DNA from: a virus
Taxonomy: Duplodnaviria > Heunggongvirae > Uroviricota > Caudoviricetes
Strand: one strand, 5' to 3'
Length of the DNA stretch: 64,000 nt
Virus record (IMG/VR): IMGVR_UViG_3300023174_000136
Span: 1-64,000 of that record
Positions within the stretch are counted from its first letter, which is position 1; every line of letters starts with the position of its first letter. The translations under genes were made by a program, and so were the position numbers. Below are positions 1-64,000 of the stretch, piece after piece. The notes beneath the pieces were generated by a model. The model saw nothing but the letters and a program-made list of their open reading frames with translations, ran no database searches and was not told the origin of the DNA.

Positions 1-79
1 CTCGTGAAACACCATGTGCATTTTCATCAGCGGCTCTTGACAGGGACTACTGTATTCTTTCGTTAGAGCCAGTGAATCA

Positions 80-328
80 ATGATCAACGACACCGTTGTC
101 ATTTCAGCAAGTAGGTGGCATGAAATTTGTCATGAATTAAATCTGGATGAATACGGTGGTGCCAATGACAGAAAAACAGCATTCGAAGATTGCTTCAACT
201 GTACAGTTACCTGGCGTAGTGGATTACATGAATGGGGTGGCGATCCCTCTACACGGCCTAACCCAACCATGGCTTTGCGATTTTTCGATCCCATTGATGC
301 TACTATTTTTTCTTTGAAGTGGTCATGA
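80..328 (+). CDS. small protein, member 1 of an 'LKWS' C-terminal-motif paralog family
   Basis: ATG ORF of 82 aa. The C-terminus ...DATIFSLKWS shares the motif [DE]A..[FV].L[KR]WS with three neighbouring ORFs. The stop overlaps the next start (ATGA). Confidence 0.5.
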   Translation: MINDTVVISASRWHEICHELNLDEYGGANDRKTAFEDCFNCTVTWRSGLHEWGGDPSTRPNPTMALRFFDPIDATIFSLKWS

Positions 329-654
329 TTCAAACTTATCATGAATATCTAAAGGAAAGAAAGATTATGCAAAACGAACAAAAAATTCACGAGTCTAGGT
401 ATTTTAAACTAGTCAAGGATGTTCATAGGCATCAAAGTGGTAGAGGAGCTAGATTTCAGAATCACAAGATCACTAGTTATAAGATTGTTTCTAAGTATAA
501 TCGTTGGGCTGCTGCTTGGAGTCCTCCCTATAAGGAAGTGACTGCGTTAATTAATGCAGACTTCTATAGGGATAAAGAGTATTCAACATGGAAGTTTTAC
601 AACAGACGAGATGCTGAAAGGGCTTGGGTCTTACTCGCGTTAAAATGGTCATGA
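325..654 (+). CDS. small protein, LKWS-family member 2
   Basis: ATGA overlap with the upstream stop. An alternative start at 367 has a strong AAGGAAAG RBS. The C-terminus is ...AERAWVLLALKWS. Confidence 0.45.
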   Translation: MIQTYHEYLKERKIMQNEQKIHESRYFKLVKDVHRHQSGRGARFQNHKITSYKIVSKYNRWAAAWSPPYKEVTALINADFYRDKEYSTWKFYNRRDAERAWVLLALKWS

Positions 655-830
655 CATCACCGTGGATTCCTGTTACTATCAAGTATGGTAAAAACAGCGA
701 TGGATTAACAACCCACTGGCTAGAGAAAAATTGCCGTGGTCCTTTTAAGATAGAGGATGACTGTGGCGGTTATCGAATTTTATTCAAGAGCAGCAAAGAC
801 GCTGCTTATGTTTTATTGAAGTGGTCTTGA
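651..830 (+). CDS. small protein, LKWS-family member 3
   Basis: ATGA overlap with the previous stop. The C-terminus is ...KDAAYVLLKWS. The track's longer ORF 624..830 is in the same frame. Confidence 0.45.
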   Translation: MTSPWIPVTIKYGKNSDGLTTHWLEKNCRGPFKIEDDCGGYRILFKSSKDAAYVLLKWS

Positions 831-855
831 CACACTAACATTTCCAAGATATAAT
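827..855 (+). promoter_or_regulatory. sigma70-consensus promoter TTGACA-N17-TATAAT
   Basis: TTGACA at 827-832, a 17-nt spacer and TATAAT at 850-855. It lies about 30 nt upstream of the RBS/ATG of the 885 gene. Confidence 0.5.
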
Positions 856-884
856 CAATTTTTAACTAAACGGAGTATTAAAGA

Positions 885-1175
885 ATGGTTACCCCTCCTA
901 TTCCTACTTGCTGGCGTTGCGGTAGTCCTGTGTTCAATCACTTCTTTCGAGGATACGTATGTCCTCACTGTGAGAATATCAAAGCCCTTAAAAACATCGC
1001 TAGAAATCAACAGCCGGTTCAAAGAGATAACCATTATAACAATGGATACCAGCACGAGGAATATCATCAGGACAATAACATCTTCCTTCAAGAAGATAAT
1101 CCTTTTACTTCATTTTTATTGGGATGCGCGGTCTGGTTTGTGATAGGCTACTTTGTATATAAGATGTTTGTGTGA
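885..1175 (+). CDS. zinc-ribbon protein (CxxC...CxxC) with a C-terminal transmembrane helix
   Basis: RBS ACGGAG before the ATG. The protein has CWRC...CPHC and a hydrophobic C-terminus, LLGCAVWFVIGYFVY. Confidence 0.5.
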   Translation: MVTPPIPTCWRCGSPVFNHFFRGYVCPHCENIKALKNIARNQQPVQRDNHYNNGYQHEEYHQDNNIFLQEDNPFTSFLLGCAVWFVIGYFVYKMFV

Positions 1176-1212
1176 ATTACACTGTCAGTGCTAACCTAAA
1201 TGGAGAATAACA

Positions 1213-1455
1213 ATGATTGTACAAATGCAAGACGTTAAATTTAACGAGATCACCCAGGAACGGTTCGACGCCATGATCTCATGGTCAAGGGAACATTTTG
1301 GGCGAAACGCACTTTGGCAGCAGCAGGTTGATAGCGGCAACAGTCGCTGGTTTGCTGCCGTTAACATTCCTCGAAATGAGGAAACTGGTAGAGCCAGATT
1401 TGTATTCAAAAACAACGAAGACGCAACTATGTTTGCACTTCGTTGGAGTTCATAA
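1213..1455 (+). CDS. small protein, LKWS-family member 4
   Basis: RBS TGGAGA before the ATG. The C-terminus ...EDATMFALRWSS matches the family motif. Confidence 0.5.
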   Translation: MIVQMQDVKFNEITQERFDAMISWSREHFGRNALWQQQVDSGNSRWFAAVNIPRNEETGRARFVFKNNEDATMFALRWSS

Positions 1456-1470
1456 TTATAAGGAGAAAAA

Positions 1471-1606
1471 TGTGGACGAAGTAACAGTAGAGCAGATTAT
1501 CAATAATTACCAGGCATATGTATTCTGGGCATCTAAACAAATTTTAGAACTAGAAGATGAAATTAACATATTAAAAAATCAAGAGAGAGCGATAAACAGT
1601 GATTGA
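1471..1606 (+). CDS. hypothetical small protein with a GTG start
   Basis: AAGGAG sits 6 nt upstream of GTG at 1471. The track's ORF 1298..1606 is in the same frame but overlaps the previous gene. Confidence 0.25.
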
Positions 1607-1678
1607 ATACTTTAAGGTATTAATACCATTTACAATTTACAAACTACGAACTACCATTCGTCGGTTATTCACGAGAAA

Positions 1679-2488
1679 ATGATTATGACCGATAATACGG
1701 AAGTTAGGCCAACTTGTCAGGAACCTGGCTGTGATCGACCTTGTCATTTAAATAGTACTCATAAGAAGACAGGAAGAAAAATTTGGCGAAAGTTATGTGG
1801 CAAATGTCATGGTGATAAAATTGCTGCTAAACATGGACTAAAGAACTTATCTCAGGTAATTGCCAAGAAAGCTGGATTTGATAGTCCTCGTGCGCTTCAA
1901 CTTCATCGCATCAAAGAGCAAGGCTTTGAAAGTGAACGAGACTATCTAGACTACAAGGCAAGAGAGCAAGGATTTGAAAATCATCGCGCGCTTGAACTAC
2001 ATCGCATCAAGGAACGAGGTTTTAGTAGTGAGCGTGAATATCTAGACCACAGGGCCAGAGAACAAGGATTTGAAAATCTTCGTGCGCTTGAACTACATCG
2101 TCTCAAGGAACGAGGTTTTAGTAGTGAGCGTGAATATCTAGAACATAAGGCCAGAGAGCAAGGCTTTGAAAGTCATTATGCGTTACTAGATCACCGAGCG
2201 GTCCAAAAGGGATTTGCAAATCATATTGAATATACCAACTCCAGGCATCCTTATCTGCGATACCGAAAGAATTATTGCGAAAACCACGATGGATCGAAAT
2301 TAGGATTTCGGTGTACATCGACTATTTTAATCTCGGCACAGTTGGATGTTGATCACATAGACGGCGATCCATCTAATAATGATCCTAGTAATCTACAGAC
2401 CTTGTGCAAGTGTTGCCACACATATAAAACACATGAAAGCAAAGACTGGCGCTCACCAGGTCGAAAATCTCTAGGAATCAAATACTGA
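1679..2488 (+). CDS. HNH endonuclease with an N-terminal Cys/His zinc-finger-like region and internal 32-aa tandem repeats
   Basis: The C-terminal motif DVDHIDGDPSNNDPSNLQTLCKCCH is an HNH signature. Three and a bit copies of the unit RALELHRIKERGFSSEREYLDHRAREQGFENx are visible. Confidence 0.75.
   Translation: MIMTDNTEVRPTCQEPGCDRPCHLNSTHKKTGRKIWRKLCGKCHGDKIAAKHGLKNLSQVIAKKAGFDSPRALQLHRIKEQGFESERDYLDYKAREQGFENHRALELHRIKERGFSSEREYLDHRAREQGFENLRALELHRLKERGFSSEREYLEHKAREQGFESHYALLDHRAVQKGFANHIEYTNSRHPYLRYRKNYCENHDGSKLGFRCTSTILISAQLDVDHIDGDPSNNDPSNLQTLCKCCHTYKTHESKDWRSPGRKSLGIKY
1889..2230 (+). repeat. 96-bp coding tandem repeat (about 3.4 copies) inside the HNH gene
   Basis: Near-identical DNA units, for example ...cttgaactacatcgcatcaaggaacgaggttttagtagtgagcgtgaatatctaga..., are repeated. 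Confidence 0.7.
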
Positions 2489-2498
2489 ATTGTTTCTG

Positions 2499-2539
2499 TG
2501 TTGTCAACCTGTTTTTTACATGTGATCAGGTTGACAACA
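2499..2539. promoter_or_regulatory. perfect 13-bp inverted repeat with a 15-nt loop, overlapping the -35 of the downstream promoter
   Basis: tgttgtcaacctg at 2499-2511 is the exact reverse complement of caggttgacaaca at 2527-2539. No U-tract follows, so this is more likely an operator or processing site than an intrinsic terminator. Confidence 0.45.
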
Positions 2540-2559
2540 GGAATGCAATGGGATATAAT
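2531..2559 (+). promoter_or_regulatory. sigma70-consensus promoter TTGACA-N17-TATAAT
   Basis: TTGACA at 2531-2536 and TATAAT at 2554-2559 with an exact 17-nt spacer. It sits upstream of the GGAGG RBS of the 2587 gene. Confidence 0.55.
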
Positions 2560-2586
2560 CACGTCATCAACACATGGAGGTGATTT

Positions 2587-2892
2587 ATGAGCAGAGGCAA
2601 ATATAGTCCAGCACTTAGCTTCAAGGATGCAAATCGTCCGTATACTGATTATTGCTATAATGCTGATGGACAGATTCCGCCTGAAACGTGGGCCGAAGGT
2701 GAATACGACACCCGAACTCATTTCGGCAACTACGACGAAAACGGCTATGACAGTTACGGCTATAGTGCGTTTGATATCGATGGCAACTACATCGGAATTG
2801 GCGAAGGTATCGATCGGTGGGGTTACACAGAAATGGATTACCTCACCATGAGTGATGAGGAATTTGAACGCATTTGTTATGGTGGAGGCTGA
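2587..2892 (+). CDS. acidic Asp/Glu/Tyr-rich small protein
   Basis: Strong RBS GGAGGTGA. The 101-aa ORF is of low complexity and acidic (YDENGYDSYGYSAFDIDGNY). Confidence 0.6.
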   Translation: MSRGKYSPALSFKDANRPYTDYCYNADGQIPPETWAEGEYDTRTHFGNYDENGYDSYGYSAFDIDGNYIGIGEGIDRWGYTEMDYLTMSDEEFERICYGGG

Positions 2893-2893
2893 T

Positions 2894-2992
2894 ATGACAT
2901 CGCTTGATAAATTACTGCTTGCGCTATTGATGGTTAATTTCTGTGCTTGGACGTATGGCATTATTGTCGCCAAGCGCTGTGGTAAAATCTAA
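2894..2992 (+). CDS. possible 32-aa hydrophobic micro-protein
   Basis: ATG lies immediately after the upstream stop. The peptide MTSLDKLLLALLMVNFCAWTYGIIVAKRCGKI is hydrophobic. Confidence 0.2.
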   Translation: MTSLDKLLLALLMVNFCAWTYGIIVAKRCGKI

Positions 2993-2998
2993 GGAGAA

Positions 2999-3289
2999 AT
3001 GAGTATGCTGAATGCCAAAGAACTTACTGATAAGATCGCTGAATATAAGAGCCTGCTTTGGTTGCAGAAGCGATATGTCGAAGACAACCACCGTCTTACC
3101 AAGAGCAACGATCTTGTGCCACCTGTTTTTAATCAGGCCGGATCTTATGGTATTAATCGCACAGACAGTAAGGAAACTATTGAGACTATTATCAAGTATT
3201 CCGCTGTTAACGCAATCGAAGGGCAGATCAAAGTGCTTGAAGGCGAATTTAAGCGCATGAAAGTTTCTCTGGAAGGAATTGAAGCATGA
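2999..3289 (+). CDS. hypothetical protein
   Basis: AAGGAG RBS. An alternative ATG at 3005 has better spacing. 96 aa. Confidence 0.55.
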   Translation: MSMLNAKELTDKIAEYKSLLWLQKRYVEDNHRLTKSNDLVPPVFNQAGSYGINRTDSKETIETIIKYSAVNAIEGQIKVLEGEFKRMKVSLEGIEA

Positions 3290-3444
3290 TGGATCGTTAT
3301 CAACAAATCAAGCAACTTGCAGGCGCTGCTGAAATGCTTTATCGGCTAATGCCTTATGTAGATGCCAAATATGCAGAGACGCTCCTAACTATCGCAGACA
3401 ACATTGCTGATCTTGCAGATAAAATCGAAGAGGACGAAGACTAA
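3286..3444 (+). CDS. hypothetical small protein (52 aa)
   Basis: ATGA overlap with the upstream stop. The peptide MMDRYQQIKQLAGAAEMLYRLMPYVDAKYAETLLTIADNIADLADKIEEDED fills the gap left by the 60-aa ORF-track cutoff. Confidence 0.4.
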   Translation: MMDRYQQIKQLAGAAEMLYRLMPYVDAKYAETLLTIADNIADLADKIEEDED

Positions 3445-3599
3445 TGGACTACAACAAAACTCCACATGCCGAAGACTTTTCTTTTGAAATTGACAAGCTC
3501 ATTGACGAATACTATCGTCGTGATCTCAGTCTTGAAAACATGATGAAGATCATTAACGACGTTTTTGAATTATACAATATTGGCGACGAGTACGTATAA
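3444..3599 (+). CDS. hypothetical small protein (51 aa)
   Basis: TAATG overlaps at both ends. The peptide is MDYNKTPHAEDFSFEIDKLIDEYYRRDLSLENMMKIINDVFELYNIGDEYV. Confidence 0.4.
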   Translation: MDYNKTPHAEDFSFEIDKLIDEYYRRDLSLENMMKIINDVFELYNIGDEYV

Positions 3600-3799
3600 T
3601 GGCAACGCCCGAGCAATACACATATTCGTTAACGGACACTGATGGTCGGGCGTACCAGGAAATCACCATGCCTACCGGCATCACTTTCCGTATGTATGAA
3701 GATACCCCTTATGTATGGACACAGGCCACATCTGGTGAAAACTGGTTCGAACCCTGCTTACAAGCATGGGAACGTGGTGATATGAAAGCGAAAAAGTAA
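3599..3799 (+). CDS. hypothetical protein
   Basis: Translationally coupled by TAATG. 66 aa. Confidence 0.5.
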   Translation: MATPEQYTYSLTDTDGRAYQEITMPTGITFRMYEDTPYVWTQATSGENWFEPCLQAWERGDMKAKK

Positions 3800-4140
3800 T
3801 GGAACAGAATTCTCCGTTCAATATTGACTCGTGGAATCGCAACGACGAACGAGTTGGGTATTTTCCTTATGCTCCAGGGGTCGACCGTAACGGCAATGAA
3901 TGTATCATGGTTGTTCAGTATGATCCTAGTGCATCTGGCTGTAATCCCTACTATTGGGAACCTTCACGCAACGGCGTGTATCCCGGTTGGGAATTTGCTT
4001 CGCAAGAGTCAGCAGAACACCAGGCCAAGTATGCTCGCGGATCATGGGCGACGACAAGTGTTGACACCGACAGCATCAAAATTGCTGCAATTTTTTCCAC
4101 TGTAACAAAGACAGCGGTTTATATGGGAGACGTAGCATGA
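3799..4140 (+). CDS. hypothetical protein
   Basis: TAATG overlap. 113 aa. Confidence 0.55.
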   Translation: MEQNSPFNIDSWNRNDERVGYFPYAPGVDRNGNECIMVVQYDPSASGCNPYYWEPSRNGVYPGWEFASQESAEHQAKYARGSWATTSVDTDSIKIAAIFSTVTKTAVYMGDVA

Positions 4141-4301
4141 CAGTCAAGGAACTTAAAGAACTACTTGACAAAATGCCTGACGATGCTAAAGTATTCTATG
4201 AAGGCGGCGAATACCTGTATGATTATCGCAGCGTCTACAAAGTAGAATACAACGAACATGCAACTTTGGCCTCGTCTGGCCATTCAGTTTTTATTAGGTG
4301 A
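4137..4301 (+). CDS. hypothetical small protein (54 aa)
   Basis: ATGA overlap. The peptide begins MTVKELKELLDKMPDDAKVFYEGGEYLYDY... Confidence 0.4.
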   Translation: MTVKELKELLDKMPDDAKVFYEGGEYLYDYRSVYKVEYNEHATLASSGHSVFIR

Positions 4302-4304
4302 CAT

Positions 4305-4670
4305 ATGGGCATTAACACTCATTATTATACTGCCTATGGCGTTTACGTCGAGGACTACGACGACGATCTTTCTGATGAACTGTTCGGCGAAAACGATCTT
4401 TATAACCTGTTTGAAGACGGCACATTGCCTGAAGACTTTGGTCTTATCATGGATGGCATGAGTGGCAACTATATGGTCTTTGGTAAGATCCTATTTGACT
4501 CTGGCGACTTACGATACAATGATTTCAAGGATACTTTTGTCGAGATCGAAGTGGATGCGCTTGCTGAACACAAAGAGCAGTATATAGAACAGTTTATGAA
4601 CTATTTTCCTAGCTTTGGTCATTACATGGATCGGGAATGGAAGTTAATGACTTTCATGCACCTTAGCTAA
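4305..4670 (+). CDS. hypothetical acidic protein
   Basis: ORF of 121 aa, coupled to the next gene. Confidence 0.55.
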   Translation: MGINTHYYTAYGVYVEDYDDDLSDELFGENDLYNLFEDGTLPEDFGLIMDGMSGNYMVFGKILFDSGDLRYNDFKDTFVEIEVDALAEHKEQYIEQFMNYFPSFGHYMDREWKLMTFMHLS

Positions 4671-4951
4671 TGAAACTACCAGTTAACTATAATGATCTGA
4701 CGCCTAAGCAAAGACGAGAAGTTAGAGAGTTCTACTGTCGATGGCAAGATTGGAAATGCTGTCATTGTAACAATCATTTGCTCAAGGACCCAGCAGATTT
4801 TGTGCAGAAGTTGCGGTTAGATCTGGATTTGTTTCCTCTAGGCTTTCTAAAGCATCCTATACATTTGCACCACGATCATAAAACAGGCTTGACCATAGGC
4901 GCAGTTCATGCTAAATGTAACGGCGTCCTGTGGCAATACCACGAAGAGTAA
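4670..4951 (+). CDS. HNH / endonuclease-VII-like zinc-binding nuclease motif protein
   Basis: CCHCNN...HLHHDHKTGLTIGAVHAKCN matches the HNH layout (H-x-D-H...G...H..CN). Confidence 0.45.
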   Translation: MKLPVNYNDLTPKQRREVREFYCRWQDWKCCHCNNHLLKDPADFVQKLRLDLDLFPLGFLKHPIHLHHDHKTGLTIGAVHAKCNGVLWQYHEE

Positions 4952-4996
4952 GAAATCTAAAAATTTGTTAGCGTTGGCAATATCACGGAGAATAAA

Positions 4997-5323
4997 ATGA
5001 ATAACGAGATTAGAACCGCAATGCAGCTTTTTGAAAACAAGCTGGCATCCTTTTGGCAGATCGATGGTGAGATGCAGTGGTGTGAAGACGACCGCATCTA
5101 CAAGATGGAATCCCGTCAAAGAACTCTTGAGAAGGAAGTTGACCGGGCTCGTGAAAATCTAATCATGGAAATTATGAAGATTGAACAGGCTGTTGCGCAT
5201 CCTGAATCAATTAACAAGCGACGTGATCATGCTGCAAGTTGGGACATCAATCCTGATCGCATGGGTGGACAGTTCACTCAGGACGAAATTGATGAATCAA
5301 GCCGCGGCGGTCATGGGTGGTGA
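4997..5323 (+). CDS. hypothetical protein
   Basis: RBS CGGAGA before the ATG. 108 aa. Confidence 0.55.
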   Translation: MNNEIRTAMQLFENKLASFWQIDGEMQWCEDDRIYKMESRQRTLEKEVDRARENLIMEIMKIEQAVAHPESINKRRDHAASWDINPDRMGGQFTQDEIDESSRGGHGW

Positions 5324-5327
5324 AACT

Positions 5328-5492
5328 ATGAAACCTAAAATAGCATATCTCATTGACGAAAACGCCGGCTGGGACGACGAAGCTAGCTGGCAATTTTATA
5401 CCGAAGAGGATGTTCCTCACTATAAGATTGAACATGCTCGCAAAGATCGCATCAAGCGAATTGTTTATTGGGAGATTGATGAGTCCATATAA
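5328..5492 (+). CDS. hypothetical small protein
   Basis: ATG follows a GGTGGTGA RBS. It is in the same frame as the track's ORF 5181..5492, which overlaps the previous gene. Confidence 0.35.
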   Translation: MKPKIAYLIDENAGWDDEASWQFYTEEDVPHYKIEHARKDRIKRIVYWEIDESI

Positions 5493-5598
5493 TAACAGTT
5501 GACGTTATTAGACTAATCAAATATACTAATCACAGTTAAACACACAAGGAGTTAATACTACTCTTGCCGCCGCATCGCTTGCTCTTTCTGGCTGCGAA

Positions 5599-6036
5599 TT
5601 GCCTGAATCTTCTGATAGTCTTCAGAATCAGAAGCAGGAACAACTTTCTAAGGCTTCTGTACAGTCTGTAGGACTTCCTGCAATTGTTAACTTTCAGGAA
5701 AAGCGTATTCTCAAGGACATCCTGGAACTGCGTGACCGTGCAGACCTACGCACATATACCTATGTTACCGACATGAACGGCCGCTTGCACAAGCGTTGTG
5801 ACAGCATTGGCTACGGCATTCCTTACGCCACGCAGTTCACAAATCCTGAGAAGATTGCAGCCTCTTATCAGAGCGGTTATGCAATCATGCCTCAGGCTGA
5901 TCCCAATGGCTTGTTTAGCCCTGCTAGTGCTGATGGCACTTGGGTGCTTTGCAAGGTTCCAGGCAGCGACAAGGTGTCGCCTACCTTCTTTGAAGACCGC
6001 GTGACGGTCTCCACTTTCCCTCTTGAAAACAACTAA
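5599..6036 (+). CDS. lipoprotein-like paralog A (start uncertain)
   Basis: About 50% identical to the next gene. In frame upstream is a lipobox-like TTLAAASLALSGC, but there is no canonical start before the TTG at 5599. Confidence 0.5.
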   Translation: MPESSDSLQNQKQEQLSKASVQSVGLPAIVNFQEKRILKDILELRDRADLRTYTYVTDMNGRLHKRCDSIGYGIPYATQFTNPEKIAASYQSGYAIMPQADPNGLFSPASADGTWVLCKVPGSDKVSPTFFEDRVTVSTFPLENN

Positions 6037-6048
6037 GGAGACTACGCT

Positions 6049-6525
6049 ATGAAGCGTGTTCTAATCCTTGCGGCAATTGCAAGTACATTTACACTTGCCG
6101 GCTGCGGCGATCCCAAGAGTTACCAAACTAGTGATCAGATTCAGAATGAACAGCAGGAGCGGCTGAACAGGAATGCTGTTGAGTCTGTGGGCATGCCTGC
6201 CATCATTAATTTTTCAGAAAAGCGCCTTATGAAGGACATTCTTGAAATGCGTGATCAGAATGCTGTCACCTACACTTATCTAGTTGGCATGAACAACCAG
6301 CTTACCAAGTTCTGTGATTCAGTGGGATTTGGTCTTCCATATGCCACGCAGTATACTAATCCACAGAAGTATAATGGCATGTCTCAAGCCGACCCCAATG
6401 GGTTGTATTCACCTGCTAGTGCAGATGGCACTTGGGTAGCATGTCGGGTTCCTGGTCAAGATAAGGTGAAGCCAGTTTTCATTGAACCTCGCGTTATTGT
6501 TTCACCGTTTCCAATTAACATTTAA
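6049..6525 (+). CDS. lipoprotein paralog B (signal peptide plus lipobox LAGC)
   Basis: AAGGAG RBS. The N-terminus is MKRVLILAAIASTFTLAGCGD. It is a paralog of the 5599 ORF. Confidence 0.65.
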   Translation: MKRVLILAAIASTFTLAGCGDPKSYQTSDQIQNEQQERLNRNAVESVGMPAIINFSEKRLMKDILEMRDQNAVTYTYLVGMNNQLTKFCDSVGFGLPYATQYTNPQKYNGMSQADPNGLYSPASADGTWVACRVPGQDKVKPVFIEPRVIVSPFPINI

Positions 6526-6537
6526 GGAGTTAATATA

Positions 6538-6879
6538 ATGAAAGAATTGTTTGGAGCCGTATTTTCGGCAGTTATTATGGGTTGCTTGGCTGTTGCATTC
6601 ATTGTAGGTCTTAGTTTTGGCAGCTATAAGATGTATGAGTATTTTGCTCCACGATATACCGCGATTGATGCCAAGGTTTTTAAGGAATCGGTGCAGTACA
6701 ACGAAGGCATGATTCGCGATCTCTCCGAACTCCAGCGTCAGTATATTACCGCTGACGCAGACGGCAAGGCAGCACTTAAGCCGATCATCCTGCACCGCTT
6801 TGAAGTATATGATCGTGATCGTCTTCCTGCTGATCTTCGTAGCTTTTACGACAGCATTAATTCGCCTACCTCTAATTAA
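6538..6879 (+). CDS. membrane protein (N-terminal transmembrane helix)
   Basis: AAGGAG RBS. The N-terminus is hydrophobic, VFSAVIMGCLAVAFIVGL. Confidence 0.55.
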   Translation: MKELFGAVFSAVIMGCLAVAFIVGLSFGSYKMYEYFAPRYTAIDAKVFKESVQYNEGMIRDLSELQRQYITADADGKAALKPIILHRFEVYDRDRLPADLRSFYDSINSPTSN

Positions 6880-6895
6880 GGATATATTAAATGAA
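6859..6895 (+). repeat. 37-bp direct repeat, copy 1 (36/37 identical to 8189-8225)
   Basis: The sequence is aattcgcctaYctctaattaaggatatattaaatga. Here it encodes the C-terminus of the 6538 gene plus the RBS and ATG of the 6891 gene. Confidence 0.6.
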
Positions 6896-7055
6896 TTTTG
6901 AAGAAAAACTCGAAGCATTGCGTAGTGATGTCAACCAAATTATGGAACACTTAAACTTGCAAAGCGACTATGTGGGTCTTGCGGAAGTTGCGCAGGATAT
7001 TGAACGCTGCAAACAGCGAGCAGAAATTATCTTTCGTCTCGTTGATTCTAACTAA
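6891..7055 (+). CDS. hypothetical small protein (54 aa)
   Basis: AAGGAT RBS. The peptide begins MNFEEKLEALRSDVNQIMEHLNLQSDYVGLAEVAQDIERC... Confidence 0.4.
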   Translation: MNFEEKLEALRSDVNQIMEHLNLQSDYVGLAEVAQDIERCKQRAEIIFRLVDSN

Positions 7056-7125
7056 GGAAATAGATTATAATATTTGGGGAGTAGTTGCCTACTCCCCAAT
7101 TTGTTTGATGCCTTGTGGAGTTTTA

Positions 7126-8046
7126 TTATTCATGCTTCTCTAGGCGCCATCCGTATGCGCTTTTTCTTTTACCATGCGCCAACATGCTAAGCATCGATCC
7201 TCCAAGATCATATTTCTTCTTTAATTCATATCTTGTGCAAATTTCCACAACGCCAGAGTCGTGTATAAATTTATATACGGTGTGGTCATAGCTGTGATGT
7301 TTTTTGCCTTTGTTGCCGTATTCATGTGGAGCAGATTCTAATTGGTCCGTGCGTACTAGTCGCCATCCATTTGTGCTATATTGGCGCCCATGGATCAGTC
7401 TGCTCAGAGATACTTGGTCAATATCATAAGTTTCTCTCATCTCATATCTGGTGCATTTCATTATGCCATGTACTGAATGTATGAATGTATATATAGATTG
7501 GTCGCCCATATTTGCTCTATGCGACTCGGATTTCAACTTGCCATTACTGGACTTGCTTATATTGACACGATGAGATTCAGATTTTGGCTTATGCATTTTC
7601 TTCCTAGTTTCGTCAGTCTTGTGTCTGCCTTTGAGAACATGATCAATCCTGTTGGGATTTATACTGCATGTTTTCTCGTGAGTTGAATGATTTCTTTTGT
7701 CTATCATTTTGTCGCAGTGAGTACATTTCTTTCTCGCACAGGGCGCTCCGAAGAATTTGTCGTCACCATTGTGTTTGTTATATGACATGGGATCGCGCTT
7801 GGCGTCTAGTGATCGGAGGAGTTCAGTCTCAAGAAGGCGCATTTCCTGTACATTTCCGATAGCCAAAATCTCTCTGTTCCAGTTATCGGGATTTCCTTCA
7901 ATGAGTGGCTCGACGACATCGGAGGAGCAGATATAGCCATCATCTGGATGACATTTCTTGGCGGTTCGTGATCCGATATACCATTTGCCGGTCGATTTTT
8001 CTGTCCATTTGTATACAAATGGAACATGGGTATTATAAATATTCAT
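7126..8046 (-). CDS. GIY-YIG homing endonuclease with NUMOD3-like motifs and two tandem C-terminal DNA-binding repeats
   Basis: KWYIGSRTAKK...DDGYICSS is the GIY-YIG motif. PKSESHRVNISKS and LKSESHRANMG are NUMOD3-like. Two homologous ~45-aa C-terminal modules follow (IYTFIHSVHGIMKCTRYEMRETYD... and VYKFIHDSGVVEICTRYELKKKYD...). Confidence 0.8.
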   Translation of the reverse strand: MNIYNTHVPFVYKWTEKSTGKWYIGSRTAKKCHPDDGYICSSDVVEPLIEGNPDNWNREILAIGNVQEMRLLETELLRSLDAKRDPMSYNKHNGDDKFFGAPCARKKCTHCDKMIDKRNHSTHEKTCSINPNRIDHVLKGRHKTDETRKKMHKPKSESHRVNISKSSNGKLKSESHRANMGDQSIYTFIHSVHGIMKCTRYEMRETYDIDQVSLSRLIHGRQYSTNGWRLVRTDQLESAPHEYGNKGKKHHSYDHTVYKFIHDSGVVEICTRYELKKKYDLGGSMLSMLAHGKRKSAYGWRLEKHE

Positions 8047-8188
8047 GCTGATGGTTCCCTTTTAACTATTAGAGCCTGGGGGCATTTGCGGTGCCGCGAC
8101 AGGTACATCTTTATTTATTATTTTACGCTTGACGCAATCACACAAAATCTGTAAACTATAAAATATCATGCCGCTCTTGTCATGTTAT

Positions 8189-8225
8189 CAATTCGCCTAT
8201 CTCTAATTAAGGATATATTAAATGA
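8189..8225 (+). repeat. 37-bp direct repeat, copy 2
   Basis: Same sequence as 6859-6895 with one mismatch. Here it is noncoding and supplies the RBS and ATG of the 8222 gene. Confidence 0.6.
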
Positions 8226-9613
8226 TTATTGCTGGTATTATTGGATTTCTTCTTCTCTCTGTTCTGGCTGTTGGTCTCACGTTCGCCATGATTTGGCGCG
8301 TAGTTGTGCCTACCAACATGGTACATATTGTACAACGTGCAACTAAAACAGTATCATATGGATCTTCGCAACCTAGTGGCAATATCTACTACGAATTCCC
8401 CACATGGCTACCTATGGTGGGTGTCAGTGTTAGTAAGTTTCCTGAATCAAATTTTGAAATTTCACTCAAAGATTATGAAGCGTATGATATCGGACGACTG
8501 CCATTCAAGGTAGACATTACTGCGTTCTTTCGTATCAGTGATAGCCAAGTCGCTGCAAAGCGTGTTGCCACTTTTGGCGATCTACAGACACAGTTAACTC
8601 GTGTCCTTCAAGGCGCAGTTCGTCGTATTCTTGCTACAAATTCACTTGAACATATTCTTGAAGCTCGTTCAACATTGGGTAAGCAATTCACCGATGAAGT
8701 CAATGAGCAGCTTAAAGAGTGGGGTGTTACCAATGTGAAGATGATTGAAATGATGGACATTCGAGATTACGATGGTTCACAGGTTATTCATAACATGATG
8801 GCCAAAGAAAAATCACGCATTGAAATGGAGTCGCGTGTTGAAGTTGCCAAGAATATTCAGGCAGCAGAAACCAAGGAAATTGAAGCCAAGCGCCAGATTG
8901 CACTTAGCCGCACCGAAGCTGAACAGCAGGTAGGTATTCGCCAAGCCGAGAAGGAAAAGACTATCGGTATTGCTCAGGAAAAGAACAAGCAGGAAGTCCA
9001 GCTTGAAGCTAAGTTGACCACTGAGCGCCAGATGGAAGTTCAAAAGGTGCAGAGTGTTCGTCAGGCTGAAATTGACAAGGAAGTTGCAACTGTTAAAGCT
9101 GAACAGGACAAGCAGGTACAAGTTGTCAATGCAGAGGCTGCAAAGCAGGCACAGATTACCAATGCAGAAGCTGAAAAGGAATCAGTGACACAGATTGCAG
9201 AAGGTAAGTTGGCTGCTACATTGAAGAATGCCGAAGGTATACAAGCAGAAGGTACTGCACGAGCCGAAGCTGAAAAGGCACTGCTACTTGCTCCAGTTAA
9301 CGCTCAGATCACGCTTGCTAATGAAATTGGCAGCAACGAAGGTTATCAGGCGTACTTGATCAAGGTGCGTAACATTGAAGCTACTGAGGCAGTTGGCAAG
9401 GAAATGGCAGGCGCTATCAAGGCTGCTGATCTTAAGATTATTGCTAATAGTGGTGATGTGCAGAGCGGCATTGGCAACCTCGCTGATGTGTTTACTCCCA
9501 AGGGCGGTACGAGTATTGCAGGCATGCTTGCAGCACTTAACCAGACCGAAGAAGGATCTGCGCTACTAGGCAAGGTAGTTGGCGCTGTTACTGATGCTGC
9601 CAAGACCAAGTAA
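8222..9613 (+). CDS. SPFH/band-7 (flotillin/stomatin-like) domain protein with an N-terminal transmembrane helix and a long coiled-coil
   Basis: The N-terminus has a transmembrane helix, IIAGIIGFLLLSVLAVGL. An SPFH-like core is followed by an AEKE/Q-rich coiled-coil repeat region. Confidence 0.75.
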   Translation: MIIAGIIGFLLLSVLAVGLTFAMIWRVVVPTNMVHIVQRATKTVSYGSSQPSGNIYYEFPTWLPMVGVSVSKFPESNFEISLKDYEAYDIGRLPFKVDITAFFRISDSQVAAKRVATFGDLQTQLTRVLQGAVRRILATNSLEHILEARSTLGKQFTDEVNEQLKEWGVTNVKMIEMMDIRDYDGSQVIHNMMAKEKSRIEMESRVEVAKNIQAAETKEIEAKRQIALSRTEAEQQVGIRQAEKEKTIGIAQEKNKQEVQLEAKLTTERQMEVQKVQSVRQAEIDKEVATVKAEQDKQVQVVNAEAAKQAQITNAEAEKESVTQIAEGKLAATLKNAEGIQAEGTARAEAEKALLLAPVNAQITLANEIGSNEGYQAYLIKVRNIEATEAVGKEMAGAIKAADLKIIANSGDVQSGIGNLADVFTPKGGTSIAGMLAALNQTEEGSALLGKVVGAVTDAAKTK

Positions 9614-9634
9614 TTAAAAGTCTAATACAATGTG

Positions 9635-9665
9635 AAGGGCTCGTATCTCTACGAGCCCTTTTTGT
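9635..9665 (+). terminator. rho-independent terminator
   Basis: An 11-bp stem aagggctcgta / tacgagccctt with a 4-nt loop, followed by a T-run. Confidence 0.6.
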
Positions 9666-9684
9666 ATGAACAATAAATACACGC

Positions 9685-11457
9685 ATGTTATTACGAGATT
9701 TCTTTGTCGAAGGCTATCGAGAGGTAGAGTCTAAATTTGTAGCAAGTGGCGCTGACATAAACAGTGTTAAGAAAACACTTGATCAATTCCGTAATCTGGT
9801 AAACAAAAATCAGATACAGGATTACAAAGACGAGAAGGGCAAGATTCAAAATATCCGCAATATAGATTGGTGGGGTAAAAATAAAACTTTCGATGAATTC
9901 TCTAAATTCATCAATGACAAGATGCAGGTACCTACTGCCACTCAAGTCAAGCGCAGTAAAGTTCCTGGAAAAAGTATTAATCTAATAGAGAATGATCAAT
10001 GGTTAGTTGTTATTCCACTTGACAAAGATGCGTCATGTTTTCATGGCAAAGGGTCAAATTGGTGTACTACTAAACGACATCAATCACATTTTGAGAGTTA
10101 TTTTTATCGAAGAGAAATCATATTGATATACTGTCTCAATAAGCAGTCTGGAGGAATGTGGGCTATTGCTGGTCATAGAGATCTATCAGAGTTTGAAATG
10201 TTTGATCAACAAGATAACTCAATTGGCGTAGCCCAGTTTAAACAAGAAACTGGACTAGATCCACAGCAAATATTGCAGACTGCTATTAAAAAACATGGTG
10301 ATCCAATTGCTGCAACTCAAGAAGAATTTCAAGACAAAGATGCAGAATTATCAGAGAGACTCTATGGCTTCTATGACAATGTCAAGCGTGATTCAGAAAT
10401 TGAGAAACTATTGATTTATACTAAGAGTGGCAAGAATTCATTTGATTATGTACAAACATTGGCAGAGAATAATATACCAGTTGATGATATAGCTGTTGAA
10501 ATTTTAATTGCGGCAACCGGATATAGTTGGACGACTATCAAATATTTGAAAAAGCCCAAAGAACGAGTGATAGAGGCCGCTCTACATGGCGGTATAAACA
10601 AAGCGTTAGAGTATGTTATTGATGACCTTGGAATATTTCCTCCTACCGACAGAATGATTCAGTCATTCTTGACAAATGATATTGATACGCCTATCGACGG
10701 TGAGATTCTCCTACTGCGTTCTTATAATATTGATATCAGTGAAAAGGTTGTGATCAACATTGTTAAACATAATATTAGTGTTGTATATAATTTACTACAC
10801 CGTGGCTATACTGTACCCGATGAATATCAAATCAAATATATTCATTATCATGATGAAAAATATAACTGGAGCGATTATAGTGCAAAAATGTTCAAAAATT
10901 CGTCAGATGATGTCAAGGCAGCAGTATTAGAACTTTATCCAGGTGCTTTAGAATTTTTTGAAAATCCCAGTGAGCGGCTGCGTTTAATTTCTTACAAAAG
11001 GAATCCTTACATGCTTGAATACGGTGCTTGGCATGGAGCCTTTCCTAGTAAAGAGGAACAACAAGCACTGTGGGACGGCGGATTTGATGATACGAATACT
11101 AAGACGTACATTGACAGAATTGTTTATTCTCTAACAAGTCGCATTGAGAATAATAAAATTGATTTTAAAAATGATATAAAGAATATTGAAATTGAAAAAG
11201 AAAAAATTAATGTACTAAAAAAAGAAAGTGAGGATACAGAGTGGACTAAGGTACCAGGCATTGATGTAGAAAAAATTATGAAAATTTATCAAAAAATGAT
11301 TGAAGACATCGAGACAAAAATTAAAAATATAAAAGAACTTGCAAATAATAAAAAATATTGGATTGATGAATATCAAAAACGTTTAAATTCATTACAGCAT
11401 GGAATAGAAAATATTGGATACTTGTCAGAATTTAACAAATCAAAGTATGAACGTTAA
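9685..11457 (+). CDS. large hypothetical protein (590 aa) with a Lys-rich coiled-coil C-terminus
   Basis: A long ATG ORF. It is visibly AT-richer than its neighbours. It contains CFHGKGSNWCT and I recognise no other motif. Confidence 0.6.
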   Translation: MLLRDFFVEGYREVESKFVASGADINSVKKTLDQFRNLVNKNQIQDYKDEKGKIQNIRNIDWWGKNKTFDEFSKFINDKMQVPTATQVKRSKVPGKSINLIENDQWLVVIPLDKDASCFHGKGSNWCTTKRHQSHFESYFYRREIILIYCLNKQSGGMWAIAGHRDLSEFEMFDQQDNSIGVAQFKQETGLDPQQILQTAIKKHGDPIAATQEEFQDKDAELSERLYGFYDNVKRDSEIEKLLIYTKSGKNSFDYVQTLAENNIPVDDIAVEILIAATGYSWTTIKYLKKPKERVIEAALHGGINKALEYVIDDLGIFPPTDRMIQSFLTNDIDTPIDGEILLLRSYNIDISEKVVINIVKHNISVVYNLLHRGYTVPDEYQIKYIHYHDEKYNWSDYSAKMFKNSSDDVKAAVLELYPGALEFFENPSERLRLISYKRNPYMLEYGAWHGAFPSKEEQQALWDGGFDDTNTKTYIDRIVYSLTSRIENNKIDFKNDIKNIEIEKEKINVLKKESEDTEWTKVPGIDVEKIMKIYQKMIEDIETKIKNIKELANNKKYWIDEYQKRLNSLQHGIENIGYLSEFNKSKYER

Positions 11458-11666
11458 CTTATACGACCGATTCTATGCAGCAAATTAGCTACACTAGATA
11501 CGCGCTCATCACCTTCGTCAAGTGTCTTTAGTAATGCATAGAGTGCATCTTTGATTAGTGGCATATCTGCAGGAGCGAAGGCTCCGCCTCTTGCCTCTTT
11601 AGGTTGGCTATGCGAGCCATGACTTGGAACATAATCAGCTATAGCTGGTTTAATGGTAGCACTCAT
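11454..11666 (-). CDS. hypothetical small protein
   Basis: 70-aa ORF on the minus strand, convergent with the + genes. Confidence 0.4.
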   Translation of the reverse strand: MSATIKPAIADYVPSHGSHSQPKEARGGAFAPADMPLIKDALYALLKTLDEGDERVSSVANLLHRIGRIS

Positions 11667-11670
11667 TTTA

Positions 11671-11931
11671 TTATCCTATTAGTGGTTGATCTGGTCCACT
11701 GTTAATTGCAGGTCTTTCAGGTGGCCTAGGCGGCGCATTTTCAAATGCAGAGAGTTTACCTTCCCACATTTTGATATTCTCAGTGACTCTGGTGAGTGCT
11801 CGGTCAATGTCCTTGAGTCTGGCAGGATTAGGCGCATCCTTGCGATTTTCTTCTGCTCGATACCTAGTTAGCTTGAGTTCATGTAGCTTCTGCATCTTAA
11901 TGTGGCCGCGAATTTTATTTAAATTGAACAT
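11671..11931 (-). CDS. hypothetical small protein
   Basis: 86-aa minus-strand ORF in tandem with the previous one. Confidence 0.4.
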   Translation of the reverse strand: MFNLNKIRGHIKMQKLHELKLTRYRAEENRKDAPNPARLKDIDRALTRVTENIKMWEGKLSAFENAPPRPPERPAINSGPDQPLIG

Positions 11932-12102
11932 GTTAATTTTACCTTCAAGTATATTTACTCATTGAAATTTATGCCTCTTACATATTTGAATACTCAATTC
12001 ATCGTGAATATCACTCATCTCATCGTTAAAAGATGTAAATTTGCACAATATTTGTATATAATAAAATTTCACTGACGCTAACTATTACTTCATAAAGGAA
12101 AA

Positions 12103-12273
12103 ATGATGAATAAACCGAATTCAAGCTTCAAACTCAGTAGCGCTGCTAAACGAATTATTGCAACTGCCGGGAACAATTCTCGTGCAATTGCCAAAATTTG
12201 GATAAATGGCGAGTTTAATGCACACCGTAAACAACCCAGGACTGTAAAGTCTGATCATTCAACTACTGACTGA
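12103..12273 (+). CDS. hypothetical small protein (56 aa)
   Basis: AAAGGAAAAATG RBS. The peptide begins MMNKPNSSFKLSSAAKRIIATAGNNSRAIAKIWINGEF... Confidence 0.3.
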   Translation: MMNKPNSSFKLSSAAKRIIATAGNNSRAIAKIWINGEFNAHRKQPRTVKSDHSTTD

Positions 12274-12329
12274 AGCTATTTTAATAATGCACACACAGAC
12301 ACTAAACCCAAACAAAGGAGGACAGCGAT

Positions 12330-12989
12330 ATGTCTATGATACGCAATTTTGCGCTAATAGTATTATCGGTTATGACATTCCAGAGTGCAAGTCATGCCGA
12401 GACCCCAGCAGGGAAACAAGCGGGTCACATACCAGAATTAGTTTCTAGTTCTGTTGATACTAAAACTACAGCAGTTGTAACAACTGTTGATACTAAAAAA
12501 CCGGAAGTCAAATCACTACTATATCCGGATAATGATACGAGAGCATTGTATTCTACATTGCCTAATAAAAGCATCAAAAAAAAGGTAGATGATACAGAAT
12601 TACAATGTCTGGCAAAAAATATCTACTATGAGTCTGGCAATCAGCCCGAAGAAGGCAAAGTTGCAGTTGGTCTAGTTACTCTTAATCGCAAATCAGATTC
12701 GAGATTCCCCTCGACTGTCTGTGGAGTAGTCAACCAGCGTTCTAAACGTGCAGTATGTCAATTCTCTTGGCGCTGTCAACGTGTTCGAGCCCTTGATAAA
12801 AATGGCGCACAATGGACGGAAAGCCACAGAATTGCAATGGCTCTATTATCAGTACCAGCGATGTATCAAAATTTAAAGAAAAAGTATTTTGATGCTCTGT
12901 ATTTTCACGCAACATATGTACGACCAAGTTGGTCTTATGAAAAGTTTCGTGTAGCTCGTGTAGCCGGTCACATCTTCTATAGAGATTAG
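12330..12989 (+). CDS. secreted SleB-like cell-wall hydrolase
   Basis: AGGAGG RBS and a signal peptide, MSMIRNFALIVLSVMTFQSASHA. The motif LAKNIYYESGNQPEEGKVAVGLVTLNR...CQFSW is typical of the SleB hydrolase domain. Confidence 0.7.
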   Translation: MSMIRNFALIVLSVMTFQSASHAETPAGKQAGHIPELVSSSVDTKTTAVVTTVDTKKPEVKSLLYPDNDTRALYSTLPNKSIKKKVDDTELQCLAKNIYYESGNQPEEGKVAVGLVTLNRKSDSRFPSTVCGVVNQRSKRAVCQFSWRCQRVRALDKNGAQWTESHRIAMALLSVPAMYQNLKKKYFDALYFHATYVRPSWSYEKFRVARVAGHIFYRD

Positions 12990-13006
12990 ATTTGATTGTT
13001 ATGAAA

Positions 13007-13036
13007 GGTCCTGTGTTTTCACAGGGCTTTTCTTTT
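13007..13036 (+). terminator. rho-independent terminator
   Basis: Stem ggtcctgtg / cacagggct with loop tttt, followed by ttttctttt. Confidence 0.5.
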
Positions 13037-13055
13037 AATACTCATAAATAAAAAT

Positions 13056-13325
13056 ATGAGATTTCACGAATTTGTCACCGAAAAAGCATCTGCCAAAACT
13101 TGCCGAAAAGGTAATGAAGGTAAAAAAATTGGTATTAGTGCAAGATCGAGTTGCGTAAGTCAAGGACTTATGCCTCACAAATCAAAACATACCGATGGCA
13201 CTGGTAAACAGGGCAAGGATGGTTCAGGTGTACCACTAAACGGTAAATATGCCAAAGGTGAACAATACGGCGGAAAAGTCAAAGACTACAGCGCAATCAG
13301 CCGCGGACGCGCAAATCGTAAATAA
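13056..13325 (+). CDS. basic Gly/Lys-rich small protein
   Basis: 89-aa ORF with a weak RBS. Confidence 0.4.
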   Translation: MRFHEFVTEKASAKTCRKGNEGKKIGISARSSCVSQGLMPHKSKHTDGTGKQGKDGSGVPLNGKYAKGEQYGGKVKDYSAISRGRANRK

Positions 13326-13341
13326 TTCCCACCTATTGTTA

Positions 13342-13370
13342 TTGACCCTGTTGGTATTTTCTGCTAGAAT
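13342..13370 (+). promoter_or_regulatory. sigma70-like promoter TTGACC-N17-TAGAAT
   Basis: Exact 17-nt spacer. It is upstream of the DNA ligase gene. Confidence 0.5.
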
Positions 13371-13395
13371 ATGTTGTTAGCAGAAAAGGGAAATC

Positions 13396-14703
13396 ATGTT
13401 TAAAATTATCAAAGAACTAGAAGCCGATAATAGCCGTCTTGTTAAGGAAGCTATTTTAAAGCGAGAAGCAGATGCCGGTAACACAACGTTGTTTGATGGC
13501 ATTCGAATAGCGTTAAATCCATTTGTTACTTTTGGCGTTAGAAAAGTTCCTATTCATGGTGGCCCTGATGGACAAGGTCTTCCTATTGATGCATTCAATG
13601 AATTAACTAATCTTCTTTACAATCGTCTATTGACCGGCAACGATGCTCGTGATGCAATTGAATTGACAATGAGCGCCGCAACTCAGGATGAATGGAATTA
13701 CTGGTACCGCAGAATTCTAATTAAGGATCTTAGATGCGGAGTCAGTGAGAAGACCGTGAACAAAGTTCTCAAGGGAACTTCAATTCCTCCTGTTCCTATT
13801 TTCGAATGTGCTCTTGCAAATGACGGTGCCAAGCAGGAAAAGAAAATCAAGGGCGTTAGAATTCTAGAACCCAAGTTAGATGGTGTTCGGTGCTTGACTA
13901 TGGTAGATTATTCGGCAAGAACTGCTATCATGTATTCTCGTAACGGTAAAATTCTAGAAAACTTCCCTCACATCACTGATGGAATCATGAAAAATATTGA
14001 TGACATTGGTCGTAGTTATGTTATAGATGGCGAAGTGGTCAGCGATAGTTTTCAGGCCTTGATGAAGCAAGTTCATCGAAAGGATGATGTACAGGCAACT
14101 GATGCTCGTCTAATGGCGTTTGATATTATTCCCTTGTCAGAATTTCAACAAGGAAAGAGTGTCATGACACAGAAGAATCGCAGCGCACTTCTGAAAACTA
14201 TGAAGCCTGTGTTTGACAAGTGTGGTGGAATTGATGTAATCGAACAGAAGTTGGTAGATTTGGACTCTCTAGTAGGCAGTATTGAATTTAATGACTTTAA
14301 TAAATTTGCAATTGAGCAAGGATTTGAAGGTATCATGGTTAAAGATCCAGGTGCTATATATGAATGTAAGCGAACTGACTCCTGGTTGAAAATTAAACCA
14401 GTGATTACTGTGGATTTGACCATTGTTGCAGTAGAGGAAGGCACAGGAAAGAATTTAGGTAAATTAGGCGCACTTGTCTGCGAAGGTACCGACCAAGGAA
14501 AATTTATTAAAGTTAATGTAGGATCTGGATTAACAGATGATCAACGAGATGAGATTTGGACAAATCAATCATCGATTCTTGGTCAGGTAGTGGAAATTAA
14601 AGCGGACTGTATCACTCAGAATCAAGATGCAGAAAATACTTATAGTCTAAGATTTCCAAGATTCGAAAGATTCAGAGGCTTCATTGCAGGTGACAAAATA
14701 TAA
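13396..14703 (+). CDS. ATP-dependent DNA ligase
   Basis: EPKLDGVRCL is adenylation motif I (KxDGxR). The 435-aa size fits phage ATP ligases. Confidence 0.85.
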   Translation: MFKIIKELEADNSRLVKEAILKREADAGNTTLFDGIRIALNPFVTFGVRKVPIHGGPDGQGLPIDAFNELTNLLYNRLLTGNDARDAIELTMSAATQDEWNYWYRRILIKDLRCGVSEKTVNKVLKGTSIPPVPIFECALANDGAKQEKKIKGVRILEPKLDGVRCLTMVDYSARTAIMYSRNGKILENFPHITDGIMKNIDDIGRSYVIDGEVVSDSFQALMKQVHRKDDVQATDARLMAFDIIPLSEFQQGKSVMTQKNRSALLKTMKPVFDKCGGIDVIEQKLVDLDSLVGSIEFNDFNKFAIEQGFEGIMVKDPGAIYECKRTDSWLKIKPVITVDLTIVAVEEGTGKNLGKLGALVCEGTDQGKFIKVNVGSGLTDDQRDEIWTNQSSILGQVVEIKADCITQNQDAENTYSLRFPRFERFRGFIAGDKI

Positions 14704-14918
14704 TGACCATAATTAAATGGCTAGGAACGATTCTTATCATCCTGGCCACAATATTTCGTGCAATTGATATGCACGTAGCAGATATGGCTTGTACATTAAT
14801 TGGTTCAAGTGCATGGGCTTATGCAGCATGGCGAACAAACGATAAAGCGTTGTTGACCATAAACTTATTTTCCGTATTGATAATGATAGCGGGAATATAC
14901 CACTCAAGAGGAGATTAA
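14703..14918 (+). CDS. small membrane protein (two transmembrane helices)
   Basis: TAATG overlap. The peptide is hydrophobic, LGTILIILATIF... and LFSVLIMIAGIY. Confidence 0.45.
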   Translation: MTIIKWLGTILIILATIFRAIDMHVADMACTLIGSSAWAYAAWRTNDKALLTINLFSVLIMIAGIYHSRGD

Positions 14919-14925
14919 AAACTAA

Positions 14926-15144
14926 GTGGCAAAGGAAGAATTAATAGAAGTGGAAGGCGTTGTAGAAGATGTTCTTCCAAATGCAATGTTTAAAGTTCGT
15001 GTCAACGAACATCATCTTATTACCGCGGTAATCAGCGGAAAAATGCGTCAACATAAGATCAGAATATTAACTGGTGATCATGTCAAAGTAGAATTGAGCG
15101 CATATGATTTAACGCGCGGAAGAGTCACTTACCGAAGTAAGTGA
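14926..15144 (+). CDS. infA: translation initiation factor IF-1 homolog (S1-like OB fold)
   Basis: GTG start after an [82 protein letters not shown] aligns closely over its whole length with bacterial IF-1. Confidence 0.85.
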
Positions 15145-15151
15145 CCCTCAT

Positions 15152-15664
15152 TTATGACAAGAATATTTCCCAACTTGGGTGACGATAATCAAATTTCATT
15201 TTCTTGCGCTTTTCAACCAGTTCCCAGTAACTAGGCTTGTGTGGAGCTTTTGAAGGCTTGATCTTTGCATCATTGCCTTTAGCTCCATTACATGGACCAC
15301 ATGCGGTTGTGGAATTTTCCCAACTTGTTTTGCCGCCCTTACTGATAGGCAGAACGTGATCTAGTGTCGCGGTCTTTCCAGTAACAGGCGTGAAGCAATA
15401 CTGGCAAGTGTACTCATCTCTTAAAAAGAGATTTGCTTTACTAAAGCGAACATGTGCCTTTTTCTTGGAATATTCCTTGAGCATGATAACTGATGGAACC
15501 TTAGTACTCCAATTGGCAGAATGAACTTCCCAATCGTCGTGCCATACAAGCACACTAACTTTATCAAGCACGAGGTATTCAATGGCCTTGCGCCATGTAA
15601 TCACGCTCAATGGTAACATAGATGACGGTGATCCGTCAGTGTTGAGTAATAAAGTGTCGGCCAT
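15152..15664 (-). CDS. HNH endonuclease
   Basis: YCFTPVTGKTATLDHVLPISKGGKTSWENSTTACGPCNGAKGN is an HNH motif with Cys pairs. Confidence 0.8.
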   Translation of the reverse strand: MADTLLLNTDGSPSSMLPLSVITWRKAIEYLVLDKVSVLVWHDDWEVHSANWSTKVPSVIMLKEYSKKKAHVRFSKANLFLRDEYTCQYCFTPVTGKTATLDHVLPISKGGKTSWENSTTACGPCNGAKGNDAKIKPSKAPHKPSYWELVEKRKKMKFDYRHPSWEIFLS

Positions 15665-15815
15665 AATTTCTTCTCTCAGCTATTTATAGTTTGCATGTCT
15701 CTTATTATACATGATCGGTGATCTTTAATCAATGACTAGATAGCATAAATATTTACATGGATCAAAATCGCATAGCAAGCTATTTTCATAAATACCAGTA
15801 ACTTCGGAGATTTTT

Positions 15816-16322
15816 ATGAGCATTATACCGCTACCAATTAAAATTTTAGTCAGTGTTTTTATAATTTTAGGTGCATTTGCATTTGGATATATGAAGGGAT
15901 CTGCTTATGCAGAAGCAGAACTACAAAGATTTTCTGCCGAATCATCAAAGAAATACGCAGAACTGGAAAAGAAAAATAGTGAAATCAAAGAAAAAGTCGT
16001 AACTCAATATATTGATAGAGTTAATACAATAAAGGAAAAACAGTATGTCTATCTCGACAATGTTAAAAACAACGTTCCTGCTCAGCACGACATGTCTAAC
16101 GGTTTCGTGTACACACACGACATTAGTGCCACAAATGGTGATGCCGACACCGCCAGAAGTTCTGATGCGAGCCCCTCAGGAATTAAGGACAATCAGGTCC
16201 TCCTCACCGTCGTCTCTAACTACTCCAGATGCCTCCAAAACAACCAGCAATTAATTGCTTTACAAGAGTGGATTACAAAAAATAAGCAAGCAGTTGAATT
16301 AGAAAGTTCTCGCAAGAAATAA
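15816..16322 (+). CDS. i-spanin (Rz-like): N-terminal transmembrane helix plus coiled-coil
   Basis: The N-terminal helix is ILVSVFIILGAFAFGY, followed by a charged coiled-coil. The gene is immediately upstream of the endolysin and contains an embedded +1-frame lipoprotein ORF. Confidence 0.55.
   Translation: MSIIPLPIKILVSVFIILGAFAFGYMKGSAYAEAELQRFSAESSKKYAELEKKNSEIKEKVVTQYIDRVNTIKEKQYVYLDNVKNNVPAQHDMSNGFVYTHDISATNGDADTARSSDASPSGIKDNQVLLTVVSNYSRCLQNNQQLIALQEWITKNKQAVELESSRKK
16045..16254 (+). CDS. o-spanin (Rz1-like) embedded in the i-spanin gene: lipoprotein with a Pro-rich tail
   Basis: +1-frame ORF with lipobox LTVSC (MLKTTFLLSTTCLTVSC), followed by the Pro-rich PQMVMPTPPEVLMRAPQ...SSPSSLTTP. 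Confidence 0.5.
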   Translation: MSISTMLKTTFLLSTTCLTVSCTHTTLVPQMVMPTPPEVLMRAPQELRTIRSSSPSSLTTPDASKTTSN

Positions 16323-16333
16323 GGAATTAATAA

Positions 16334-16966
16334 ATGACTGATTTATCTAAATTATCACCAATTGAAGCATTACAAACAAAATGTGGAATAACAGTTGATG
16401 GCCAGTGGGGACGCAATACATTTGAGGCAGCAGCTGCCCACTTTAAGTTGTCGGGTGCTCGTGCTGCTCACTTCTTTGGACAGTGCAATCACGAAACAGG
16501 AAACTTCAAGGCATTCTCCGAGAACCTTAACTATTCAGATAAGGGATTGAATGGAATCTTTAAGAAGTATTTTCCTACGATAGCTTCTACTGCTGGCTAC
16601 GCGCGTAAGCCAGAGAAGATTGCTAACAAAGTTTATGCAAATAGAATGGGTAATGGCAACGAAGCATCAGGCGATGGCTATAAGTATCGCGGACGCGGAG
16701 CAATCCAATTAACTGGTAAGGCAAACTATCAAGCATTTGCAACGCATATCGGTCGTCCAGATGTAATGACCAACCCAGATATTGTATCAACTGAGTTAGC
16801 ATTTGAATCAGCATTGTTCTTCTTTGAAAAGAATAACCTATGGGCAATTTGTGACAAAGGATTGAACAATGATGTAATCACCTCTGTTACCAAAAAGGTC
16901 AACGGAGGAACAAACGGTCTTGATGATCGAATTGCAAAGACACAGACCTTTGCAGCCTGGATCTAA
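16334..16966 (+). CDS. endolysin, GH19 (class I chitinase-like) lysozyme
   Basis: YANRMGNGNEASGDGYKYRGRGAIQLTGKANYQAF is the GH19 catalytic signature. Confidence 0.8.
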   Translation: MTDLSKLSPIEALQTKCGITVDGQWGRNTFEAAAAHFKLSGARAAHFFGQCNHETGNFKAFSENLNYSDKGLNGIFKKYFPTIASTAGYARKPEKIANKVYANRMGNGNEASGDGYKYRGRGAIQLTGKANYQAFATHIGRPDVMTNPDIVSTELAFESALFFFEKNNLWAICDKGLNNDVITSVTKKVNGGTNGLDDRIAKTQTFAAWI

Positions 16967-16977
16967 GGAGAATAACA

Positions 16978-17226
16978 ATGAAACATATTTTGAACTATAT
17001 GCATAGAATTTTGGCTGATCCAAATGGAAATCCCTCATCAAAACGTTTAGTCACACTTGTTTGTACTATGCTAATGACCATTGGATTTATTGCAAATCTA
17101 TTCTGGGAATTTAAAATTGATGAATTCATTTTTAACTCAGTGATGTACATTATAATTGGTGGTATGGGAATTACTGGCGTTGAGAAATTTGCACCAAAAT
17201 CACCAACTGATAACATTGCTGAATAA
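16978..17226 (+). CDS. holin-like small membrane protein (two transmembrane helices)
   Basis: AAGGAG RBS. It lies directly after the endolysin and has hydrophobic helices LVTLVCTMLMTIGFIANLFW and VMYIIIGGMGITGV. Confidence 0.4.
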   Translation: MKHILNYMHRILADPNGNPSSKRLVTLVCTMLMTIGFIANLFWEFKIDEFIFNSVMYIIIGGMGITGVEKFAPKSPTDNIAE

Positions 17227-17242
17227 TTCGTAGGGGAATATC

Positions 17243-17866
17243 ATGACCATTTATTACATCAACACCGGTACTAGTCCAAATAAAGGTGATGGTGATCCCC
17301 TACGCACGGCATTCAATAAAATTAATCAAAACTTCACATATTTGTCTACTGCTAGTTTCAGTGGTGGCACTGCTGGCGGAAAATATGCTATAGACGGTGG
17401 CAATGCAGCATCCGATGTTACCGGAGAAGTACTAGTTGATGTCTCGACTGTTTTAGTTAATATACTTGGCAGTGTATCAACAATCAATGGCCAGTTAATA
17501 ATAAACGGAGTTACTGGTAAAATTGAATTGTCTGCATTGCCTAATTCATTACCGGCAGTTTTTAATCTCACTGCAAATTTTAACTCTACAGGTAATTTAA
17601 GTAATTTGACCAATCTTCCAACTGGATGGAGTTATTCTCAGGCGGGAAATATAGTTACTATAAATCATAATATTGGAAGACAACCCTTTCAAATTTCATA
17701 TTGGGGTTATTCAGTTACAGAAGGTCAACGATTAAGATTCCCTACAGCGGGGTATCAAGTTAGTAGAACAACCACTTCACCATATTCATTTACTATGAAT
17801 TTAAACTCTGCGGTCACTGGTGCAGATAATAATCAATATGCAGTAGTTGGAATAATGTTTGTATGA
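17243..17866 (+). CDS. tail-fibre/virion structural protein
   Basis: N-terminal motif GDGDPLRTAFNKINQNF, followed by a Thr/Ser/Asn/Gly-rich beta-rich sequence. Confidence 0.5.
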   Translation: MTIYYINTGTSPNKGDGDPLRTAFNKINQNFTYLSTASFSGGTAGGKYAIDGGNAASDVTGEVLVDVSTVLVNILGSVSTINGQLIINGVTGKIELSALPNSLPAVFNLTANFNSTGNLSNLTNLPTGWSYSQAGNIVTINHNIGRQPFQISYWGYSVTEGQRLRFPTAGYQVSRTTTSPYSFTMNLNSAVTGADNNQYAVVGIMFV

Positions 17867-18660
17867 CACAGTTAGCTCCATCAAAGGTTCTTAAAATAAA
17901 CATTTTGAATCTAACTCCGGTTGAGCAATATGGACAAGAACCTAATCCAAATCAACCTTGGAGATTTTCTGCCAATTTAACAATTGTGCCTCAACTACAT
18001 AGTGACCCAAGAACACCTCGTCCTGGAGTATATAACGGATACGATGTTGTTGTAGGTGATTACATTCTTTCACGAACATCTAGAGTTTTAAGAATTATTC
18101 AAATCAATTACCAAGATGATGACCAAGTAACATGTGTGCTAGAAGATCATAAACGATTAAACAGTAGTGTTGATGTGACTCAATCCGGTGAAAGTTCAAT
18201 TGATACAGGCCAGGGATTACTTTTTACATTGGCTTCTGGATTGCCTGTACTGTTTCCACTGCCAGGTGATTTGGGAAATCTTAGTTTTGAAAGTTTAGTT
18301 GAGGTGTTAGGAAGATTCGTTTATTCCGAGGGATTTGCCTTGATTAATATGAATGATCTTGACATTACGAATCTACAACAAGGATCAATTTTAACTTATT
18401 CTACATCAACTGAGACTTGGAATGCAACCTCTTTAAACAGTACAACATTTTCAATATCCAGTGGAACTATTTCTCTTAAAACAATAGGAACTTCTCTAGG
18501 CGGAACAGGTATTACTTCTTATACTACTGGTGATATTCTATACGCATTATCATCATCGACTCTGGTGACTTTGTCCAAACCTTCTACTTTTTCTTTTCTT
18601 ACAATGGATAATAATGGAACACCTAGTTGGGCCAATACAGTTGACGGCGGAACTTACTAA
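17863..18660 (+). CDS. virion structural / fibre-associated protein
   Basis: ATGA overlap. 265 aa, rich in Ser, Thr, Asn and Leu. Confidence 0.45.
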   Translation: MTQLAPSKVLKINILNLTPVEQYGQEPNPNQPWRFSANLTIVPQLHSDPRTPRPGVYNGYDVVVGDYILSRTSRVLRIIQINYQDDDQVTCVLEDHKRLNSSVDVTQSGESSIDTGQGLLFTLASGLPVLFPLPGDLGNLSFESLVEVLGRFVYSEGFALINMNDLDITNLQQGSILTYSTSTETWNATSLNSTTFSISSGTISLKTIGTSLGGTGITSYTTGDILYALSSSTLVTLSKPSTFSFLTMDNNGTPSWANTVDGGTY

Positions 18661-18713
18661 ATAACATAGACTGGTTTTTACCTTAACGTCTTGTGTCCTT
18701 ATTAGGAGTTGCT

Positions 18714-21700
18714 ATGCCCGATTTACCAATATATCTAAAAAGATCATCAGTTTCTGGCAAAGTTCCGACCGCTGCTGATCTAGCCTATGGCGAATTGGCC
18801 CTAAACTACACTGATGGTAAATTATATTTTAAATTATCAAATGATGTAATTCATCAAATTCCTGATAGAGCAAATAATGATTTAAGATATCTACTACAAG
18901 CTGGTGGTACGATGACCGGTACACTGGTCATTAATGAATTGACTATTGCTAATTCAACTATGTCTGGAGCATTACAGGTTCGCGGCGGACTTGGAGTCGG
19001 AGGTAGCATTTATGCTTCTGACGTATATTCAAATGGATTAAAGATAGAGGCATTTAATACTTCAACACTAGTTGCACAATCAGTTAGTGCCACAACATCT
19101 AACTTTGCAACAACATCTGGATTTGCACAGAGTTTTAATACCAGTACACTTGTAGCAAATGCAGTCTCTGCATCTACATCAAACTATGCAACTACTAGTG
19201 GATTTGCACAGAGCTTCAACACTTCAACTCTTGTGGCAAATGCAGTATCAGCCACTACAGCCAGTTTTGCAACAACAAGTGGATATGCAGAATCATTTAA
19301 TACAAGTACACTGGTTGCAAATGCAGTATCAGCCACTACAGCCAGTTTTGCAACAACAAGTGGATATGCAGAATCATTTAATACCAGTACACTGGTTGCA
19401 AATGCAGTCTCTGCAACAACATCTAACTATGCAACAACCAGTGGTTATGCACAGAGCTTCAACACAAGTACTTTAGTGGCAAATGCGGTATCAGCTACAA
19501 CATCTAATTATGCAACTACTAGTGGTTATGCAGAATCATTTAATACTGCGACACTTGTATCAAATGCGGTTACTGCGCAGAGTTTAGGCACTGGTATTAT
19601 TAATATTCATAATGCAACTAGTTCCAGTTACTACGGTGATGGTGCATTGATTGTTGCTGGTGGTGTGGGTATAGCCAATGGATTAAATGTTTATGGTAAT
19701 ACAAATATTACAGGTAATCTCAGTGTCTCTGGTAGTATAACAGGAACTAACATATCAGTCACTGTAAATCAAGTTACAGCAACAAGTGGTGTATTTTTTG
19801 GGGACGATACAGGTGCTGGTGCATTATACGCAGGTATACCGGGATATACTCCATTTGGTCAGACTATGTTCCAGGCCGCAGGTAATTTTAATGATTACAT
19901 GGAAATAAATGTTCAAAATATCAATCCAGGAACTAAGAATAGTACAGATATAGTTGCGTCTGCTGACAATGTTGGATTTAATAATTCATTTATTGATATG
20001 GGCATTACTGGCAGCGGATGGGACGGAAGTCAGCATTATAGCTTTGGTACAGTTTTAAATCCCAATGACGGATACCTATTGGTTGGTCATAACACAGTTG
20101 ACAATAGAGGCTCATTGGTAATAGGTACGACTACCAGCGGTACAAATATTAAATTTGTAGTAGCAGCAACTAATGCAAGCTCATCATTAACTCAGGTTAC
20201 ATCAGAATCGGTTGCAATGTCTATAAATCCAGCTGGTACACTTGCAATTTCAACAACCACTGGTGCATTAGTAGTTGTTGGCGGCGTGGGTATTAGTGAT
20301 AGTCTACATGCTGGTAATATATATTCTAACGGAATACTTCTTCAAAATTTTAGTACATCTACACTGGTAGCAAATGCAGTATCAGCAACAACGTCAAACT
20401 ACGCAACAACTAGTGGATTTGCACAGAGCTTTAATACTTCGACACTGGTAGCAAATGCAGTATCAGCAACAACGTCAAACTACGCAACAACTAGTGGATT
20501 TGCACAGAGCTTTAATACAAGCACTTTAGTAGCAAATGCAGTATCAGCAACAACGTCAAACTACGCAACAACTAGTGGATTTGCACAGAGCTTTAATACA
20601 AGCACTTTAGTAGCAAATGCAGTATCGGCAACTAATTTTACTTCTGGAAGAATTGATGGTAGATTAGTTTTAAGTCCAGGAGCAAATAGTACATCTGCTT
20701 GGACTACTAATGGCGTTGCATTAATTCAATCAAGTGCTACTTATACTGACCTAACGTCTTCAGGTACTGTTGCCGCGACGTATGTTAATTTATTTGGTGC
20801 ACCGACTGTCGCGGCAACTAATACTACCACATATACAGAAGCATATAATACATATTTTAAAAGTCCAGTTGCTGGTACAAATACTGCTATTACTAGTGCT
20901 TATGCATTGGGCGCAGATTCGTTAAGTGTGAATGGTAGCGTAGGCGTCCCATTAGGTGGTGCTGGCCTCATTTTTAGTGTGGGTTCATCACAGAGCAACT
21001 CGACTATTAGAATAGGCGGCGCCTCTCAAACTGGTGAATTGACTTTTGGTAGATCCACAGTATCGCAAACTACTTATATTCAGGCTTCTGCTAACACATC
21101 TGGAACAATTAAGACCATTAACTTTGGCACAAGTGGTCTTACAAACTCAAACACTTTACTTAATATCGGTCCAGTATTAGGCACGGGAACTTTTGCAGTT
21201 AACGCAGGTACTGTAGTAACGATTGCTAATACTGCTTCATCTAATAGTACGACTACTGGTGCATTGCAGGTTGTGGGTGGAGTTGGAGTAGGAGGCAATC
21301 TCAATGTTGGCGGCGTAATTACTGCAACAAACATTTATGTTGGAACTTGGCCAGTATCAACCGGTTCAGGTGGTGGCGGACTTTCCTCTGTTGCGATTCA
21401 GTACAACGGTGCATCTATTGGATCTGCTACTACTATTAACTTTGCCACTGGCACTACAGCCACCGTTACTGGATCAGTAGTAACATTGCAAGTATTGTCA
21501 GTAAACACCGCATCATTTGCAACTACTAGTGGATTTGCACAATCATTTAATACTTCAACATTAGTTGCTAATGCAGTATCGGCATCTACATCAAACTATG
21601 CAACTACCTCTGGATTTGCACAATCATTTAATACAAGTACATTAGTTGCTAATGCAGTTTCTGCATCTACATCAAACTATGCAACAACTAGTGGTTTTGC

Positions 21701-22109
21701 ACAGAGCTTCAATACAAGTACACTCGTTGCAAATGCGGTATCGGCAACTACAGCTTCATTTGCAACAACATCTGGTTATGTGCCTAGCTATCAAACAACT
21801 GCGTCAATTACAAATAATGTGCTAACCATAAATCTAACAACAAGTACACTATTTAATGTCAATATGACTGCGGCTATAAACACAGTGACTATAACAAATG
21901 TTGCTGCATCTGGAACAATTTCCAGCTTTATACTAGCACTAAATAATCAAGGATCAGTGTATTCAGTAGTTTGGCCTACATCATTTAGATGGTCCGGAGG
22001 CACTGCGCCAACACTAACTGGTACATTGAATAAAAAAGATGTTATTGTTGCATACACAGATGACAGTGGATCTAACTATTATGCATTTGTTTCAGGAAAT
22101 AATTTATAA
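18714..22109 (+). CDS. large tail fibre with three arrays of a 27-aa (81-bp) tandem repeat
   Basis: AGGAG RBS before ATG 18714. The track's TTG at 18693 is in the same frame. The unit FNTSTLVANAVSATTSNYATTSGFAQS occurs 13 or more times. The N-terminus, LKRSSVSGKVPTAADLAYGELALNYTDGKLYFK, is fibre-like. Confidence 0.7.
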   Translation: MPDLPIYLKRSSVSGKVPTAADLAYGELALNYTDGKLYFKLSNDVIHQIPDRANNDLRYLLQAGGTMTGTLVINELTIANSTMSGALQVRGGLGVGGSIYASDVYSNGLKIEAFNTSTLVAQSVSATTSNFATTSGFAQSFNTSTLVANAVSASTSNYATTSGFAQSFNTSTLVANAVSATTASFATTSGYAESFNTSTLVANAVSATTASFATTSGYAESFNTSTLVANAVSATTSNYATTSGYAQSFNTSTLVANAVSATTSNYATTSGYAESFNTATLVSNAVTAQSLGTGIINIHNATSSSYYGDGALIVAGGVGIANGLNVYGNTNITGNLSVSGSITGTNISVTVNQVTATSGVFFGDDTGAGALYAGIPGYTPFGQTMFQAAGNFNDYMEINVQNINPGTKNSTDIVASADNVGFNNSFIDMGITGSGWDGSQHYSFGTVLNPNDGYLLVGHNTVDNRGSLVIGTTTSGTNIKFVVAATNASSSLTQVTSESVAMSINPAGTLAISTTTGALVVVGGVGISDSLHAGNIYSNGILLQNFSTSTLVANAVSATTSNYATTSGFAQSFNTSTLVANAVSATTSNYATTSGFAQSFNTSTLVANAVSATTSNYATTSGFAQSFNTSTLVANAVSATNFTSGRIDGRLVLSPGANSTSAWTTNGVALIQSSATYTDLTSSGTVAATYVNLFGAPTVAATNTTTYTEAYNTYFKSPVAGTNTAITSAYALGADSLSVNGSVGVPLGGAGLIFSVGSSQSNSTIRIGGASQTGELTFGRSTVSQTTYIQASANTSGTIKTINFGTSGLTNSNTLLNIGPVLGTGTFAVNAGTVVTIANTASSNSTTTGALQVVGGVGVGGNLNVGGVITATNIYVGTWPVSTGSGGGGLSSVAIQYNGASIGSATTINFATGTTATVTGSVVTLQVLSVNTASFATTSGFAQSFNTSTLVANAVSASTSNYATTSGFAQSFNTSTLVANAVSASTSNYATTSGFAQSFNTSTLVANAVSATTASFATTSGYVPSYQTTASITNNVLTINLTTSTLFNVNMTAAINTVTITNVAASGTISSFILALNNQGSVYSVVWPTSFRWSGGTAPTLTGTLNKKDVIVAYTDDSGSNYYAFVSGNNL
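19053..19590 (+). repeat. 81-bp coding tandem repeat array 1 (about 6.5 copies)
   Basis: Repeated DNA and peptide units are visible. Copies differ at a few codons (SNY/ASF, FAQ/YAE). Confidence 0.8.
20347..20640 (+). repeat. 81-bp coding tandem repeat array 2 (about 3.5 copies, nearly identical DNA)
   Basis: The unit tttaatac...gcaaatgcagtatcagcaacaacgtcaaactacgcaacaactagtggatttgcacagagc is repeated almost exactly. Confidence 0.8.
21507..21790 (+). repeat. 81-bp coding tandem repeat array 3 (about 3.5 copies)
   Basis: Same unit, with SAS/SAT variants. Confidence 0.8.
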
Positions 22110-22591
22110 TGAGTAATTGGGCTTATGTTGAAAATAATCAAGTAACTGATCTTTATTATGATCTGCCAACTAATTGGCGCAACATCAGTAACTTTTTTAC
22201 TCTTGCGGATAATCTTGCGTTTTTGCAAACATTCGGCTGGTATCCTGTTGAAAAAGTAACTCCAAGTTTTAATTCATCTACCCAAGAATTATCTGCGCCA
22301 AGATTTGAAATTACAGATGACAAAGTTTTAGAAATTAGAGATATCATTGATCTTCCTGTTATTCCCCAAGAAGTATTGTTGAATCAACAATGGAATGTGA
22401 TAAAAGCCGAACGCGATCAATTGATGATACAAAATGATTGGAGATATGCTCGAAACTCGCGAGAAATTAGACTAGGTTTGACTCCTACTGAAACTTTAGA
22501 AACAATAGATAATTATATGCAAGCATTAGCAGACATTACTAAACAAACAGATCCATTTAATATAATATGGCCAACATATAACGGAGTATAA
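22109..22591 (+). CDS. hypothetical protein, possibly a fibre assembly/chaperone protein by position
   Basis: TAATG-coupled to the fibre gene. 160 aa. I recognise no motif. Confidence 0.45.
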   Translation: MSNWAYVENNQVTDLYYDLPTNWRNISNFFTLADNLAFLQTFGWYPVEKVTPSFNSSTQELSAPRFEITDDKVLEIRDIIDLPVIPQEVLLNQQWNVIKAERDQLMIQNDWRYARNSREIRLGLTPTETLETIDNYMQALADITKQTDPFNIIWPTYNGV

Positions 22592-22592
22592 T

Positions 22593-25500
22593 ATGCCATT
22601 CTTATTAGAAAAATGGTTATTGACAATTGCACAACAACAAACTTCAGTAACTCCAGTAACTTCTGGATATCTTTATCAAGGTGGTATTAATGCTAATCTT
22701 ACTCAAATTGGAGTAAGTTCCTGGTCTCAGGTTTCATCAGGTTATGCAGACGATAATACCTATGTTCTTCAAGATTCCACGGCTAAAATTACAGTCTTTT
22801 CTACTAGTAATTCTTGGGGACAACTGGGATCAGGAGTCACTGGATCTAGTGGAGGAACTAGTTATCAGCATTCTGGGTCTTGGAAAACTGTTAGCACGGA
22901 TGGAAATTCTGTTATAGGTATAAAAACAGATGGTACATTGTGGGTCTGGGGAAAAAATGACATAGGTCAATTGGGCCTTGTTAATGTAGTTACACTTTCT
23001 AAAGTATCTCCTAGTGGCGATCATACTCTTGGAATTGATCCATTAGGAAAATTATATGCATGGGGAAGAAATCATGTAGGTCAATTAGGTGTTAATAACA
23101 CTACACTACAACCAAATATTCCTACATTAATAGATTCAGGATCTTGGATTCAAGTATCAGCTAGTCTCGGTAATTTTAGTAGTGCAGCAATTCGCGGTGA
23201 TAATACTCTTTGGACATGGGGCGGTAATTCCAGTGCTCAATTAGGACATGGAGATACTGAATCTAAAAGTTCCCCTACGCAAATAGCAGGATCTTGGGCG
23301 CAGGTTTCCATGGGAACAAGTCACACACTGATGCTGAAAACAGATGGCACTGTTTGGGGGACAGGTGTTAATAATAAGGGACAACTAGGAACTTTATCAC
23401 AATCTTGGACTCAAGTTGCAATTGGAGCAAGCCACTCTCTTGCAATTAGCTCTAATGGAACACTCTGGGGATGGGGTTCTAATGGTTATTTACAAATTGG
23501 ATATAGTGTTGGTGGATTTTATAGAAGTCAGCCAGGTTTAGTAACATCAGGATCTTGGAAATCAGTTAGTGCTGGTGTTAGCTATAGTTTGGCGATTGAT
23601 AGCAATGGACTTCTTTATGCCTGGGGCGATAATTTATGGGGACAATTAGGTACAGGAACAAGTGATGATCAGTATTCCACTCCTCAGTTAGTGTCTGGAG
23701 GCGGATCGTGGAAGATAGTATCTGCTACTGAAAGAGGCACGATAGCAATAAAAACAGATGGTACTCTTTGGGCCTGGGGGTATAATCAGCTGTTTAATCA
23801 ACTTGGTCTGAGTTTTACAGATAATTATTATTTAGTTCCTGCCAGACCTTCAAATTCCGCTGGAAGCTGGAATACAGTATCAGCTGGTTCTTCTCACACC
23901 TTGGCAATAAAATCAGATGGTACACTTTATGCCTGGGGTGATAATACTTATGGTCAATTAGGTAATCAACCTTCAGCAGCACTATCATGGTCGCAAATAG
24001 TTTTAGGTAATGCTCACACAGTTGCACTTAGGTCCGATGGAGCATTGTTTACTTGGGGCGCAAATACATACGGGCAGTTAGGTAATAGTAGCTCAACTGC
24101 GGCACAGTCGCCATTCAAAGTAGGATCAAGTTCTTGGGCATTTGTTTCCGCTGGAGCATCACACTCTGCTGCCATTGACATTAATGGATCTCTTTACTTA
24201 TGGGGTCTTAATACTGGTGGCAGACTTGGCGACGGTACAGTAGTATCAAGATCGTCGCCGGTTCAAGTATCGGGTGGTGGAGTTTGGACTCGCGTGGCAT
24301 GTGGACTAACCCATACAACTGCAATAAAATCTGGCGGACTATTATTTTCGTGGGGCGCAAATACTAGTGGTGTTTTAGGACTAGGTACATCAACTGCGGC
24401 TGCTTCAAGTCGTTCGACTCCTCAACAAATTGGTGCCAGTACTTGGTCATTTGTTTCATCTATAAATCTTCATGTTGCAGCTATAACTACTACTGGATTA
24501 CTATTTGCATGGGGCGACGGTGCCGATAGTAAAATTGGAGACGGATTTGCAGTGAACCGTTCATCTCCGGTTCAAGTAGGAACTGGATTTTCTTGGAAAA
24601 CAGCAAGTGCTGGAATAAACCACACGTCCGCAATAAGAACGGATGACACTTTATGGCTGTGGGGACTAGGAACCACTGGACAACTTGGTGATAATACAAG
24701 AGTTACAAAAGCTAGTCCTGTACAGGTTGCAGGCACAGGAACATGGGCCGCAACTGCATCAGGTAATAGTTATACAGTAGCAATCAAAACAGACGGATCA
24801 CTGTTTTCTTGGGGAGCTACGAGTCATATTTTAGGTGATGGCACTACTGTGAGTAGAAGCAGCCCAGTGCAGATTGCTTCATTCGCAGGAACATGGACGT
24901 CGGTTTCTGCAAACTTAAGCACTGCGGTTCTGGTAAACAACAATCGAAGTATTTGGGGATGGGGTGCAAACGCCTCGGGGCAGTTAGGTATTGGAGATAT
25001 TACTACCAGAAGTTCTCCGGTACAAATTGGTGCATCGTTTGCTACAGCAGGAGTTTCTCTAATTTCTTCTGCAACTAATTGGACCGCAGTCTCTGCCGGT
25101 CAATATCATTCTTTGGCCTTAAAATCAGATGGTACACTATGGGCTTGGGGGTCAGGAGTATATGGTCAGTTAGGTCAAGGTAATATTACTTCTTATGCCA
25201 GTCCCGTACAAGTTGTTGGTACATGGACAGCAATAGCAGTGGGAGTGAATCATTCATTGGCAATTAAAAATGATCTTAAAGTTTATGGATGGGGCAGAGG
25301 TGACCTTTATGCTCTTGGAGGCAGTTCTAACATATATACTCCTACTATACTCTACAATTCAACTAATTCAAATTCAATTGCAGCCGGAGGCAACAATTCT
25401 GCGTACTTGATTCCAGGAAATGATAACCTATATACCACGGGATTGAATACTCAAGGACAAAATGGATGGTTCAATACATTTGCTCCTTCTGGTACCGGAT

Positions 25501-28037
25501 TTTCACCGGTTACAAACATAACTGCATTTTCACTTAGTCCTAAACAAATATTGCCAACACAAAGTGGATTTTGGTCGAGTACAACTGCAACTGATATTTC
25601 TGCAGGTGGTTTACATAGTCTTGCCGTCATTTATAACACAAATCCGGATTCAGTTTATGCAATAGCATGGGGTGATAACACTTATGGGCAGTTAGGAAGA
25701 GGAAGTGTAGGATCGCTCGGCTTTGGTCAGGAGGCTACTCCGAGTGTTATGCTAACTCCCGCTGTTGTAGCACTGTCTTATGTAGTGGCAGTTTCTGCTG
25801 GCGGACAACACTCGTTGGTTTTGGATAGATCTGGCAATCTGTCCTCAACGGGAAATAATAATTTTGGTCAATTGGGTACAACATTGTATTTTACAGCAAC
25901 TGGATATTGTAGACCAATGCTTTCGCCTGTAGTAGCGTGTAGTGCTGGATTTTATCACTCATTAGCAATAACATCTAATAGAACTGTATGGGCATGGGGC
26001 GAAAATAGTTATCGTCAAGTTGATAACACAGGAATCTCTCGTAGTTCTCCAGTTCAAGTTTCGGCCACATTATCTGCTAATTTTATTGCTGCTGGTAGCA
26101 TATCAACATTTATAATTCAAACTGCAACTAACACTTTGTTTGTAGCAGGTTATAATCTTTATGGACAATTAGGAATTGGTACAAATAACACCTTTTCTGC
26201 ACTTGTAAGTTCAAGACAAACAACCTTCACAAGCCCATTACAGCTTGGAACCGATATGTGGTCTGCTGTTTCATCAGGTTATTTGTATAATACCGCAATA
26301 AGATCAGATGGGTCGTTGTGGGCATGGGGTACTAATAGCACAGGACAACTTGGAGATATCACAACAGTCACACGCTCTAGTCCTGTTCAAATTGGCACAG
26401 GTGTTTCATGGAAAGCAGTTAGTGCAGGTTATGATCATACATTGGCAATCACTAGCCAAGGAACATTGTACACATGGGGTGATAATTCTAGTGGAAAATT
26501 AGGAACAGTGGACTTGGTAACTCGTTCATCACCTGTTGCTATTGGTGCAGGAACTTGGAATTCAGTAAGTGCTGGTAGAAGTCATAGTTTAGCCATAAAC
26601 AGTCAACGGCAGATGTTTGGGTGGGGATCATATGCTGGTGGAACATTAACGCAAAATTATTCATGGACACAGTCAGCCTCTGGATTATCTCATGCTGCTG
26701 CAATTAAAGCAGATAACACATTATGGCTATGGGGGAAAAATACTTACGGACAGCTTGGAGATTTAACAACAAACTCACGATCTAGTCCTGTTCAAGTTTC
26801 CGGCGGAGGTTTGTGGCAACAGGTTGCCACCGGCGCTTATAGTACTTTTGGCATTAAAACAGATGGAACTCTTTGGGCATGGGGCAGAAATACTCAGGGA
26901 GAACTAGGTACAAATAGCACTGTTAGTGCATCTAGTCCTGTTCAAGTTGCAGGCGGAGGATCTTGGAAAACTGTTGCCGGTAGCAGCAACAGTATTAGTT
27001 TTTTTACATATGGTATTAAAACAGATGGAACTCTTTGGGCATGGGGAGACAACAGTTATGGACAGCTTGGTAAAGGTGATACGATTGCTAGATCAAGTCC
27101 TGTACAAGTTGGCACTGCAACATCATGGTCAAAATTACAAGTAGGATCTTTTGGTCCCTGTGTTATTGACACTGCAGGAAGATTGTGGGTATGTGGATAT
27201 AATAATGACGGAGCGTTAGCACAAAATGATATAGCTGGTCGATCAACACTAGTGCAAGTTACCAGTGGCGCGGTGTCATGGACAACAGTTTCAGCTTCTT
27301 TTGGCGTTTTAGCAATTGATGTTGCTGGTAACTTGTGGGGATGGGGATATAATATATATGGTTCATTGGGAATAGGCGACCAGACGCGCAGAAGCACTCC
27401 TGTACAAGTTACCGCAGTTGCATCTACATGGACCGACGTTGCTTTTATAGGCCATCCTTCTAAGGGTAATAGACAGAGTGCAATAGGAATTGCAGGCAAT
27501 CAAATGTATGGCTGGGGATTTTCAGTCCTTGCTAATACATTAAATATTAACCTTACTCCTGTTACAAATGGATTAAGTGGATTATCATGGAAACCATTGC
27601 CATCTATGAATAGTGTAGCAACATTAATCACACAACGAGGACAACTATGGACATGGGGCTACAATGGACAGGGAAATTTAGGAATAGGAACAACAGATTT
27701 TTATAGTAGCTATTATGGTTATTATGAAATACAACGCGCTTCTTTGCCAATGGACGCAGTATCAGCATATTCTCTAGTCGCAAGATCTAGTCCTGTGCAA
27801 GTCGGTTCGAGTAATCAATGGCAGTCAGCATTTGCCGGAAACAATTTTAATTTAGCAATTAATAATAATGCACTCTATGGGTGGGGATTAAATAACACTA
27901 ATGCAAGCATATCTGGTAGCTTGAGTAATCCTGCTTTCCTTGGTCTACCAGATACATATATTGCTGATCCACAGTTACTTGCAACAACAGCAACATCGGC
28001 ATCGGCAAAGAATCTAACATACATATTAAAGAATTGA
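22593..28037 (+). CDS. giant RCC1-repeat (beta-propeller) protein, 1814 aa
   Basis: About 30 repeats of the RCC1-like signature ...G.LW.WG.N.YGQLG.G....SSPVQV... run throughout. RBS ACGGAG. Confidence 0.75.
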   Translation: MPFLLEKWLLTIAQQQTSVTPVTSGYLYQGGINANLTQIGVSSWSQVSSGYADDNTYVLQDSTAKITVFSTSNSWGQLGSGVTGSSGGTSYQHSGSWKTVSTDGNSVIGIKTDGTLWVWGKNDIGQLGLVNVVTLSKVSPSGDHTLGIDPLGKLYAWGRNHVGQLGVNNTTLQPNIPTLIDSGSWIQVSASLGNFSSAAIRGDNTLWTWGGNSSAQLGHGDTESKSSPTQIAGSWAQVSMGTSHTLMLKTDGTVWGTGVNNKGQLGTLSQSWTQVAIGASHSLAISSNGTLWGWGSNGYLQIGYSVGGFYRSQPGLVTSGSWKSVSAGVSYSLAIDSNGLLYAWGDNLWGQLGTGTSDDQYSTPQLVSGGGSWKIVSATERGTIAIKTDGTLWAWGYNQLFNQLGLSFTDNYYLVPARPSNSAGSWNTVSAGSSHTLAIKSDGTLYAWGDNTYGQLGNQPSAALSWSQIVLGNAHTVALRSDGALFTWGANTYGQLGNSSSTAAQSPFKVGSSSWAFVSAGASHSAAIDINGSLYLWGLNTGGRLGDGTVVSRSSPVQVSGGGVWTRVACGLTHTTAIKSGGLLFSWGANTSGVLGLGTSTAAASSRSTPQQIGASTWSFVSSINLHVAAITTTGLLFAWGDGADSKIGDGFAVNRSSPVQVGTGFSWKTASAGINHTSAIRTDDTLWLWGLGTTGQLGDNTRVTKASPVQVAGTGTWAATASGNSYTVAIKTDGSLFSWGATSHILGDGTTVSRSSPVQIASFAGTWTSVSANLSTAVLVNNNRSIWGWGANASGQLGIGDITTRSSPVQIGASFATAGVSLISSATNWTAVSAGQYHSLALKSDGTLWAWGSGVYGQLGQGNITSYASPVQVVGTWTAIAVGVNHSLAIKNDLKVYGWGRGDLYALGGSSNIYTPTILYNSTNSNSIAAGGNNSAYLIPGNDNLYTTGLNTQGQNGWFNTFAPSGTGFSPVTNITAFSLSPKQILPTQSGFWSSTTATDISAGGLHSLAVIYNTNPDSVYAIAWGDNTYGQLGRGSVGSLGFGQEATPSVMLTPAVVALSYVVAVSAGGQHSLVLDRSGNLSSTGNNNFGQLGTTLYFTATGYCRPMLSPVVACSAGFYHSLAITSNRTVWAWGENSYRQVDNTGISRSSPVQVSATLSANFIAAGSISTFIIQTATNTLFVAGYNLYGQLGIGTNNTFSALVSSRQTTFTSPLQLGTDMWSAVSSGYLYNTAIRSDGSLWAWGTNSTGQLGDITTVTRSSPVQIGTGVSWKAVSAGYDHTLAITSQGTLYTWGDNSSGKLGTVDLVTRSSPVAIGAGTWNSVSAGRSHSLAINSQRQMFGWGSYAGGTLTQNYSWTQSASGLSHAAAIKADNTLWLWGKNTYGQLGDLTTNSRSSPVQVSGGGLWQQVATGAYSTFGIKTDGTLWAWGRNTQGELGTNSTVSASSPVQVAGGGSWKTVAGSSNSISFFTYGIKTDGTLWAWGDNSYGQLGKGDTIARSSPVQVGTATSWSKLQVGSFGPCVIDTAGRLWVCGYNNDGALAQNDIAGRSTLVQVTSGAVSWTTVSASFGVLAIDVAGNLWGWGYNIYGSLGIGDQTRRSTPVQVTAVASTWTDVAFIGHPSKGNRQSAIGIAGNQMYGWGFSVLANTLNINLTPVTNGLSGLSWKPLPSMNSVATLITQRGQLWTWGYNGQGNLGIGTTDFYSSYYGYYEIQRASLPMDAVSAYSLVARSSPVQVGSSNQWQSAFAGNNFNLAINNNALYGWGLNNTNASISGSLSNPAFLGLPDTYIADPQLLATTATSASAKNLTYILKN

Positions 28038-28045
28038 AGGTAAAA

Positions 28046-29770
28046 ATGCACGAAATTGATAAAATGCTACAACTACAGCTTGTTGGAGAACACCAAGCTG
28101 CCAAAGAACTTTCAGACCGATTAGAAAATATTGGTAAAGATCAGATTCTAGATCCTAATGGCAAAAATACCGAGGATATTTGGTTTAGGCACTGCTTTAA
28201 TCGAGGATGGTTCAAACTACAGGAAGGCGAATATCAAGAGGGAAGCCAACTATTAGAGTATGGTAGATTTCTTCAAGTCTATGGTAGTCCTCCATTAAAA
28301 ACCACTAAGCCTATCTATAATCCTGATCAACATGATCTTGAGGGTCGATCTTTAATTATTAGTCTTGAAGGCGGGTTTGGTGACGAAATTATCCATGCAA
28401 GATTTGCAACATCATTTAAGAAAAAAGGCGCCAAAAAGGTTTATATAGCTGCTGCTCCAGAGTTAGTAAGTTTGCTTGAACGTATCGAAGGAGTCGATGG
28501 AGTAATACTCAGAGATCAAGCAGATACAATAGAACATGATTATTGGTTACCGGGATTTAGTGCTGGTTGGTTAGCAGGATACAATTACGATACACTGCCT
28601 AGTGATCCATACCTAAATGCAAATCCAGGCAGTCAGCAAATTTGGAAAAGCATCATTAATAGCGACAAGATAAAAGTTGGTATAAGATGGGCAGGAAATC
28701 CTAAATTTGAACATCAGCAGTTCAGAAGATTTCCTGAAGAATTTATAATCAATTTGTCCAAATACAAGGAACTGCAACTCTATAGTTTTCAAAAAGATTT
28801 CAATACAGTCAATTTGCCTGAAAATGTCGTAGATTTAAATAATCTGTTGATCAGCTGGGAAGATACTGCTGCTGCAATTTCATGTTTAGATATTGTCATT
28901 ACCAGTTGCACCAGTGTTGCTCATCTATCAGCTGCATTAGGCAAAGAAACTTGGGTATTAACTCCGATCTTGCCATATCATACTTGGACTTATCAATGTC
29001 CTGAATCTAACACTTCACCATACTATAAATCAATCACGCTTTATCGTCAACGCACTCCAGGAAAATGGAATGATTGTTTTCAACAACTATACAAGGATAT
29101 CGAGCAGCGATTCAATTTAGAACACATAGATTTGCCCGATCAAGATAAAACTTATCAAAAATTAAATCTTGGATGTGGTGTTAAACATGCTTCGGGATTT
29201 ATTAATGTTGATCGATCTCAGATTTTTTCACCAGACGAGTGTGTTGATCTAGAAGTGTTTCCGTGGCCATGGGCAGATAATTCAATTGATCACATTATAG
29301 CCAAGGATGTGCTTGAACATCTTGGTGATACTTCACAAGATTTTATAAACATAATAAAAGAAATGTATAGAGTCAGTGCAAATGGAGCACTCTGGGAAAT
29401 TCAGGTCCCTCACTGGAGATCCGATAACGCACTAGGCGATCTCACGCATAAACAAATAATAACCAAAAATACATTCCAATTATTTGATCGACAATATGCC
29501 TATGACAAATTGAAAAGCGGGTACAGTGAATCATTATTGGCATTTGAGCATGACATAGATTTAATGATTTGCGGCACAGAATTTGACTATGCCAAAAACT
29601 GGCAAGATAGAATTGCTAAAAATCAAATTTCTGTCGAAGAGCTTGAATATGCTTTAAATACATTTAATAATGTTGCGATTTCAACCAGACTTTTAATTCA
29701 AGTCCATAAGCCTGGTAGATTTAACAACAACGAATTGATGGCATTAATTGATGATTTGCAGAGACCTTAA
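28046..29770 (+). CDS. bifunctional glycosyltransferase family 9 (heptosyltransferase-like) plus class I SAM-dependent methyltransferase
   Basis: The N-terminal half has GT9-like EGGFGDEII...DIVITSCTSVAHLSAALGKETWVL. The C-terminal half has methyltransferase motif I LNLGCGVKHASGFINVD and IIAKDVLEHL. ATG 28046 follows GAAGG. The track's TTG at 28034 is in the same frame. Confidence 0.6.
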   Translation: MHEIDKMLQLQLVGEHQAAKELSDRLENIGKDQILDPNGKNTEDIWFRHCFNRGWFKLQEGEYQEGSQLLEYGRFLQVYGSPPLKTTKPIYNPDQHDLEGRSLIISLEGGFGDEIIHARFATSFKKKGAKKVYIAAAPELVSLLERIEGVDGVILRDQADTIEHDYWLPGFSAGWLAGYNYDTLPSDPYLNANPGSQQIWKSIINSDKIKVGIRWAGNPKFEHQQFRRFPEEFIINLSKYKELQLYSFQKDFNTVNLPENVVDLNNLLISWEDTAAAISCLDIVITSCTSVAHLSAALGKETWVLTPILPYHTWTYQCPESNTSPYYKSITLYRQRTPGKWNDCFQQLYKDIEQRFNLEHIDLPDQDKTYQKLNLGCGVKHASGFINVDRSQIFSPDECVDLEVFPWPWADNSIDHIIAKDVLEHLGDTSQDFINIIKEMYRVSANGALWEIQVPHWRSDNALGDLTHKQIITKNTFQLFDRQYAYDKLKSGYSESLLAFEHDIDLMICGTEFDYAKNWQDRIAKNQISVEELEYALNTFNNVAISTRLLIQVHKPGRFNNNELMALIDDLQRP

Positions 29771-30464
29771 TTTACATTACAGTCATAATACAAAAGTTGA
29801 AAAAGCATATATCATAACAGTAACCGATAATAGCAAGAGTCAACAATACTCACAACGGTGCCAGGCAAGCTGCGATAGGGTTGGCATGCCATGGCAAACA
29901 TGGGAAGCTTACAACGGATACAACAATCCTATAACGGTTCCTGGACATGCAACCAATCATGCTGTTATGAATATATTAAAAGTTACCGATCACTATTTGA
30001 CCCGAGGTGAAGTTGCTTGCGCACTCAGTCATATTAGTTTGTGGAGTCATTGTGCTACTATAGATCAGCCCATTGTTATTTTAGAGCACGATGCCGTTAT
30101 GATCCAAAGATTTGAAGAGCATAGTTCATTTAATTCCATTATCTATCTTGGTGGAGCAGAATGGGTAAAACATAACTGGCCAATATTAAATATACCTCCA
30201 CATGCAACAGAGGGTCCAAATTATCACTTTATTTGTCGAGCGCACGCTTATTCAATTGATCCTACTATGGCAAAAAATCTTTTAGCTCATGTGATTAAAC
30301 ATGGAATTTGTGCTCCTTTAGATATCATGTTAAGAGCTGATTTGTTTAATATCACGCATAATGGTGTTTTTGCCTACGATGACGGAGATGCTGCCCTGAC
30401 AACAATTGAAAATCGACCCGCTGAAGGCAGAACTACTAAACGCAATGACAGGCTAGAGTATTAA
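29748..30464 (+). CDS. glycosyltransferase family 25 (LPS/LOS beta-glycosyltransferase-like)
   Basis: GEVACALSHISLWSHCA...PIVILEHD matches the GT25 signature (GEiGCxLSHxxLW). Confidence 0.65.
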   Translation: MMICRDLNLHYSHNTKVEKAYIITVTDNSKSQQYSQRCQASCDRVGMPWQTWEAYNGYNNPITVPGHATNHAVMNILKVTDHYLTRGEVACALSHISLWSHCATIDQPIVILEHDAVMIQRFEEHSSFNSIIYLGGAEWVKHNWPILNIPPHATEGPNYHFICRAHAYSIDPTMAKNLLAHVIKHGICAPLDIMLRADLFNITHNGVFAYDDGDAALTTIENRPAEGRTTKRNDRLEY

Positions 30465-31072
30465 TGTATAAGTTTACTTGGGATTTTAATTTTAACAAAG
30501 AAGGTGGCGCAAAAGCAAATATTGCTGCACTGATCAATGAATTTGGCCTTCCAACAACTATTGTTGAAATAGGATCATACGAAGGATTAACTACTTTTTG
30601 GATGAATGATGAAATTGGACCGTTGAATCCTAATCTTAAAATTTATAGTATAGATCCGCATGGCGGAAGTATAGACATAAAAGACGATTTTAACACAGTT
30701 GCTGAAAATTTTCACCACAATATGCAGGTATGCGAAAATAATAAAATCACTCACCTTAATAAAAAAAGTGAGCATGGCCTCGTTGATTTAATAAATCAAA
30801 GAATAGAAGCTGAATTGATTTATATTGATGGTGATCACACTGCCGGTACTGTATTAACTGACCTAGTCTTATCGTGGCAAATATTGAAAAATGGCGGAGT
30901 TATACTCTGTGACGATACAGTGGTGTGGAAATACAAAGATAAAAACGGAGCCTGTTCTGCGCAAATGAGTCCTAGACTAGCGGTTGAAACATTCATTCAA
31001 TGCCATTGGCATGAACTTGAAATTTTGGCCTTGCCAAACAGTACTCAAACAGCATTTAGGAAAATTATATGA
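30464..31072 (+). CDS. class I SAM-dependent methyltransferase (CmcI/TylF-like, Methyltransf_24-type)
   Basis: TIVEIGSYEGLTTFW, IYSIDPHGG, LIYIDGDHTAGTVLTDL and NGGVILCDD are the motifs of this family. Confidence 0.6.
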   Translation: MYKFTWDFNFNKEGGAKANIAALINEFGLPTTIVEIGSYEGLTTFWMNDEIGPLNPNLKIYSIDPHGGSIDIKDDFNTVAENFHHNMQVCENNKITHLNKKSEHGLVDLINQRIEAELIYIDGDHTAGTVLTDLVLSWQILKNGGVILCDDTVVWKYKDKNGACSAQMSPRLAVETFIQCHWHELEILALPNSTQTAFRKII

Positions 31073-31863
31073 ACAAAATAGTTTTTACCGCAGGATTGCC
31101 AAGAGCCGGATCTACTCTTCTTGGCGCAATATTAAATCAAAATCCTAGATTTTCAGCAGGTATTACAAATCCCTTGGCACCATGTATTCGATCAGTAATT
31201 AAAGAAACCTCGACTAGACTAGGAAATAGACAAGTTTGCGATATTGAAACAAGAAAGCGCATGGTTAAATCTCTCATAGAAATGTATCATGAAGAGGACT
31301 CTGCTGAAGTAATTTTTAACCATAACCGTACTTGGCCACTGGCTTTGAACATTATCAAGGATATATATCCAGATGCAAAATTAATATTATTAGTTCGTGA
31401 CCTAGGATGGATATTAGATAGTTTTGAAGTTTTATTAAGAAAGAATCCCTATGTATATTCAAGATTATTTGATAATCTTGAGACGGATACAGTTTACGCT
31501 AGGTGTGAATCTCTTTTGAAAGAAAAAGGCACAGTTGGATTTGCCTATGATTGTGTTAAACAAGCAATGACAAGTGAATTTTCTGAAGATATTATGATCA
31601 TTGATTATGATTCTTTTGTGTCGAATCCCAAATTAGCAATTGAAAATTTATATAATTTCATTGATGAACCGCTATTTGAGCATGACTTTGAAAATGTTGA
31701 GAGTAGTTTTGACGAATATGATGAAGATTTAAGTGCTCCAGGATTACACACTGTAAAACGCAGAGTGGAGTTTGTTCCTAGAAAATCAATTATTCCTCCT
31801 GATATTTGGTTAAGTGTTGAGGGCAAAGAAGTTTGGAAAATTCAAAATTCAAAGAATAGCTAA
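31069..31863 (+). CDS. sulfotransferase (PAPS-dependent)
   Basis: FTAGLPRAGSTLLGAIL is the 5'-PSB P-loop. LLVRDLGWILDSF is a 3'-PB-like motif. Confidence 0.6.
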   Translation: MNKIVFTAGLPRAGSTLLGAILNQNPRFSAGITNPLAPCIRSVIKETSTRLGNRQVCDIETRKRMVKSLIEMYHEEDSAEVIFNHNRTWPLALNIIKDIYPDAKLILLVRDLGWILDSFEVLLRKNPYVYSRLFDNLETDTVYARCESLLKEKGTVGFAYDCVKQAMTSEFSEDIMIIDYDSFVSNPKLAIENLYNFIDEPLFEHDFENVESSFDEYDEDLSAPGLHTVKRRVEFVPRKSIIPPDIWLSVEGKEVWKIQNSKNS

Positions 31864-31893
31864 ATAAGTGAAAGTAACTTATGGAGTTAATCT

Positions 31894-34800
31894 GTGTCCA
31901 AAATAAAACTACGTAGAGATCTAGCTGCCAACTGGGAAAGCATTAATCCTGTGTTATCCTCGGGAGAGCCTGGATTTGATTTAACATCTAAAAAATTAAA
32001 AATAGGCAATGGTATCACCGCATGGAACGGATTACCATATGTTTCTTCGGATAATACAGCTACTCCAGGACCACAGGGTCCACAAGGTATACAAGGTATA
32101 CAAGGATCAGAAGGACCTCCTGGACCACAAGGTATTCAAGGACCTCGAGGACTTCAAGGATCTCAGGGTGTTCGTGGCGTACAAGGAATACAAGGACTTC
32201 GCGGCTCAACCGGAACACAGGGTATTCAAGGACTACAAGGCGCACAAGGTGCGGCAGTAAGATTACTTGGCACTGTTACCGATTTTACATCATTGCCAGG
32301 ATCGGCCGAAATTGGCGACGGGTATATTACGGTTGATACTGGCGATCTTTGGTTTTGGGGAACAAATACACAATGGTATGACGTTGGTAGAATTGTTGGA
32401 CCCCAGGGCATTCAAGGAATCCAGGGTCCCGTAGGTCCACAAGGTCCACAAGGGTCCACGGGCACTCAAGGAATTCAAGGTATTGAAGGTCCTCAAGGCG
32501 AACAAGGTCCTCGAGGACTTCAAGGAAATACCGGAACTCAAGGCATTCAAGGTCCACAAGGACTTCAAGGACTTCAGGGTCTAGTAGGTCCCGGAGTTGC
32601 ATCTGGTGGAACTATTGGGCAAATATTAGTCAAAGCTAGTTCAAGTGATTACGATACCGCATGGTCAATACCATCAACCATAGCATTTACCGTTACTAAC
32701 ATAAGTTATTTTACAAATGATGTAGGATATATCACCTCAACTTCGTCATTGATAAATGGAACTGCAACTTTCTCTCTCAATACAGCCGGTACACTTACTT
32801 CGCCTGGATCTATTATTCCCGATACGGATTTATCATATGATTTGGGATCTACGTCTAGTCAATGGCGTAGTTTGTATGTAGGAACTGGCACTATCTATAT
32901 AGGCGGAGTAGCTCTAGGCGTTAACCAGGACAACTATGTCACAGTCGATGGTAATCCTATTATTACATTAAACACCGCCGGTAATATCACACTTCAGGGT
33001 AATAATATTGTTGGTACTGTTACTATATCAGACACGGCGCCTGTAGTCAACACAGGAACACAATGGTTTAATACTGTTGAAGGACGTACTTATATTGCTG
33101 CCAACGGTTTGTGGTTAGATTCTAACCCAACACAAATTCCAAGTCCGGAAACATATCTAGATGGATTGGCAATTGATGGTACCATTATTAGTACTGCTAA
33201 TGTTGACAGCGATGCTATTGTGGTAGATGGCGGGGATAATACAAAGTTATCTGTCAGCAACAATAGTGTAAAGATACAAACTCCCGGAGAGCAAACTCGT
33301 TCATTTTGGGTAGCAGAATACGGTGGTATAACCACCGCGACTACTACGTCTACATTTACTCTAGGCACCGGTGCTTTCTATGATAGTCTAGGCAATGTAT
33401 ATGTACTAGGAGCTATACAGTATGGTGACTTTAATTTTAACAATGTAGATAGTCTATTTTTAAAATATGACACTAATGGTAATTTACTATGGCATAGGAC
33501 ATGGCATGATGATGGAGGCTATAATTGTGGCACCGTCAATCAAGCATTTGCAATAGACAGTAATGACCGTATCTATTGGCTTGCCACTGATGCTACTGGA
33601 TACAATTGTTGGACTGGTTATTTTGATACCGATGGAAATCTCGGGCTTGGCGGAACAGCCCAACAAAGTTTAGGATTTACCAACGGAAGCCTTTCTGCTA
33701 CCGATATAGCATGTGATAATTCTGGAAATTATTATATAGCAGGTTCTTACTATAATAGCAATGATACTCCGGTGGTGATTAAAATCGACGGAGACACTGG
33801 AAATGTAATTTGGAACGGTAATATAATACCTGAGGATTTTGAAGACCTTCCTAGTTTCGGACGATATCGTGCTGTAACTGTTAACCCGGTGTCTGGTGAT
33901 GTTTGGGCCATAGGTGATTACGACGACGATGGCGGTTTATATGCCATGCTATCTAAGTGGGACATCAACGGTACACATCAATGGACCAAAAAATTAGTTA
34001 CTCAAACCGGGGATATAGCGTCTGCGGTAATATTTAACAGTGGTTTTGTTTATACCATAGTAAACGATGACGGCGAACAAAAAGCGGTGGTGTCTAAATT
34101 TGACACAGATGGAGTTTTGATATGGGCTTCAGATCTGGCAGTAGGAGCGGTAGATCCTATTGCGAATTACTTGGAGAACTCGGGCGCATACGATTTAAGT
34201 TTTGATGCCAATGGCAATGTCTATGTAACTGGAATAATACCATCTATTAGTAGCACTAATCAGTTGTGGATAACAAAACTTGATCCTTCTAATGGTGAAA
34301 TGTTATACAGTCGTATGCTAGGAACACAATCGGGAGTAGCTATTATTGATGGATCTACCTATGGATTTAACAATGCTATTGGACACAGGGTAGGCGATAT
34401 CTATGAAGATAAAATTGCTGTTACTGCCATAACTCCCTCAGATATTAATGACAGTACTAGTACTAACGAAATAAGAATAATAGTAGCGCAACTGCCTATT
34501 GATGGTAGTATTGTTGGCACATTTGATAATGTAAGTATACTTGACATTACAAATGACTTGAACAGTATCTGTTCAACCGGTACATATACTGTAACCACCT
34601 TAATGTGGTCAACCTCTACCGCAGAAACACTACAATCAACCAGTACATTAGGCATTAGTTATGTTACTGATATAATTGGACTATCTGGCGAAACAATTTC
34701 TTTAGACAGTGTCAGTAGATCTTCTACCGTAACCAACACTTGGACATTTGTCAACAATAATATCATACTACCACCAGGTGGTGATATCCTTAACAGCAAT

Positions 34801-36777
34801 GGAGTTAGTGTGCTGGGCGCTACTAATGGCACCGCAGCAAATGGTTGGCAAATAACTTCTGGTACCTACAATGTATCTGTAGCCGATACAGGCGTTGTTA
34901 CAATGGCAACAAGTCGTGGAAATATAGAGTTTGGCGCATTGCCAGAATGTATCGGCGGAGTAAGTCACTTTCATATTATGAAGGCAGTAGATTCTGATGC
35001 CGTAGATTTATACTTTGGTGATGACTACAACTATGTACTACAGCGTGGTAATTCTGCATCTGAACTAGCTGGAAATACAAACGATTACGGTGTTGAAATT
35101 GGCACTAGGGATTTAAGTACCGAAACTAGCACCCAACATGTCTGGCGTTTTGGCACAGATGGTGTCTTAACATTAAGCACAGCCAGTACAATCCTAGGTA
35201 ATAACAATGATCCTAATATCTACATCGAAACTGCCACAACCAGTACAACCAGTACATGGACATTTGGCACCGACGGTTTACTAACACTGCCTGCGGCTAC
35301 TCCTATAATTCGAGGTGGTGGTACAGGTACGGATGTTACAGTAATTGCCACAACTGGTACAAACACAGCAACCTGGACATTTGCCGCAGATGGTAGTATT
35401 AATGTAGGACAAGCACAAGGTTTTATAGTTCGCACCATGACCGGTGCTAACGCAAGCCCTAGCAACTATGTATCTACATTTGAATTTGGGGTAGACGGTA
35501 CATTAATATTGCCTCAAGGTAGTGTTATAGGTGAAATAAACAACACCACAGTTATTACACCTCCTGGGGCACTGGCAGGCCAGGGATTGGCTATTAGAAC
35601 AACCGCAGGTGGCGGACTGCAAAGCGCCAACACATTCACTCCGGGTGGCACAATAATAGTGACATTCGTTGATAATGGTGCACACTTTAGTGATAGCCAA
35701 ATCAGCGGCGAAAGCAATACCTGGACCTATACTATTACAGGAATATCTCAAGCAGATTTAGGTAGTCCGTTGACTGGTGTATTCTTGGGTGAAAATTGGA
35801 CTATTGTTAACAGTACTAATGTTAATACAGCAACATTTAACATTCCTGCCCTAAGTAACGGAACAGGATTTACAATCACACTAGATAAAATAATGACCCA
35901 GCCTCCATTCAATCTTGGCACTAGTGTTATATTAGATAGCAATGGTCGTAATAGTCTCACCATTGGATCTGTTCCTGAAATAAGTCATGTACACTTGACA
36001 TCTGTTGATCCTTCAACCGTTGACCTATTTCTAGGCGATGATGATCAATATGTTAAGATTGAAAAGAATCACGGTGATGTTGTTATTGGCACTGGTATGA
36101 TAGGTGTTCCAATCGGCTTGGACAGTTGGAGCGGAGAGGGTGGATGGGACTCCACTCCCTACATCAATACAGCCACAACAGGTGGCTCAGGTACAGGTTT
36201 GACAGTAAATGTTAATTCTTCCAACGGTGGATACATTGATATCAATTCCATTACTATAGCTAATCCTGGCACAGGATATACCGTTGGCGATGTTATAACC
36301 ATTAACAATGAAAACGATCTTCCTGGTACATTTACAATCAGTACTGTTACTAATTATTCAAACAATTGGACCTTTAGCAACACCGGTACAGTAACATTCC
36401 CAGATGCCACCGTTCAACACACAGCATATCCTACTGGGCAACAGACTGTTCTTGTTAATGCGGCATCAACTAGCACGGCGATAGAGTTAATGGAACTAAC
36501 AGGATCAGTAGTAATGATATACCCAGAGACTGGTTACGATACGCCAAATGAACTACACGCAATAGTTCTACCATTCGACAATCTTGGACTTAATCCAATT
36601 ATTGCTGTAGGAACACGCATTACAGTTATTAATCAGTATACTGGATCTGTTGATATTACTGGTTGGTCAGGTGGGCCATACACTATGCAAGAGTATGAAA
36701 GTTTAGAGTTAATTTATACATATAATCCAGACTATAATGGAAATATGTGGTGGTTAATTAACTCATATATTTGGTAA
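31894..36777 (+). CDS. collagen-like tail fibre (1627 aa) with a conserved fibre N-terminal domain, two Gly-X-Y blocks and a long beta-rich shaft
   Basis: GTG start after ATGGAG. The N-terminus, [47 protein letters not shown], is shared with the 38510 and 51780 proteins. [22 protein letters not shown]... is a collagen-like repeat. Confidence 0.8.
   Translation: [1627 protein letters not shown]
32059..32257 (+). repeat. collagen-like Gly-X-Y coding repeat block 1 (about 22 triplets)
   Basis: [61 protein letters not shown]. Confidence 0.85.
32398..32593 (+). repeat. collagen-like Gly-X-Y coding repeat block 2 (about 21 triplets)
   Basis: [66 protein letters not shown]. Confidence 0.85.
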
Positions 36778-36781
36778 TAAA

Positions 36782-37537
36782 ATGTCAATAACTATTAAAT
36801 CAGCACAAACTATCAGCAACGGTGTTACATTACGAGGTAACAATACTCAATATGTAATACCAGCTGTCCCAGATAGACTATTTGAACTAGATGCCAGCAT
36901 CTACGAATCGGGTGCCACTTGGTTAGATCAGTCAGGTAATGATAGACACGCTACATTACATGGTACAGTTCCTTACTACACTGATTCAGTGGGTGGATAT
37001 TTTGGTTTTACAGGCCAAGGTGTCAATTACATTGATATAGCAGGTAGTGAGTCGGGTTGGGGTATAGCAGATAATATACCACCTAATGCCACACTCAGCA
37101 TATGGGCAAACATCAATCAAATCTCTTTTTATCAACATGTTGCAGGCTGGCGCGGCGGTTACTTTCATTTTTATTTTTTAATGCTGGCCAACCAACTGAG
37201 TAATATAACAGAAGCAAGAGTTGTAAATTCTGTGGGTAGTTATGATATAACCATACCTTACAATGCTTATTTTAATACCTGGGCTTATATAACATTCGTA
37301 GCCGACAGCAATACTGGACAATCAATACTTTATATTAACTCTACTCAAATAGGAACGGCTAATATTGGCAGTGATAATTGGGTCAATACTAATATACCAT
37401 TTAGGATAGGCAGTGCTGACGGAGGAGACTTTCCCTTAAACGGTTATATTGGTGGAGTAACGGCCTACAGCCGAGCACTTACACAGCAGGAAGTCACTAG
37501 TGAGTTTAACAGAACTAAAACAAGGTACGGACTATGA
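36782..37537 (+). CDS. LamG/concanavalin-A-like lectin-domain protein (fibre tip/adhesin candidate), paralog 1
   Basis: The C-terminus GYIGGVTAYSRALTQQEVTSEFN resembles the Laminin_G_3 end motif (...IYNRALSxxEI...). It is a tandem paralog of the next gene. Confidence 0.5.
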   Translation: MSITIKSAQTISNGVTLRGNNTQYVIPAVPDRLFELDASIYESGATWLDQSGNDRHATLHGTVPYYTDSVGGYFGFTGQGVNYIDIAGSESGWGIADNIPPNATLSIWANINQISFYQHVAGWRGGYFHFYFLMLANQLSNITEARVVNSVGSYDITIPYNAYFNTWAYITFVADSNTGQSILYINSTQIGTANIGSDNWVNTNIPFRIGSADGGDFPLNGYIGGVTAYSRALTQQEVTSEFNRTKTRYGL

Positions 37538-38274
37538 GTCTAATACTTAATTCAGGATTCACTATAGGTCCGGGCGTGGTGCTAGATGCTAATCCTTATA
37601 TCCCGCCATCTGTTGTCAGCAGTGGATTGGTGCTACACCTTGATGCCAGCAACCCCTACTGCTACACTGGATCAACAGGTATAGTACCACATCAAAGCGT
37701 AATTGATGATTTGTCTATCTATGCGGGTTATCCCTATGCCCAAGCCGGCTATGTTCAAAATCCAAGTTACAGTATAACCTGGACTGATGATGGATCAGCC
37801 AGTTATTTTACTTGGCCAAGCAATGCCTATGCCGATGATTACATTAATATAACTACGCAACGCATCTACAGAGACTTTACCATAGTATTCCAACCAGATT
37901 TCTCGGCTAATGGATTTGGTGGGCTATTTGGCGTGACCGCAGATAAGAGTATGAGATTCTACAGTGGCGTCAACGGCACAGGGCCTTGGGTTGCGGCCAA
38001 TCCGGGCAACGGAGACGATTGGGCCGCCGGTCCAACTACCTATTACATAAACGGTCAGGCCAGTGACACTACAGTAGCAGGCTGGAACATCATGGGCGGA
38101 GCAAGAAACAACGCAGGATTCCCTGAGCCTTCAGATTTAAGGATCGGTACCAGTTGGTATCAGTATCGCGGCTTTCAAGGTAAGATCGCAGTGGTTCTAA
38201 TGTATGACAGAGTGCTAACAGATCAAGAGCAACTACAGAACTATAATGTTCTACGAGCAAGGTTCGGACTATAA
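37534..38274 (+). CDS. LamG/concanavalin-A-like lectin-domain protein, paralog 2
   Basis: ATGA overlap. The C-terminus is KIAVVLMYDRVLTDQEQLQNYNVLRARFGL. Confidence 0.5.
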   Translation: MSLILNSGFTIGPGVVLDANPYIPPSVVSSGLVLHLDASNPYCYTGSTGIVPHQSVIDDLSIYAGYPYAQAGYVQNPSYSITWTDDGSASYFTWPSNAYADDYINITTQRIYRDFTIVFQPDFSANGFGGLFGVTADKSMRFYSGVNGTGPWVAANPGNGDDWAAGPTTYYINGQASDTTVAGWNIMGGARNNAGFPEPSDLRIGTSWYQYRGFQGKIAVVLMYDRVLTDQEQLQNYNVLRARFGL

Positions 38275-38290
38275 ACGAGTAAATAAAGAC

Positions 38291-38497
38291 ATGACAGCAA
38301 TAACATTTCCAACAAACCCTATAATAGGACAATCGTATGTGGCTACTAACGCTGTAACCTATACATGGACGGGTGATCGATGGTCATCTAGTCAGGCGAT
38401 CGGTAGTAATCAAGCAAAATATTATGTGGAGGGTGGCGATTCTGCATGGACCTACACTACAGCAACAGACATCACCCTAGATGGTGGAACAGCATAA
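38291..38497 (+). CDS. small structural-like protein
   Basis: An ATG in the same frame as the track's ORF 38246..38497, chosen because it avoids overlapping the upstream gene. The peptide is Thr/Gly/Tyr-rich. Confidence 0.35.
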   Translation: MTAITFPTNPIIGQSYVATNAVTYTWTGDRWSSSQAIGSNQAKYYVEGGDSAWTYTTATDITLDGGTA

Positions 38498-38509
38498 TCG
38501 GAGTATACA

Positions 38510-40339
38510 ATGACAGCAAGAATTAAACTAAGAAGAGATACAGCCGCTAATTGGACCACTAATGATCCGGTATTGGCATTAGGTGAAGCAGGATACGACT
38601 CTACTAACAATGAACTGAGAGTAGGTGACGGTACCACTGCATGGAGCGGATTAGAAGCTGTTGGCGGCGGAGTTAGCAATGCTGTTGCTATTGCTCCAGA
38701 ATTTGGACCTGCTATAACTTTTGCCCGTCCAGAAAATACAGCAACAGATGCTGTTAATGCTGTTGATGTTATTGACGCAGGTGTGGCACTAGGTCGTAAC
38801 AGTAATCAGGGTGGACTATTAAACACTTTAGAAGACAGCCTAAGCGGTTACAACAGCGGTAACTATGCTGGCCAACCAACATATACAGAGTGGAACACAG
38901 ATGGTTTAGCAGATTTAAGCAACGTAACCACTAGAGTTTATGACAACTTTAAGAACATGAAACAGAGTCTCAGCGACGACGAGTTTCTTGCCACCCATTT
39001 GATCATGCACGATACACTCAACGACAAGTATTACACATTTAAGTTCAGTCGCTGGAGTGTGAGGGATAATGGTGGTGATGGTGGATACAGTTATGTTCGT
39101 AGATTGATCAATCATACTCAATACTTTACTAAACCTAACTATCAAACTACCACTACCGACACGGTTGCTACTGGATTAACAATCAAACGAGGAAACAACG
39201 GCGGTATCTATAATGTTGCAGCTGAAGGTAGTTTTAACAGTGATGTTAGTCCAAGTGGCACAGAATGGAATATTGATGGATGGAGTGACCTAAGCAATCT
39301 ACTCACAAGAACTTATACTAACTTTACATCAGCATTCAGTTATCAAATTGGCGAAAGAATCATTGGCAAAGAAGCTGTCATGCACGATACTATCAATGAC
39401 AAATATTATGCTGTAAAATTCCTGGAATGGGGACAGAATAATGGCGGCAGTTTTACCTGGCAACGCAGATTAATTGATACTACTCAACTCAATGAAGGTC
39501 TACACTTTGCTGATGGCACAGTACAGACCACAGCTGGTGTTACATTCAATGATGACGGGAGTTTGAATTTAGATGGCGGACTTGCCTTGCCATATCAAAA
39601 TAACCCATCCTATCGGACTGGCAACAACAACTACGGCCGAACATTAAAGTTAAGTAATGACAGCAAAAATTCAATTGTTATCACAGGACCGGTGGCTACA
39701 GAGAACAACTCATATGCCCAGCGTATCGTAATCCAGGGACAGCGTGGCTATGGCTCAACCAGTACTACAGGTGAAGGTGGTGATGTTTATATCTGGGGAG
39801 GAGTTGGTGGAGAAACCAACAATAACAGCAATGGCTGGGGCTACGGTGGTGGCAGCGGCGGTGATGTTAAATTACGCGGTGGTGAAGGCCTTAACAGCGA
39901 CGGTGGTTATGCTAAAATTGAAGGTGGCAATGTTGCTCACTTTAACACCTCTACCACAGGCAATGCTGGATTTGTGGAAATCACCGGCGGTGATGTAACT
40001 GTTGATAATGCCGCAGTTAGTAGCCACGGCGGCGACATTAGAATCACAGGTGGTCGTGCTTACTCAGCAACCACACAGTCTGGAGTTGTTCAGGTAATCA
40101 CAGGCGGTCGTGCCAATGGTGATGTTATTGGTGACAAGATTTGGACATTTGGCAATGATGGTAGGACTAAAATTCCGCACGGCTCTAGTAATCCAACCAC
40201 CGCTCGTGGTGCTGACGGAGACAAAGCAGGTATGATACTAGTTTCAGGTGCTTATCTATACTATTGCTACGCTGATTATACAGATGGTCAATCAGCAATT
40301 TGGCAAAAAGTAAGTATGGATAATACAGACTGGGATTAA
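38510..40339 (+). CDS. tail fibre with the conserved N-terminal domain, an internal ~80-aa duplication and a Gly-rich GGD-repeat C-terminus
   Basis: CGGAG RBS. The N-terminus is ARIKLRRDTAANWTTNDPVLALGEAGYDSTNNELRVGDGTTAWSGL. Duplicated segments EWNTDGLADLSNVTTRVYDNF...HDTLNDKYYTFKF and EWNIDGWSDLSNLLTRTYTNF...HDTINDKYYAVKF are visible. Confidence 0.65.
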   Translation: MTARIKLRRDTAANWTTNDPVLALGEAGYDSTNNELRVGDGTTAWSGLEAVGGGVSNAVAIAPEFGPAITFARPENTATDAVNAVDVIDAGVALGRNSNQGGLLNTLEDSLSGYNSGNYAGQPTYTEWNTDGLADLSNVTTRVYDNFKNMKQSLSDDEFLATHLIMHDTLNDKYYTFKFSRWSVRDNGGDGGYSYVRRLINHTQYFTKPNYQTTTTDTVATGLTIKRGNNGGIYNVAAEGSFNSDVSPSGTEWNIDGWSDLSNLLTRTYTNFTSAFSYQIGERIIGKEAVMHDTINDKYYAVKFLEWGQNNGGSFTWQRRLIDTTQLNEGLHFADGTVQTTAGVTFNDDGSLNLDGGLALPYQNNPSYRTGNNNYGRTLKLSNDSKNSIVITGPVATENNSYAQRIVIQGQRGYGSTSTTGEGGDVYIWGGVGGETNNNSNGWGYGGGSGGDVKLRGGEGLNSDGGYAKIEGGNVAHFNTSTTGNAGFVEITGGDVTVDNAAVSSHGGDIRITGGRAYSATTQSGVVQVITGGRANGDVIGDKIWTFGNDGRTKIPHGSSNPTTARGADGDKAGMILVSGAYLYYCYADYTDGQSAIWQKVSMDNTDWD

Positions 40340-40929
40340 CTTCTAATACCCTGTTCTTTTAACTTAATACAAGTATCGCATCTTCCACAAGGTGCGATAC
40401 TTTTTTCATTGTACACAGGGTGGCGACATGACCAAAACATGTTACGCAATGATTCAGGCAAACTATCATAAATCTCACGCTTGCTCATTTCAAGCACGGG
40501 ATATATTTTCTCCACAGTTGTAAATGCCGCAAGTATAGCATTTGCTCGTTTGCGCCTATCTTCTAAACTATAGTTACTATCATTGGCCTGCATTCCCATA
40601 GCAACTCGTACAATGTTAGGATTAACACTACAAATATATCCAGCAAAGAAGTTGATACTGTCTGTGTCATACATAAACTGTCCATTGTAGGGTTGTGATC
40701 CTATTTCGCTTTCACTATAGATAAAACTAAATCCCAGTTTTTCTAGCTCTTTGAGAACACGATCAACAACTATTGCTTCGGCGCGATCTCTGTGTTCTAC
40801 ATTACGATTGTGTATGTGATGTATGTGTAGAATGTAGTCTTTATATTCTTTATCAGTTAACAGTTTGTATATCATGCCCAAGCTGTCTAATCCGCCCGAA
40901 TACATGGCTAATATTATTTGTTGTTCCAT
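40336..40929 (-). CDS. QueC-like PP-loop ATPase (7-cyano-7-deazaguanine synthase family)
   Basis: The N-terminal PP-loop is SGGLDS. The C-terminal Cys cluster CRHPVYNEKSIAPCGRCDTC matches the QueC zinc-site spacing. The gene is on the minus strand inside a + strand fibre cluster. Confidence 0.5.
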   Translation of the reverse strand: MEQQIILAMYSGGLDSLGMIYKLLTDKEYKDYILHIHHIHNRNVEHRDRAEAIVVDRVLKELEKLGFSFIYSESEIGSQPYNGQFMYDTDSINFFAGYICSVNPNIVRVAMGMQANDSNYSLEDRRKRANAILAAFTTVEKIYPVLEMSKREIYDSLPESLRNMFWSCRHPVYNEKSIAPCGRCDTCIKLKEQGIRS

Positions 40930-41381
40930 ATATAAAATGTATAAACCTCATTAATAGGATGTTCTTGTGGTCGTGGTGTTAGTTCTTCAGCACAGGGAAA
41001 ATAACAAGCATACTTAGTAGGCCAGTTGGGATTTAGAAAAGTTCGTGATATAAAGCAATCACAGTTTGCTAGTACAATAGGCAATAGATGATGTGTAAAC
41101 TCTTTGCCAAGACTTAGACCGCCATCTATGATAATAGTATCCCAGTGTTCATTCAGAGTGAACCAATCTTTTATTAATATCTTAGGATCGTCATACACTG
41201 GCTCTAGGTCCCATGCTTCCGTGCATAAAGGTAACAACAGTTTAGTGCTACCTAACAGCAACACGCGGCCTTTGCAATAACTTTCAAATACACGATAATC
41301 ATCATCATTGGGCGCGGCAGGCCATTGTAATCCTGACCAAAATATAGAATCGTTGATTATACTCATGTGGGTATTTAACAC
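40914..41381 (-). CDS. hypothetical protein co-oriented with the QueC-like gene (16-nt overlap), possibly a degenerate Rossmann-fold methyltransferase
   Basis: 155-aa ORF with weak motif-I/IV-like segments (VLLLGSTKLL, DTIIIDGG). I recognise no confident family. Confidence 0.4.
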   Translation of the reverse strand: MLNTHMSIINDSIFWSGLQWPAAPNDDDYRVFESYCKGRVLLLGSTKLLLPLCTEAWDLEPVYDDPKILIKDWFTLNEHWDTIIIDGGLSLGKEFTHHLLPIVLANCDCFISRTFLNPNWPTKYACYFPCAEELTPRPQEHPINEVYTFYIWNNK

Positions 41382-41516
41382 CGAGTAGATCAGCTAATGC
41401 AATAAAGAATGCGATATTCTAACTAGATAAATATAGAATTCAGAGATAAACAATAACATTAATATTTAATAAATAATAATGTGCAGGGACAATACAGGCC
41501 CGCCTAGGAGAATTAA

Positions 41517-41876
41517 ATGTTAACTAAAGTCATCGGAACACCTACTGTTATAACAATGTCAGGAACTGCTCAAACAGTTTCTATTACCACAAATGAATTT
41601 GGAACTGTATTGGGAATACCAAACCTCAGACTTCCTGCTACAAAAATTCGAATCGCAACTAATTCACAGCCTGCATATGTTAGTTTTGATGGTACAACTG
41701 CTACCACAACCACTAGTGTGTTAATTCCTGCAAATTCGTCCGAGCATTTCAAATTAAATATCAATACTGTTAGTACAACTACTAATAGCATAATTGTTAA
41801 AAGTGCAGTAACAGCGACTATTAGTGTGTTACAAGCAGGAACTGCTGGAATACTTTCAGTTGTTGCAGTAGCGTAA
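41517..41876 (+). CDS. Thr/Ser/Ala-rich small virion protein
   Basis: GGAGAA RBS. 119 aa, beta-rich, of low complexity. Confidence 0.45.
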   Translation: MLTKVIGTPTVITMSGTAQTVSITTNEFGTVLGIPNLRLPATKIRIATNSQPAYVSFDGTTATTTTSVLIPANSSEHFKLNINTVSTTTNSIIVKSAVTATISVLQAGTAGILSVVAVA

Positions 41877-41886
41877 GGAAACGACG

Positions 41887-42195
41887 ATGAAGATTAGCGA
41901 ACTATTAAGACAACTGTTAGACGTAATAACTGCTGCTGAACAGGAACAAAATAACCACAATGTTGTACCTAATGCAGCAGAACTAACGGCAGTTAATGCA
42001 GATGATGAGGATCATACTGACGGCACAACAATGATTCCGCCTCTTCAACAAAAGTTAGAATTACTGAAAAAGTCAAATGATGTTGATAGCTATTATGATG
42101 ATGAATGTGATTCAAGTCATGATGAGCTTAATGACATAAAGAAAAATGCAGGAATTGCGTTCATCGCCGGTGAAGACAACGACATAGGAGATTAA
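41887..42195 (+). CDS. small acidic protein, paralog of the 44674 gene
   Basis: AAGGAAACGACG RBS. The two share PPLQQKLELLKKSNDV and an acidic tail. Each sits directly upstream of a fibre gene. Confidence 0.5.
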   Translation: MKISELLRQLLDVITAAEQEQNNHNVVPNAAELTAVNADDEDHTDGTTMIPPLQQKLELLKKSNDVDSYYDDECDSSHDELNDIKKNAGIAFIAGEDNDIGD

Positions 42196-42200
42196 TCCCT

Positions 42201-44360
42201 ATGGGACGTACTAGGAAATTACAAGCTGGATTAGCTCAACGAGATTTCTCACTATTCGTTGGTGAATACGGCCATTTATTCTACGATAATGATACGGGTT
42301 TAATTAGAAGAAGTGATGGACAAACACCAGGCGGAGTTGCAATTTCCGTAAACACTAATGTTGTTACCACAGAGAGTATTCTTCCTGATGTTGATAATGT
42401 GCATGGAATAGGCACACCTGAATTGCGATGGAATCATATACACTTAGGCGATGGAGGTGTTTATTTTGACGGTGTATATAGCACTCCACAGACAGTTCCT
42501 TATATTCCAAATGCATTGACAGGAAGTCTAGTTCCAGCAGTAGACAACAACGTTAGTTTGGGTAGTACTTCCACCAGGTTTGCTAACTTGTATCTAGGAT
42601 ATCAAGGATTATTTCTAGCCGATGTCACTACTGATGCTAATGTTAATATCACTGTTAATAGCGGAACACTATACGTTGCCGGCGCCGCGAATTTAGCTAT
42701 TGGCAATCTTGTGATCCAAGACACTACATTAAAAAGTGCAAATTCAACACTTAACATTAGCATCGGAGACACCAACGACACTGGTTTTTTCTATGTAAAG
42801 CGCAAGTCACAATTTAATAATATATCATTTAGTGACACAGAACCAATGGTTTCCTTTAATGCAGCTGGTGGCATTGAACCTCTCACTATTTTCCCAGACA
42901 CCGTACTACAAACCGTAGGTCGACCAAATAAAAATAGCAGAATAATTCAGCGCGCATATGGTAGCACCAGTGAATCAGGTGGCAATAGTTCATATGCAGT
43001 GTGGGGCAGTTATGCTGCTCGAGGTACAATAGCAGCGCCACAAGCATTAAAACAAAATGACATTCTTGCAAGAGTTAGTGCTAATGGATATGGCACAAGC
43101 ACATGGACTGCAGGAGGTGCAAGAATTGAATTTATTGCGTTAGAAAATTTTACAGACACTGCTAAAGGTACCAGAATTAATTTTTGGACAACTCCTGTGG
43201 GCCAAGTTGCTTCTCAGAATGTTGCTAGTATTAATAGTGTAGGCATGGTAACATCAGGCGTAGAGTTTTCTGCAACAGGCAGGGTTCAAACAGATGCAGG
43301 AATTCCAATTACTGCCAAAGCTGTTTCAAGTGCTACATATGTGGCAACACTAGGCGTAGATGGAAAGTTAGATTCAAGTCAAATACCTACGAGCTTATCA
43401 GGTGCATTGGTGTACAAAGGCGGCTGGGATGCTAATGCGAATTCTCCGTCTCTAAGCAATGGTGTGGGCACAGACGGCTGGGAATATTCTATTACTATAA
43501 CGGGTACTCGTAGTCTAGGAACACAAACAGGCACATTAACGTATGAAGCGGGTGGATTTATAATCTACGGTGCAGGAATTTGGAACTATACTCCGCCATT
43601 TAGTAATTTTACATATGTTACTGCTGCCAGCGGATCACATATTCGAATTAATAACAATCAAGGCACACAGGAAACCGGAGTTATTGGAATAAGTTTAGAT
43701 GCTACTCCTACTGCATCCACTTCAACTATAGTAAGCCGTGATGGCAGTGGAAACTTTGCCGCAAATATGATTACTGCTAATCTAACAGGAGTAGTAACTG
43801 GATCAGTAAGTGGCAATGCTGGAAGTGTTTCTAATGGTGTTTATACTATTGGCGATCAAACAATAGGTGGAACTAAAACTTTTACCAGCGTTATACAGGG
43901 TACCATAACCAGTGCAACTCTTGCCGCTAGTGTAGTTGGTGGTATAGGAGTAGCCTCTCTTACGGCAGGAACTGGCACAGTGGTATCAGCTTCTACTGGA
44001 GCAGTGACTGTGTGGATTAACACCGCTACATTAGTTGCAAATGCAGTGTCAGCTACTACATCCAGCCGTGCAACGACCGCAACAAATCTCGCAGTTGCTA
44101 CTTCAATACTTGCTGGAACATTATCAGCGGCCACTGGGAATATTGGTAAAAACTCGATTGCTACAGTGACATATACAATAACAGGATTGACTACCAGTCA
44201 TAAGATTATAATAACTCCAGGCACAGATATGCCAGATCATCAATTTGCGGTAACAGCAGCTTATGCCAGTGCTCTCAATACAGTTAGTATACAGTATGCT
44301 AATAATAGCGGCAATGCTATTAGTGTTACATTAAATATAAATTATTTTGCGTTTGTATAA
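42201..44360 (+). CDS. tail fibre-like protein (719 aa)
   Basis: AGGAG RBS. The N-terminus LFVGEYGHLFYDNDTGLIRRSDGQTPGG is related to that of the 44978 protein. The C-terminus carries one copy of the ATLVANAVSATTSS repeat seen in the 18714 fibre. Confidence 0.6.
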   Translation: MGRTRKLQAGLAQRDFSLFVGEYGHLFYDNDTGLIRRSDGQTPGGVAISVNTNVVTTESILPDVDNVHGIGTPELRWNHIHLGDGGVYFDGVYSTPQTVPYIPNALTGSLVPAVDNNVSLGSTSTRFANLYLGYQGLFLADVTTDANVNITVNSGTLYVAGAANLAIGNLVIQDTTLKSANSTLNISIGDTNDTGFFYVKRKSQFNNISFSDTEPMVSFNAAGGIEPLTIFPDTVLQTVGRPNKNSRIIQRAYGSTSESGGNSSYAVWGSYAARGTIAAPQALKQNDILARVSANGYGTSTWTAGGARIEFIALENFTDTAKGTRINFWTTPVGQVASQNVASINSVGMVTSGVEFSATGRVQTDAGIPITAKAVSSATYVATLGVDGKLDSSQIPTSLSGALVYKGGWDANANSPSLSNGVGTDGWEYSITITGTRSLGTQTGTLTYEAGGFIIYGAGIWNYTPPFSNFTYVTAASGSHIRINNNQGTQETGVIGISLDATPTASTSTIVSRDGSGNFAANMITANLTGVVTGSVSGNAGSVSNGVYTIGDQTIGGTKTFTSVIQGTITSATLAASVVGGIGVASLTAGTGTVVSASTGAVTVWINTATLVANAVSATTSSRATTATNLAVATSILAGTLSAATGNIGKNSIATVTYTITGLTTSHKIIITPGTDMPDHQFAVTAAYASALNTVSIQYANNSGNAISVTLNINYFAFV

Positions 44361-44614
44361 TGGATAAGCAGTTGAAAAATCCTGTAGTTAAAGGTACTTG
44401 TGATTCCAGTAAATGCGGCGCTATATGTTGTTATACTAAGATTTTCGATAATCAAGGAAAATTTGTACTTGAACCGTGTGAATATCTTGACACAGTTGAA
44501 TTAAAGTGTAAAATATACGAAACACGACCTGAAGGATGCAGGACATATCCTATGGTTAATAATTTGAAATCATATATACATCCTGGTTGTGGATATTATC
44601 TAGATGAAGAATAA
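44360..44614 (+). CDS. Cys-rich YkgJ-type putative zinc/iron-chelating domain protein
   Basis: CDSSKCGAICC...CEYLD...CKIYETRPEGCRTYP. The CxxCGxCC core is typical of the YkgJ/UPF0153 domain. Confidence 0.45.
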   Translation: MDKQLKNPVVKGTCDSSKCGAICCYTKIFDNQGKFVLEPCEYLDTVELKCKIYETRPEGCRTYPMVNNLKSYIHPGCGYYLDEE

Positions 44615-44673
44615 GTAAATTTTGAGAACGATATACTTATAAATAACAATAAGAATCAAAAGGCGTAAATTTT

Positions 44674-44967
44674 ATGAGAGCGGCAGAATTTTTAAGAGGA
44701 TTAGTTGACATGGTTTCCTCGATGGACCGTGCAACTCCTATTGTGTTTAACGTCACTGTCAATGATTCTGCTCCTGCTGCTCCGGTAGTTGTAAATGTGA
44801 ATAATGGCGCAACTGCTGCACCTGAAAAAGAAGAACCAGTAGTAGACGATGATGTTGGTCAATTCGTTCCTCCACTACAGGCAAAAATTGAATTACTTAA
44901 AAAGTCATCAAACGTTAAATCTGTTTTCGATACAGCGGCCGATGAGGACGAACCTTTCGAAGGATAA
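44674..44967 (+). CDS. small acidic protein, paralog of the 41887 gene
   Basis: The N-terminus is MRAAEFLRGLVD. The peptide contains PPLQAKIELLKKSSNV. Confidence 0.5.
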   Translation: MRAAEFLRGLVDMVSSMDRATPIVFNVTVNDSAPAAPVVVNVNNGATAAPEKEEPVVDDDVGQFVPPLQAKIELLKKSSNVKSVFDTAADEDEPFEG

Positions 44968-44977
44968 GGAATAACAC

Positions 44978-45295
44978 ATGTCCTTTATCCAAAAATTCAA
45001 CACCAGTTTTCAACGGTATAATAACGGCGATACTCGTATCGGCGAGATCAATCGTATATGGTACGATGCCAACACCAATACACTAAGGATTGGTGATGGA
45101 ACACCCGGTGGCCGATTAATTTCAGGAGGAACCGGCACCGGTACTTCAGTAATTACTGCTGCTACCACTTCTACTCTAGGTGGAATTTATGTCGGACCAG
45201 CGGGATATATATTACAAAGTGATGGAACTACTGCAACATGGGTTGCAACAACTGACTTATTAAATCTTGCCTCAATTGATGGCGGAACTTACTAA
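44978..45295 (+). CDS. short fibre-like protein
   Basis: AAGGA RBS. The N-terminus RIGEINRIWYDANTNTLRIGDGTPGG is shared with the 42201 protein. Confidence 0.5.
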   Translation: MSFIQKFNTSFQRYNNGDTRIGEINRIWYDANTNTLRIGDGTPGGRLISGGTGTGTSVITAATTSTLGGIYVGPAGYILQSDGTTATWVATTDLLNLASIDGGTY

Positions 45296-45305
45296 AGGAA
45301 ACAAA

Positions 45306-45950
45306 ATGAAAAAACTATTCTATGCATTATTACTATTTTTACCATCGACAGCATTTGCAAGTCCATGTGATCAATTCTATCCTAATGGTAAAGAAATCGT
45401 AGTACCTGATACAACGGTACTTTGTAATTCATTCTTTGTGTCAGTTTTTGATCAAAAAACACATGCAAATATTTTTTCATCGGAAATAGTTCAGCCAAGG
45501 ATCAAAAAGGTGGAACGTACTAACAACTTTCGTGCTGACAAACGAATTCCAAACTCTCCCACGCCGGAAGATTATACCAATACGGGCTACGATAGAGGAC
45601 ATATGGTACCTGCGGCTGACGCTGACGATCAAGTTGAAATGAGCGACACATTTCTCATGACTAATATGACTCCACAGCTGCCTTCTGTGAATCGTATAGC
45701 ATGGAAGAACCTAGAGGATCGTGTTCGCTCAGTGCCATTTAAGTACGTTGTTACAGGTGCATATTACAGTTCTGCGCCAAAAACAATTGGTGTCCATGAA
45801 GTTCCAGTTCCTGATATGCTATATAAGGTGGTGTTTTTTGAGAGCGGAAATACCGCAGTTTATATCGTAGACAACATTGTTCCTAAATCAACTATTTCTA
45901 CGATGAGTTTAGATGCACTAGAAGCTAAAATTGGTTACAAACTACGCTGA
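45306..45950 (+). CDS. secreted non-specific DNA/RNA endonuclease (Serratia NucA/EndoG family)
   Basis: AAAGGAAACAAAATG start with signal peptide MKKLFYALLLFLPSTAFASP. The DRGH catalytic motif is present in GYDRGHMVPAADA. The track's ORF 45267 is in the same frame. Confidence 0.75.
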   Translation: MKKLFYALLLFLPSTAFASPCDQFYPNGKEIVVPDTTVLCNSFFVSVFDQKTHANIFSSEIVQPRIKKVERTNNFRADKRIPNSPTPEDYTNTGYDRGHMVPAADADDQVEMSDTFLMTNMTPQLPSVNRIAWKNLEDRVRSVPFKYVVTGAYYSSAPKTIGVHEVPVPDMLYKVVFFESGNTAVYIVDNIVPKSTISTMSLDALEAKIGYKLR

Positions 45951-45956
45951 AAATAA

Positions 45957-45995
45957 AAGGCACTCATCAAATCAATGATGAGTGCCTTATTTCTT
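45957..45995. terminator. hairpin terminator, possibly bidirectional
   Basis: A 12-bp stem aaggcactcatc / gatgagtgcctt with a 7-nt loop, followed by atttctt. It lies between convergent genes. Confidence 0.55.
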
Positions 45996-46057
45996 ATAAA
46001 ATATATTACTTAATTACGGGCTATGCCCCACATACATTATTATTTTTAGTAATATTA

Positions 46058-46330
46058 TTATTTCTTGGTTGCACCTGCGTTAACAAATGCATACATCTTT
46101 TCGGCAGTTTCAATTACTTTTTCGAGACCAGGAAATTCAGGCATGCCCACCGTAGTTACAAGTTGTCCTGTCTTTTGGTCTCGCTCAGTAGACATTTCCC
46201 AACCATTGAACTTAAAGTGAAACTCTTCAGCTACAAGTTCTTTGGCCAACTTTAAAATATCACTGCGGATTTCATATCCGTTCTTGTTGAACTTAACTTC
46301 TGGTAGTTTTGGCATTTCAAATGATGACAT
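46058..46330 (-). CDS. hypothetical protein
   Basis: Minus-strand ORF of 90 aa with an AGGAA RBS. Confidence 0.45.
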   Translation of the reverse strand: MSSFEMPKLPEVKFNKNGYEIRSDILKLAKELVAEEFHFKFNGWEMSTERDQKTGQLVTTVGMPEFPGLEKVIETAEKMYAFVNAGATKK

Positions 46331-46460
46331 AATAATTCCTTTCTGTGTATGTCTGTCACAGCATTCACTGTTGCTGTATTATATATTTATAATTTTGTAA
46401 AATCAAATGAAAAAAATAATATTGTTGTAAAATCTATAAATACAACAAAGGAAAAGATTA

Positions 46461-46760
46461 GTGAAACGTCAAACCCGCAGCTTACTTGAAGAACTCAACG
46501 ATATCTCTGTTAAAAAAGATACGGAAGCAGTAGTTGAAAGTAGAGCAGTACACGTTATTAATAGTGCAATTAATCTTCTAGGATTAATAAGAGAACACTT
46601 TGAGCCAGATGCTGCATACGAATTAGAAAGACGTTTATTAAACTCGATCAAAGGCAGTGACCCTGCTAAATTCACCAGAGGTATTCGCAAAATACGTGAT
46701 TCTCGCATAGTCAAAAATAATCTCAAAGTCATTACTGGTGATGTAAAAGACGACGATTAA
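46461..46760 (+). CDS. hypothetical protein (GTG start)
   Basis: AAAGGA RBS before the GTG. 99 aa. Confidence 0.4.
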   Translation: MKRQTRSLLEELNDISVKKDTEAVVESRAVHVINSAINLLGLIREHFEPDAAYELERRLLNSIKGSDPAKFTRGIRKIRDSRIVKNNLKVITGDVKDDD

Positions 46761-46843
46761 CTCCTATTTTTTTGATTTTTTAATAAATAATTATATCAAA
46801 ATACTTCGGAGCGAAGTATATTGTCATAAGAGGAGAATTTAAT

Positions 46844-47248
46844 ATGGCATACGGAATTACACGAGTTAACGGTGGTGCACTACCAACAACGGAAGCTCAA
46901 GCAAGAACTCAGGGAACTTTTCACGGCGGTTATCAAATTCGTTGGTTTGAAGTGGCAGATACAGGATATGACACTACTCCAGGCATCGTAGACAGCAATT
47001 TTGAAAAAGCTGTCCGCGCAATTCAAAACCTTGCAACTATTGTTGTGCTTGGTGTTCCAGGATCAGCCGGTTTCATCGTTGGTGTTGATGGTGGATCATA
47101 TTACGGTCGCGGCGACAATACTGGTTATGCAGCTAATGAAAGTGCAGCAGACCTTGAGTCAGCAATTGAAGCAGCAGTTCCAACATGCACTGTTACTGAA
47201 AAGTATCTTGGTGGTGGTACCGGTCTAGTATTCACAACTGTTTCGTAA
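46844..47248 (+). CDS. probably highly expressed small virion protein
   Basis: Strong RBS AAGAGGAG and a strong terminator directly downstream. 134 aa, Gly/Ala/Thr-rich. Confidence 0.55.
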   Translation: MAYGITRVNGGALPTTEAQARTQGTFHGGYQIRWFEVADTGYDTTPGIVDSNFEKAVRAIQNLATIVVLGVPGSAGFIVGVDGGSYYGRGDNTGYAANESAADLESAIEAAVPTCTVTEKYLGGGTGLVFTTVS

Positions 47249-47270
47249 TTAATACTTAACAAACTAATGG

Positions 47271-47299
47271 AAAAGGGGGTTTTAGCCCCCTTTTCTTTT
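47271..47299 (+). terminator. strong rho-independent terminator
   Basis: aaaaggggg-ttttag-ccccctttt followed by cttttg. Confidence 0.7.
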
Positions 47300-47327
47300 G
47301 ACTATAAATATCAACAACAGGTTGATA

Positions 47328-47741
47328 ATGGAAATAATAGAAATTAAAACATTGGTTGATATTACCAATACCAATGTTAGACGAGTAAATCAAGGCACTC
47401 AGTTGCAATTTTTCCAATTTAGAAATTGGACAACTCTATTGCAATGCATTAGTTTACGATCAAATATTGAATATGAACATGATCCATATTTTAAAGAGAT
47501 AGATATAACAGGAATGGGATTCGGTAAAAACTATTCAGGAATTCATAAAATCTGGACATTTAGTTTTACTCCAGCTCAATCAGACACCTTTTTTAACTTA
47601 AATGATCAAACTTTTCTATTAAGAGAAGACCTGGTCAATGTTCCAATTATCATAAATTTAACAGAAACGATAAATATCAAGAATGCGTTATTCGATTTGG
47701 ATTCCGCAGACTTTTGTAACACCATTGTTAAGGCATTTTAG
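47328..47741 (+). CDS. hypothetical protein
   Basis: An ATG in the same frame as the track's ORF 47298 (TTG). 138 aa. Confidence 0.4.
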   Translation: MEIIEIKTLVDITNTNVRRVNQGTQLQFFQFRNWTTLLQCISLRSNIEYEHDPYFKEIDITGMGFGKNYSGIHKIWTFSFTPAQSDTFFNLNDQTFLLREDLVNVPIIINLTETINIKNALFDLDSADFCNTIVKAF

Positions 47742-47794
47742 GCATATCACAGGCATCAATAGACAACCATAATTTATTTCCTGGGAGGAATGAC

Positions 47795-48031
47795 ATGTCT
47801 ACACCAACTGATTTAGAGAAAACAAGTCTGGAAGCTCACGTTGATTTGTGTGCAATTCGTTACAGTCAATTAGAAAATAGACTAACAGTTATTGAAAGTA
47901 AAGTGAGTACATTACAGAGTACAATTGAGAAAAGTCACATGAGCATGATAAAAGTTCTTGTGGGAACAGCAGGAACGGTCATCACCGGCGTCATCTCGAC
48001 GATTATTGTTATTTTAATGAATGCGAATTGA
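47795..48031 (+). CDS. small protein with a coiled-coil and a C-terminal transmembrane helix
   Basis: GGGAGG RBS. The C-terminus is LVGTAGTVITGVISTIIVILM. Confidence 0.45.
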   Translation: MSTPTDLEKTSLEAHVDLCAIRYSQLENRLTVIESKVSTLQSTIEKSHMSMIKVLVGTAGTVITGVISTIIVILMNAN

Positions 48032-48034
48032 TAT

Positions 48035-48370
48035 ATGAGAGCCAGAGAGTTCATTAGTAAAAATATTACAAATGAAGCCGGTATTTTTGATACTTTGGCA
48101 AAAGGAACTCCTGCACCTACCCAAGTGGGTAAAATAACATCCGTTGGTACAAATCAGACAGGGCAATCTTCAGGAGGGCCCTTGTCTACAACAGGTACGA
48201 TGTTACAAAATAAAGACACTGCATCTAATTCATCAAATACTTCTGATAAAACCCCACAACAAATTCTTGCAAATAAACAGCAGCAACAGCTCACTATGAA
48301 TAATTTAGATAAAATTGCTGCACAAATTGTTGCTCTTAAGCAAAATTTAATCAAACAGCAAACATCATGA
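48035..48370 (+). CDS. hypothetical Gln/Thr-rich protein
   Basis: 111 aa. The N-terminus MRAREF resembles that of the 44674 protein. Confidence 0.45.
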   Translation: MRAREFISKNITNEAGIFDTLAKGTPAPTQVGKITSVGTNQTGQSSGGPLSTTGTMLQNKDTASNSSNTSDKTPQQILANKQQQQLTMNNLDKIAAQIVALKQNLIKQQTS

Positions 48371-48585
48371 AAATTCATCAGATTCTAGGTGCACCGGCAA
48401 TTATTCTCACTAATGAAGAGCGTAATTTTATTTTTAGTCATAGTCCTAAAATTTCAATAAGTAAACTCATTGATCGCGATGAAGTAGTAGCAAGAACCTT
48501 GGTACGAAAAGGCGTTTATGAAGTTAGTGATGACAGTCAAAGTATTTTATTGAAGACTGCGAAAGTAAACAAGAATTTACTCTGA
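48367..48585 (+). CDS. hypothetical protein
   Basis: ATGA-coupled. 72 aa. Confidence 0.4.
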   Translation: MKIHQILGAPAIILTNEERNFIFSHSPKISISKLIDRDEVVARTLVRKGVYEVSDDSQSILLKTAKVNKNLL

Positions 48586-48620
48586 GATAAATATACTTAC
48601 TACAAATTTTGGAAACAAAT

Positions 48621-50636
48621 ATGAAAACATTTGAAATAAACCAACCTGTTACAGCCGCTGCTCTGAACGAGAGTTTGCACAAGCAATTCAATGTCAGAAT
48701 TAATTTTGACAAGTACACACGAGCGCAGTTAGAGGATTATCGAAATATTCTCAGAACTAAGGTTCATCAACTTGAAGGTGAAGCGAACTTCAATGATCTT
48801 TTGACCAATGAGAATTATCAACGGGACAAGTTTGTTTTGGGTGTTTTAAATACCAAAATAAAAGAAATGCTAGGCGAAGCAAAATTAGCTGAAAAAGCAG
48901 TAAGCAAGGCGCAGCAGAGATTCATGGGAATGGTCCATGCTGCACAGAAGGGCGAGAAGCCTGCTAGTAAAAAAGTTGCCAATGCTGCTAGAGAAATGAG
49001 CAAGAAAGCTGCCAAGGATTTTGCAGCAACTAAACACAAGGGCCTCCCCGCTCACATTTCAGAATCAATGCATAATAATTTCATGTTCACCACAGAAATT
49101 GAAGACCCACGAAATCCAGGTGATTACATTGATGTCGGTATAAATTATACATATGTTCCTGAAGAACCAGAAACTGGTCCCTCATATTATTCAGGCGGTG
49201 AACCAGGGAGTGCTGCCGGATTCGAAGACCTTGAAGTAATCAATCTGGCAACTGGGCAAGATATTACAAATCTCGTTGACGAACGGTCATTAGAGAATGA
49301 AATTATGCATGACGCAGAAGAACGTCAAGACGCCGAGCATCATGATCGAGGCGATTGGGAATACGAGCGTAGCCGCGAACACAATTATCACGAAGGTAGA
49401 ACAAACATGACAAACAGAATTTCCGAAGCTAAAAAGAAGGCAAAACCAGACTATCTTGATCTAGATAAAGACGGCAACAAGCGAGAGCCAATGAAGGGTG
49501 CAGCAAAGTCTGCTAAGAAGGTCAAAGAAGCACAGGTAAACGAACTTGGTCGTGGTACTGTGGCTTCTTATGCTAAACAACGCACGAGTCAAATGGCGAA
49601 TGATGCTGCGGCTTCGGGATATGCTTCAGGCAGACGAGCCCAGGCTAGTTCGAATGCTGAACGTGATGCAGTTCCTTCTCCGAAGGGAATGAAGCAGCCA
49701 TTTACTAAAATGAATGCAGTCAACACTGCATTTGATAAACTAGCTGGCACTGCTAGAGTTCCAGCCAAGGAAGGCAAGAACGCAAAACCAGACTATCTTG
49801 ATCTAGATAAAGACGGCAACAAGCGAGAGCCAATGAAAAAGGCTGCCAAAGATGCTAAGAAAAAGAAGATGGCAGAAGGCAAGATGAGTGCAGCCGAGAG
49901 AGCACACCACCACGCAGTAGAATATGAACGTCATCACAAGCAGGGTAATCTAGAAATGGCCCTACATCATAGAGATGCATGTGATGAATGTGGTGGTATG
50001 ATTCAACACGGTCCAATGGGCGAATGCTGGCACATGCACTCTGGTAAAAATGGTGGTACACCTTATCGCGTAAGTGATGATACTGCACATAATATGATAA
50101 TGACTCAGGAAAGTCGCAAGTTTTTCAGACTTCGTAGAACTGCAATTGCCGAAAGTATTGCAACTTACATCGCGGAAGATGAAGAAGGCAAAGCAAAAGC
50201 AATCACTGCCGGATCCGATATGGTAAACGATTTTACAACATGGATGCAGCGAGTTGGTAACTATCAGACTAAGTCGATGATTGAGTTGGCTGACAATATT
50301 CGCGCAAACTTTGGAGTTCAAGAGGCAGAACGATTTAAAGGCACAGTTGGACAAGCACTTGAGGGTGCATTGCAGTCGCTAACTGCTACCCGTGAGGAAA
50401 TCAATAATGCAGTTGCGGTACTAGCTGGTGAAGCGCCTGCTGAAGAACAAATGGGACAAGAGCCCATGCTTGGTAACGAAAATCCAATGCAACCAGGTGA
50501 TGAATACACCGATCAGGGAGCAGACGATGAATTTGCAGCAAGCGATGCAGCGGCTGGCGGTATCGAAACAGCAGGCCGTATGAAGAGAGAAAGCATCGAG
50601 CGCGGCAATCGCTTGATGAGAATTCTAGGATCATAA
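48621..50636 (+). CDS. large charged protein (scaffold/internal-virion candidate) with two copies of a KPDYLDLDKDGNKREPMK motif and a His/Cys-rich segment
   Basis: AKPDYLDLDKDGNKREPMK occurs twice; DLDKDGN is a DxDxDG calcium-loop-like motif. A His/Cys-rich stretch HHHAVEYERHHKQGN...CDECGG...CWHMH is present. ATG 48621 is in the same frame as the track's TTG at 48609. Confidence 0.55.
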   Translation: MKTFEINQPVTAAALNESLHKQFNVRINFDKYTRAQLEDYRNILRTKVHQLEGEANFNDLLTNENYQRDKFVLGVLNTKIKEMLGEAKLAEKAVSKAQQRFMGMVHAAQKGEKPASKKVANAAREMSKKAAKDFAATKHKGLPAHISESMHNNFMFTTEIEDPRNPGDYIDVGINYTYVPEEPETGPSYYSGGEPGSAAGFEDLEVINLATGQDITNLVDERSLENEIMHDAEERQDAEHHDRGDWEYERSREHNYHEGRTNMTNRISEAKKKAKPDYLDLDKDGNKREPMKGAAKSAKKVKEAQVNELGRGTVASYAKQRTSQMANDAAASGYASGRRAQASSNAERDAVPSPKGMKQPFTKMNAVNTAFDKLAGTARVPAKEGKNAKPDYLDLDKDGNKREPMKKAAKDAKKKKMAEGKMSAAERAHHHAVEYERHHKQGNLEMALHHRDACDECGGMIQHGPMGECWHMHSGKNGGTPYRVSDDTAHNMIMTQESRKFFRLRRTAIAESIATYIAEDEEGKAKAITAGSDMVNDFTTWMQRVGNYQTKSMIELADNIRANFGVQEAERFKGTVGQALEGALQSLTATREEINNAVAVLAGEAPAEEQMGQEPMLGNENPMQPGDEYTDQGADDEFAASDAAAGGIETAGRMKRESIERGNRLMRILGS

Positions 50637-50989
50637 TGCGTCTTTACGAACTAGCCGGTAGCATGTTTCAGGATGATCTTTTGAATATCCTAAAAGTAAT
50701 GCAAGGTCGTGCTATAAGCAAACATTCGGAATCTATTATATCTTGGACAGCAATTAACAACCTGCTGATGCCTCGTGGTCACGGAAGGGTCAGTAAAGAA
50801 ATATTGGAAAAGATCCAAGATCAGCTTGATCCTGATGGCAGCATAATTCAAGTTGTAGATGATTTTGGAATAACATTGAATACTGGCGAAAGTGATGTAC
50901 CAGAGGAGGAACCACTAGAAATGCCTGGTTCCTCCGCAAAATCTGTTGATCAAATGGCACATAATGTAGTTCAAAAAGAGTTGAAATAA
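50636..50989 (+). CDS. hypothetical protein
   Basis: ATAATG overlap. 117 aa. Confidence 0.45.
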   Translation: MRLYELAGSMFQDDLLNILKVMQGRAISKHSESIISWTAINNLLMPRGHGRVSKEILEKIQDQLDPDGSIIQVVDDFGITLNTGESDVPEEEPLEMPGSSAKSVDQMAHNVVQKELK

Positions 50990-51016
50990 TTAACAAAATG
51001 TTGTACAATATTGTAT

Positions 51017-51742
51017 ATGACAACTATAACTCCTCCTCCATTCGTTGAAAAATTTCAATATCAAACTTGTAAACAAATTAATGATCCTATAACCGGAAAA
51101 CGAGTCTACGCTACTCCTGATGGTGAACGACTACCATCAGTTACGACCATTCTAGGTGCAACCAAAGACATGACAGCACTCAATGAGTGGCGCAATAGAG
51201 TAGGACACGATAAAGCCAATCAAATTACCAGAGAAGCCGCCGGAGTAGGTACTGCCATGCATGCCAATTTGGAGCGTTATCTAAAGGGTGAGCAAAGACA
51301 GCCGGGCAACAATCCAGTACATATAAAAGCAAATGCCATGGCAGACCAAATCATTCACCATGGATTGAGTAAAGTTAACGAAGTGTGGGCAATGGAACAG
51401 TCGTTGTATTTTCCGGGGCTATATTCGGGAACGACCGATTTAGTTGCAGTGTATGATGGCGAGCCTGCAATTTGTGACCACAAACAAACCAATAAACCTA
51501 AGAAAGCTGAATATGTCGAGGATTATAAAATTCAGTTAGTAGCATATGCAATGGCACACAATCAAGTATATGGCACTGATATTCGTCGTGGAGTAGTATT
51601 CATGTGTAGCCGTGGCAATGATTCTGTAAAAGTTGGCGGCGAAACATATCAACAGTTTGATTTATTGCCTGATGATTTTAACAAGTATCAAGATATGTGG
51701 CTTTCAAAAATTGAAGAGTATTATGCCGCCGACAAGAGATAG
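51017..51742 (+). CDS. PD-(D/E)XK-family nuclease (RecB/Cas4-like core without an Fe-S cluster)
   Basis: GTTDLVAVYDGEPAICDHKQTN has a D...D-H-K arrangement. KIQLVAYAMAH is the QxxxY motif. The ATG is in the same frame as the track's ORF 51011. Confidence 0.5.
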   Translation: MTTITPPPFVEKFQYQTCKQINDPITGKRVYATPDGERLPSVTTILGATKDMTALNEWRNRVGHDKANQITREAAGVGTAMHANLERYLKGEQRQPGNNPVHIKANAMADQIIHHGLSKVNEVWAMEQSLYFPGLYSGTTDLVAVYDGEPAICDHKQTNKPKKAEYVEDYKIQLVAYAMAHNQVYGTDIRRGVVFMCSRGNDSVKVGGETYQQFDLLPDDFNKYQDMWLSKIEEYYAADKR

Positions 51743-51779
51743 ACTGTTCAGATAAATACTTTGTATTAGGAGAATCTAG

Positions 51780-53366
51780 GTGTCCATAGTTCAAATCAGC
51801 AGAATTCAAGTCCGTCGAGGTCAAACCACAATCACAGGTGTTCCACAACTTGCTAGCGGTGAACTTGGATGGAGCGTCGATCAGCAACAGTTGTATATTG
51901 GAAATGGAACGGTCAGTGATGGTGCGCCAGCAGTAGGTAATACTAGAATTTTGACTGAACATGATGCAAACATTTTTGCACTTACTACTCCTAATTATAT
52001 CTACTTAAATACGGAAAGCGGACCTTCGGTCCAAACAGGTCCATCTAGTAATCCTAACATTATTAGATTCATGCAGAATAAACTGGATGATACAGTTAAC
52101 TTACGAGACTTTGGTGCAACAGGAAATGGAGCGGTTGCAGACACTGGTGCTATACAACGAGCAGTCCTTCATGCGTCTTCCACTGGAAAAATTCTAAATT
52201 TTCCTGAAGGTACTTATCTAGTAACTGCCACAATATATCTTCCTCCACGTACTGAGATCAGAGGATCAGGAATTAATAAGACCACACTGGTCGCGACTAC
52301 TACTGCAACCATATTTCAAACAGTAGGCAGAGATATTAATGGAAGTATAGTATTGAATCCAAGCGGAGCGGTATCGACTCCTAGAGATATTGTCATTGAT
52401 AAAATTGGATTTGTTTCCTCATTAACTAACGCAGCTGCCATCATCAAATTTAACAGTGTTCTGGACGGTGTTATTTCTTCGTGTGGATTTAAAGGAAATC
52501 TATCACAGGTATCAACAAGTACCCATGCACCTGCTATTGAAATATTAGGCAGTGGATTATTAACTTGTGATGGAATTTCTATTAGGAATTCCATATTTCA
52601 AAGCTTGGGCACTGCATTGATTTCTAACTATGATGTAAAACGAGTAGAAATTTCAAATAATAAATTTAAAGACATTGATGCAGGTATGGTATTCATGAAA
52701 AATCCAGTATCCGGAAATATTATAGGACCTGATGCAGTTGTTATTCATGACAATACATTCTATAACATTAACAATCAAGCAGTATTTGATGGCAGCACTG
52801 GTACCAATAATTCATCTGTGAAAAGTTATAACAATTCTTATACAAGAGTGGGAGTTGGATATAATAATATTCAAGGAGATCTGGTTCAGGTCACTGAAGT
52901 TTTAAAATTTTCAAATTTTGATAACGTATCAATTAATGATGATTTTTCCAGACTGTATTCAATCAATACTGGATCTGTTTCTGCATTTTCTACTATTGTG
53001 CCAATCATCAACGGCCCAGTGTCATTTACAACTCAATTAATTAAACCTATTATTATCGCCTCTGCTGGTACTTATAATGTTTTTGCTTGGCCAACTAATG
53101 TTTATACTGCAAGCGGTGTTACTTGTCCAGGACAATCAATTTCTATCAATTATACTTTTGCAGCATCAAATACACTACGTGAAGGATCTGTTGATGTAGT
53201 AGTTAACGCAAACCGCTCTACTATCAATGACATATTTTCATACACCGACGCAAATGACGGTGGGTTGACCTTTGCATTAAATCAGTCCAGGAACGATGTA
53301 ACGGTGATAACTGTTACCGCTAGTGTTACTGGCACCTTAACTTATTCAATTAATATAAGACAATAA
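51780..53366 (+). CDS. tailspike/depolymerase with the conserved fibre N-terminal domain plus a pectate-lyase-fold (right-handed beta-helix) domain
   Basis: GTG start after AGGAGA. The N-terminus is ISRIQVRRGQ...LASGELGWSVDQQQLYIGNG. NLRDFGATGNGAVADTGAIQRAV is the pectate_lyase_3-type N-cap motif. Confidence 0.65.
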   Translation: MSIVQISRIQVRRGQTTITGVPQLASGELGWSVDQQQLYIGNGTVSDGAPAVGNTRILTEHDANIFALTTPNYIYLNTESGPSVQTGPSSNPNIIRFMQNKLDDTVNLRDFGATGNGAVADTGAIQRAVLHASSTGKILNFPEGTYLVTATIYLPPRTEIRGSGINKTTLVATTTATIFQTVGRDINGSIVLNPSGAVSTPRDIVIDKIGFVSSLTNAAAIIKFNSVLDGVISSCGFKGNLSQVSTSTHAPAIEILGSGLLTCDGISIRNSIFQSLGTALISNYDVKRVEISNNKFKDIDAGMVFMKNPVSGNIIGPDAVVIHDNTFYNINNQAVFDGSTGTNNSSVKSYNNSYTRVGVGYNNIQGDLVQVTEVLKFSNFDNVSINDDFSRLYSINTGSVSAFSTIVPIINGPVSFTTQLIKPIIIASAGTYNVFAWPTNVYTASGVTCPGQSISINYTFAASNTLREGSVDVVVNANRSTINDIFSYTDANDGGLTFALNQSRNDVTVITVTASVTGTLTYSINIRQ

Positions 53367-53651
53367 ATGTTTACATTAGATATTGATGACAGGCTTGCTT
53401 GTTGGTCTGACTTTAGAAAATCATTGGATATGAGTGCAACTCCAATAGAAGATTTGATCGCATTTTGGTCAAATGTATCGTTGATACCTCACAATCATAA
53501 CATAGATCCATATTATCAAGGCAGTTGGCCTACTCCGTGGGAAATAGTCGTAGAAAATAGATATGACGATTTTACTAAGGCCATTATGATGGGATATACA
53601 CTATTGCTACTGAAAGATTTAAAAAAAGTAATATTCAGATTAATACTTTAG
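53367..53651 (+). CDS. hypothetical protein
   Basis: TAAATG overlap. 94 aa. Confidence 0.4.
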   Translation: MFTLDIDDRLACWSDFRKSLDMSATPIEDLIAFWSNVSLIPHNHNIDPYYQGSWPTPWEIVVENRYDDFTKAIMMGYTLLLLKDLKKVIFRLIL

Positions 53652-53680
53652 TAGACAGGGAGCGTAATAGACTGTATAAT
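53652..53680 (+). promoter_or_regulatory. sigma70-like promoter TAGACA-N17-TATAAT upstream of nrdA
   Basis: Exact 17-nt spacer. It lies about 160 nt upstream of the nrdA ATG. Confidence 0.45.
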
Positions 53681-53843
53681 GTCGTTTTAGTAGATGATAA
53701 ATGGATTTTAAATTTTCGAGATGACAGATCAGTGATAAGTGAAGAAATTCCAAATTCTTGCAATTTAGAAAATTTGGTCGAGCTATCTCGTCCAAGGTAA
53801 ATACATACCTTGAAAAGATAAAAATAAAACAAAGAGGTGAAGA

Positions 53844-56162
53844 ATGATTTCAGTCGTTAAACGCAGTGGTGTCCGTGTGCCACTAGATCTAGAAAAGTGG
53901 CAGTCACAAATTTCTAAGATATGTAGCGGAATAGCGGATGTGAGTCAATCAATGATTGAAATCAAAGCATCACCAAATTTCTTTGATGGTATTACCACTA
54001 GAGAAATTGATCAACTTACATTAAGAGCAGTAGTTGACTTAATTGATATAGAATCTAATCCCAGTATCGGACACACCAATTATCAGTATGCTGCTGGAAA
54101 ACAACGACTTTCCATGCTTCGCAAAGACGTATATACTCAATACAATCCTCCACATCTATATGAAATTGTAAAAAAGAATGTAGCAGCAGGCCTTTATACT
54201 GCTGAACTTCTTGAGTGGTATACCGAAGACGATTGGAATAAAATGAATGATATTATTGATCATTCAAAAGACGAGGAATACTCATACGCTGCTATTGAAC
54301 AACTTATTGAAAAATATCTTGTAAGAAATAGAGCCACAAAAGAAATCTATGAAACTCCCCAAGTTCGTTACATGGTTGCGGCAGCAACAGTATTTCACCG
54401 AGAAGAGCCAAATTCCGCAAGAATGCGATATATTAAAGAATATTACAATGCAGCAAGTGATGGTTTATTTACGTTGGCTACTCCTGTGCTTGCTGGTCTC
54501 GGTACACCTACTAAGCAGTTCTCCTCTTGTGTTCTCATTCGTAGCGATGATGACCTTGATAGCATTTTTGCTTCGGGAGAGATGATGGCAAAATATGCCA
54601 GTAAACGAGCTGGTATTGGCTTAGAAATAGGTAGACTTCGTCCTCTTGGTTCTCCTATTCGCGGTGGTGAAATCATGCATACTGGAATGATTCCTTTTCT
54701 AAAGAAGTGGTTTGGTGACCTTCGTAGTTGTAGTCAAGGAGGCATTCGTAATGCTAGTGCTACTGTTTTCTACCCAATTTGGCATCATCAGTTTGATGAT
54801 CTAATTGTTCTTAAAAACAATCAAGGAACCGAAGAAACCCGTGTCCGTCATATGGACTATGGTGTTGTTCTATCTGCATTCTTTTGGCGTCGTTTTAAAA
54901 ACAAAGAGAATATTACATTCTTTGATCCTAATGAAGTGCCAGATCTTTATGAAGCATTTTATACAAACACTACAAAGTTTGAAGAACTTTATGTAAAGTA
55001 TGAAAAGCGCCGAGATTTACGAAAAAAGACCATGAGTGCTGAAGAAGTATTCAAAAGTGGCATTCTCAAGGAACGCACTGATACGGGTAGAATCTATCTT
55101 GTGTTTATTGACAATGTGATGAATCAGGGACCATTTGACCCTGAGTATCATACAATCTATCAATCAAACTTGTGTGTTGAGATCCTTCTTCCCACAAAGT
55201 CATTCAAGCGATTAGATGACCCGACTGGCCGAATAGCACTCTGTACCCTCGGAAGTATAAATTGGGGTGCCTTTAGAAATCCAGAAGACATGCGGAGAGC
55301 GTGTCGCATTCTACTTCGTAGCTTGAATAACGTTCTAGACTATCAGGACTTCTTGTCAATTCAGTCTAAATTGTCAAACGATGAGATTCGTCCGATTGGT
55401 ATTGGTGTTACTAATCTTGCTTATTGGCATGCCAAGCGTAGTTTTAAGTATGGTGAAGCAGATGCGCTTCAAGAAGTCAAGAGTTGGGCAGAACACCAGA
55501 CCTACTATCTAATGGAAGCGAATGTAGAACTTGCTAAAGAGCGCGGCAAATGTGTAGACAGTGACAAGACTCGTTATGGTCATGGTATTTTTCCCTGGGA
55601 ACTCCGCGCAAAGGGATCAAACGAACTTACAGATTTTACTCCTGAACTTGATTGGGAATCGCTTCGAAGTGCTATGATAGAACATGGTGTTCGCAATGCA
55701 ACAGTGGGTGCTATTGCTCCTGTTGAATCCTCGTCGGTTGTGATTAATTCTACTAACGGTATTGCATTGCCAATGAGTTTGATTTCTATTAAGGAATCAA
55801 AGGCAGGTTCATTTGTTCAGGTAGTTCCTGAATACCACAATACAAAAGTTCGTAAGAATTACCAACTTATGTGGGAACAAACTGATTGCGTTGGATATCT
55901 CAAGACTTCCGCCGTTCTTGCTGCGTACATGGATCAGAGTATATCTACTGATACTTTTTATAATCCAGCACATTTTCCTGATCGTAAAGTTCCTACTACG
56001 CTTATTGCCAAGAATTTGATGCTCGCGCATTACTGGGGAATAAAAACTCTATACTATAGTTTGGTTAATAAACAAGGTGCCAAAGAAGAAGCAGACGAAG
56101 CTCCGCTTGAAGAAATTGATTTCTTTGATGAGGATTCTGATTGCGATTCGTGTAAGTTATAA
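53844..56162 (+). CDS. nrdA: ribonucleoside-diphosphate reductase alpha subunit (class Ia) with an ATP-cone
   Basis: The N-terminal ATP-cone is VVKRSGVRVPLDLEKW. The active-site motif is SNLCVEILLP and the C-terminal redox pair is CDSCKL. 772 aa. Confidence 0.9.
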   Translation: MISVVKRSGVRVPLDLEKWQSQISKICSGIADVSQSMIEIKASPNFFDGITTREIDQLTLRAVVDLIDIESNPSIGHTNYQYAAGKQRLSMLRKDVYTQYNPPHLYEIVKKNVAAGLYTAELLEWYTEDDWNKMNDIIDHSKDEEYSYAAIEQLIEKYLVRNRATKEIYETPQVRYMVAAATVFHREEPNSARMRYIKEYYNAASDGLFTLATPVLAGLGTPTKQFSSCVLIRSDDDLDSIFASGEMMAKYASKRAGIGLEIGRLRPLGSPIRGGEIMHTGMIPFLKKWFGDLRSCSQGGIRNASATVFYPIWHHQFDDLIVLKNNQGTEETRVRHMDYGVVLSAFFWRRFKNKENITFFDPNEVPDLYEAFYTNTTKFEELYVKYEKRRDLRKKTMSAEEVFKSGILKERTDTGRIYLVFIDNVMNQGPFDPEYHTIYQSNLCVEILLPTKSFKRLDDPTGRIALCTLGSINWGAFRNPEDMRRACRILLRSLNNVLDYQDFLSIQSKLSNDEIRPIGIGVTNLAYWHAKRSFKYGEADALQEVKSWAEHQTYYLMEANVELAKERGKCVDSDKTRYGHGIFPWELRAKGSNELTDFTPELDWESLRSAMIEHGVRNATVGAIAPVESSSVVINSTNGIALPMSLISIKESKAGSFVQVVPEYHNTKVRKNYQLMWEQTDCVGYLKTSAVLAAYMDQSISTDTFYNPAHFPDRKVPTTLIAKNLMLAHYWGIKTLYYSLVNKQGAKEEADEAPLEEIDFFDEDSDCDSCKL

Positions 56163-56173
56163 GGATAAAAATA

Positions 56174-57274
56174 ATGTCTAAACAGCAATACAATTTAAAC
56201 ACTAAGCCCGACTACCTACAGCGAAAAATGTTTCTTGATCCTGCCGGCCCAGTGGTCGTACAACGGTTTGAGGAAGTCAAGTATCAGAAATTACAGAAGA
56301 TTGAACAGACGGCTCGTGGTTTCTTTTGGGTTCCAGAAGAAGTGTCATTGACTAAAGACGCAAATGACATGAAAGAAGCTAGTGAAGCTGTTGCTCATAT
56401 ATTTACTGGCAATGTTCTTAGACAAACTGCATTAGATAGCTTACAGGGCAGAGCACCTGCGCAGGTATTTACTCCTGTGTGTTCTATTCCTGAACTTGAA
56501 GCAATCATGGCTAACTGGAGCTTTTTTGAAACCAATATTCATTCACGGTCATACAGTCACATCATTCGCAATATTTACAATGTGCCTAAAGAAGTATTCA
56601 ACACGATCCATGACACTAAAGAAATTATTGACATGGCCGCTAGTGTTGGGGACTATTATGATCGTCTTCACCTTCTCAATTGTCAAAAGGAACTTGGTCA
56701 AGAAGTTTCCGAGCAAGATCACATCAATGCAATTTGGCTAGCACTTCATGCATCATATGCACTTGAAGCATTTAGGTTTATGGTATCATTTGCCACTTCA
56801 CTGGCAATGGTTGAGAACAAGATTTTCATAGGCAATGGAAATATAATTAGCCTAATTTTACAAGATGAGCTACTTCACAAAGAGTGGACTGCTTGGATAA
56901 TTAACCAAGTTATCAAAGAAGATCCTAGATTTCAAGTTGCAAAAACTATGTGCGAAGCAGAAGTTCGTAAGATTTACGAAGGCGTGATTCGAGAAGAAAA
57001 AGAATGGGCTACTTATCTATTCAAGAAGGGCCCAGTAATTGGACTTAATGAACGTATTATGATTGACTTTGTTGATTATAATGCAGTGGACGCACTTAAA
57101 CAAATTGGTATCAAATATTGGAATCCAGCGCCAAAGACTACCCCTATTCCGTGGTTTAATAAACATACTGATACCTCTAAGAAACAAACTGCACTACAAG
57201 AATCAGAATCAACATCGTATGTCATAGGAGTTATGACCGATTCACTTGATTACGAAGAATTACCGGATTTATAA
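56174..57274 (+). CDS. nrdB: ribonucleoside-diphosphate reductase beta subunit
   Basis: It immediately follows nrdA. The 366-aa ferritin-like protein carries the conserved Glu/His iron-ligand layout. Confidence 0.85.
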   Translation: MSKQQYNLNTKPDYLQRKMFLDPAGPVVVQRFEEVKYQKLQKIEQTARGFFWVPEEVSLTKDANDMKEASEAVAHIFTGNVLRQTALDSLQGRAPAQVFTPVCSIPELEAIMANWSFFETNIHSRSYSHIIRNIYNVPKEVFNTIHDTKEIIDMAASVGDYYDRLHLLNCQKELGQEVSEQDHINAIWLALHASYALEAFRFMVSFATSLAMVENKIFIGNGNIISLILQDELLHKEWTAWIINQVIKEDPRFQVAKTMCEAEVRKIYEGVIREEKEWATYLFKKGPVIGLNERIMIDFVDYNAVDALKQIGIKYWNPAPKTTPIPWFNKHTDTSKKQTALQESESTSYVIGVMTDSLDYEELPDL

Positions 57275-57287
57275 GGAAATATAGGAA

Positions 57288-57914
57288 ATGGATTATAATT
57301 CATTTTACGAAATATTTTTAAATGAAATGCCTCAGAGAATAAATGGAGGCAATCCTTTTCCTTATCTTAGTTCGGTAATAGATCAGTTAATTTCAAATGG
57401 AGCGCCAGTTCAACATGTAATTAACGATATTTACCAAGTTGGTGATTTTTATTGGGCTGGTTCAGAAGACGGATCATTGAAAAAGATATGTATGTCAGCA
57501 TCGTTGACTTCTAACTTATTTAAGGTTAATGCCACGGGCAAAAATCCAGAATATAAATCTAAGCCTCCGTTTGCAATGGATTTTTATTTAACACTGTCAA
57601 ATATACTAAAGCGAGGAATAAAATTTTCAAGTGATAATGTTCTTAGTGACGGCGGATTTAATATCTGGAAACATATTTTTGATAATGGACACAGTTTATT
57701 AGTCTATGATTCATCAATAGGATCATATAAGTCAGATAACATCAGATCATATGACGAACTCATGACATATTTTTCTGATAAGTCCGCCAGTAATAAGTAT
57801 CAATTCGTCATTGATGGAATTAACGAAAATATTAATTTATTAGGTAAATTTGAAATAATGGAATGGAAAAGACTATCCGGTTATCCCTTAGAAGATTTAT
57901 TCAAAAGAAAATAA
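57288..57914 (+). CDS. hypothetical protein
   Basis: AAGGAAATATAGGAAATG. 208 aa. Confidence 0.5.
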   Translation: MDYNSFYEIFLNEMPQRINGGNPFPYLSSVIDQLISNGAPVQHVINDIYQVGDFYWAGSEDGSLKKICMSASLTSNLFKVNATGKNPEYKSKPPFAMDFYLTLSNILKRGIKFSSDNVLSDGGFNIWKHIFDNGHSLLVYDSSIGSYKSDNIRSYDELMTYFSDKSASNKYQFVIDGINENINLLGKFEIMEWKRLSGYPLEDLFKRK

Positions 57915-57960
57915 TAAAATAAAAGGAATTATAAATTATGTCAGAAATAGGAAAAACACG

Positions 57961-58185
57961 ATGAATGCAATTATTTGGTCAAAAGACGCCTGTCCGTTTT
58001 GTGTGCAGGCAAAAGTACTTCTAGAGAAGAAGGGTATTGAATTTGAAGAGCGCAAAATTGGCGATGGATATACTCGTGAGGATCTTCTAGCAGAAGTTCC
58101 AAACGCACGAACAGTTCCTCAGATTTTTCTAGACGGTGAACTTATTGGCGGATACACTGATCTTCGCGATTATTTCGATAGGTGA
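57961..58185 (+). CDS. glutaredoxin (NrdH/Grx-like, CPFC active site)
   Basis: WSKDACPFCVQAKVLL...TVPQIFLDGELIGGYTDL. Confidence 0.8.
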   Translation: MNAIIWSKDACPFCVQAKVLLEKKGIEFEERKIGDGYTREDLLAEVPNARTVPQIFLDGELIGGYTDLRDYFDR

Positions 58186-58188
58186 ATT

Positions 58189-58548
58189 ATGGAAGGTGAC
58201 TCCACTTCGCTTGGCGCCAGTAGTTTATATAATTATACCACTCTTGACGTAGGCAACTATTATAAAAATATTACCGCACCAACTTATGCCCATTCAACCA
58301 TTAATTCAACAATTGGTTCCGGAGGATTGTATACTAATAGTTCAGGACTAAAAGTTACGGGTTCAGCAGAATTTGAAGGTGATGTTAAAATCAATGGAAA
58401 AAGTCTTGTTGATAGACTCGATGCAATTGAAAAGAGGTTGTCTATTTTGACTCCTGATCCTAAGAAATTGGCTAAGTACGAAGCGCTACAAAAAGCCTAC
58501 GATAACTATAAAATTTTAGAAAAGTTGTGTTTTGATGACGACAAATAA
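58189..58548 (+). CDS. hypothetical protein
   Basis: AGGTGA RBS. 119 aa. Confidence 0.45.
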   Translation: MEGDSTSLGASSLYNYTTLDVGNYYKNITAPTYAHSTINSTIGSGGLYTNSSGLKVTGSAEFEGDVKINGKSLVDRLDAIEKRLSILTPDPKKLAKYEALQKAYDNYKILEKLCFDDDK

Positions 58549-58678
58549 CGATCAGACAGTAAGACAACTTGCAGAGCAAGTGCGTGAACTATCAAAACAG
58601 GTAGAATTTCTCAAACGAGAGAATAGTAGGCGAAAGTCAGAAATAAATCAAATAATATCAGCAATAAGAAAAGGTTAA
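58535..58678 (+). CDS. possible small coiled-coil protein (47 aa)
   Basis: ATG ORF giving MTTNNDQTVRQLAEQVRELSKQVEFLKRENSRRKSEINQIISAIRKG. It overlaps the previous gene's end out of frame. Confidence 0.25.
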   Translation: MTTNNDQTVRQLAEQVRELSKQVEFLKRENSRRKSEINQIISAIRKG

Positions 58679-58680
58679 TA

Positions 58681-58854
58681 GTGTCCAAGCGAGATAAAGA
58701 ACGCGATCCTAACGCAATTTTAAAGTTTAATTTGAAAATTTTAGAAGGCCTTAAGCAAAGGTTGCAGTCATGTAAGTCAGAAGATATCAATGTACTATTG
58801 AGGCGGGATATCAAAGAATTAGAAGAAAAAATAGAAAGAATAAAGAAACTATGA
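58681..58854 (+). CDS. possible small coiled-coil protein (GTG start, 57 aa)
   Basis: ORF VSKRDKERDPNAILKFNLKILEGLKQRLQ... There is no clear RBS. Confidence 0.2.
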   Translation: MSKRDKERDPNAILKFNLKILEGLKQRLQSCKSEDINVLLRRDIKELEEKIERIKKL

Positions 58855-58892
58855 AAGATGCAAAATGAGTATTGATATATCAACATGAAATA

Positions 58893-59474
58893 TTATGATT
58901 TTTTAGATTTACTTTTTAAATGATTCGCAAGATTACCGGCATTTAATTCTTTTTGACAACACAGACAACATGCGTACGGCTTGCCATTGGATTTTTTTAA
59001 TTTTTGTAGGGTTTCGAGAGAGTGTTTTTTTCCTTTTCTAGAAGCACTCATCTTGGCTTTTGATTCATCGGAATGTCCCTTGTTGTACAATGGATGTTTT
59101 TCTCCCGCAAATTGTCCAATTCTTGCTAATGAATTTTTTGCCCTTGTTTCAACAGAATGTTTTCGCCCATACATAGGATTGTCTACACCTGAATTTCTTG
59201 GTCCTCTATTTCCACCAAGCTTCATATTATATGTGTCTTTTCTAGCGATGAATTCATCATTCACTAAGGTTTCTTCTAATTTATAGGCTTCGTCGATGCT
59301 CTCGAATATATGTAAAATTTCTTTGATAAAATGTTCTTTTCCGTGTTTCTTTATTGCACGTTTTAAAGAAGTACCAGATCCCATATAAGAATCGTGTAAA
59401 TCATTTGTACCGTGTACTCCAATATAAATTTTATTATTGACTTTATTGGTTATTTTATATATAATGTACATCAT
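58893..59474 (-). CDS. GIY-YIG homing endonuclease (I-TevI-like) with NUMOD3-like repeats and a C-terminal zinc finger
   Basis: The GIY-YIG core is YIIYKITNKVNNKIYIGVHGT...SYMGSG. KHSVETRAKNS, KHSDESKAKMS and KHSLETLQKL are NUMOD3-like. The C-terminal Cys cluster is CCLCCQK. Confidence 0.8.
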   Translation of the reverse strand: MMYIIYKITNKVNNKIYIGVHGTNDLHDSYMGSGTSLKRAIKKHGKEHFIKEILHIFESIDEAYKLEETLVNDEFIARKDTYNMKLGGNRGPRNSGVDNPMYGRKHSVETRAKNSLARIGQFAGEKHPLYNKGHSDESKAKMSASRKGKKHSLETLQKLKKSNGKPYACCLCCQKELNAGNLANHLKSKSKKS

Positions 59475-59512
59475 AAAGTTATCCTTTATGATATTTATAA
59501 GAAAGTTAGATC

Positions 59513-60211
59513 ATGGAAGTTAATTTAGTAGGCATCACACAGCCAAATTATCGTTATACAGGGTGCGATACAGCAAACGAGTTAGTGGCGTGGTGCGCTA
59601 GGATATCTAACCCAAGTAACCAAAATAATACTGCAACTGCTCCAAAGCTAGTTGAATACCTGATTAGAAATCAGCATTGGTCACCTCTTGAAATGGTCAG
59701 TGTGCAGATGGAAATTAAAACTACTAGGGATATCGCTCGCCAGTTACTGCGACATCGTAGTTTCAGTTTTCAAGAATATAGTCAGCGATACGCTGATCCT
59801 ACCAAGGATTTAAATTGGCAATTACGGGATGCTCGTCTCCAGGACACCAAGAATCGTCAAAATAGTATTGAAACTGACGATACGGAACTTACAAAAGACT
59901 GGGATAATAGACAGGATGAAGTAATGCAAAATGCTTTAACAGCATATAATTGGGCAATCGAAAACGGCATCGCCAAGGAACAAGCTCGTGCAGTTCTCCC
60001 TGAAGGATTAACTGAATCAGTGGTTATTGTCTCCGGATCACTTCGGTCATGGGTACACTATTGCCAGCTTCGCATGGACAAAGCAACTCAGAAAGAACAC
60101 AGAATTGTTGCAGAACAGTGCTGGGCAATTATTGCCAACGAGTTTCCTGATATTGATCGAGCTTTAACAGAAATCGCAGAATTTGAAGAATTTAAGAGAA
60201 AGTTACCATAA
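59513..60211 (+). CDS. thyX: flavin-dependent thymidylate synthase
   Basis: ThyX signature RHRSFSFQEYS (RHR-x7-S). 232 aa. Confidence 0.85.
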   Translation: MEVNLVGITQPNYRYTGCDTANELVAWCARISNPSNQNNTATAPKLVEYLIRNQHWSPLEMVSVQMEIKTTRDIARQLLRHRSFSFQEYSQRYADPTKDLNWQLRDARLQDTKNRQNSIETDDTELTKDWDNRQDEVMQNALTAYNWAIENGIAKEQARAVLPEGLTESVVIVSGSLRSWVHYCQLRMDKATQKEHRIVAEQCWAIIANEFPDIDRALTEIAEFEEFKRKLP

Positions 60212-60495
60212 TGATTATTAATAAACCTTTTGAAGTAAATGATGTCGTTACACTTAAATTAGCCAGTGGTGAAGAACTAATCGCCAAGTTGGTAAATACT
60301 GCAGGCGCAGAATGGACGATTAGTAATCCCTATGCGGTAGTGATGACTACTCAAGGTCCTGGACTTCAACATTGGTTAGTAACAGCCGATGCTAAGAATG
60401 TCAGAATTTCCAAAGATAAAGTAGTGGCAATAGAGACTACTATCAAAGATTATAAATCACAATATGTTGAAATAACAACCGGACTGGTTGTCTAA
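60211..60495 (+). CDS. hypothetical protein
   Basis: TAATG overlap. 94 aa. Confidence 0.45.
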   Translation: MIINKPFEVNDVVTLKLASGEELIAKLVNTAGAEWTISNPYAVVMTTQGPGLQHWLVTADAKNVRISKDKVVAIETTIKDYKSQYVEITTGLVV

Positions 60496-60792
60496 ATAAT
60501 ACATCCCTTGGATGTATACAACATAGTTGTTGACAGGGTGAGAGTCCCTTGAGATCAGGCGGGGATCGTATAAATCCAAGGGTCCCGCCACTTAATATGC
60601 ACATTTAAGTTTGTTATTTGCCTATTTAAATATAGACATTGATTCCGATGCAGACAATTCTAAGTAGTCCTTACATGCGAGAAATATGATACATTATTAA
60701 ATGAAATTAATTGGACAATTCCAACAGTCATTTTGTACATGCTAATAAATATTCATTGATTAGATTATCTTTTTCGTATAAAATAGGCACAT

Positions 60793-61572
60793 ATGAAACA
60801 TAAACAAAAATATAGAACAATTTTTATATCCGACGTCCACCTTGGTACCAAAGATTGTCAAGCAGACTTGCTTAACAATTTTTTAAAAAACAATAGTTGT
60901 GAAACTCTGTATCTTGTAGGTGATATCATTGACGGCTGGAAGATTCAAAAAAATAAGTTCCGATGGAAACAGAGTCATAGTAATGTAATACGTAGAATTC
61001 TTGGATTTGCTAAACACGGAACAAGAGTAGTTTATGTGTTAGGTAATCATGATGAATTTCTGCGTCCATATTTGCGTTTTGGACTTGCATTTGGTAATGT
61101 GGAAATTGTCAATCAAATTGAACACATTGGCGCAGACAATAAACATTATCTAGTTGTGCATGGAGATTTATTTGACGGCATAACTCGTATAAACAAGTGG
61201 ATTAGTTTTCTTGGCGACAGTGCCTATGATTTTGTTCTAGCATTAAACACTAAATTCAATTGGCTCAGACACAAGATGGGTTTTGGATATTGGTCCTTGA
61301 GTAAGTATCTTAAACATAGAGTAAAGCGAGCAGTGGACTTTATGTTTGAGTTTGAAAAGAATTTGGCTGCATATTGCAAACGCAAAGGCTATGATGGCGT
61401 GGTCTGTGGCCACATCCATAATGCCGAAATCAAAGAAATTTACGGAGTTGCCTACATGAACACAGGAGACTGGGTGGAATCCTGTACCGCGCTGGTAGAG
61501 CATCATGATGGTCGATGGGAAATTATAAATTGGACAAGCAACGATGTCGGTACTGATACTAACAAAGCGTAA
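60793..61572 (+). CDS. LpxH-family calcineurin-like metallophosphoesterase
   Basis: FISDVHLG, LYLVGDIIDGW, VLGNHDEFL, HGDLFD, CGHIHNAEI and TGDWVE match the motif order of the UDP-2,3-diacylglucosamine hydrolase family. Confidence 0.6.
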   Translation: MKHKQKYRTIFISDVHLGTKDCQADLLNNFLKNNSCETLYLVGDIIDGWKIQKNKFRWKQSHSNVIRRILGFAKHGTRVVYVLGNHDEFLRPYLRFGLAFGNVEIVNQIEHIGADNKHYLVVHGDLFDGITRINKWISFLGDSAYDFVLALNTKFNWLRHKMGFGYWSLSKYLKHRVKRAVDFMFEFEKNLAAYCKRKGYDGVVCGHIHNAEIKEIYGVAYMNTGDWVESCTALVEHHDGRWEIINWTSNDVGTDTNKA

Positions 61573-62425
61573 CGAAGCAGAATACGAGACTAATAGACTC
61601 ATAGAAAGTTTCGATAAACACGGAATTAAAACTACAATTGCCAATCCTGAAAATTTTGACATTATTATAGGAACTGATATTGGTAATAGTTTAAAATATA
61701 AGGGCAAATGTATTGAGCCTCCTAAACTTGTACTAACTAGAACAGGTTCGGGAACAAATGGATTCATTACATCTTTGATAAGACAATTTGAAGAATCTGG
61801 TGTATGCTGCATCAACGGTTCTAAAAGCATCGAGGTTGCCAAAGATAAACTTCGAACTAATCAACTGTTAGCTAAAAATAATATTCCTATTCCAAATACC
61901 ATGTTGGTAAGATTTCCCGTTGACATTGAAATCGTAGATCAAAATATTGGATGGCCATGTGTTGTCAAAGTTATTACAGGCAGTCATGGTGATGGAGTTT
62001 ATCTCTGTGAGAAAAAGCGCGATTTCAAGAAACTCATGGAATTTATTGATAGTCTCAAAACCCGCGAAACACTGATAGTACAAGAATATATCAACGAACG
62101 ACCCGGTGAAGATTTGAGAGTCTTGGTAATAGGCGGTAAAGTAGTTGGTGCAATGAAAAGAACTGCACCTGACGGAGACTTTCGAGCAAACATTAGTGCA
62201 GGCGGTCATGGCGAAGCGTTTGAAGTTACTGAAGAAATAGACTATATTGCCAGAGAAACTGCCAGAGTGTGCGGACTTCATATTGCAGGAATAGACTTGC
62301 TTTTCGACAAGACGGGCTTTAAAGTATGCGAAGCTAATTCTGCACCAGGATTTTCAGGATTTGAAAAATACTGCGATTTTGATGTAGCAGACCAGATTAC
62401 GGATTACATCAAGTTCAAGTTGTAG
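61544..62425 (+). CDS. RimK-type ATP-grasp ligase
   Basis: WPCVVKVITGSHGDGVYLCE...LIVQEYI...DLRVLVIGGKVVGAMKR...GDFRANISAGG is an ATP-grasp layout. Confidence 0.7.
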   Translation: MSVLILTKRNEAEYETNRLIESFDKHGIKTTIANPENFDIIIGTDIGNSLKYKGKCIEPPKLVLTRTGSGTNGFITSLIRQFEESGVCCINGSKSIEVAKDKLRTNQLLAKNNIPIPNTMLVRFPVDIEIVDQNIGWPCVVKVITGSHGDGVYLCEKKRDFKKLMEFIDSLKTRETLIVQEYINERPGEDLRVLVIGGKVVGAMKRTAPDGDFRANISAGGHGEAFEVTEEIDYIARETARVCGLHIAGIDLLFDKTGFKVCEANSAPGFSGFEKYCDFDVADQITDYIKFKL

Positions 62426-62434
62426 GAGACCACG

Positions 62435-62566
62435 ATGAAAGTCAATAAAATCATTATGAAAATGTATAAGGCCATTATTGATAAAGACATTAAGCTAGAA
62501 AAGAAGCTTTGGTTCAAAGCTCTCAAGAAATCTCTTAAGAGCAAGAAAACACAGGTGATCAAATGA
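62435..62566 (+). CDS. small Lys-rich protein (43 aa)
   Basis: TAGGAG RBS 6 nt upstream. ATGA-coupled to the Nudix gene. Confidence 0.4.
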   Translation: MKVNKIIMKMYKAIIDKDIKLEKKLWFKALKKSLKSKKTQVIK

Positions 62567-63078
62567 GTAATCGAAAATATTGTGGAAACTGCGGAAATCT
62601 CTATCAACGACAGGATTGGCCCAGACATTGTGGTGAATGTGGTGAAATTGCATGGAAGAATCCTATTCCTGCAACTTTTCTGCTGCAACCGATTTATGAT
62701 CCTGTAACTGATGGAATGGGTCTTGCAATTGCTCGTCGTGCGATAAATCCTCATGCAGGTGAATGGGCATTCATGGGCGGATATGTGGACATGTCGGACA
62801 GTGATTTTATTTCAGCAGCAAAACGAGAGTTTCAAGAAGAATCAAGGCTTGATCCACTAGGTGTTGGCCGCATTGTTCACACAGAAGCAAACGGCAATGG
62901 CATTATGATGATTGCGGTTCTCATGTCGGAAGCTATGAATGTCAACGATTTCATTACACATGGTCAAACATGTCCAGAAAATCATGAATTAGGCGTGATG
63001 TGGCATTATGATGAATATAAATTGTGCTTCTCAATTAATCGTAAAGTTGCACAAATGTGGTTTGACAGAGAAATTTAA
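62563..63078 (+). CDS. Nudix hydrolase with an N-terminal zinc ribbon (NudC-like)
   Basis: The zinc ribbon is CGNCGN...CGECGE. The Nudix box is GGYVDMSDSDFISAAKREFQEESRL. Confidence 0.7.
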   Translation: MSNRKYCGNCGNLYQRQDWPRHCGECGEIAWKNPIPATFLLQPIYDPVTDGMGLAIARRAINPHAGEWAFMGGYVDMSDSDFISAAKREFQEESRLDPLGVGRIVHTEANGNGIMMIAVLMSEAMNVNDFITHGQTCPENHELGVMWHYDEYKLCFSINRKVAQMWFDREI

Positions 63079-63269
63079 TGACTAGAAAAATAAACACGGA
63101 TCTCGAAACTTATACAGATGAACAACAGCGCCTTAAAGCAACATTTGAACAAAACAAATATGAGATCAAGCCTAACGATCCATTGCGTCTTCGCAAGGTT
63201 GAGATGGATCGTGAACAGGCAGAGTTCAAAGAAAAATCTAAAAACTTTGTAGTTCGAATTATCTCTTGA
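63078..63269 (+). CDS. hypothetical small protein
   Basis: TAATG overlap. 63 aa. Confidence 0.4.
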   Translation: MTRKINTDLETYTDEQQRLKATFEQNKYEIKPNDPLRLRKVEMDREQAEFKEKSKNFVVRIIS

Positions 63270-63294
63270 CACTGCGTTAAAATTAGTGTTAAAT
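63266..63294 (+). promoter_or_regulatory. sigma70-like promoter TTGACA-N17-TTAAAT directly upstream of the tRNA-like element
   Basis: TTGACA at 63266-63271 and TTAAAT at 63289-63294. Confidence 0.45.
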
Positions 63295-63303
63295 AACGTT
63301 ATC

Positions 63304-63365
63304 AGTTGCTCGAAAGCTAACTGAAAGATGTAAAGACGGCGGTTCGACTCCGCCCATCTCCACCA
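63304..63365 (+). ncRNA. tRNA-like 3' fragment (hairpin, T-arm, acceptor 3' strand, ACCA). It is a putative small RNA or attP-type tRNA 3' end, not a complete tRNA
   Basis: GGCGG-TTCGACT-CCGCC is a canonical T-arm with a TTCGA loop. It is followed by CATCTCC, A and CCA. No matching 5' acceptor strand (GGAGATG) or D/anticodon arm is present upstream. A 7-bp hairpin lies at 63304-63322. Confidence 0.35.
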
Positions 63366-63650
63366 TCTACGCTGTGCATTTAGTATCTGCTAGATAGTAT
63401 TGTCTAAAGACTTAGACTAACGCTATCCTTATATAGCACAGTGTAGTTGATGGGGATGAACTGGGATCGATTTGCATTACATAGGAAAGTCTAGACTGAT
63501 TGGTTGGCCGCATATAAGCCAAAACTGTAAATGTCAACTTTGTTGCACATAATGATAATGATCTTTCAGTAATGGAAATTGCTGCTTGATCTAACGATCA
63601 TTCGGAGTTTGTGGGTGTACTCTGTCAAATAAACACCCTCACTTTTCTTA

Positions 63651-63679
63651 TTGACAACCTCTATTCAAGGTGTTAAAAT
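63651..63679 (+). promoter_or_regulatory. sigma70-like promoter TTGACA-N17-TAAAAT
   Basis: Exact 17-nt spacer. It lies upstream of the ATG at 63686. Confidence 0.5.
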
Positions 63680-63685
63680 CTAATC

Positions 63686-64000
63686 ATGAAAAAATATTGC
63701 TACTATTTCACGCGCCAGGACATCTTTAAAGAGTACCAACTCGTTCAAACGGCGCATGTTGCCTATAAATTGGGATCTAAGCTAGGCAAGGATGCAGATC
63801 CTAATAATACCTATTTTACTTGCATAGGCGTTCGTAATCTTACGGCACTTGAAGCTGTTGAAAAAATTCTCCAAACATTTGGATTCAAATACGAATCGTT
63901 TATTGAGCCCGATCTCAATGCCGGTGAACAAACTGCTATTGCCGTTTATCCCATTGATGAAGACAGGCGCGATGTTTTAATGGCATTTAATTTGCTAAAA
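63686..64000 (+). CDS. hypothetical protein, 3'-partial (runs off the window end)
   Basis: ATG ORF giving MKKYCYYFTRQDIFKEYQLVQTAHVAYKLGSKLG... It stays open to position 64000. Confidence 0.45.
   Translation, partial: MKKYCYYFTRQDIFKEYQLVQTAHVAYKLGSKLGKDADPNNTYFTCIGVRNLTALEAVEKILQTFGFKYESFIEPDLNAGEQTAIAVYPIDEDRRDVLMAFNLLK

Follow-up and report, generated by a model that had tools for sequence, protein, structure and literature searches.

Does one N-terminal attachment domain, shared by several fibre and tailspike genes of a single phage, plug all of their products into one adaptor of the virion? The question is raised by a locus within the window, i.e., the whole 64,000-nucleotide stretch of DNA analysed (positions 1 to 64,000 of the IMG/VR virus record IMGVR_UViG_3300023174_000136). 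Its central gene, ORF 31894, was originally predicted from the letters of the DNA to encode a collagen-like fibre sharing its N-terminal domain with the products of ORFs 38510 and 51780, so that a collagen shaft, a Gly-rich fibre and a beta-helix depolymerase would be three alternative distal modules of one attachment domain, carried on a single adaptor. The reading to which we assign a probability of about 80% is that ORF 31894 codes for a mosaic tail-fibre-type receptor-binding protein (RBP) of an uncultivated huge phage of ca. 334 kb.

The gene content of the window is that of a phage: beside the fibre genes and a chaperone for fibres, it includes endolysin and spanin-like genes and genes for RNR and DNA ligase; relatives are located on contigs of 125 to 387 kb. 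Genes for GT25, methyltransferase, and sulfotransferase enzymes lie upstream of the fibre, which their products may modify. A giant-virus origin, hinted at by collagen, RCC1, and glycosyltransferase, was ruled out by overlapping prokaryote-style ORFs with Shine–Dalgarno sites, and further by the spanin- and endolysin-like genes, the tail-fibre chaperone, a tmRNA, and the PHROG matches. Each of the three ORFs discussed below has a GGAG ribosome-binding site before its start codon, in ORF 31894 ca. 8 nt 5' of the GTG. The features are collected in Table 1.

Table 1. Fibre-related features of the window and the domains of the collagen-like fibre
Feature	Position (nt)	Strand	Description
Collagen-like tail-fibre-type gene (ORF 31894)	31894..36777	+	mosaic; 1627 aa, GTG start, GGAG RBS upstream
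Mtd_N of collagen fibre	31903..32043	+	aa 4-50, Pfam PF18454 5.7e-14
Collagen block 1	32068..32256	+	aa 59-121, 21 uninterrupted Gly-X-Y triplets, Y mostly Gln
Non-collagen 'knot'	32257..32397	+	47 aa (aa 122-168), motif GDG[WY]I..D.G.LWFW....W.D[IV]G
Collagen block 2	32398..32595	+	aa 169-234, 22 uninterrupted Gly-X-Y triplets
Conserved fibre core	32761..35313	+	aa ~290-1140, from HSP map and coverage map
Predicted beta-propeller domain	33292..34704	+	aa ~467-937, from AF2 and Foldseek
C-terminal tip	36403..36774	+	aa ~1504-1627, swappable module
Two concanavalin-A/Laminin_G_3-like proteins	36782..38274	+	251 and 246 aa; genes lie between those of the fibres, syntenic in relatives
Small ORF (38291)	38291..38497	+	68 aa, domain 'ITFP..G..Y....TY.W.GD.W'
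Second Mtd_N protein, Gly-rich fibre (ORF 38510)	38510..40339	+	609 aa, Mtd_N aa 5-51 (nt 38522-38662)
Third Mtd_N protein, predicted beta-helix tailspike (ORF 51780)	51780..53366	+	528 aa, Mtd_N aa ~6-55 (nt 51795-51944)
Further fibre genes, other N-terminal types	17243..22591	+	ORFs 17243, 18693, and 22109
ORF 17243			INTG..GDGD type N-terminus; weak T4_gp9_10_N match, E 0.2
ORF 18693			1138 aa, T4 long-tail-fibre-distal-type N-terminus
ORF 22109			tail-fibre assembly chaperone

Mosaic organization of the collagen-like fibre

The product of ORF 31894 comprises, from the N- to the C-terminus, an Mtd_N domain, a collagen block, a conserved knot, a second collagen block, a shaft, a predicted beta-propeller, fibrous repeats, and a swappable tip. 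Its strongest PHROG matches are to tail and tail-fibre families (best 1.9e-43). The two blocks of about 21 Gly-X-Y triplets and the short linker originally described were confirmed as runs of 21 and 22 triplets on either side of a 47-aa non-collagen segment, and the Pfam Collagen family (PF01391) is matched with an E value of 5e-17 (61.8 bits vs. a threshold of 27.2); shuffling the protein 2000 times gave a longest Gly-X-Y run of at most 7 (mean 3.4). The Y positions are dominated by Gln and include a single Pro. A triple helix is predicted for both blocks, and at the textbook collagen rise of 0.286 nm per residue they are expected to form rods of ca. 18 and 19 nm. The knot joining them, whose motif recurs in 17 of 120 fibre-body homologues and in a single Mtd_N ORF from IMG/VR, would probably act as a hinge or as a registration element between the rods.

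The conserved core is 59 to 74% identical in related huge-phage contigs in which the fibre has other N-termini and tips. One orthologue, P0001, is encoded on a 125-kb contig and is 97% identical, but in the HSP map this identity ends at aa 1503; the tip of the collagen fibre matches P0002 and P0003 at 53–54%, and not P0001. In the AF2 model of aa 428–1627 (m5d2ddab01fb9), the propeller alone is confident, with pLDDT of 75–94 in most blocks, while the C-terminal ca. 420 aa stay below 35, which leaves the tip without a model. The best Foldseek match of the propeller is the beta-propeller of CylK (E 1.4e-15, rmsd 4.4 A), and the same list contains the RBPs of phages phi11 and 80alpha, and endosialidases; the Pfam family SBBP (PF06739) is matched weakly, at 16.9 bits, below its threshold of 20.5.

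The fibre is presumably a homotrimer, in which the Mtd_N domains should form a small beta-prism plugging it into the virion, followed by the two rods and, distal to the second of them, by a shaft that would be rich in beta structure. The propeller probably has a glycan-binding or enzymatic role and would be separated by fibrous W-x-F-x-x-D-G repeats from the exchangeable tip, which is the probable receptor-contacting end, touching the host.

Near-identical DNA was not found among cultured phages, and a tblastn search of 50,697 phage records with the fibre body returned one marginal match only; consequently, the protein has no experimental relative. The sequence of the fibre body had no meaningful match in the PDB either.

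The Mtd_N domain and its three copies in the window

The N-terminal domain of the collagen fibre, compared with known heads as the original prediction proposed, proved to belong to a catalogued family, Mtd_N (PF18454). The family is matched by ORF 31894 (aa 4–42, 52.2 bits), ORF 38510 (aa 5–43; 6.6e-15, 55.2 bits) and, just below the gathering threshold of 26.3 bits, by ORF 51780 (aa 9–44; 9.9e-6, 25.8 bits). A profile of five N-termini matches the HylP chains 6x3m, 2dp5, 2yvv, 3eka, and 2c3f (E 4.6e-5 to 1.8e-4), which are structures of hyaluronidases from streptococcal phages, whereas the BPP-1 Mtd chain is absent among the PDB profile matches at E ≤ 1. The HylP matches align N-terminus to N-terminus.

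The recurrence of the first ca. 50 residues in the two other proteins, with the more divergent copy in ORF 51780, stands: BLASTP aligned the collagen fibre with the 609-aa protein (27 of 49 positions identical, 55%; E 8e-21) and with the 528-aa protein (20 of 52, 38%; E 1e-7). The pairwise similarity is significant for these two pairs, while the 609-aa and 528-aa proteins gave no alignment with each other. This last result, together with the sub-threshold Pfam score, would fit a chance or convergent resemblance of the ORF 51780 N-terminus, with the domain shared by just two proteins. Such a resemblance is effectively refuted by a profile–profile comparison (hhalign) of canonical N-termini with those of 74 tailspike homologues (probability 96.8%, E 2.8e-10) and by precomputed PF18454 matches passing the threshold in most of the 120 tailspike-family members listed (the best 120 of 1415), as well as opposed by the BLASTP value given above. 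The N-terminus of ORF 51780 is a divergent member of the Mtd_N family, and the heads of the collagen fibre, the 609-aa fibre, and the tailspike are paralogous copies.

An HMM of the three N-termini, run against all stop-to-stop ORFs of the window, revealed no further clear copy. The next-best ORF was 44978 (E 0.008), which has an N-terminus in common with ORF 42201 (GE.G.LFYD..G.LR.SDG.TPGG); this type matches the second half of Mtd_N with a probability of 86.6% over just 22 columns, a match that does not hold against the profile of the tailspike family. The N-terminus of ORF 18693, considered as another Mtd_N copy, is not significantly related.

The two other proteins were correctly labelled 'Gly-rich fibre' and 'pectate-lyase tailspike' in the original prediction. 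The former is a conserved fibre of this phage clade: an identical protein, P0241, is encoded on a 334,494-bp contig, and 71 of 120 homologues retain Mtd_N. The 528-aa protein carries PF12708 at aa 106–300 (5.5e-12), and its AF2 model (pLDDT 88.6 overall, 50–78 in the Mtd_N part, modelled as a monomer) resembles solved tailspikes, with 7chu, 5w5p, 6e1r, 6f7k, 6c72, and 2vbm at the top of the Foldseek list (E 2e-11 to 3e-9). It is accordingly modelled as a pectate-lyase-like beta-helix tailspike and is likely a polysaccharide depolymerase. Its gene sits between exonuclease and RNR genes, outside the fibre cluster.

Conservation is polar in both families. In that of the 609-aa fibre it amounts to 90% at the N-terminus and 16–30% in the last ca. 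60 aa, and in that of the tailspike to 70% for residues 1–50 and 19–43% for the rest. The best-conserved N-domain of the tailspike and the most variable tip of the 609-aa fibre fit a virion-proximal attachment by Mtd_N, and Mtd_N is presumed to be the trimeric beta-prism head attaching the collagen fibre to the virion.

In phages at large, Mtd_N is among the commonest N-terminal heads of fibres. Its profile matches ca. 30,000 protein clusters, and it often occurs internally or in 2 to 7 tandem copies, and also as stand-alone proteins of ca. 100 aa (e.g., the gene at 20482-20781 of locus L084). In IMG/VR, Mtd_N genes often come in groups of two or three, at least two such genes being found in 13 of 80 six-kb loci, and collagen repeats follow Mtd_N in 13 of 97 Mtd_N ORFs. 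Structural proteins of pelagimyophages have likewise been noted to contain collagen repeats and Mtd domains (PMC7029224). The proposal of one attachment domain with three distal modules is upheld as regards a homologous head on unrelated distal parts and the pattern of conservation, but the widespread Mtd_N is not an anchor private to this phage.

One socket or several

Since three genes for receptor recognition headed by Mtd_N are present in one genome, the virion most likely displays several different RBPs. The number of docking sites is a separate matter, on which the relatives are informative. In the clade of ca. 290–390 kb, the slot of the big fibre keeps the core (aa ~290–1140) and swaps the N-terminal head: syntenic orthologues on contigs of 291 to 355 kb have other N-terminal domains, while the adjacent 609-aa fibre retains Mtd_N. 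At least five unrelated head types were distinguished, i.e., Mtd_N, INTG..GDGD (T4 gp9/10-N-like), LNFP..Y.YDG.KW, SNLFNSF, and KKIKAGG/GE.G.LFYD. The window itself has at least three of them (Mtd_N, INTG..GDGD, and GE.G.LFYD) at the head of other fibre genes or small ORFs, in addition to a small ORF that is LNFP-like. The small ORF 38291, called as 83–84 aa in relatives, carries a domain of a type that also heads other collagen-fibre homologues. The two concanavalin-A/Laminin_G_3-like proteins encoded between the fibres are possible fibre accessories.

That one and the same baseplate adaptor or socket receives all three Mtd_N proteins, which would compete for it or share it, seems doubtful, and the single adaptor of the original prediction is not supported. 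A common docking partner would agree with the homology of the three N-termini, with the N-domain being the best-conserved part of the tailspike family, and with the frequent clustering of two or three Mtd_N genes in IMG/VR loci. However, the 55% and 38% identities and the third pair that cannot be aligned are far below the near-identity expected of interchangeable plugs, no candidate adaptor was found, and the swapping of the head at the collagen-fibre slot with Mtd_N kept on the 609-aa fibre indicates that these two are not bound to a common socket. A role of Mtd_N as a generic cap for trimerisation or folding, with attachment taking place elsewhere or via separate adaptors (for example, the small proteins in which a domain stands alone), is likewise unlikely. 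The great number of clusters, the tandem and internal copies, and the stand-alone proteins are hard to square with one fixed docking role, but most relatives and all three window proteins have the domain at their extreme N-terminus, and like known anchors (PMC10408124) it is more conserved than the remainder of the protein.

An even less likely reading concerns the location in the virion, the collagen-like protein being a head, neck, or whisker-type decoration fibre instead of a tail fibre. PHROG 19200, a 'virion structural protein' of the head-and-packaging category, matches aa 3–92, the downstream LamG-like proteins match a 'head and packaging' PHROG, and one relative has a faint Phage_head_fibr match nearby; moreover, huge phages can bear capsid or neck fibres. 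The strongest PHROG matches are nevertheless to the tail and tail-fibre families, the gene adjoins a T4-type long-fibre gene and its chaperone, and a swappable C-terminal tip combined with a beta-propeller is typical of RBPs. A tail-fibre-type RBP remains the preferred assignment for ORF 31894.

As for its docking, the other heads found in relatives and the fibre genes of other N-terminal types in the window make several docking sites at least as likely as one, and the divergence of the copies together with anchor swapping in relatives favours separate, paralogous sockets. A tentative proposal is that, if the heads do serve as attachment domains, the virion has several parallel sockets between which recombination re-plugs whole fibres, an 'anchor shuffling' on top of the shuffling of tips. 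In the standard picture, what a lineage keeps fixed is the N-terminal anchor; anchor shuffling, if true, departs from it.

In this analysis the domains of a giant fibre were cleanly mapped; the uncultivated huge phage that encodes it probably carries several RBPs (two fibres and a depolymerase-type spike), and this bears on the breadth of host range in huge phages. That distal modules are exchanged behind a conserved N-terminal attachment domain is textbook phage biology, and the collagen rods and the shared N-domain, though real, are very common, known phage building blocks, so the finding is an ordinary one. Its sole slightly unusual aspect is the exchange of the N-terminal head on a conserved fibre core among relatives.

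Comparison with known systems

The closest counterparts of the Mtd_N heads are those of Mtd, the major tropism determinant of Bordetella phage BPP-1, and of the streptococcal prophage hyaluronidases HylP1/2/3 (2c3f, 2dp5, 2yvv, 6x3m), which represent the same N-terminal family of ca. 45 aa, the PF18454 beta-prism. In BPP-1 this prism is the presumed point of attachment of Mtd to the tail fibre (PMC10743442). All these proteins are trimeric phage RBPs or depolymerases (a trimer being presumed for those of the window) that carry the head at their very N-terminus and unrelated distal modules behind it. Unlike in Mtd and HylP, the distal parts of the window proteins are neither a C-type lectin nor a triple-stranded beta-helix hyaluronidase, and no lectin-fold Pfam match is present in the three. 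A link to a DGR, suggested by the name Mtd, was rejected: a repeat scan found no TR/VR pair, and no reverse transcriptase is present among the annotated ORFs of the window.

Uninterrupted Gly-X-Y rods near the N-terminus with short globular breaks are shared with other collagen-like phage fibres and minor tail proteins (PF01391; PHROGs 819, 5073, and 1806, 'collagen like minor tail'), from which the present fibre differs in its Gln-rich Y positions, the particular 47-aa knot, and the beta-propeller predicted in the shaft. The modelled fold of the latter is common to the propeller RBPs (Gp45 of Staphylococcus phage phi11 and the 80alpha RBP), the endosialidases of K1F and phi92, and the SBBP-type CylK, its best match, but in sequence the identity does not exceed 21%.

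According to the general model, a phage RBP is a homotrimer anchored by its N-terminus and binding through a C-terminal domain (PMC10408124). Several RBPs per genome, with a conserved N-terminus and variable, horizontally exchanged distal parts, are likewise found in multi-RBP phages such as CBA120/Kuttervirus, G7C, and the Klebsiella dual-RBP phages (PMC10408124, PMC13579863). In CBA120 and G7C, however, docking relies on T4 gp10-like/XD domains, for which the three proteins gave no Pfam match, the sole trace being the weak T4_gp9_10_N match of ORF 17243; the presumed anchor here is Mtd_N, and no branching hierarchy can be derived. A further difference from the multi-RBP phages is that the exchange in this clade extends to the N-terminal domain, the core of the fibre being conserved.

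Anatomy of the collagen-containing fibre

The 1627-aa protein is an Mtd_N-headed, collagen-containing mosaic fibre of a phage with several probable receptor-binding proteins (RBPs), all of well-known kinds. Its ORF has a GTG start codon and a GGAG ribosome-binding site ca. 8 nt 5' of it. As originally predicted, two Gly-X-Y blocks are present (21 and 22 triplets, split by 47 non-collagen residues); shuffling the protein 2000 times gives longest runs of 3.4 triplets on average and 7 at most, and the Pfam Collagen score is 61.8 bits. In DNA, the blocks display degenerate periodicities of 9, 18, 27, 45, and 54 nt. The X positions are occupied by Pro, Ile, or Leu, and the Y positions by Gln in 29 of 43 cases and by Pro once. 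Collagen rises by 0.286 nm per residue, at which rods 1 and 2 would be ca. 18 and 19 nm long. The knot motif GDG[WY]I..D.G.LWFW....W.D[IV]G is found in 17 of 120 homologues.

The core, comprising the shaft, the propeller, and the start of the fibrous repeats, is 59–74% identical to the fibres of related contigs. The AF2 model is confident only in the propeller (pLDDT mostly 75–94), which in structure comes closest to the CylK propeller (E 1.4e-15), phage phi11/80alpha RBPs and endosialidases also being among the matches. The tip matches those of two homologues, P0002 and P0003, at 53–54%. P0001, an orthologue encoded by a 125-kb contig (L001), is 97% identical up to the tip, where an unrelated one of ca. 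175 aa replaces the last ca. 125 aa, a very recent exchange between near-identical phages.

Features of the window (nucleotide positions, unless marked aa, i.e., residues of the 1627-aa fibre)
Feature	Position	Remarks
96-nt tandem repeats	1874-2161 (+)	in ORF 1679-2488
45-nt direct repeat	6856-6900, 8187-8231	
Homing-endonuclease gene	7126-8046 (-)	
ORF 17243		INTG-type head; weak T4_gp9_10_N match
1138-aa T4-type fibre	18693-22109 (+)	T4 long-fibre-distal-type head
1814-aa protein	22593-28037 (+)	
Four enzyme genes	28034-31863 (+)	
Collagen fibre	31894-36777 (+)	
Mtd_N	aa 4-50	
Collagen rod 1	aa 59-121	21 triplets, uninterrupted
Knot		between rods 1 and 2
Collagen rod 2	aa 169-234	22 triplets, uninterrupted
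Core	aa ~290-1140	
Beta-rich shaft		after rod 2; first part of core
Beta-propeller	aa ~467-937	inside core
Fibrous W-x-F-x-x-D-G-type repeats		between propeller and tip; first part in core
C-terminal tip	aa ~1504-1627	36403-36774 in the window
Small ORF	38291-38497 (+)	LNFP-like head type
609-aa fibre	38510-40339	
ORF 42201	42201-44360 (+)	GE.G.LFYD-type head
81-nt repeat copy	44017-44077	inside ORF 42201
ORF 44978	44978-45295 (+)	GE.G.LFYD-type head
528-aa tailspike	51780-53366	
RimK-like, QueC-like genes	61544-62425 (+), 40336-40929 (-)	
Permuted tmRNA	63301-63589 (+)	ARAGORN 63273-63680

The shared N-terminal domain

The N-terminal domain recurs, as had been proposed, in the 609-aa fibre (27 of 49 residues identical to the collagen fibre, BLASTP E 8e-21) and, more divergently, in the 528-aa tailspike (20 of 52, E 1e-7); of the pairwise similarities expected, these two hold, but the 609-aa and 528-aa proteins give no pairwise alignment. 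The domain is Pfam Mtd_N (PF18454, 'Major tropism determinant N-terminal domain'), scored with E 5.7e-14 in the collagen fibre, 6.6e-15 in the 609-aa protein, and 9.9e-6 in the tailspike (25.8 bits, just below the curated cut-off of 26.3). The tailspike copy is secured by a profile–profile comparison (hhalign) of six canonical N-termini with 74 of the tailspike family (probability 96.8%, E 2.8e-10) and by the precomputed PF18454 in most of the 120 listed full-length tailspike homologues (1415 found). When all stop-to-stop ORFs of the window were searched with an HMM of the three copies, no fourth clear one emerged. Streptococcal phage hyaluronidases of solved structure (6x3m, 2dp5, 2yvv, 3eka, and 2c3f; E 4.6e-5 to 1.8e-4) are matched at their own N-termini by a profile built from five N-termini.

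In the tailspike family residues 1–50 are 70% conserved and the remainder 19–43%, with 12 of 18 invariant columns in residues 10–59; for the 609-aa family the figures are 90% at the N-terminus and 16–30% over the last ca. 60 residues. Judged from sequence, this is the pattern of a putative virion-proximal anchor with a variable host-facing end. The polarity agrees with the general scheme of a homotrimeric RBP (PMC10408124) and with the presumed attachment of the Mtd beta-prism to the BPP-1 tail fibre (PMC10743442). The predicted structure of the 528-aa protein is a beta-helix (pLDDT 88.6), phage tailspikes and depolymerases being the closest solved structures. No sign of a diversity-generating retroelement was found: neither a TR/VR repeat pair nor a C-type lectin domain, and no reverse transcriptase among the annotated ORFs.

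Neighbouring genes and the source phage

The enzyme genes directly 5' of the collagen fibre code for a methyltransferase-domain protein of 578 aa, a GT25 glycosyltransferase (PF01755, 3e-15), a Methyltransf_24 protein, and a sulfotransferase (PF13469, 1e-15). The near-identical contig L001 keeps them, the syntenic loci L002 and L084 lack them, and they could serve in modification of the fibre or a host glycan; hydroxylysine-linked glycosylation is unlikely, since the collagen blocks contain no Lys. The 1814-aa protein consists nearly entirely of RCC1/WD40_RLD beta-propeller repeats (PHROG 4.6e-151); its gene follows that of the fibre chaperone and precedes the enzyme cluster, and it is probably a further structural protein of the surface or adhesin type. 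An 81-nt (27-aa) unit is tandemly repeated in three arrays within the 1138-aa fibre gene, and one copy of it (79% identical) is found in ORF 42201, which points to shaft-repeat exchange between fibre genes. The small ORF just 5' of the 609-aa fibre (68 aa, 83–84 aa as called in relatives) is a stand-alone head, an 'ITFP..G.SY....TY.W.GD.W' domain that heads other big fibres in relatives. ORFs 42201, with a short End_tail_spike match, and 44978 share the N-terminal motif GE.G.L(F/W)YD..T..LR.(S/G)DG.TPGG, also heading the proteins P0014, P0063, P0077, and P0115.

The window is phage DNA, with the T4-long-fibre-type gene followed by a Phage_tail_APC chaperone, lysis genes (endolysin, spanin-like), and genes for DNA ligase, ribonucleotide reductase, nucleases, and HNH/homing endonucleases. 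An uncultivated huge phage is indicated as its source, since a search of 50,697 phage records gave no near-identical DNA, a 334,494-bp metagenomic contig (ENA ERZ2680843 NODE_37) encodes a 100% identical counterpart of the 609-aa protein, and contigs bearing relatives of the three proteins measure 125–387 kb. The auxiliary genes of the window (RimK-like 'ribosomal protein S6 glutaminyl transferase', QueC-like) and those beside the fibre slot in relatives L002, L084, and L085 (eIF-1a-like, NifU, Fe-S biosynthesis) are typical of huge phages.

The tmRNA is of the permuted (two-piece) type (Rfam tmRNA_permuted, 87.5 bits, E 2e-15), with the ARAGORN-predicted tag peptide AKTVNVNFVAHNDNDLSVMEIAA. 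Such tmRNAs typically occur in Alphaproteobacteria, some Betaproteobacteria, and Cyanobacteria, and this one may therefore hint at the host. The 45-nt repeats (91% identical, ending ...AAGGATATATTAAATG) flank the homing-endonuclease gene, which is on the minus strand while the genes around it are on the plus strand, and look like a gene-start or target region duplicated around a mobile endonuclease insertion. The protein that contains the three tandem 96-nt (32-aa) repeats, 78–79% identical, in its N-terminal half is HNH-endonuclease-like.

Head types in relatives and the spread of Mtd_N

What stands of the original prediction is a homologous, putative attachment head on unrelated modules, but several RBPs on one adaptor are unlikely in view of the divergence of the heads and of other head types in homologues, syntenic relatives, and the window. 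The three heads are divergent paralogues (55% and 38% identical, the third pair unalignable). Mtd_N occurs in only 3 of 120 homologues of the collagen-fibre body, while ca. 59 carry an INTG..GDGD head and ca. 18 or more an LNFP..Y.YDG.KW one, with SNLFNSF, MPAIKFSQLS, or KKIKAGG/GE.G.LFYD in others. At syntenic loci of 291–355-kb relatives the big fibre bears a non-Mtd_N head, and the 609-aa-type fibre downstream retains Mtd_N where the contig reaches that far; 71 of the 120 listed 609-aa-body homologues keep it, and only distant ones differ. In hhalign the GE.G.LFYD head gives a borderline match (86.6% over 22 columns) with the latter half of Mtd_N, of which it would be a remote partial relative at best. 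Most simply, the virion would be complex, with sockets of several kinds and a fibre repertoire recombined at both ends. That the head is systematically exchanged on a conserved fibre core in this huge-phage clade is a tentative extension, with the odds leaning somewhat against it.

A profile of the domain, compared with 1.84 billion representative proteins, matches 30,173 clusters at E ≤ 1e-3, of which 16,282 reach E ≤ 1e-10, from stand-alone proteins of ca. 100 aa to fibres of ca. 2000 aa, some with 2–7 tandem copies. In P0361, P0362, P0366, P0379, and some other representative proteins the motif is internal or in 3–7 tandem copies, with no single head; such arrangements are at odds with a simple 'one head, one socket' role. 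A scan of IMG/VR yielded at least 535 relatives; 13 of the 80 six-kb loci kept contain two or three separate Mtd_N-headed ORFs, and at least 8 Gly-X-Y triplets follow the domain in 13 of their 97 Mtd_N ORFs. Among cultured phages, those of Microbacterium, Arthrobacter, and Synechococcus carry Mtd_N at the head of minor tail proteins, esterases, and hydrolases. Published cases of the domain include a tail protein of a Stenotrophomonas phage (PMC9206674), and its combination with collagen repeats is on record for the structural proteins of pelagimyophages (PMC7029224). By these counts and reports, both the combination of Mtd_N with collagen and the presence of several Mtd_N genes in one phage are ordinary.

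Follow-up and report, generated by a model that had tools for sequence, protein, structure and literature searches.

The Q-M locus

The two genes considered here, designated Q and M, lie on the minus strand among the tail-fibre genes of an uncultured giant phage, within the 64-kb stretch of its DNA (64,000 nucleotides) that was analysed and is referred to below as the window (Table 1). An alternative GTG start at 41381 would extend M to 155 aa (40914-41381(-)), but the ATG at 41366 is favoured both by gene calls on metagenomes and by the alignment of the family. The 16-nt overlap of the two genes described in the initial annotation was borne out, is also found in related loci, and suggests that M and Q may be translationally coupled. 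At E<=1e-3 there are 967 metagenomic homologues of Q and 801 of M, and the median dN/dS of ~0.11 obtained for each indicates purifying selection; Q and M are therefore real genes and not chance ORFs.

Table 1. Positions of Q, M and associated features in the window
Feature	Position	Strand	Remarks
Q, QueC-superfamily PP-loop ATP pyrophosphatase	40336..40929	-	197 aa; ATG start
M, partner of Q, minimal class-I SAM-methyltransferase-fold protein	40914..41366	-	150 aa
Overlap of M end and Q start	40914..40929	-	16 nt; direct sequence reading
Q codons for the SGGLDS PP-loop (residues 11-16)	40882..40899	-	Family conservation
Q codons for the C-terminal Cys4 knuckle (C168-x12-C181-x2-C184-x2-C187)	40369..40428	-	
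Divergent AT-rich intergenic region between M (-) and a 119-aa gene at 41517 (+)	41382..41516		Sequence
Terminator-like hairpin and T-run	40371..40412	+	14-bp stem followed by TTTTTT; -18.4 kcal/mol
TTAA palindrome	40336..40339		Common to two stop codons, that of the fibre gene (+) and that of Q (-)
Closest independent minus-strand ORF, one side	15152-15664	-	HNH
Closest independent minus-strand ORF, other side	46058-46330	-	

The pair had been described as the only minus-strand genes between 17 and 46 kb, which holds for credible genes, the remaining minus-strand ORFs of that interval being shadow ORFs within long plus-strand genes. Its description as an insert in the fibre cluster did not stand. 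Of 80 related IMG/VR contigs, which reach 354 kb in length, 76 carry the Q-M pair in the same antisense position, and among these contigs the flanking fibre genes vary while the pair stays in place; since its GC content is that of the surrounding DNA and its place and orientation are constant across the clade, the idea of a mobile insert was rejected. Within the hypervariable fibre region of this clade of giant phages, the pair is thus a conserved antisense element and not a recent insertion. Neither a megablast search with the Q-M region nor a tblastn search with M gave a match among 50,697 phage records.

The AT-rich region upstream of M is presumed to contain the promoter of the pair, and a scan for consensus promoters returned sites no more often than expected by chance, with none on the minus strand within this region. 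The terminator-like hairpin would serve the convergent fibre gene (38510-40339) and lies antisense within the 3' coding part of Q. On visual inspection, about two thirds of the unique relatives retain this hairpin, with compensatory stem variants among them.

Sequence features of Q and M

Q combines a Rossmann-like alpha/beta fold with the SGGxDS loop of the PP-loop superfamily, and the loop noted initially was confirmed as SGGLDS: S11, G12, G13, L14 and S16 are invariant and D15 nearly so, both in the clade alignment and in a 36-sequence family alignment. The C-terminal cysteine motif, given initially as Cx13CxxCxxC, is in fact Cx12CxxCxxC; C168, C181, C184 and C187 are invariant family-wide and align with the zinc motif region of QueC, and K150 is likewise invariant across the family. 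The Pfam search that had been proposed placed Q above the gathering threshold of PF06508 (25.6 versus 22 bits), the match being confined to residues 136-189. Detection of the wider homology depended on a diverse family profile, as narrow clade profiles searched against the PDB found nothing useful: positions 5-191 of the diverse profile align to residues 2-204 of the QueC structure 3bl5 (E 2.8e-5), 2pg3 was also matched, and hhalign of the Q family against Escherichia coli QueC gave 89% over 175 columns. Q is accordingly classed, by sequence comparison, as a predicted PP-loop enzyme on the QueC scaffold with homology over its full length.

The suggestion that Q resembles the preQ0 synthase QueC thus held for the scaffold, but equivalence to a preQ0 synthase did not follow, Q scoring 19.6 bits against the equivalog model TIGR00364, for which the cut-off is 150.3. 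QueC is characterized by the motifs YxQxH, VPxRN and YPDC, and Y35, R99 and Y131 are essential in the E. coli enzyme as judged by mutagenesis (PMC13329287); none of these three residues is conserved in Q. Of the YxQxHxxE motif Q retains only the Glu; depending on the alignment, His, Val and Arg or variable residues stand in place of Tyr, Gln and His. The positions of VPxRN and YPDC correspond to (M/F)YD(T/S)D and to GMQAND with a gap after it, and contain neither Arg-Asn nor Tyr-Pro-Asp-Cys. The QueC pocket residues retained are this Glu, the Asp preceding YPDC and the conserved Lys (K165 in QueC, K150 in Q); the others are replaced and partly variable. The cysteine spacing also differs (Cx12 versus C(x)8), with the first Cys displaced. 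Because the pocket appears remodelled and the QueC motifs are lost, the substrate of Q is most likely not 7-carboxy-7-deazaguanine (CDG). The canonical motifs of QueC are missing from QatC as well, and CDG is nonetheless its proposed substrate, so that motif loss in Q is still compatible with a deazaguanine substrate. The subfamily has a motif set of its own, comprising an h-H-h-H-H strand, NxExR, WSCR and PCGxCxxC.

A thiolase identity was considered on account of the Foldseek ranking and of a DsrE neighbour at one locus (L092), and was rejected as the leading model: the cysteines of Q follow the pattern of the QueC knuckle, and the family does not conserve C100. Q does not fit the [4Fe-4S] tRNA thiolases (TtuA/NcsA/TtcA), which are marked by a three-Cys Fe-S site in the catalytic domain, flanking zinc fingers and a length of ~300 aa.

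The prediction of a Rossmann-like partner was also upheld, M having the seven-stranded Rossmann-like fold of class-I SAM methyltransferases, with many small-molecule methyltransferases among the structures nearest to it. Comparison with the Pfam methyltransferase families, as had been recommended, yielded no match, and M had no match in Pfam, NCBIfam or PHROG as a whole; 29 of the 30 family members examined also had no Pfam methyltransferase match, and a diverse M family profile found no relative among PDB sequences. Motif I takes the form LLLG(S/C)T (LLLGST in M), with a single invariant Gly and no GxGxG loop, while D53, W68 and D81-G82 are invariant where motifs II-IV would be expected (by eye). 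The N-terminus, which is variable and non-glycine and is not free in fused forms of the protein, carries a conserved motif of its own, P-x-x-P-(S/N). With neither a GxGxG loop nor a matching methyltransferase sequence model, M could be a non-catalytic adaptor rather than the predicted methyltransferase. M co-occurs with or is fused to more typical methyltransferases (P0253; the MT2 protein described below, in L099 and L103), company that fits the adaptor alternative equally well.

Pairing, genomic neighbourhoods and companion genes

In 76 of the 80 IMG/VR loci, or 76 of the 79 for which upstream sequence is available, M directly precedes Q and the two genes overlap; in three relatives with intact upstream sequence Q is kept without M. 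Two proteins from other lineages are Q-M fusions (P0299 and P0323, hhalign 97.2% and 98.4%) with only 36% identity to each other. In a second phage clade Q is followed by an M-family protein, by a second methyltransferase-like protein (MT2, 235-238 aa, hhalign 98.5%), or by both, so that Q-M-MT2 operons occur. MT2 was considered as a further M-like protein and set aside as a separate protein with weak methyltransferase matches; it has no counterpart in the 64-kb window. The gene fusions support the view that Q and M are functionally coupled and probably act physically together. They also strengthen the uncharacterized-modification part of the module proposed at the outset, for which nothing points specifically to nucleic acid or to anti-defence.

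Sugar-related enzymes recur around the unit in four independent contexts. The fibre block of the window carries GT25, Methyltransf_24 and a sulfotransferase; Nucleotid_trans, IspD, GT25 and LicD occur 2-4 kb downstream in L099 and L103; an epimerase/dehydratase is present in the neighbourhood in L102; and a bacterial contig (L086) has a GT2/GT1 fusion and GNATs beside two paralogues. M domains also occur in fusions, one with an FkbM methyltransferase and another with a class II aldolase, and sugar amidotransferases have precedent within PF06508. The sugar-enzyme neighbours are, however, kilobases distant from the unit and are missing from other contexts: in L094, L098 and L101 the unit lies among small early-type genes near ThyX, and in L092 its neighbours are DsrE and Fe-S proteins. 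Structural genes do not occur near the unit in the second phage clade. In one subclade the operon has a 2OG-Fe(II) oxygenase upstream (L082). Two loci with more distant PP-loop genes (L088, L090) have uninformative contexts.

The initial annotation saw no queD, queE, folE or dpdA in the window, and this was confirmed. Pfam scans of the 64-kb window, excluding fibre ORFs of 1138, 1814, 1627, 609 and 719 aa, found no FolE, QueD, QueE, TGT or DpdA; deazaguanine proteins of E. coli and of phage 9g, used as tblastn queries against the whole window, gave no match, E. coli QueC giving none at E<=0.01. The wider search that had been called for was extended to the 9 kb beyond the window, where folE, queD, queE, tgt and dpdA are also absent; the sequence covered amounts to ~73 kb of a genome of roughly 334 kb, represented by contig NODE_37 of ENA ERZ2680843. 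Deazaguanine genes are likewise absent from ~1.03 Mb of other loci (the related loci and two cultured-phage regions), so that in all sequence examined Q has no genomic linkage to queD or queE.

A resemblance to the Qat defence system had also been raised, and it found no backing. Q scores 14 bits against the QatC model NF041925 (cut-off 280), and its 197 aa are devoid of the N- and C-terminal extensions of QatC (~400 aa). Neither QatA (KAP ATPase) nor QatD (TatD nuclease) gave a Pfam or PADLOC match in the window, no part of a Qat or CBASS system was found in the 73 kb examined, neither a CD-NTase nor the TGT-like Cap10 was found near Q, and no protein in the window or the 80 related loci has an M(G/S)G(G/S)GG N-terminus. 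The QueC core that Cap9 retains (Y/FxQ(x)5E, RN and YxDC) is absent from Q.

Possible functions and comparison with known systems

We hypothesize that Q and M form a coupled tailoring unit, in which an adenylating amidoligase and a methyltransferase act on a small substrate that is not CDG and is possibly related to sugars; this is the reading we prefer, while holding it to be slightly more apt to prove wrong than right. The chemistry rests throughout on analogy. As in every characterized member of the scaffold, Q would spend ATP on adenylating its substrate at a carboxyl (or carbonyl) oxygen, after which ammonia or an amine would displace AMP to give an amide, amidine or nitrile. M would work physically with Q and would methylate the same substrate or the product. 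Q and M are both of minimal size, have acidic to neutral isoelectric points (6.3 and 4.7, respectively) and carry no added nucleic-acid-binding domain, which makes a small molecule a more probable substrate than DNA or tRNA. It is possible to speculate further that this molecule is a sugar or sugar-nucleotide used in decorating a virion or cell-surface glycan, our leading guess although a doubtful one, with a nucleobase-like metabolite ranked second.

Other explanations can be weighed against this coupled tailoring of a small molecule. Given that Cap9 and QatC are QueC-family protein deazaguanylases, Q might conjugate CDG or another acid onto an amine of a phage structural or host protein, with M as an adaptor or as a methylase of the adduct, the outcome being modification of virion proteins or anti-defence. 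We regard this as improbable: the glycine-rich N-terminus sought in the window and the related loci was not found, and the non-glycine N-terminus of M, which is not free when M is fused to Q, argues that M is not a substrate of the QatB or CD-NTase type. No TGT/Cap10, CD-NTase, QatA or QatD accompanies the pair, and the position of the unit away from structural genes in the second phage clade also stands against it. An action on nucleic acid, in which Q would activate a carbonyl of a base in DNA or in tRNA or rRNA for amination or thiolation, as in TilS, ThiI, TtuA and YcfA, and M would methylate the new group, giving a new nucleic-acid modification such as had been raised at the outset, is in our judgement improbable too. 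Both proteins are minimal and have no THUMP, PRC or other RNA- or DNA-binding module, the four invariant cysteines of Q form a QueC-type knuckle as opposed to the three-Cys Fe-S site of the thiolases, the structures nearest to M include many methyltransferases of small molecules, and the window has no tRNA genes.

Finally, Q might after all be a synthase of preQ0 or of 7-amido-7-deazaguanine that feeds DNA modification, with dpdA, folE, queD and queE located outside the window or supplied by the host and with M methylating a deazaguanine derivative. The TIGR00364 score, the three essential QueC residues that are not conserved, the failure of E. coli QueC to detect Q and the absence of FolE, QueD, QueE, Tgt and DpdA from all of the sequence searched make it very unlikely. 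Linkage to queD and queE is, moreover, typical of canonical QueC and not of the other PF06508 clusters, and Hutinet et al. (2019) placed singleton phage QueC-like proteins in another PP-loop subfamily. JGI records label genes of the Q type '7-cyano-7-deazaguanine synthase', a label that would wrongly mark these phages as having deazaguanine DNA modification and that calls for caution in annotation.

Among known systems, canonical QueC (PF06508 cluster 1; 3bl5, 2pg3) shares with Q the N-terminal SGGxDS, the Lys after beta5, the C-terminal four-Cys knuckle and a similar size (about 220-230 aa), with homology over the full length; unlike it, Q is ~14% identical, has none of YxQxH, VPxRN and YPDC, has Cx12 in place of Cx8, is without queD/queE neighbours and is paired with a methyltransferase-fold protein. 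A 2026 survey characterized seven clusters of PF06508, 1-6 and 9 (PMC13329287), and Q is a distinct subfamily outside these seven. Two cultured phages encode proteins that match the Q family profile, gp2 of Mycobacterium phage DS6A (3e-23) and ExsB of Saccharomonospora phage PIS 136 (7e-41). Like Q they are orphans with respect to deazaguanine genes, but they differ in being only 25-26% identical to it and in having no M partner: in DS6A the small terminase precedes gp2, in PIS 136 an ATP-grasp protein comes after ExsB, and M-like genes sought upstream of them were not present, DS6A gp1 being the small terminase and PIS 136 Pas16 unrelated. A tblastn search did not recover the QueC-like proteins of phages ECML-4 and Muddy (Hutinet et al., 2019), which may be of a different subfamily from Q. 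We found no literature on a PP-loop and methyltransferase pair in fibre clusters, and the phage literature that mentions 'QueC-like' proteins lists the annotation without further treatment.

The N-acetyl sugar amidotransferases (WbpG/PseA; PF06508 cluster 5; 8wex) also belong to this Pfam family and use their PP-loop in amidating sugars for glycan pathways; in view of the recurring sugar-enzyme neighbours, they are a possible functional analogue of Q. Q nevertheless does not fit their pattern of an SGGxDSxY loop, a CxxC(x)6CxC motif and a length of 300-400 aa. M shows 9-15% identity to class-I small-molecule methyltransferases (3dli, DhpI 3ou2; Methyltransf_11/25-like), from which it differs in having no substrate-binding lid and in its reduced motif I.

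QueC-family enzymes have recently been shown to do more than synthesize preQ0, Cap9 (type IV CBASS) and QatC (QatABCD) attaching nucleobases to proteins in anti-phage defence. Like them, Q would be a repurposed QueC scaffold with a dedicated partner protein, resembling QatC in its remodelled active-site motifs and Cap9 in its minimal size. Unlike them, Q is encoded by phages and not in defence islands, has no CD-NTase, Cap10, QatA, QatB or QatD, and is accompanied by a methyltransferase-fold partner with no free glycine-rich N-terminus that is fused to it in some lineages. The subfamily is abundant in uncultured giant phages, where it is welded by overlap or fusion to a methyltransferase-fold family with no Pfam model, and the two proteins offer a concrete, clonable system in which to look for new PP-loop chemistry in phages. 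One may speculate, as a rather unlikely possibility, that Q-M represents a third case of a repurposed QueC scaffold besides Cap9 and QatC, this one carried by phages. Found in at least two giant-phage clades and also in actinophages and some bacteria, it would consist of an adenylating ligase permanently tied to a minimal methyltransferase, and the two would make an undescribed methylated amide or amidine, as a new modified nucleobase or nucleotide of phage nucleic acid or as a new sugar decoration of the virion fibres.

Two antisense genes in a variable fibre region

The source of the window is an uncultured giant phage. Megablast of the 2.5-kb region around the genes described here against 50,697 phage records gave no DNA match, and the ribonucleotide reductase of the window has a best identity of 60%, to Xanthomonas phage enzymes. 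The permuted tmRNA gene matches Rfam RF04321 (87.5 bits, gathering score 47) and is likewise predicted by ARAGORN, with the tag peptide AKTVNVNFVAHNDNDLSVMEIAA. Other accessory genes are listed in the table, and a NAMPT and NMNAT-Nudix NAD-salvage pair lies immediately past the window end. Two of the homing-endonuclease-like genes are of the HNH type and one, a minus-strand gene flanked by glutaredoxin and ThyX, is of the GIY-YIG/NUMOD3 type. Within the fibre block, the 1138-aa protein contains many near-identical repeats of about 27 aa (FNTSTLVANAVSATTSNYATTSGFAQS), the 1814-aa protein carries RCC1-like WGxNxxGQLG repeats throughout (by eye), and four enzyme genes interspersed with fibre ORFs suggest glycan or protein decoration tied to the virion fibres.

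Features of the window and of two related loci
Feature	Position	Strand	Remarks
Q ORF	40336-40929	minus	ATG start, 197 aa
M ORF, long form	40914-41381	minus	GTG start, 155 aa
Fibre gene convergent with Q	38510-40339	plus	
Palindrome TTAA	40336-40339		
Hairpin	40371-40412	plus	14-bp stem, then T-run; 32 nt past fibre-gene stop
Homing-endonuclease-like gene	1679-2488	plus	
SPFH/Band 7 protein	8222-9613	plus	
IF-1 homologue	14926-15144	plus	
Homing-endonuclease-like gene	15152-15664	minus	
Fibre protein	18693-22109	plus	1138 aa
Putative RCC1-like repeat protein	22593-28037	plus	1814 aa
Fibre-block enzymes	28034-31863	plus	578-aa protein with weak Methyltransf_11 match; GT25 glycosyltransferase; Methyltransf_24 protein; sulfotransferase
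Homing-endonuclease-like gene	58893-59474	minus	
RimK-type ATP-grasp ligase	61544-62425	plus	
tmRNA	63301-63589	plus	permuted
L018, M remnant	~5928-6013		
L086, Q paralogue	2880-3512	minus	
L086, Q paralogue	5983-6612	plus	

The two minus-strand ORFs of the initial annotation, encoding the QueC-like PP-loop protein Q and its partner M, are present in the sequence and overlap by 16 nt. For M, gene calls in metagenomes and the alignment with its relatives both favour an ATG start at 41366, giving 150 aa. The N-terminus of Q (MEQQIILAMYSGG) is conserved and provides the beta strand required ahead of a PP-loop, an argument for the 197-aa start and, with it, for the overlap. Both are real genes; at E<=1e-3 there are 967 metagenomic relatives of Q and 801 of M, median dN/dS across the IMG/VR relatives is about 0.11 for each (dS ~1.6-1.8), and an identical copy of the locus is carried by a 334-kb contig (ENA ERZ2680843, NODE_37). 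As annotated, they are the only minus-strand genes between 17 and 46 kb, the remaining minus-strand ORFs all being shadows within long plus-strand genes.

Eighty IMG/VR loci with Q relatives at 63-88% identity were fetched, on contigs of up to 354 kb, and M lies directly upstream of Q, overlapping it, in 76. Of the other four loci, one is truncated by the contig end, one keeps an M remnant after an internal deletion and two lack M. The remnant locus (L018) retains the first ~20 and last 9 codons of M beside an intact Q 81% identical to that of the window, and there Q apparently persists without M. Its orientation is always antisense to the neighbouring genes, which differ widely between contigs; they are of fibre type (collagen-like, lectin-like, peptidases), with replication genes in some contigs. 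Q and M thus keep their place in a region that is otherwise hypervariable, and the earlier term 'insert' is wrong; apart from this and the cysteine spacing given below, the initial annotation described the sequence correctly. Q and M are also found fused, in two proteins (P0299, 369 aa; P0323, 357 aa) that share only 36% identity and match the M profile in hhalign at 97.2 and 98.4%, respectively. In a second large-phage clade Q is followed by MT2, a methyltransferase-like protein of 235-238 aa, and two loci, L099 and L103, have a member of the M family (hhalign 98.5%) between the two genes. From these arrangements, Q is repeatedly tied to methyltransferase-fold proteins; Q and M form a functional unit.

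A 2OG-Fe(II) oxygenase gene lies immediately upstream of M and Q, in the same orientation, in some subclades. In one subclade (L072, L073, L079, L080 and L082) this oxygenase is of the PF13759 family and a conserved 82-aa gene follows downstream, the row forming a possible four-gene operon; in other subclades the opposite strand next to the pair carries either an oxygenase related to this one or a fatty-acid-desaturase-like gene.

Q and the convergent fibre gene directly abut, the palindrome TTAA ending both, so that their stop codons overlap and no intergenic space is left. The strong hairpin beyond the fibre gene lies within the antisense codons of the zinc knuckle of Q and is retained, by eye, in about two-thirds of unique relatives. 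Paired changes in both stem arms of some relatives (ATCACAC/GTGTGAT, ATTGCAC/GTGCAAT) suggest selection for a terminator embedded in the Q coding region.

Family assignment of Q and M

The QueC signal from single-sequence searches of Q is weak and partial. The match to Pfam PF06508 (25.6 bits, cut-off 22) is limited to residues 136-189, the N-terminus matches the PP-loop family, phrog_1550 ('QueC-like') and PADLOC QueC give 1.1e-16 and 2.5e-5, and the NCBIfam QueC equivalog, at 19.6 bits, stays below its cut-off of 150.3. When 36 diverse family members are combined into one profile, its entire length can be aligned with B. subtilis QueC (E 2.8e-5) and QueC 2pg3 (3.6e-4); Cap9, YcfA and QatC score lower, and the hhalign probability for E. 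coli QueC is 89% across 175 columns. These alignments show Q to be a genuine yet remote member of the QueC superfamily, so that the QueC-like identity first assigned holds at the superfamily level, where PF06508 is above cut-off, but not for canonical QueC, given the equivalog score.

Searched exhaustively with a profile, a set of 1.84 billion representative proteins yielded only 82 relatives of M, mostly of 140-165 aa, and 29 of 30 diverse members have no Pfam match; by these searches the M family is small and distinct. Its invariant residues are G39, D53, W68, D81-G82, R108, F110 and W147, some of which, placed by eye, sit at the expected methyltransferase motifs I-IV. With these residues and a glycine-rich loop cut down to LLLG(S/C)T, SAM binding by M is at most plausible. 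M domains are fused elsewhere to an FkbM methyltransferase, a class II aldolase, an Lcl_C domain and a ~300-aa module resembling, by eye, an adenylate-forming ligase.

Proposed function and comparison with known PP-loop enzymes

To our knowledge, every PP-loop enzyme so far characterised works by adenylating a carboxyl or carbonyl oxygen, and AMP is then displaced by nucleophilic nitrogen or sulfur. The four invariant cysteines of Q fit the QueC zinc knuckle, unlike the three-cysteine Fe-S site of thiolases, and C100 is unconserved across the family, making amide, amidine or nitrile formation more likely than thiolation. Neither Q (pI 6.3) nor M (pI 4.7) has accessory binding domains, and a small molecule is therefore a likelier substrate than DNA or tRNA. 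Genes for sugar handling are found repeatedly, and in independent lineages, near members of the family: GT25, Methyltransf_24 and sulfotransferase in the fibre block of the window that also holds the pair; Nucleotid_trans, IspD, GT25 and LicD in L099 and L103; and an epimerase/dehydratase in L102. A further case is a Desulfobacterales MAG contig (L086), on which two Q paralogues without M, 35 and 41% identical to the Q of the window, adjoin genes for a GT2/GT1 fusion, a BKACE enzyme, a DUF4915 protein and three GNAT acetyltransferases. Sugar genes were absent from other contexts of the family. Considering the PP-loop chemistry, the cysteine knuckle, the small size and the sugar neighbours, our working hypothesis, to which we give somewhat less than an even chance, is that Q would act as an ATP-dependent amidoligase coupled to M as a methyltransferase, on a small molecule other than 7-carboxy-7-deazaguanine (CDG). 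A sugar or sugar-nucleotide is our leading, though doubtful, guess at the substrate, and M may be an adaptor instead of a catalyst.

The initial annotation had envisaged a nucleic-acid modification or anti-defence module, and no finding here shows either. Direct base modification in DNA or tRNA is improbable given the lack of accessory binding domains. Protein conjugation of the Cap9/QatC kind also seems unlikely. The N-terminus M(G/S)G(G/S)GG, the deazaguanylation site in type IV CBASS, occurs in no protein of the window or the 80 related loci. The comparison with Qat finds no support: Q reaches 14 bits with the NCBIfam QatC model, whose cut-off is 280, and neither TatD nor KAP ATPase was found in a Pfam scan of concatenated translations of the window ORFs (leaving out the pair and five long fibre ORFs); nor did that scan reveal FolE, QueD, QueE, TGT/DpdA or CD-NTase. 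In tblastn (E<=0.01) of the whole window and ~1.03 Mb of other fetched loci, E. coli Tgt, QueA, QueD, QueE, FolE and QueC and phage 9g DpdA, FolE, QueD and QueE gave no match, bearing out the reported absence of queD, queE, folE and dpdA from the window. In the 9 kb past the window end only NAD-salvage genes are found, so that the absence applies to the window and this stretch, the other ~260 kb of the genome lying outside the analysis. A true preQ0/deazaguanine role for Q is very improbable. QatC shows motif loss compatible with CDG use (PMC13329287), so the lost motifs are in themselves no bar to CDG as a substrate. The remaining probability falls to something else.

The pair offers a compact system in which to discover new PP-loop chemistry. 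The Q family represents a subfamily of the QueC superfamily that is as yet uncharacterised. It is abundant in giant phages and firmly joined to a methyltransferase-fold family without a Pfam model, and its genes are now mis-annotated in source databases as 7-cyano-7-deazaguanine synthase. Singleton phage 'QueC-like' proteins have been regarded as probably another PP-loop subfamily (Hutinet et al., 2019). A 2026 survey of PF06508 characterised seven clusters, namely canonical QueC, QatC, LarE, PfkB-linked, WbpG-type sugar amidotransferases, GMP synthase and Cap9 (PMC13329287), and the Q family fits none of them in combined length, motifs and neighbours; the small archaeal clusters 7, 8 and 10 were outside that analysis. 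The canonical QueC signature comprises SGGxDS, YxQxHxxE, VPxRN, YPDC, K165 and C(x)8CxxCxxC, and the substitutions Y35A, R99A and Y131A abolish function (PMC13329287). Invariant across the Q family are the PP-loop, Glu, Lys (K150) and four Cys, whereas no conservation is seen where the canonical enzyme has Tyr/Gln/His, Arg-Asn and Tyr-Pro-Asp-Cys; by these motifs Q is not a canonical QueC. The family has instead its own signature (h-H-h-H-H, NxExR, (Y/F)SES, WSCR and PCGxCxxC), and its cysteines (C168, C181, C184 and C187) are spaced Cx12CxxCxxC, not Cx13CxxCxxC as first annotated, in contrast to the C(x)8CxxCxxC of canonical QueC.
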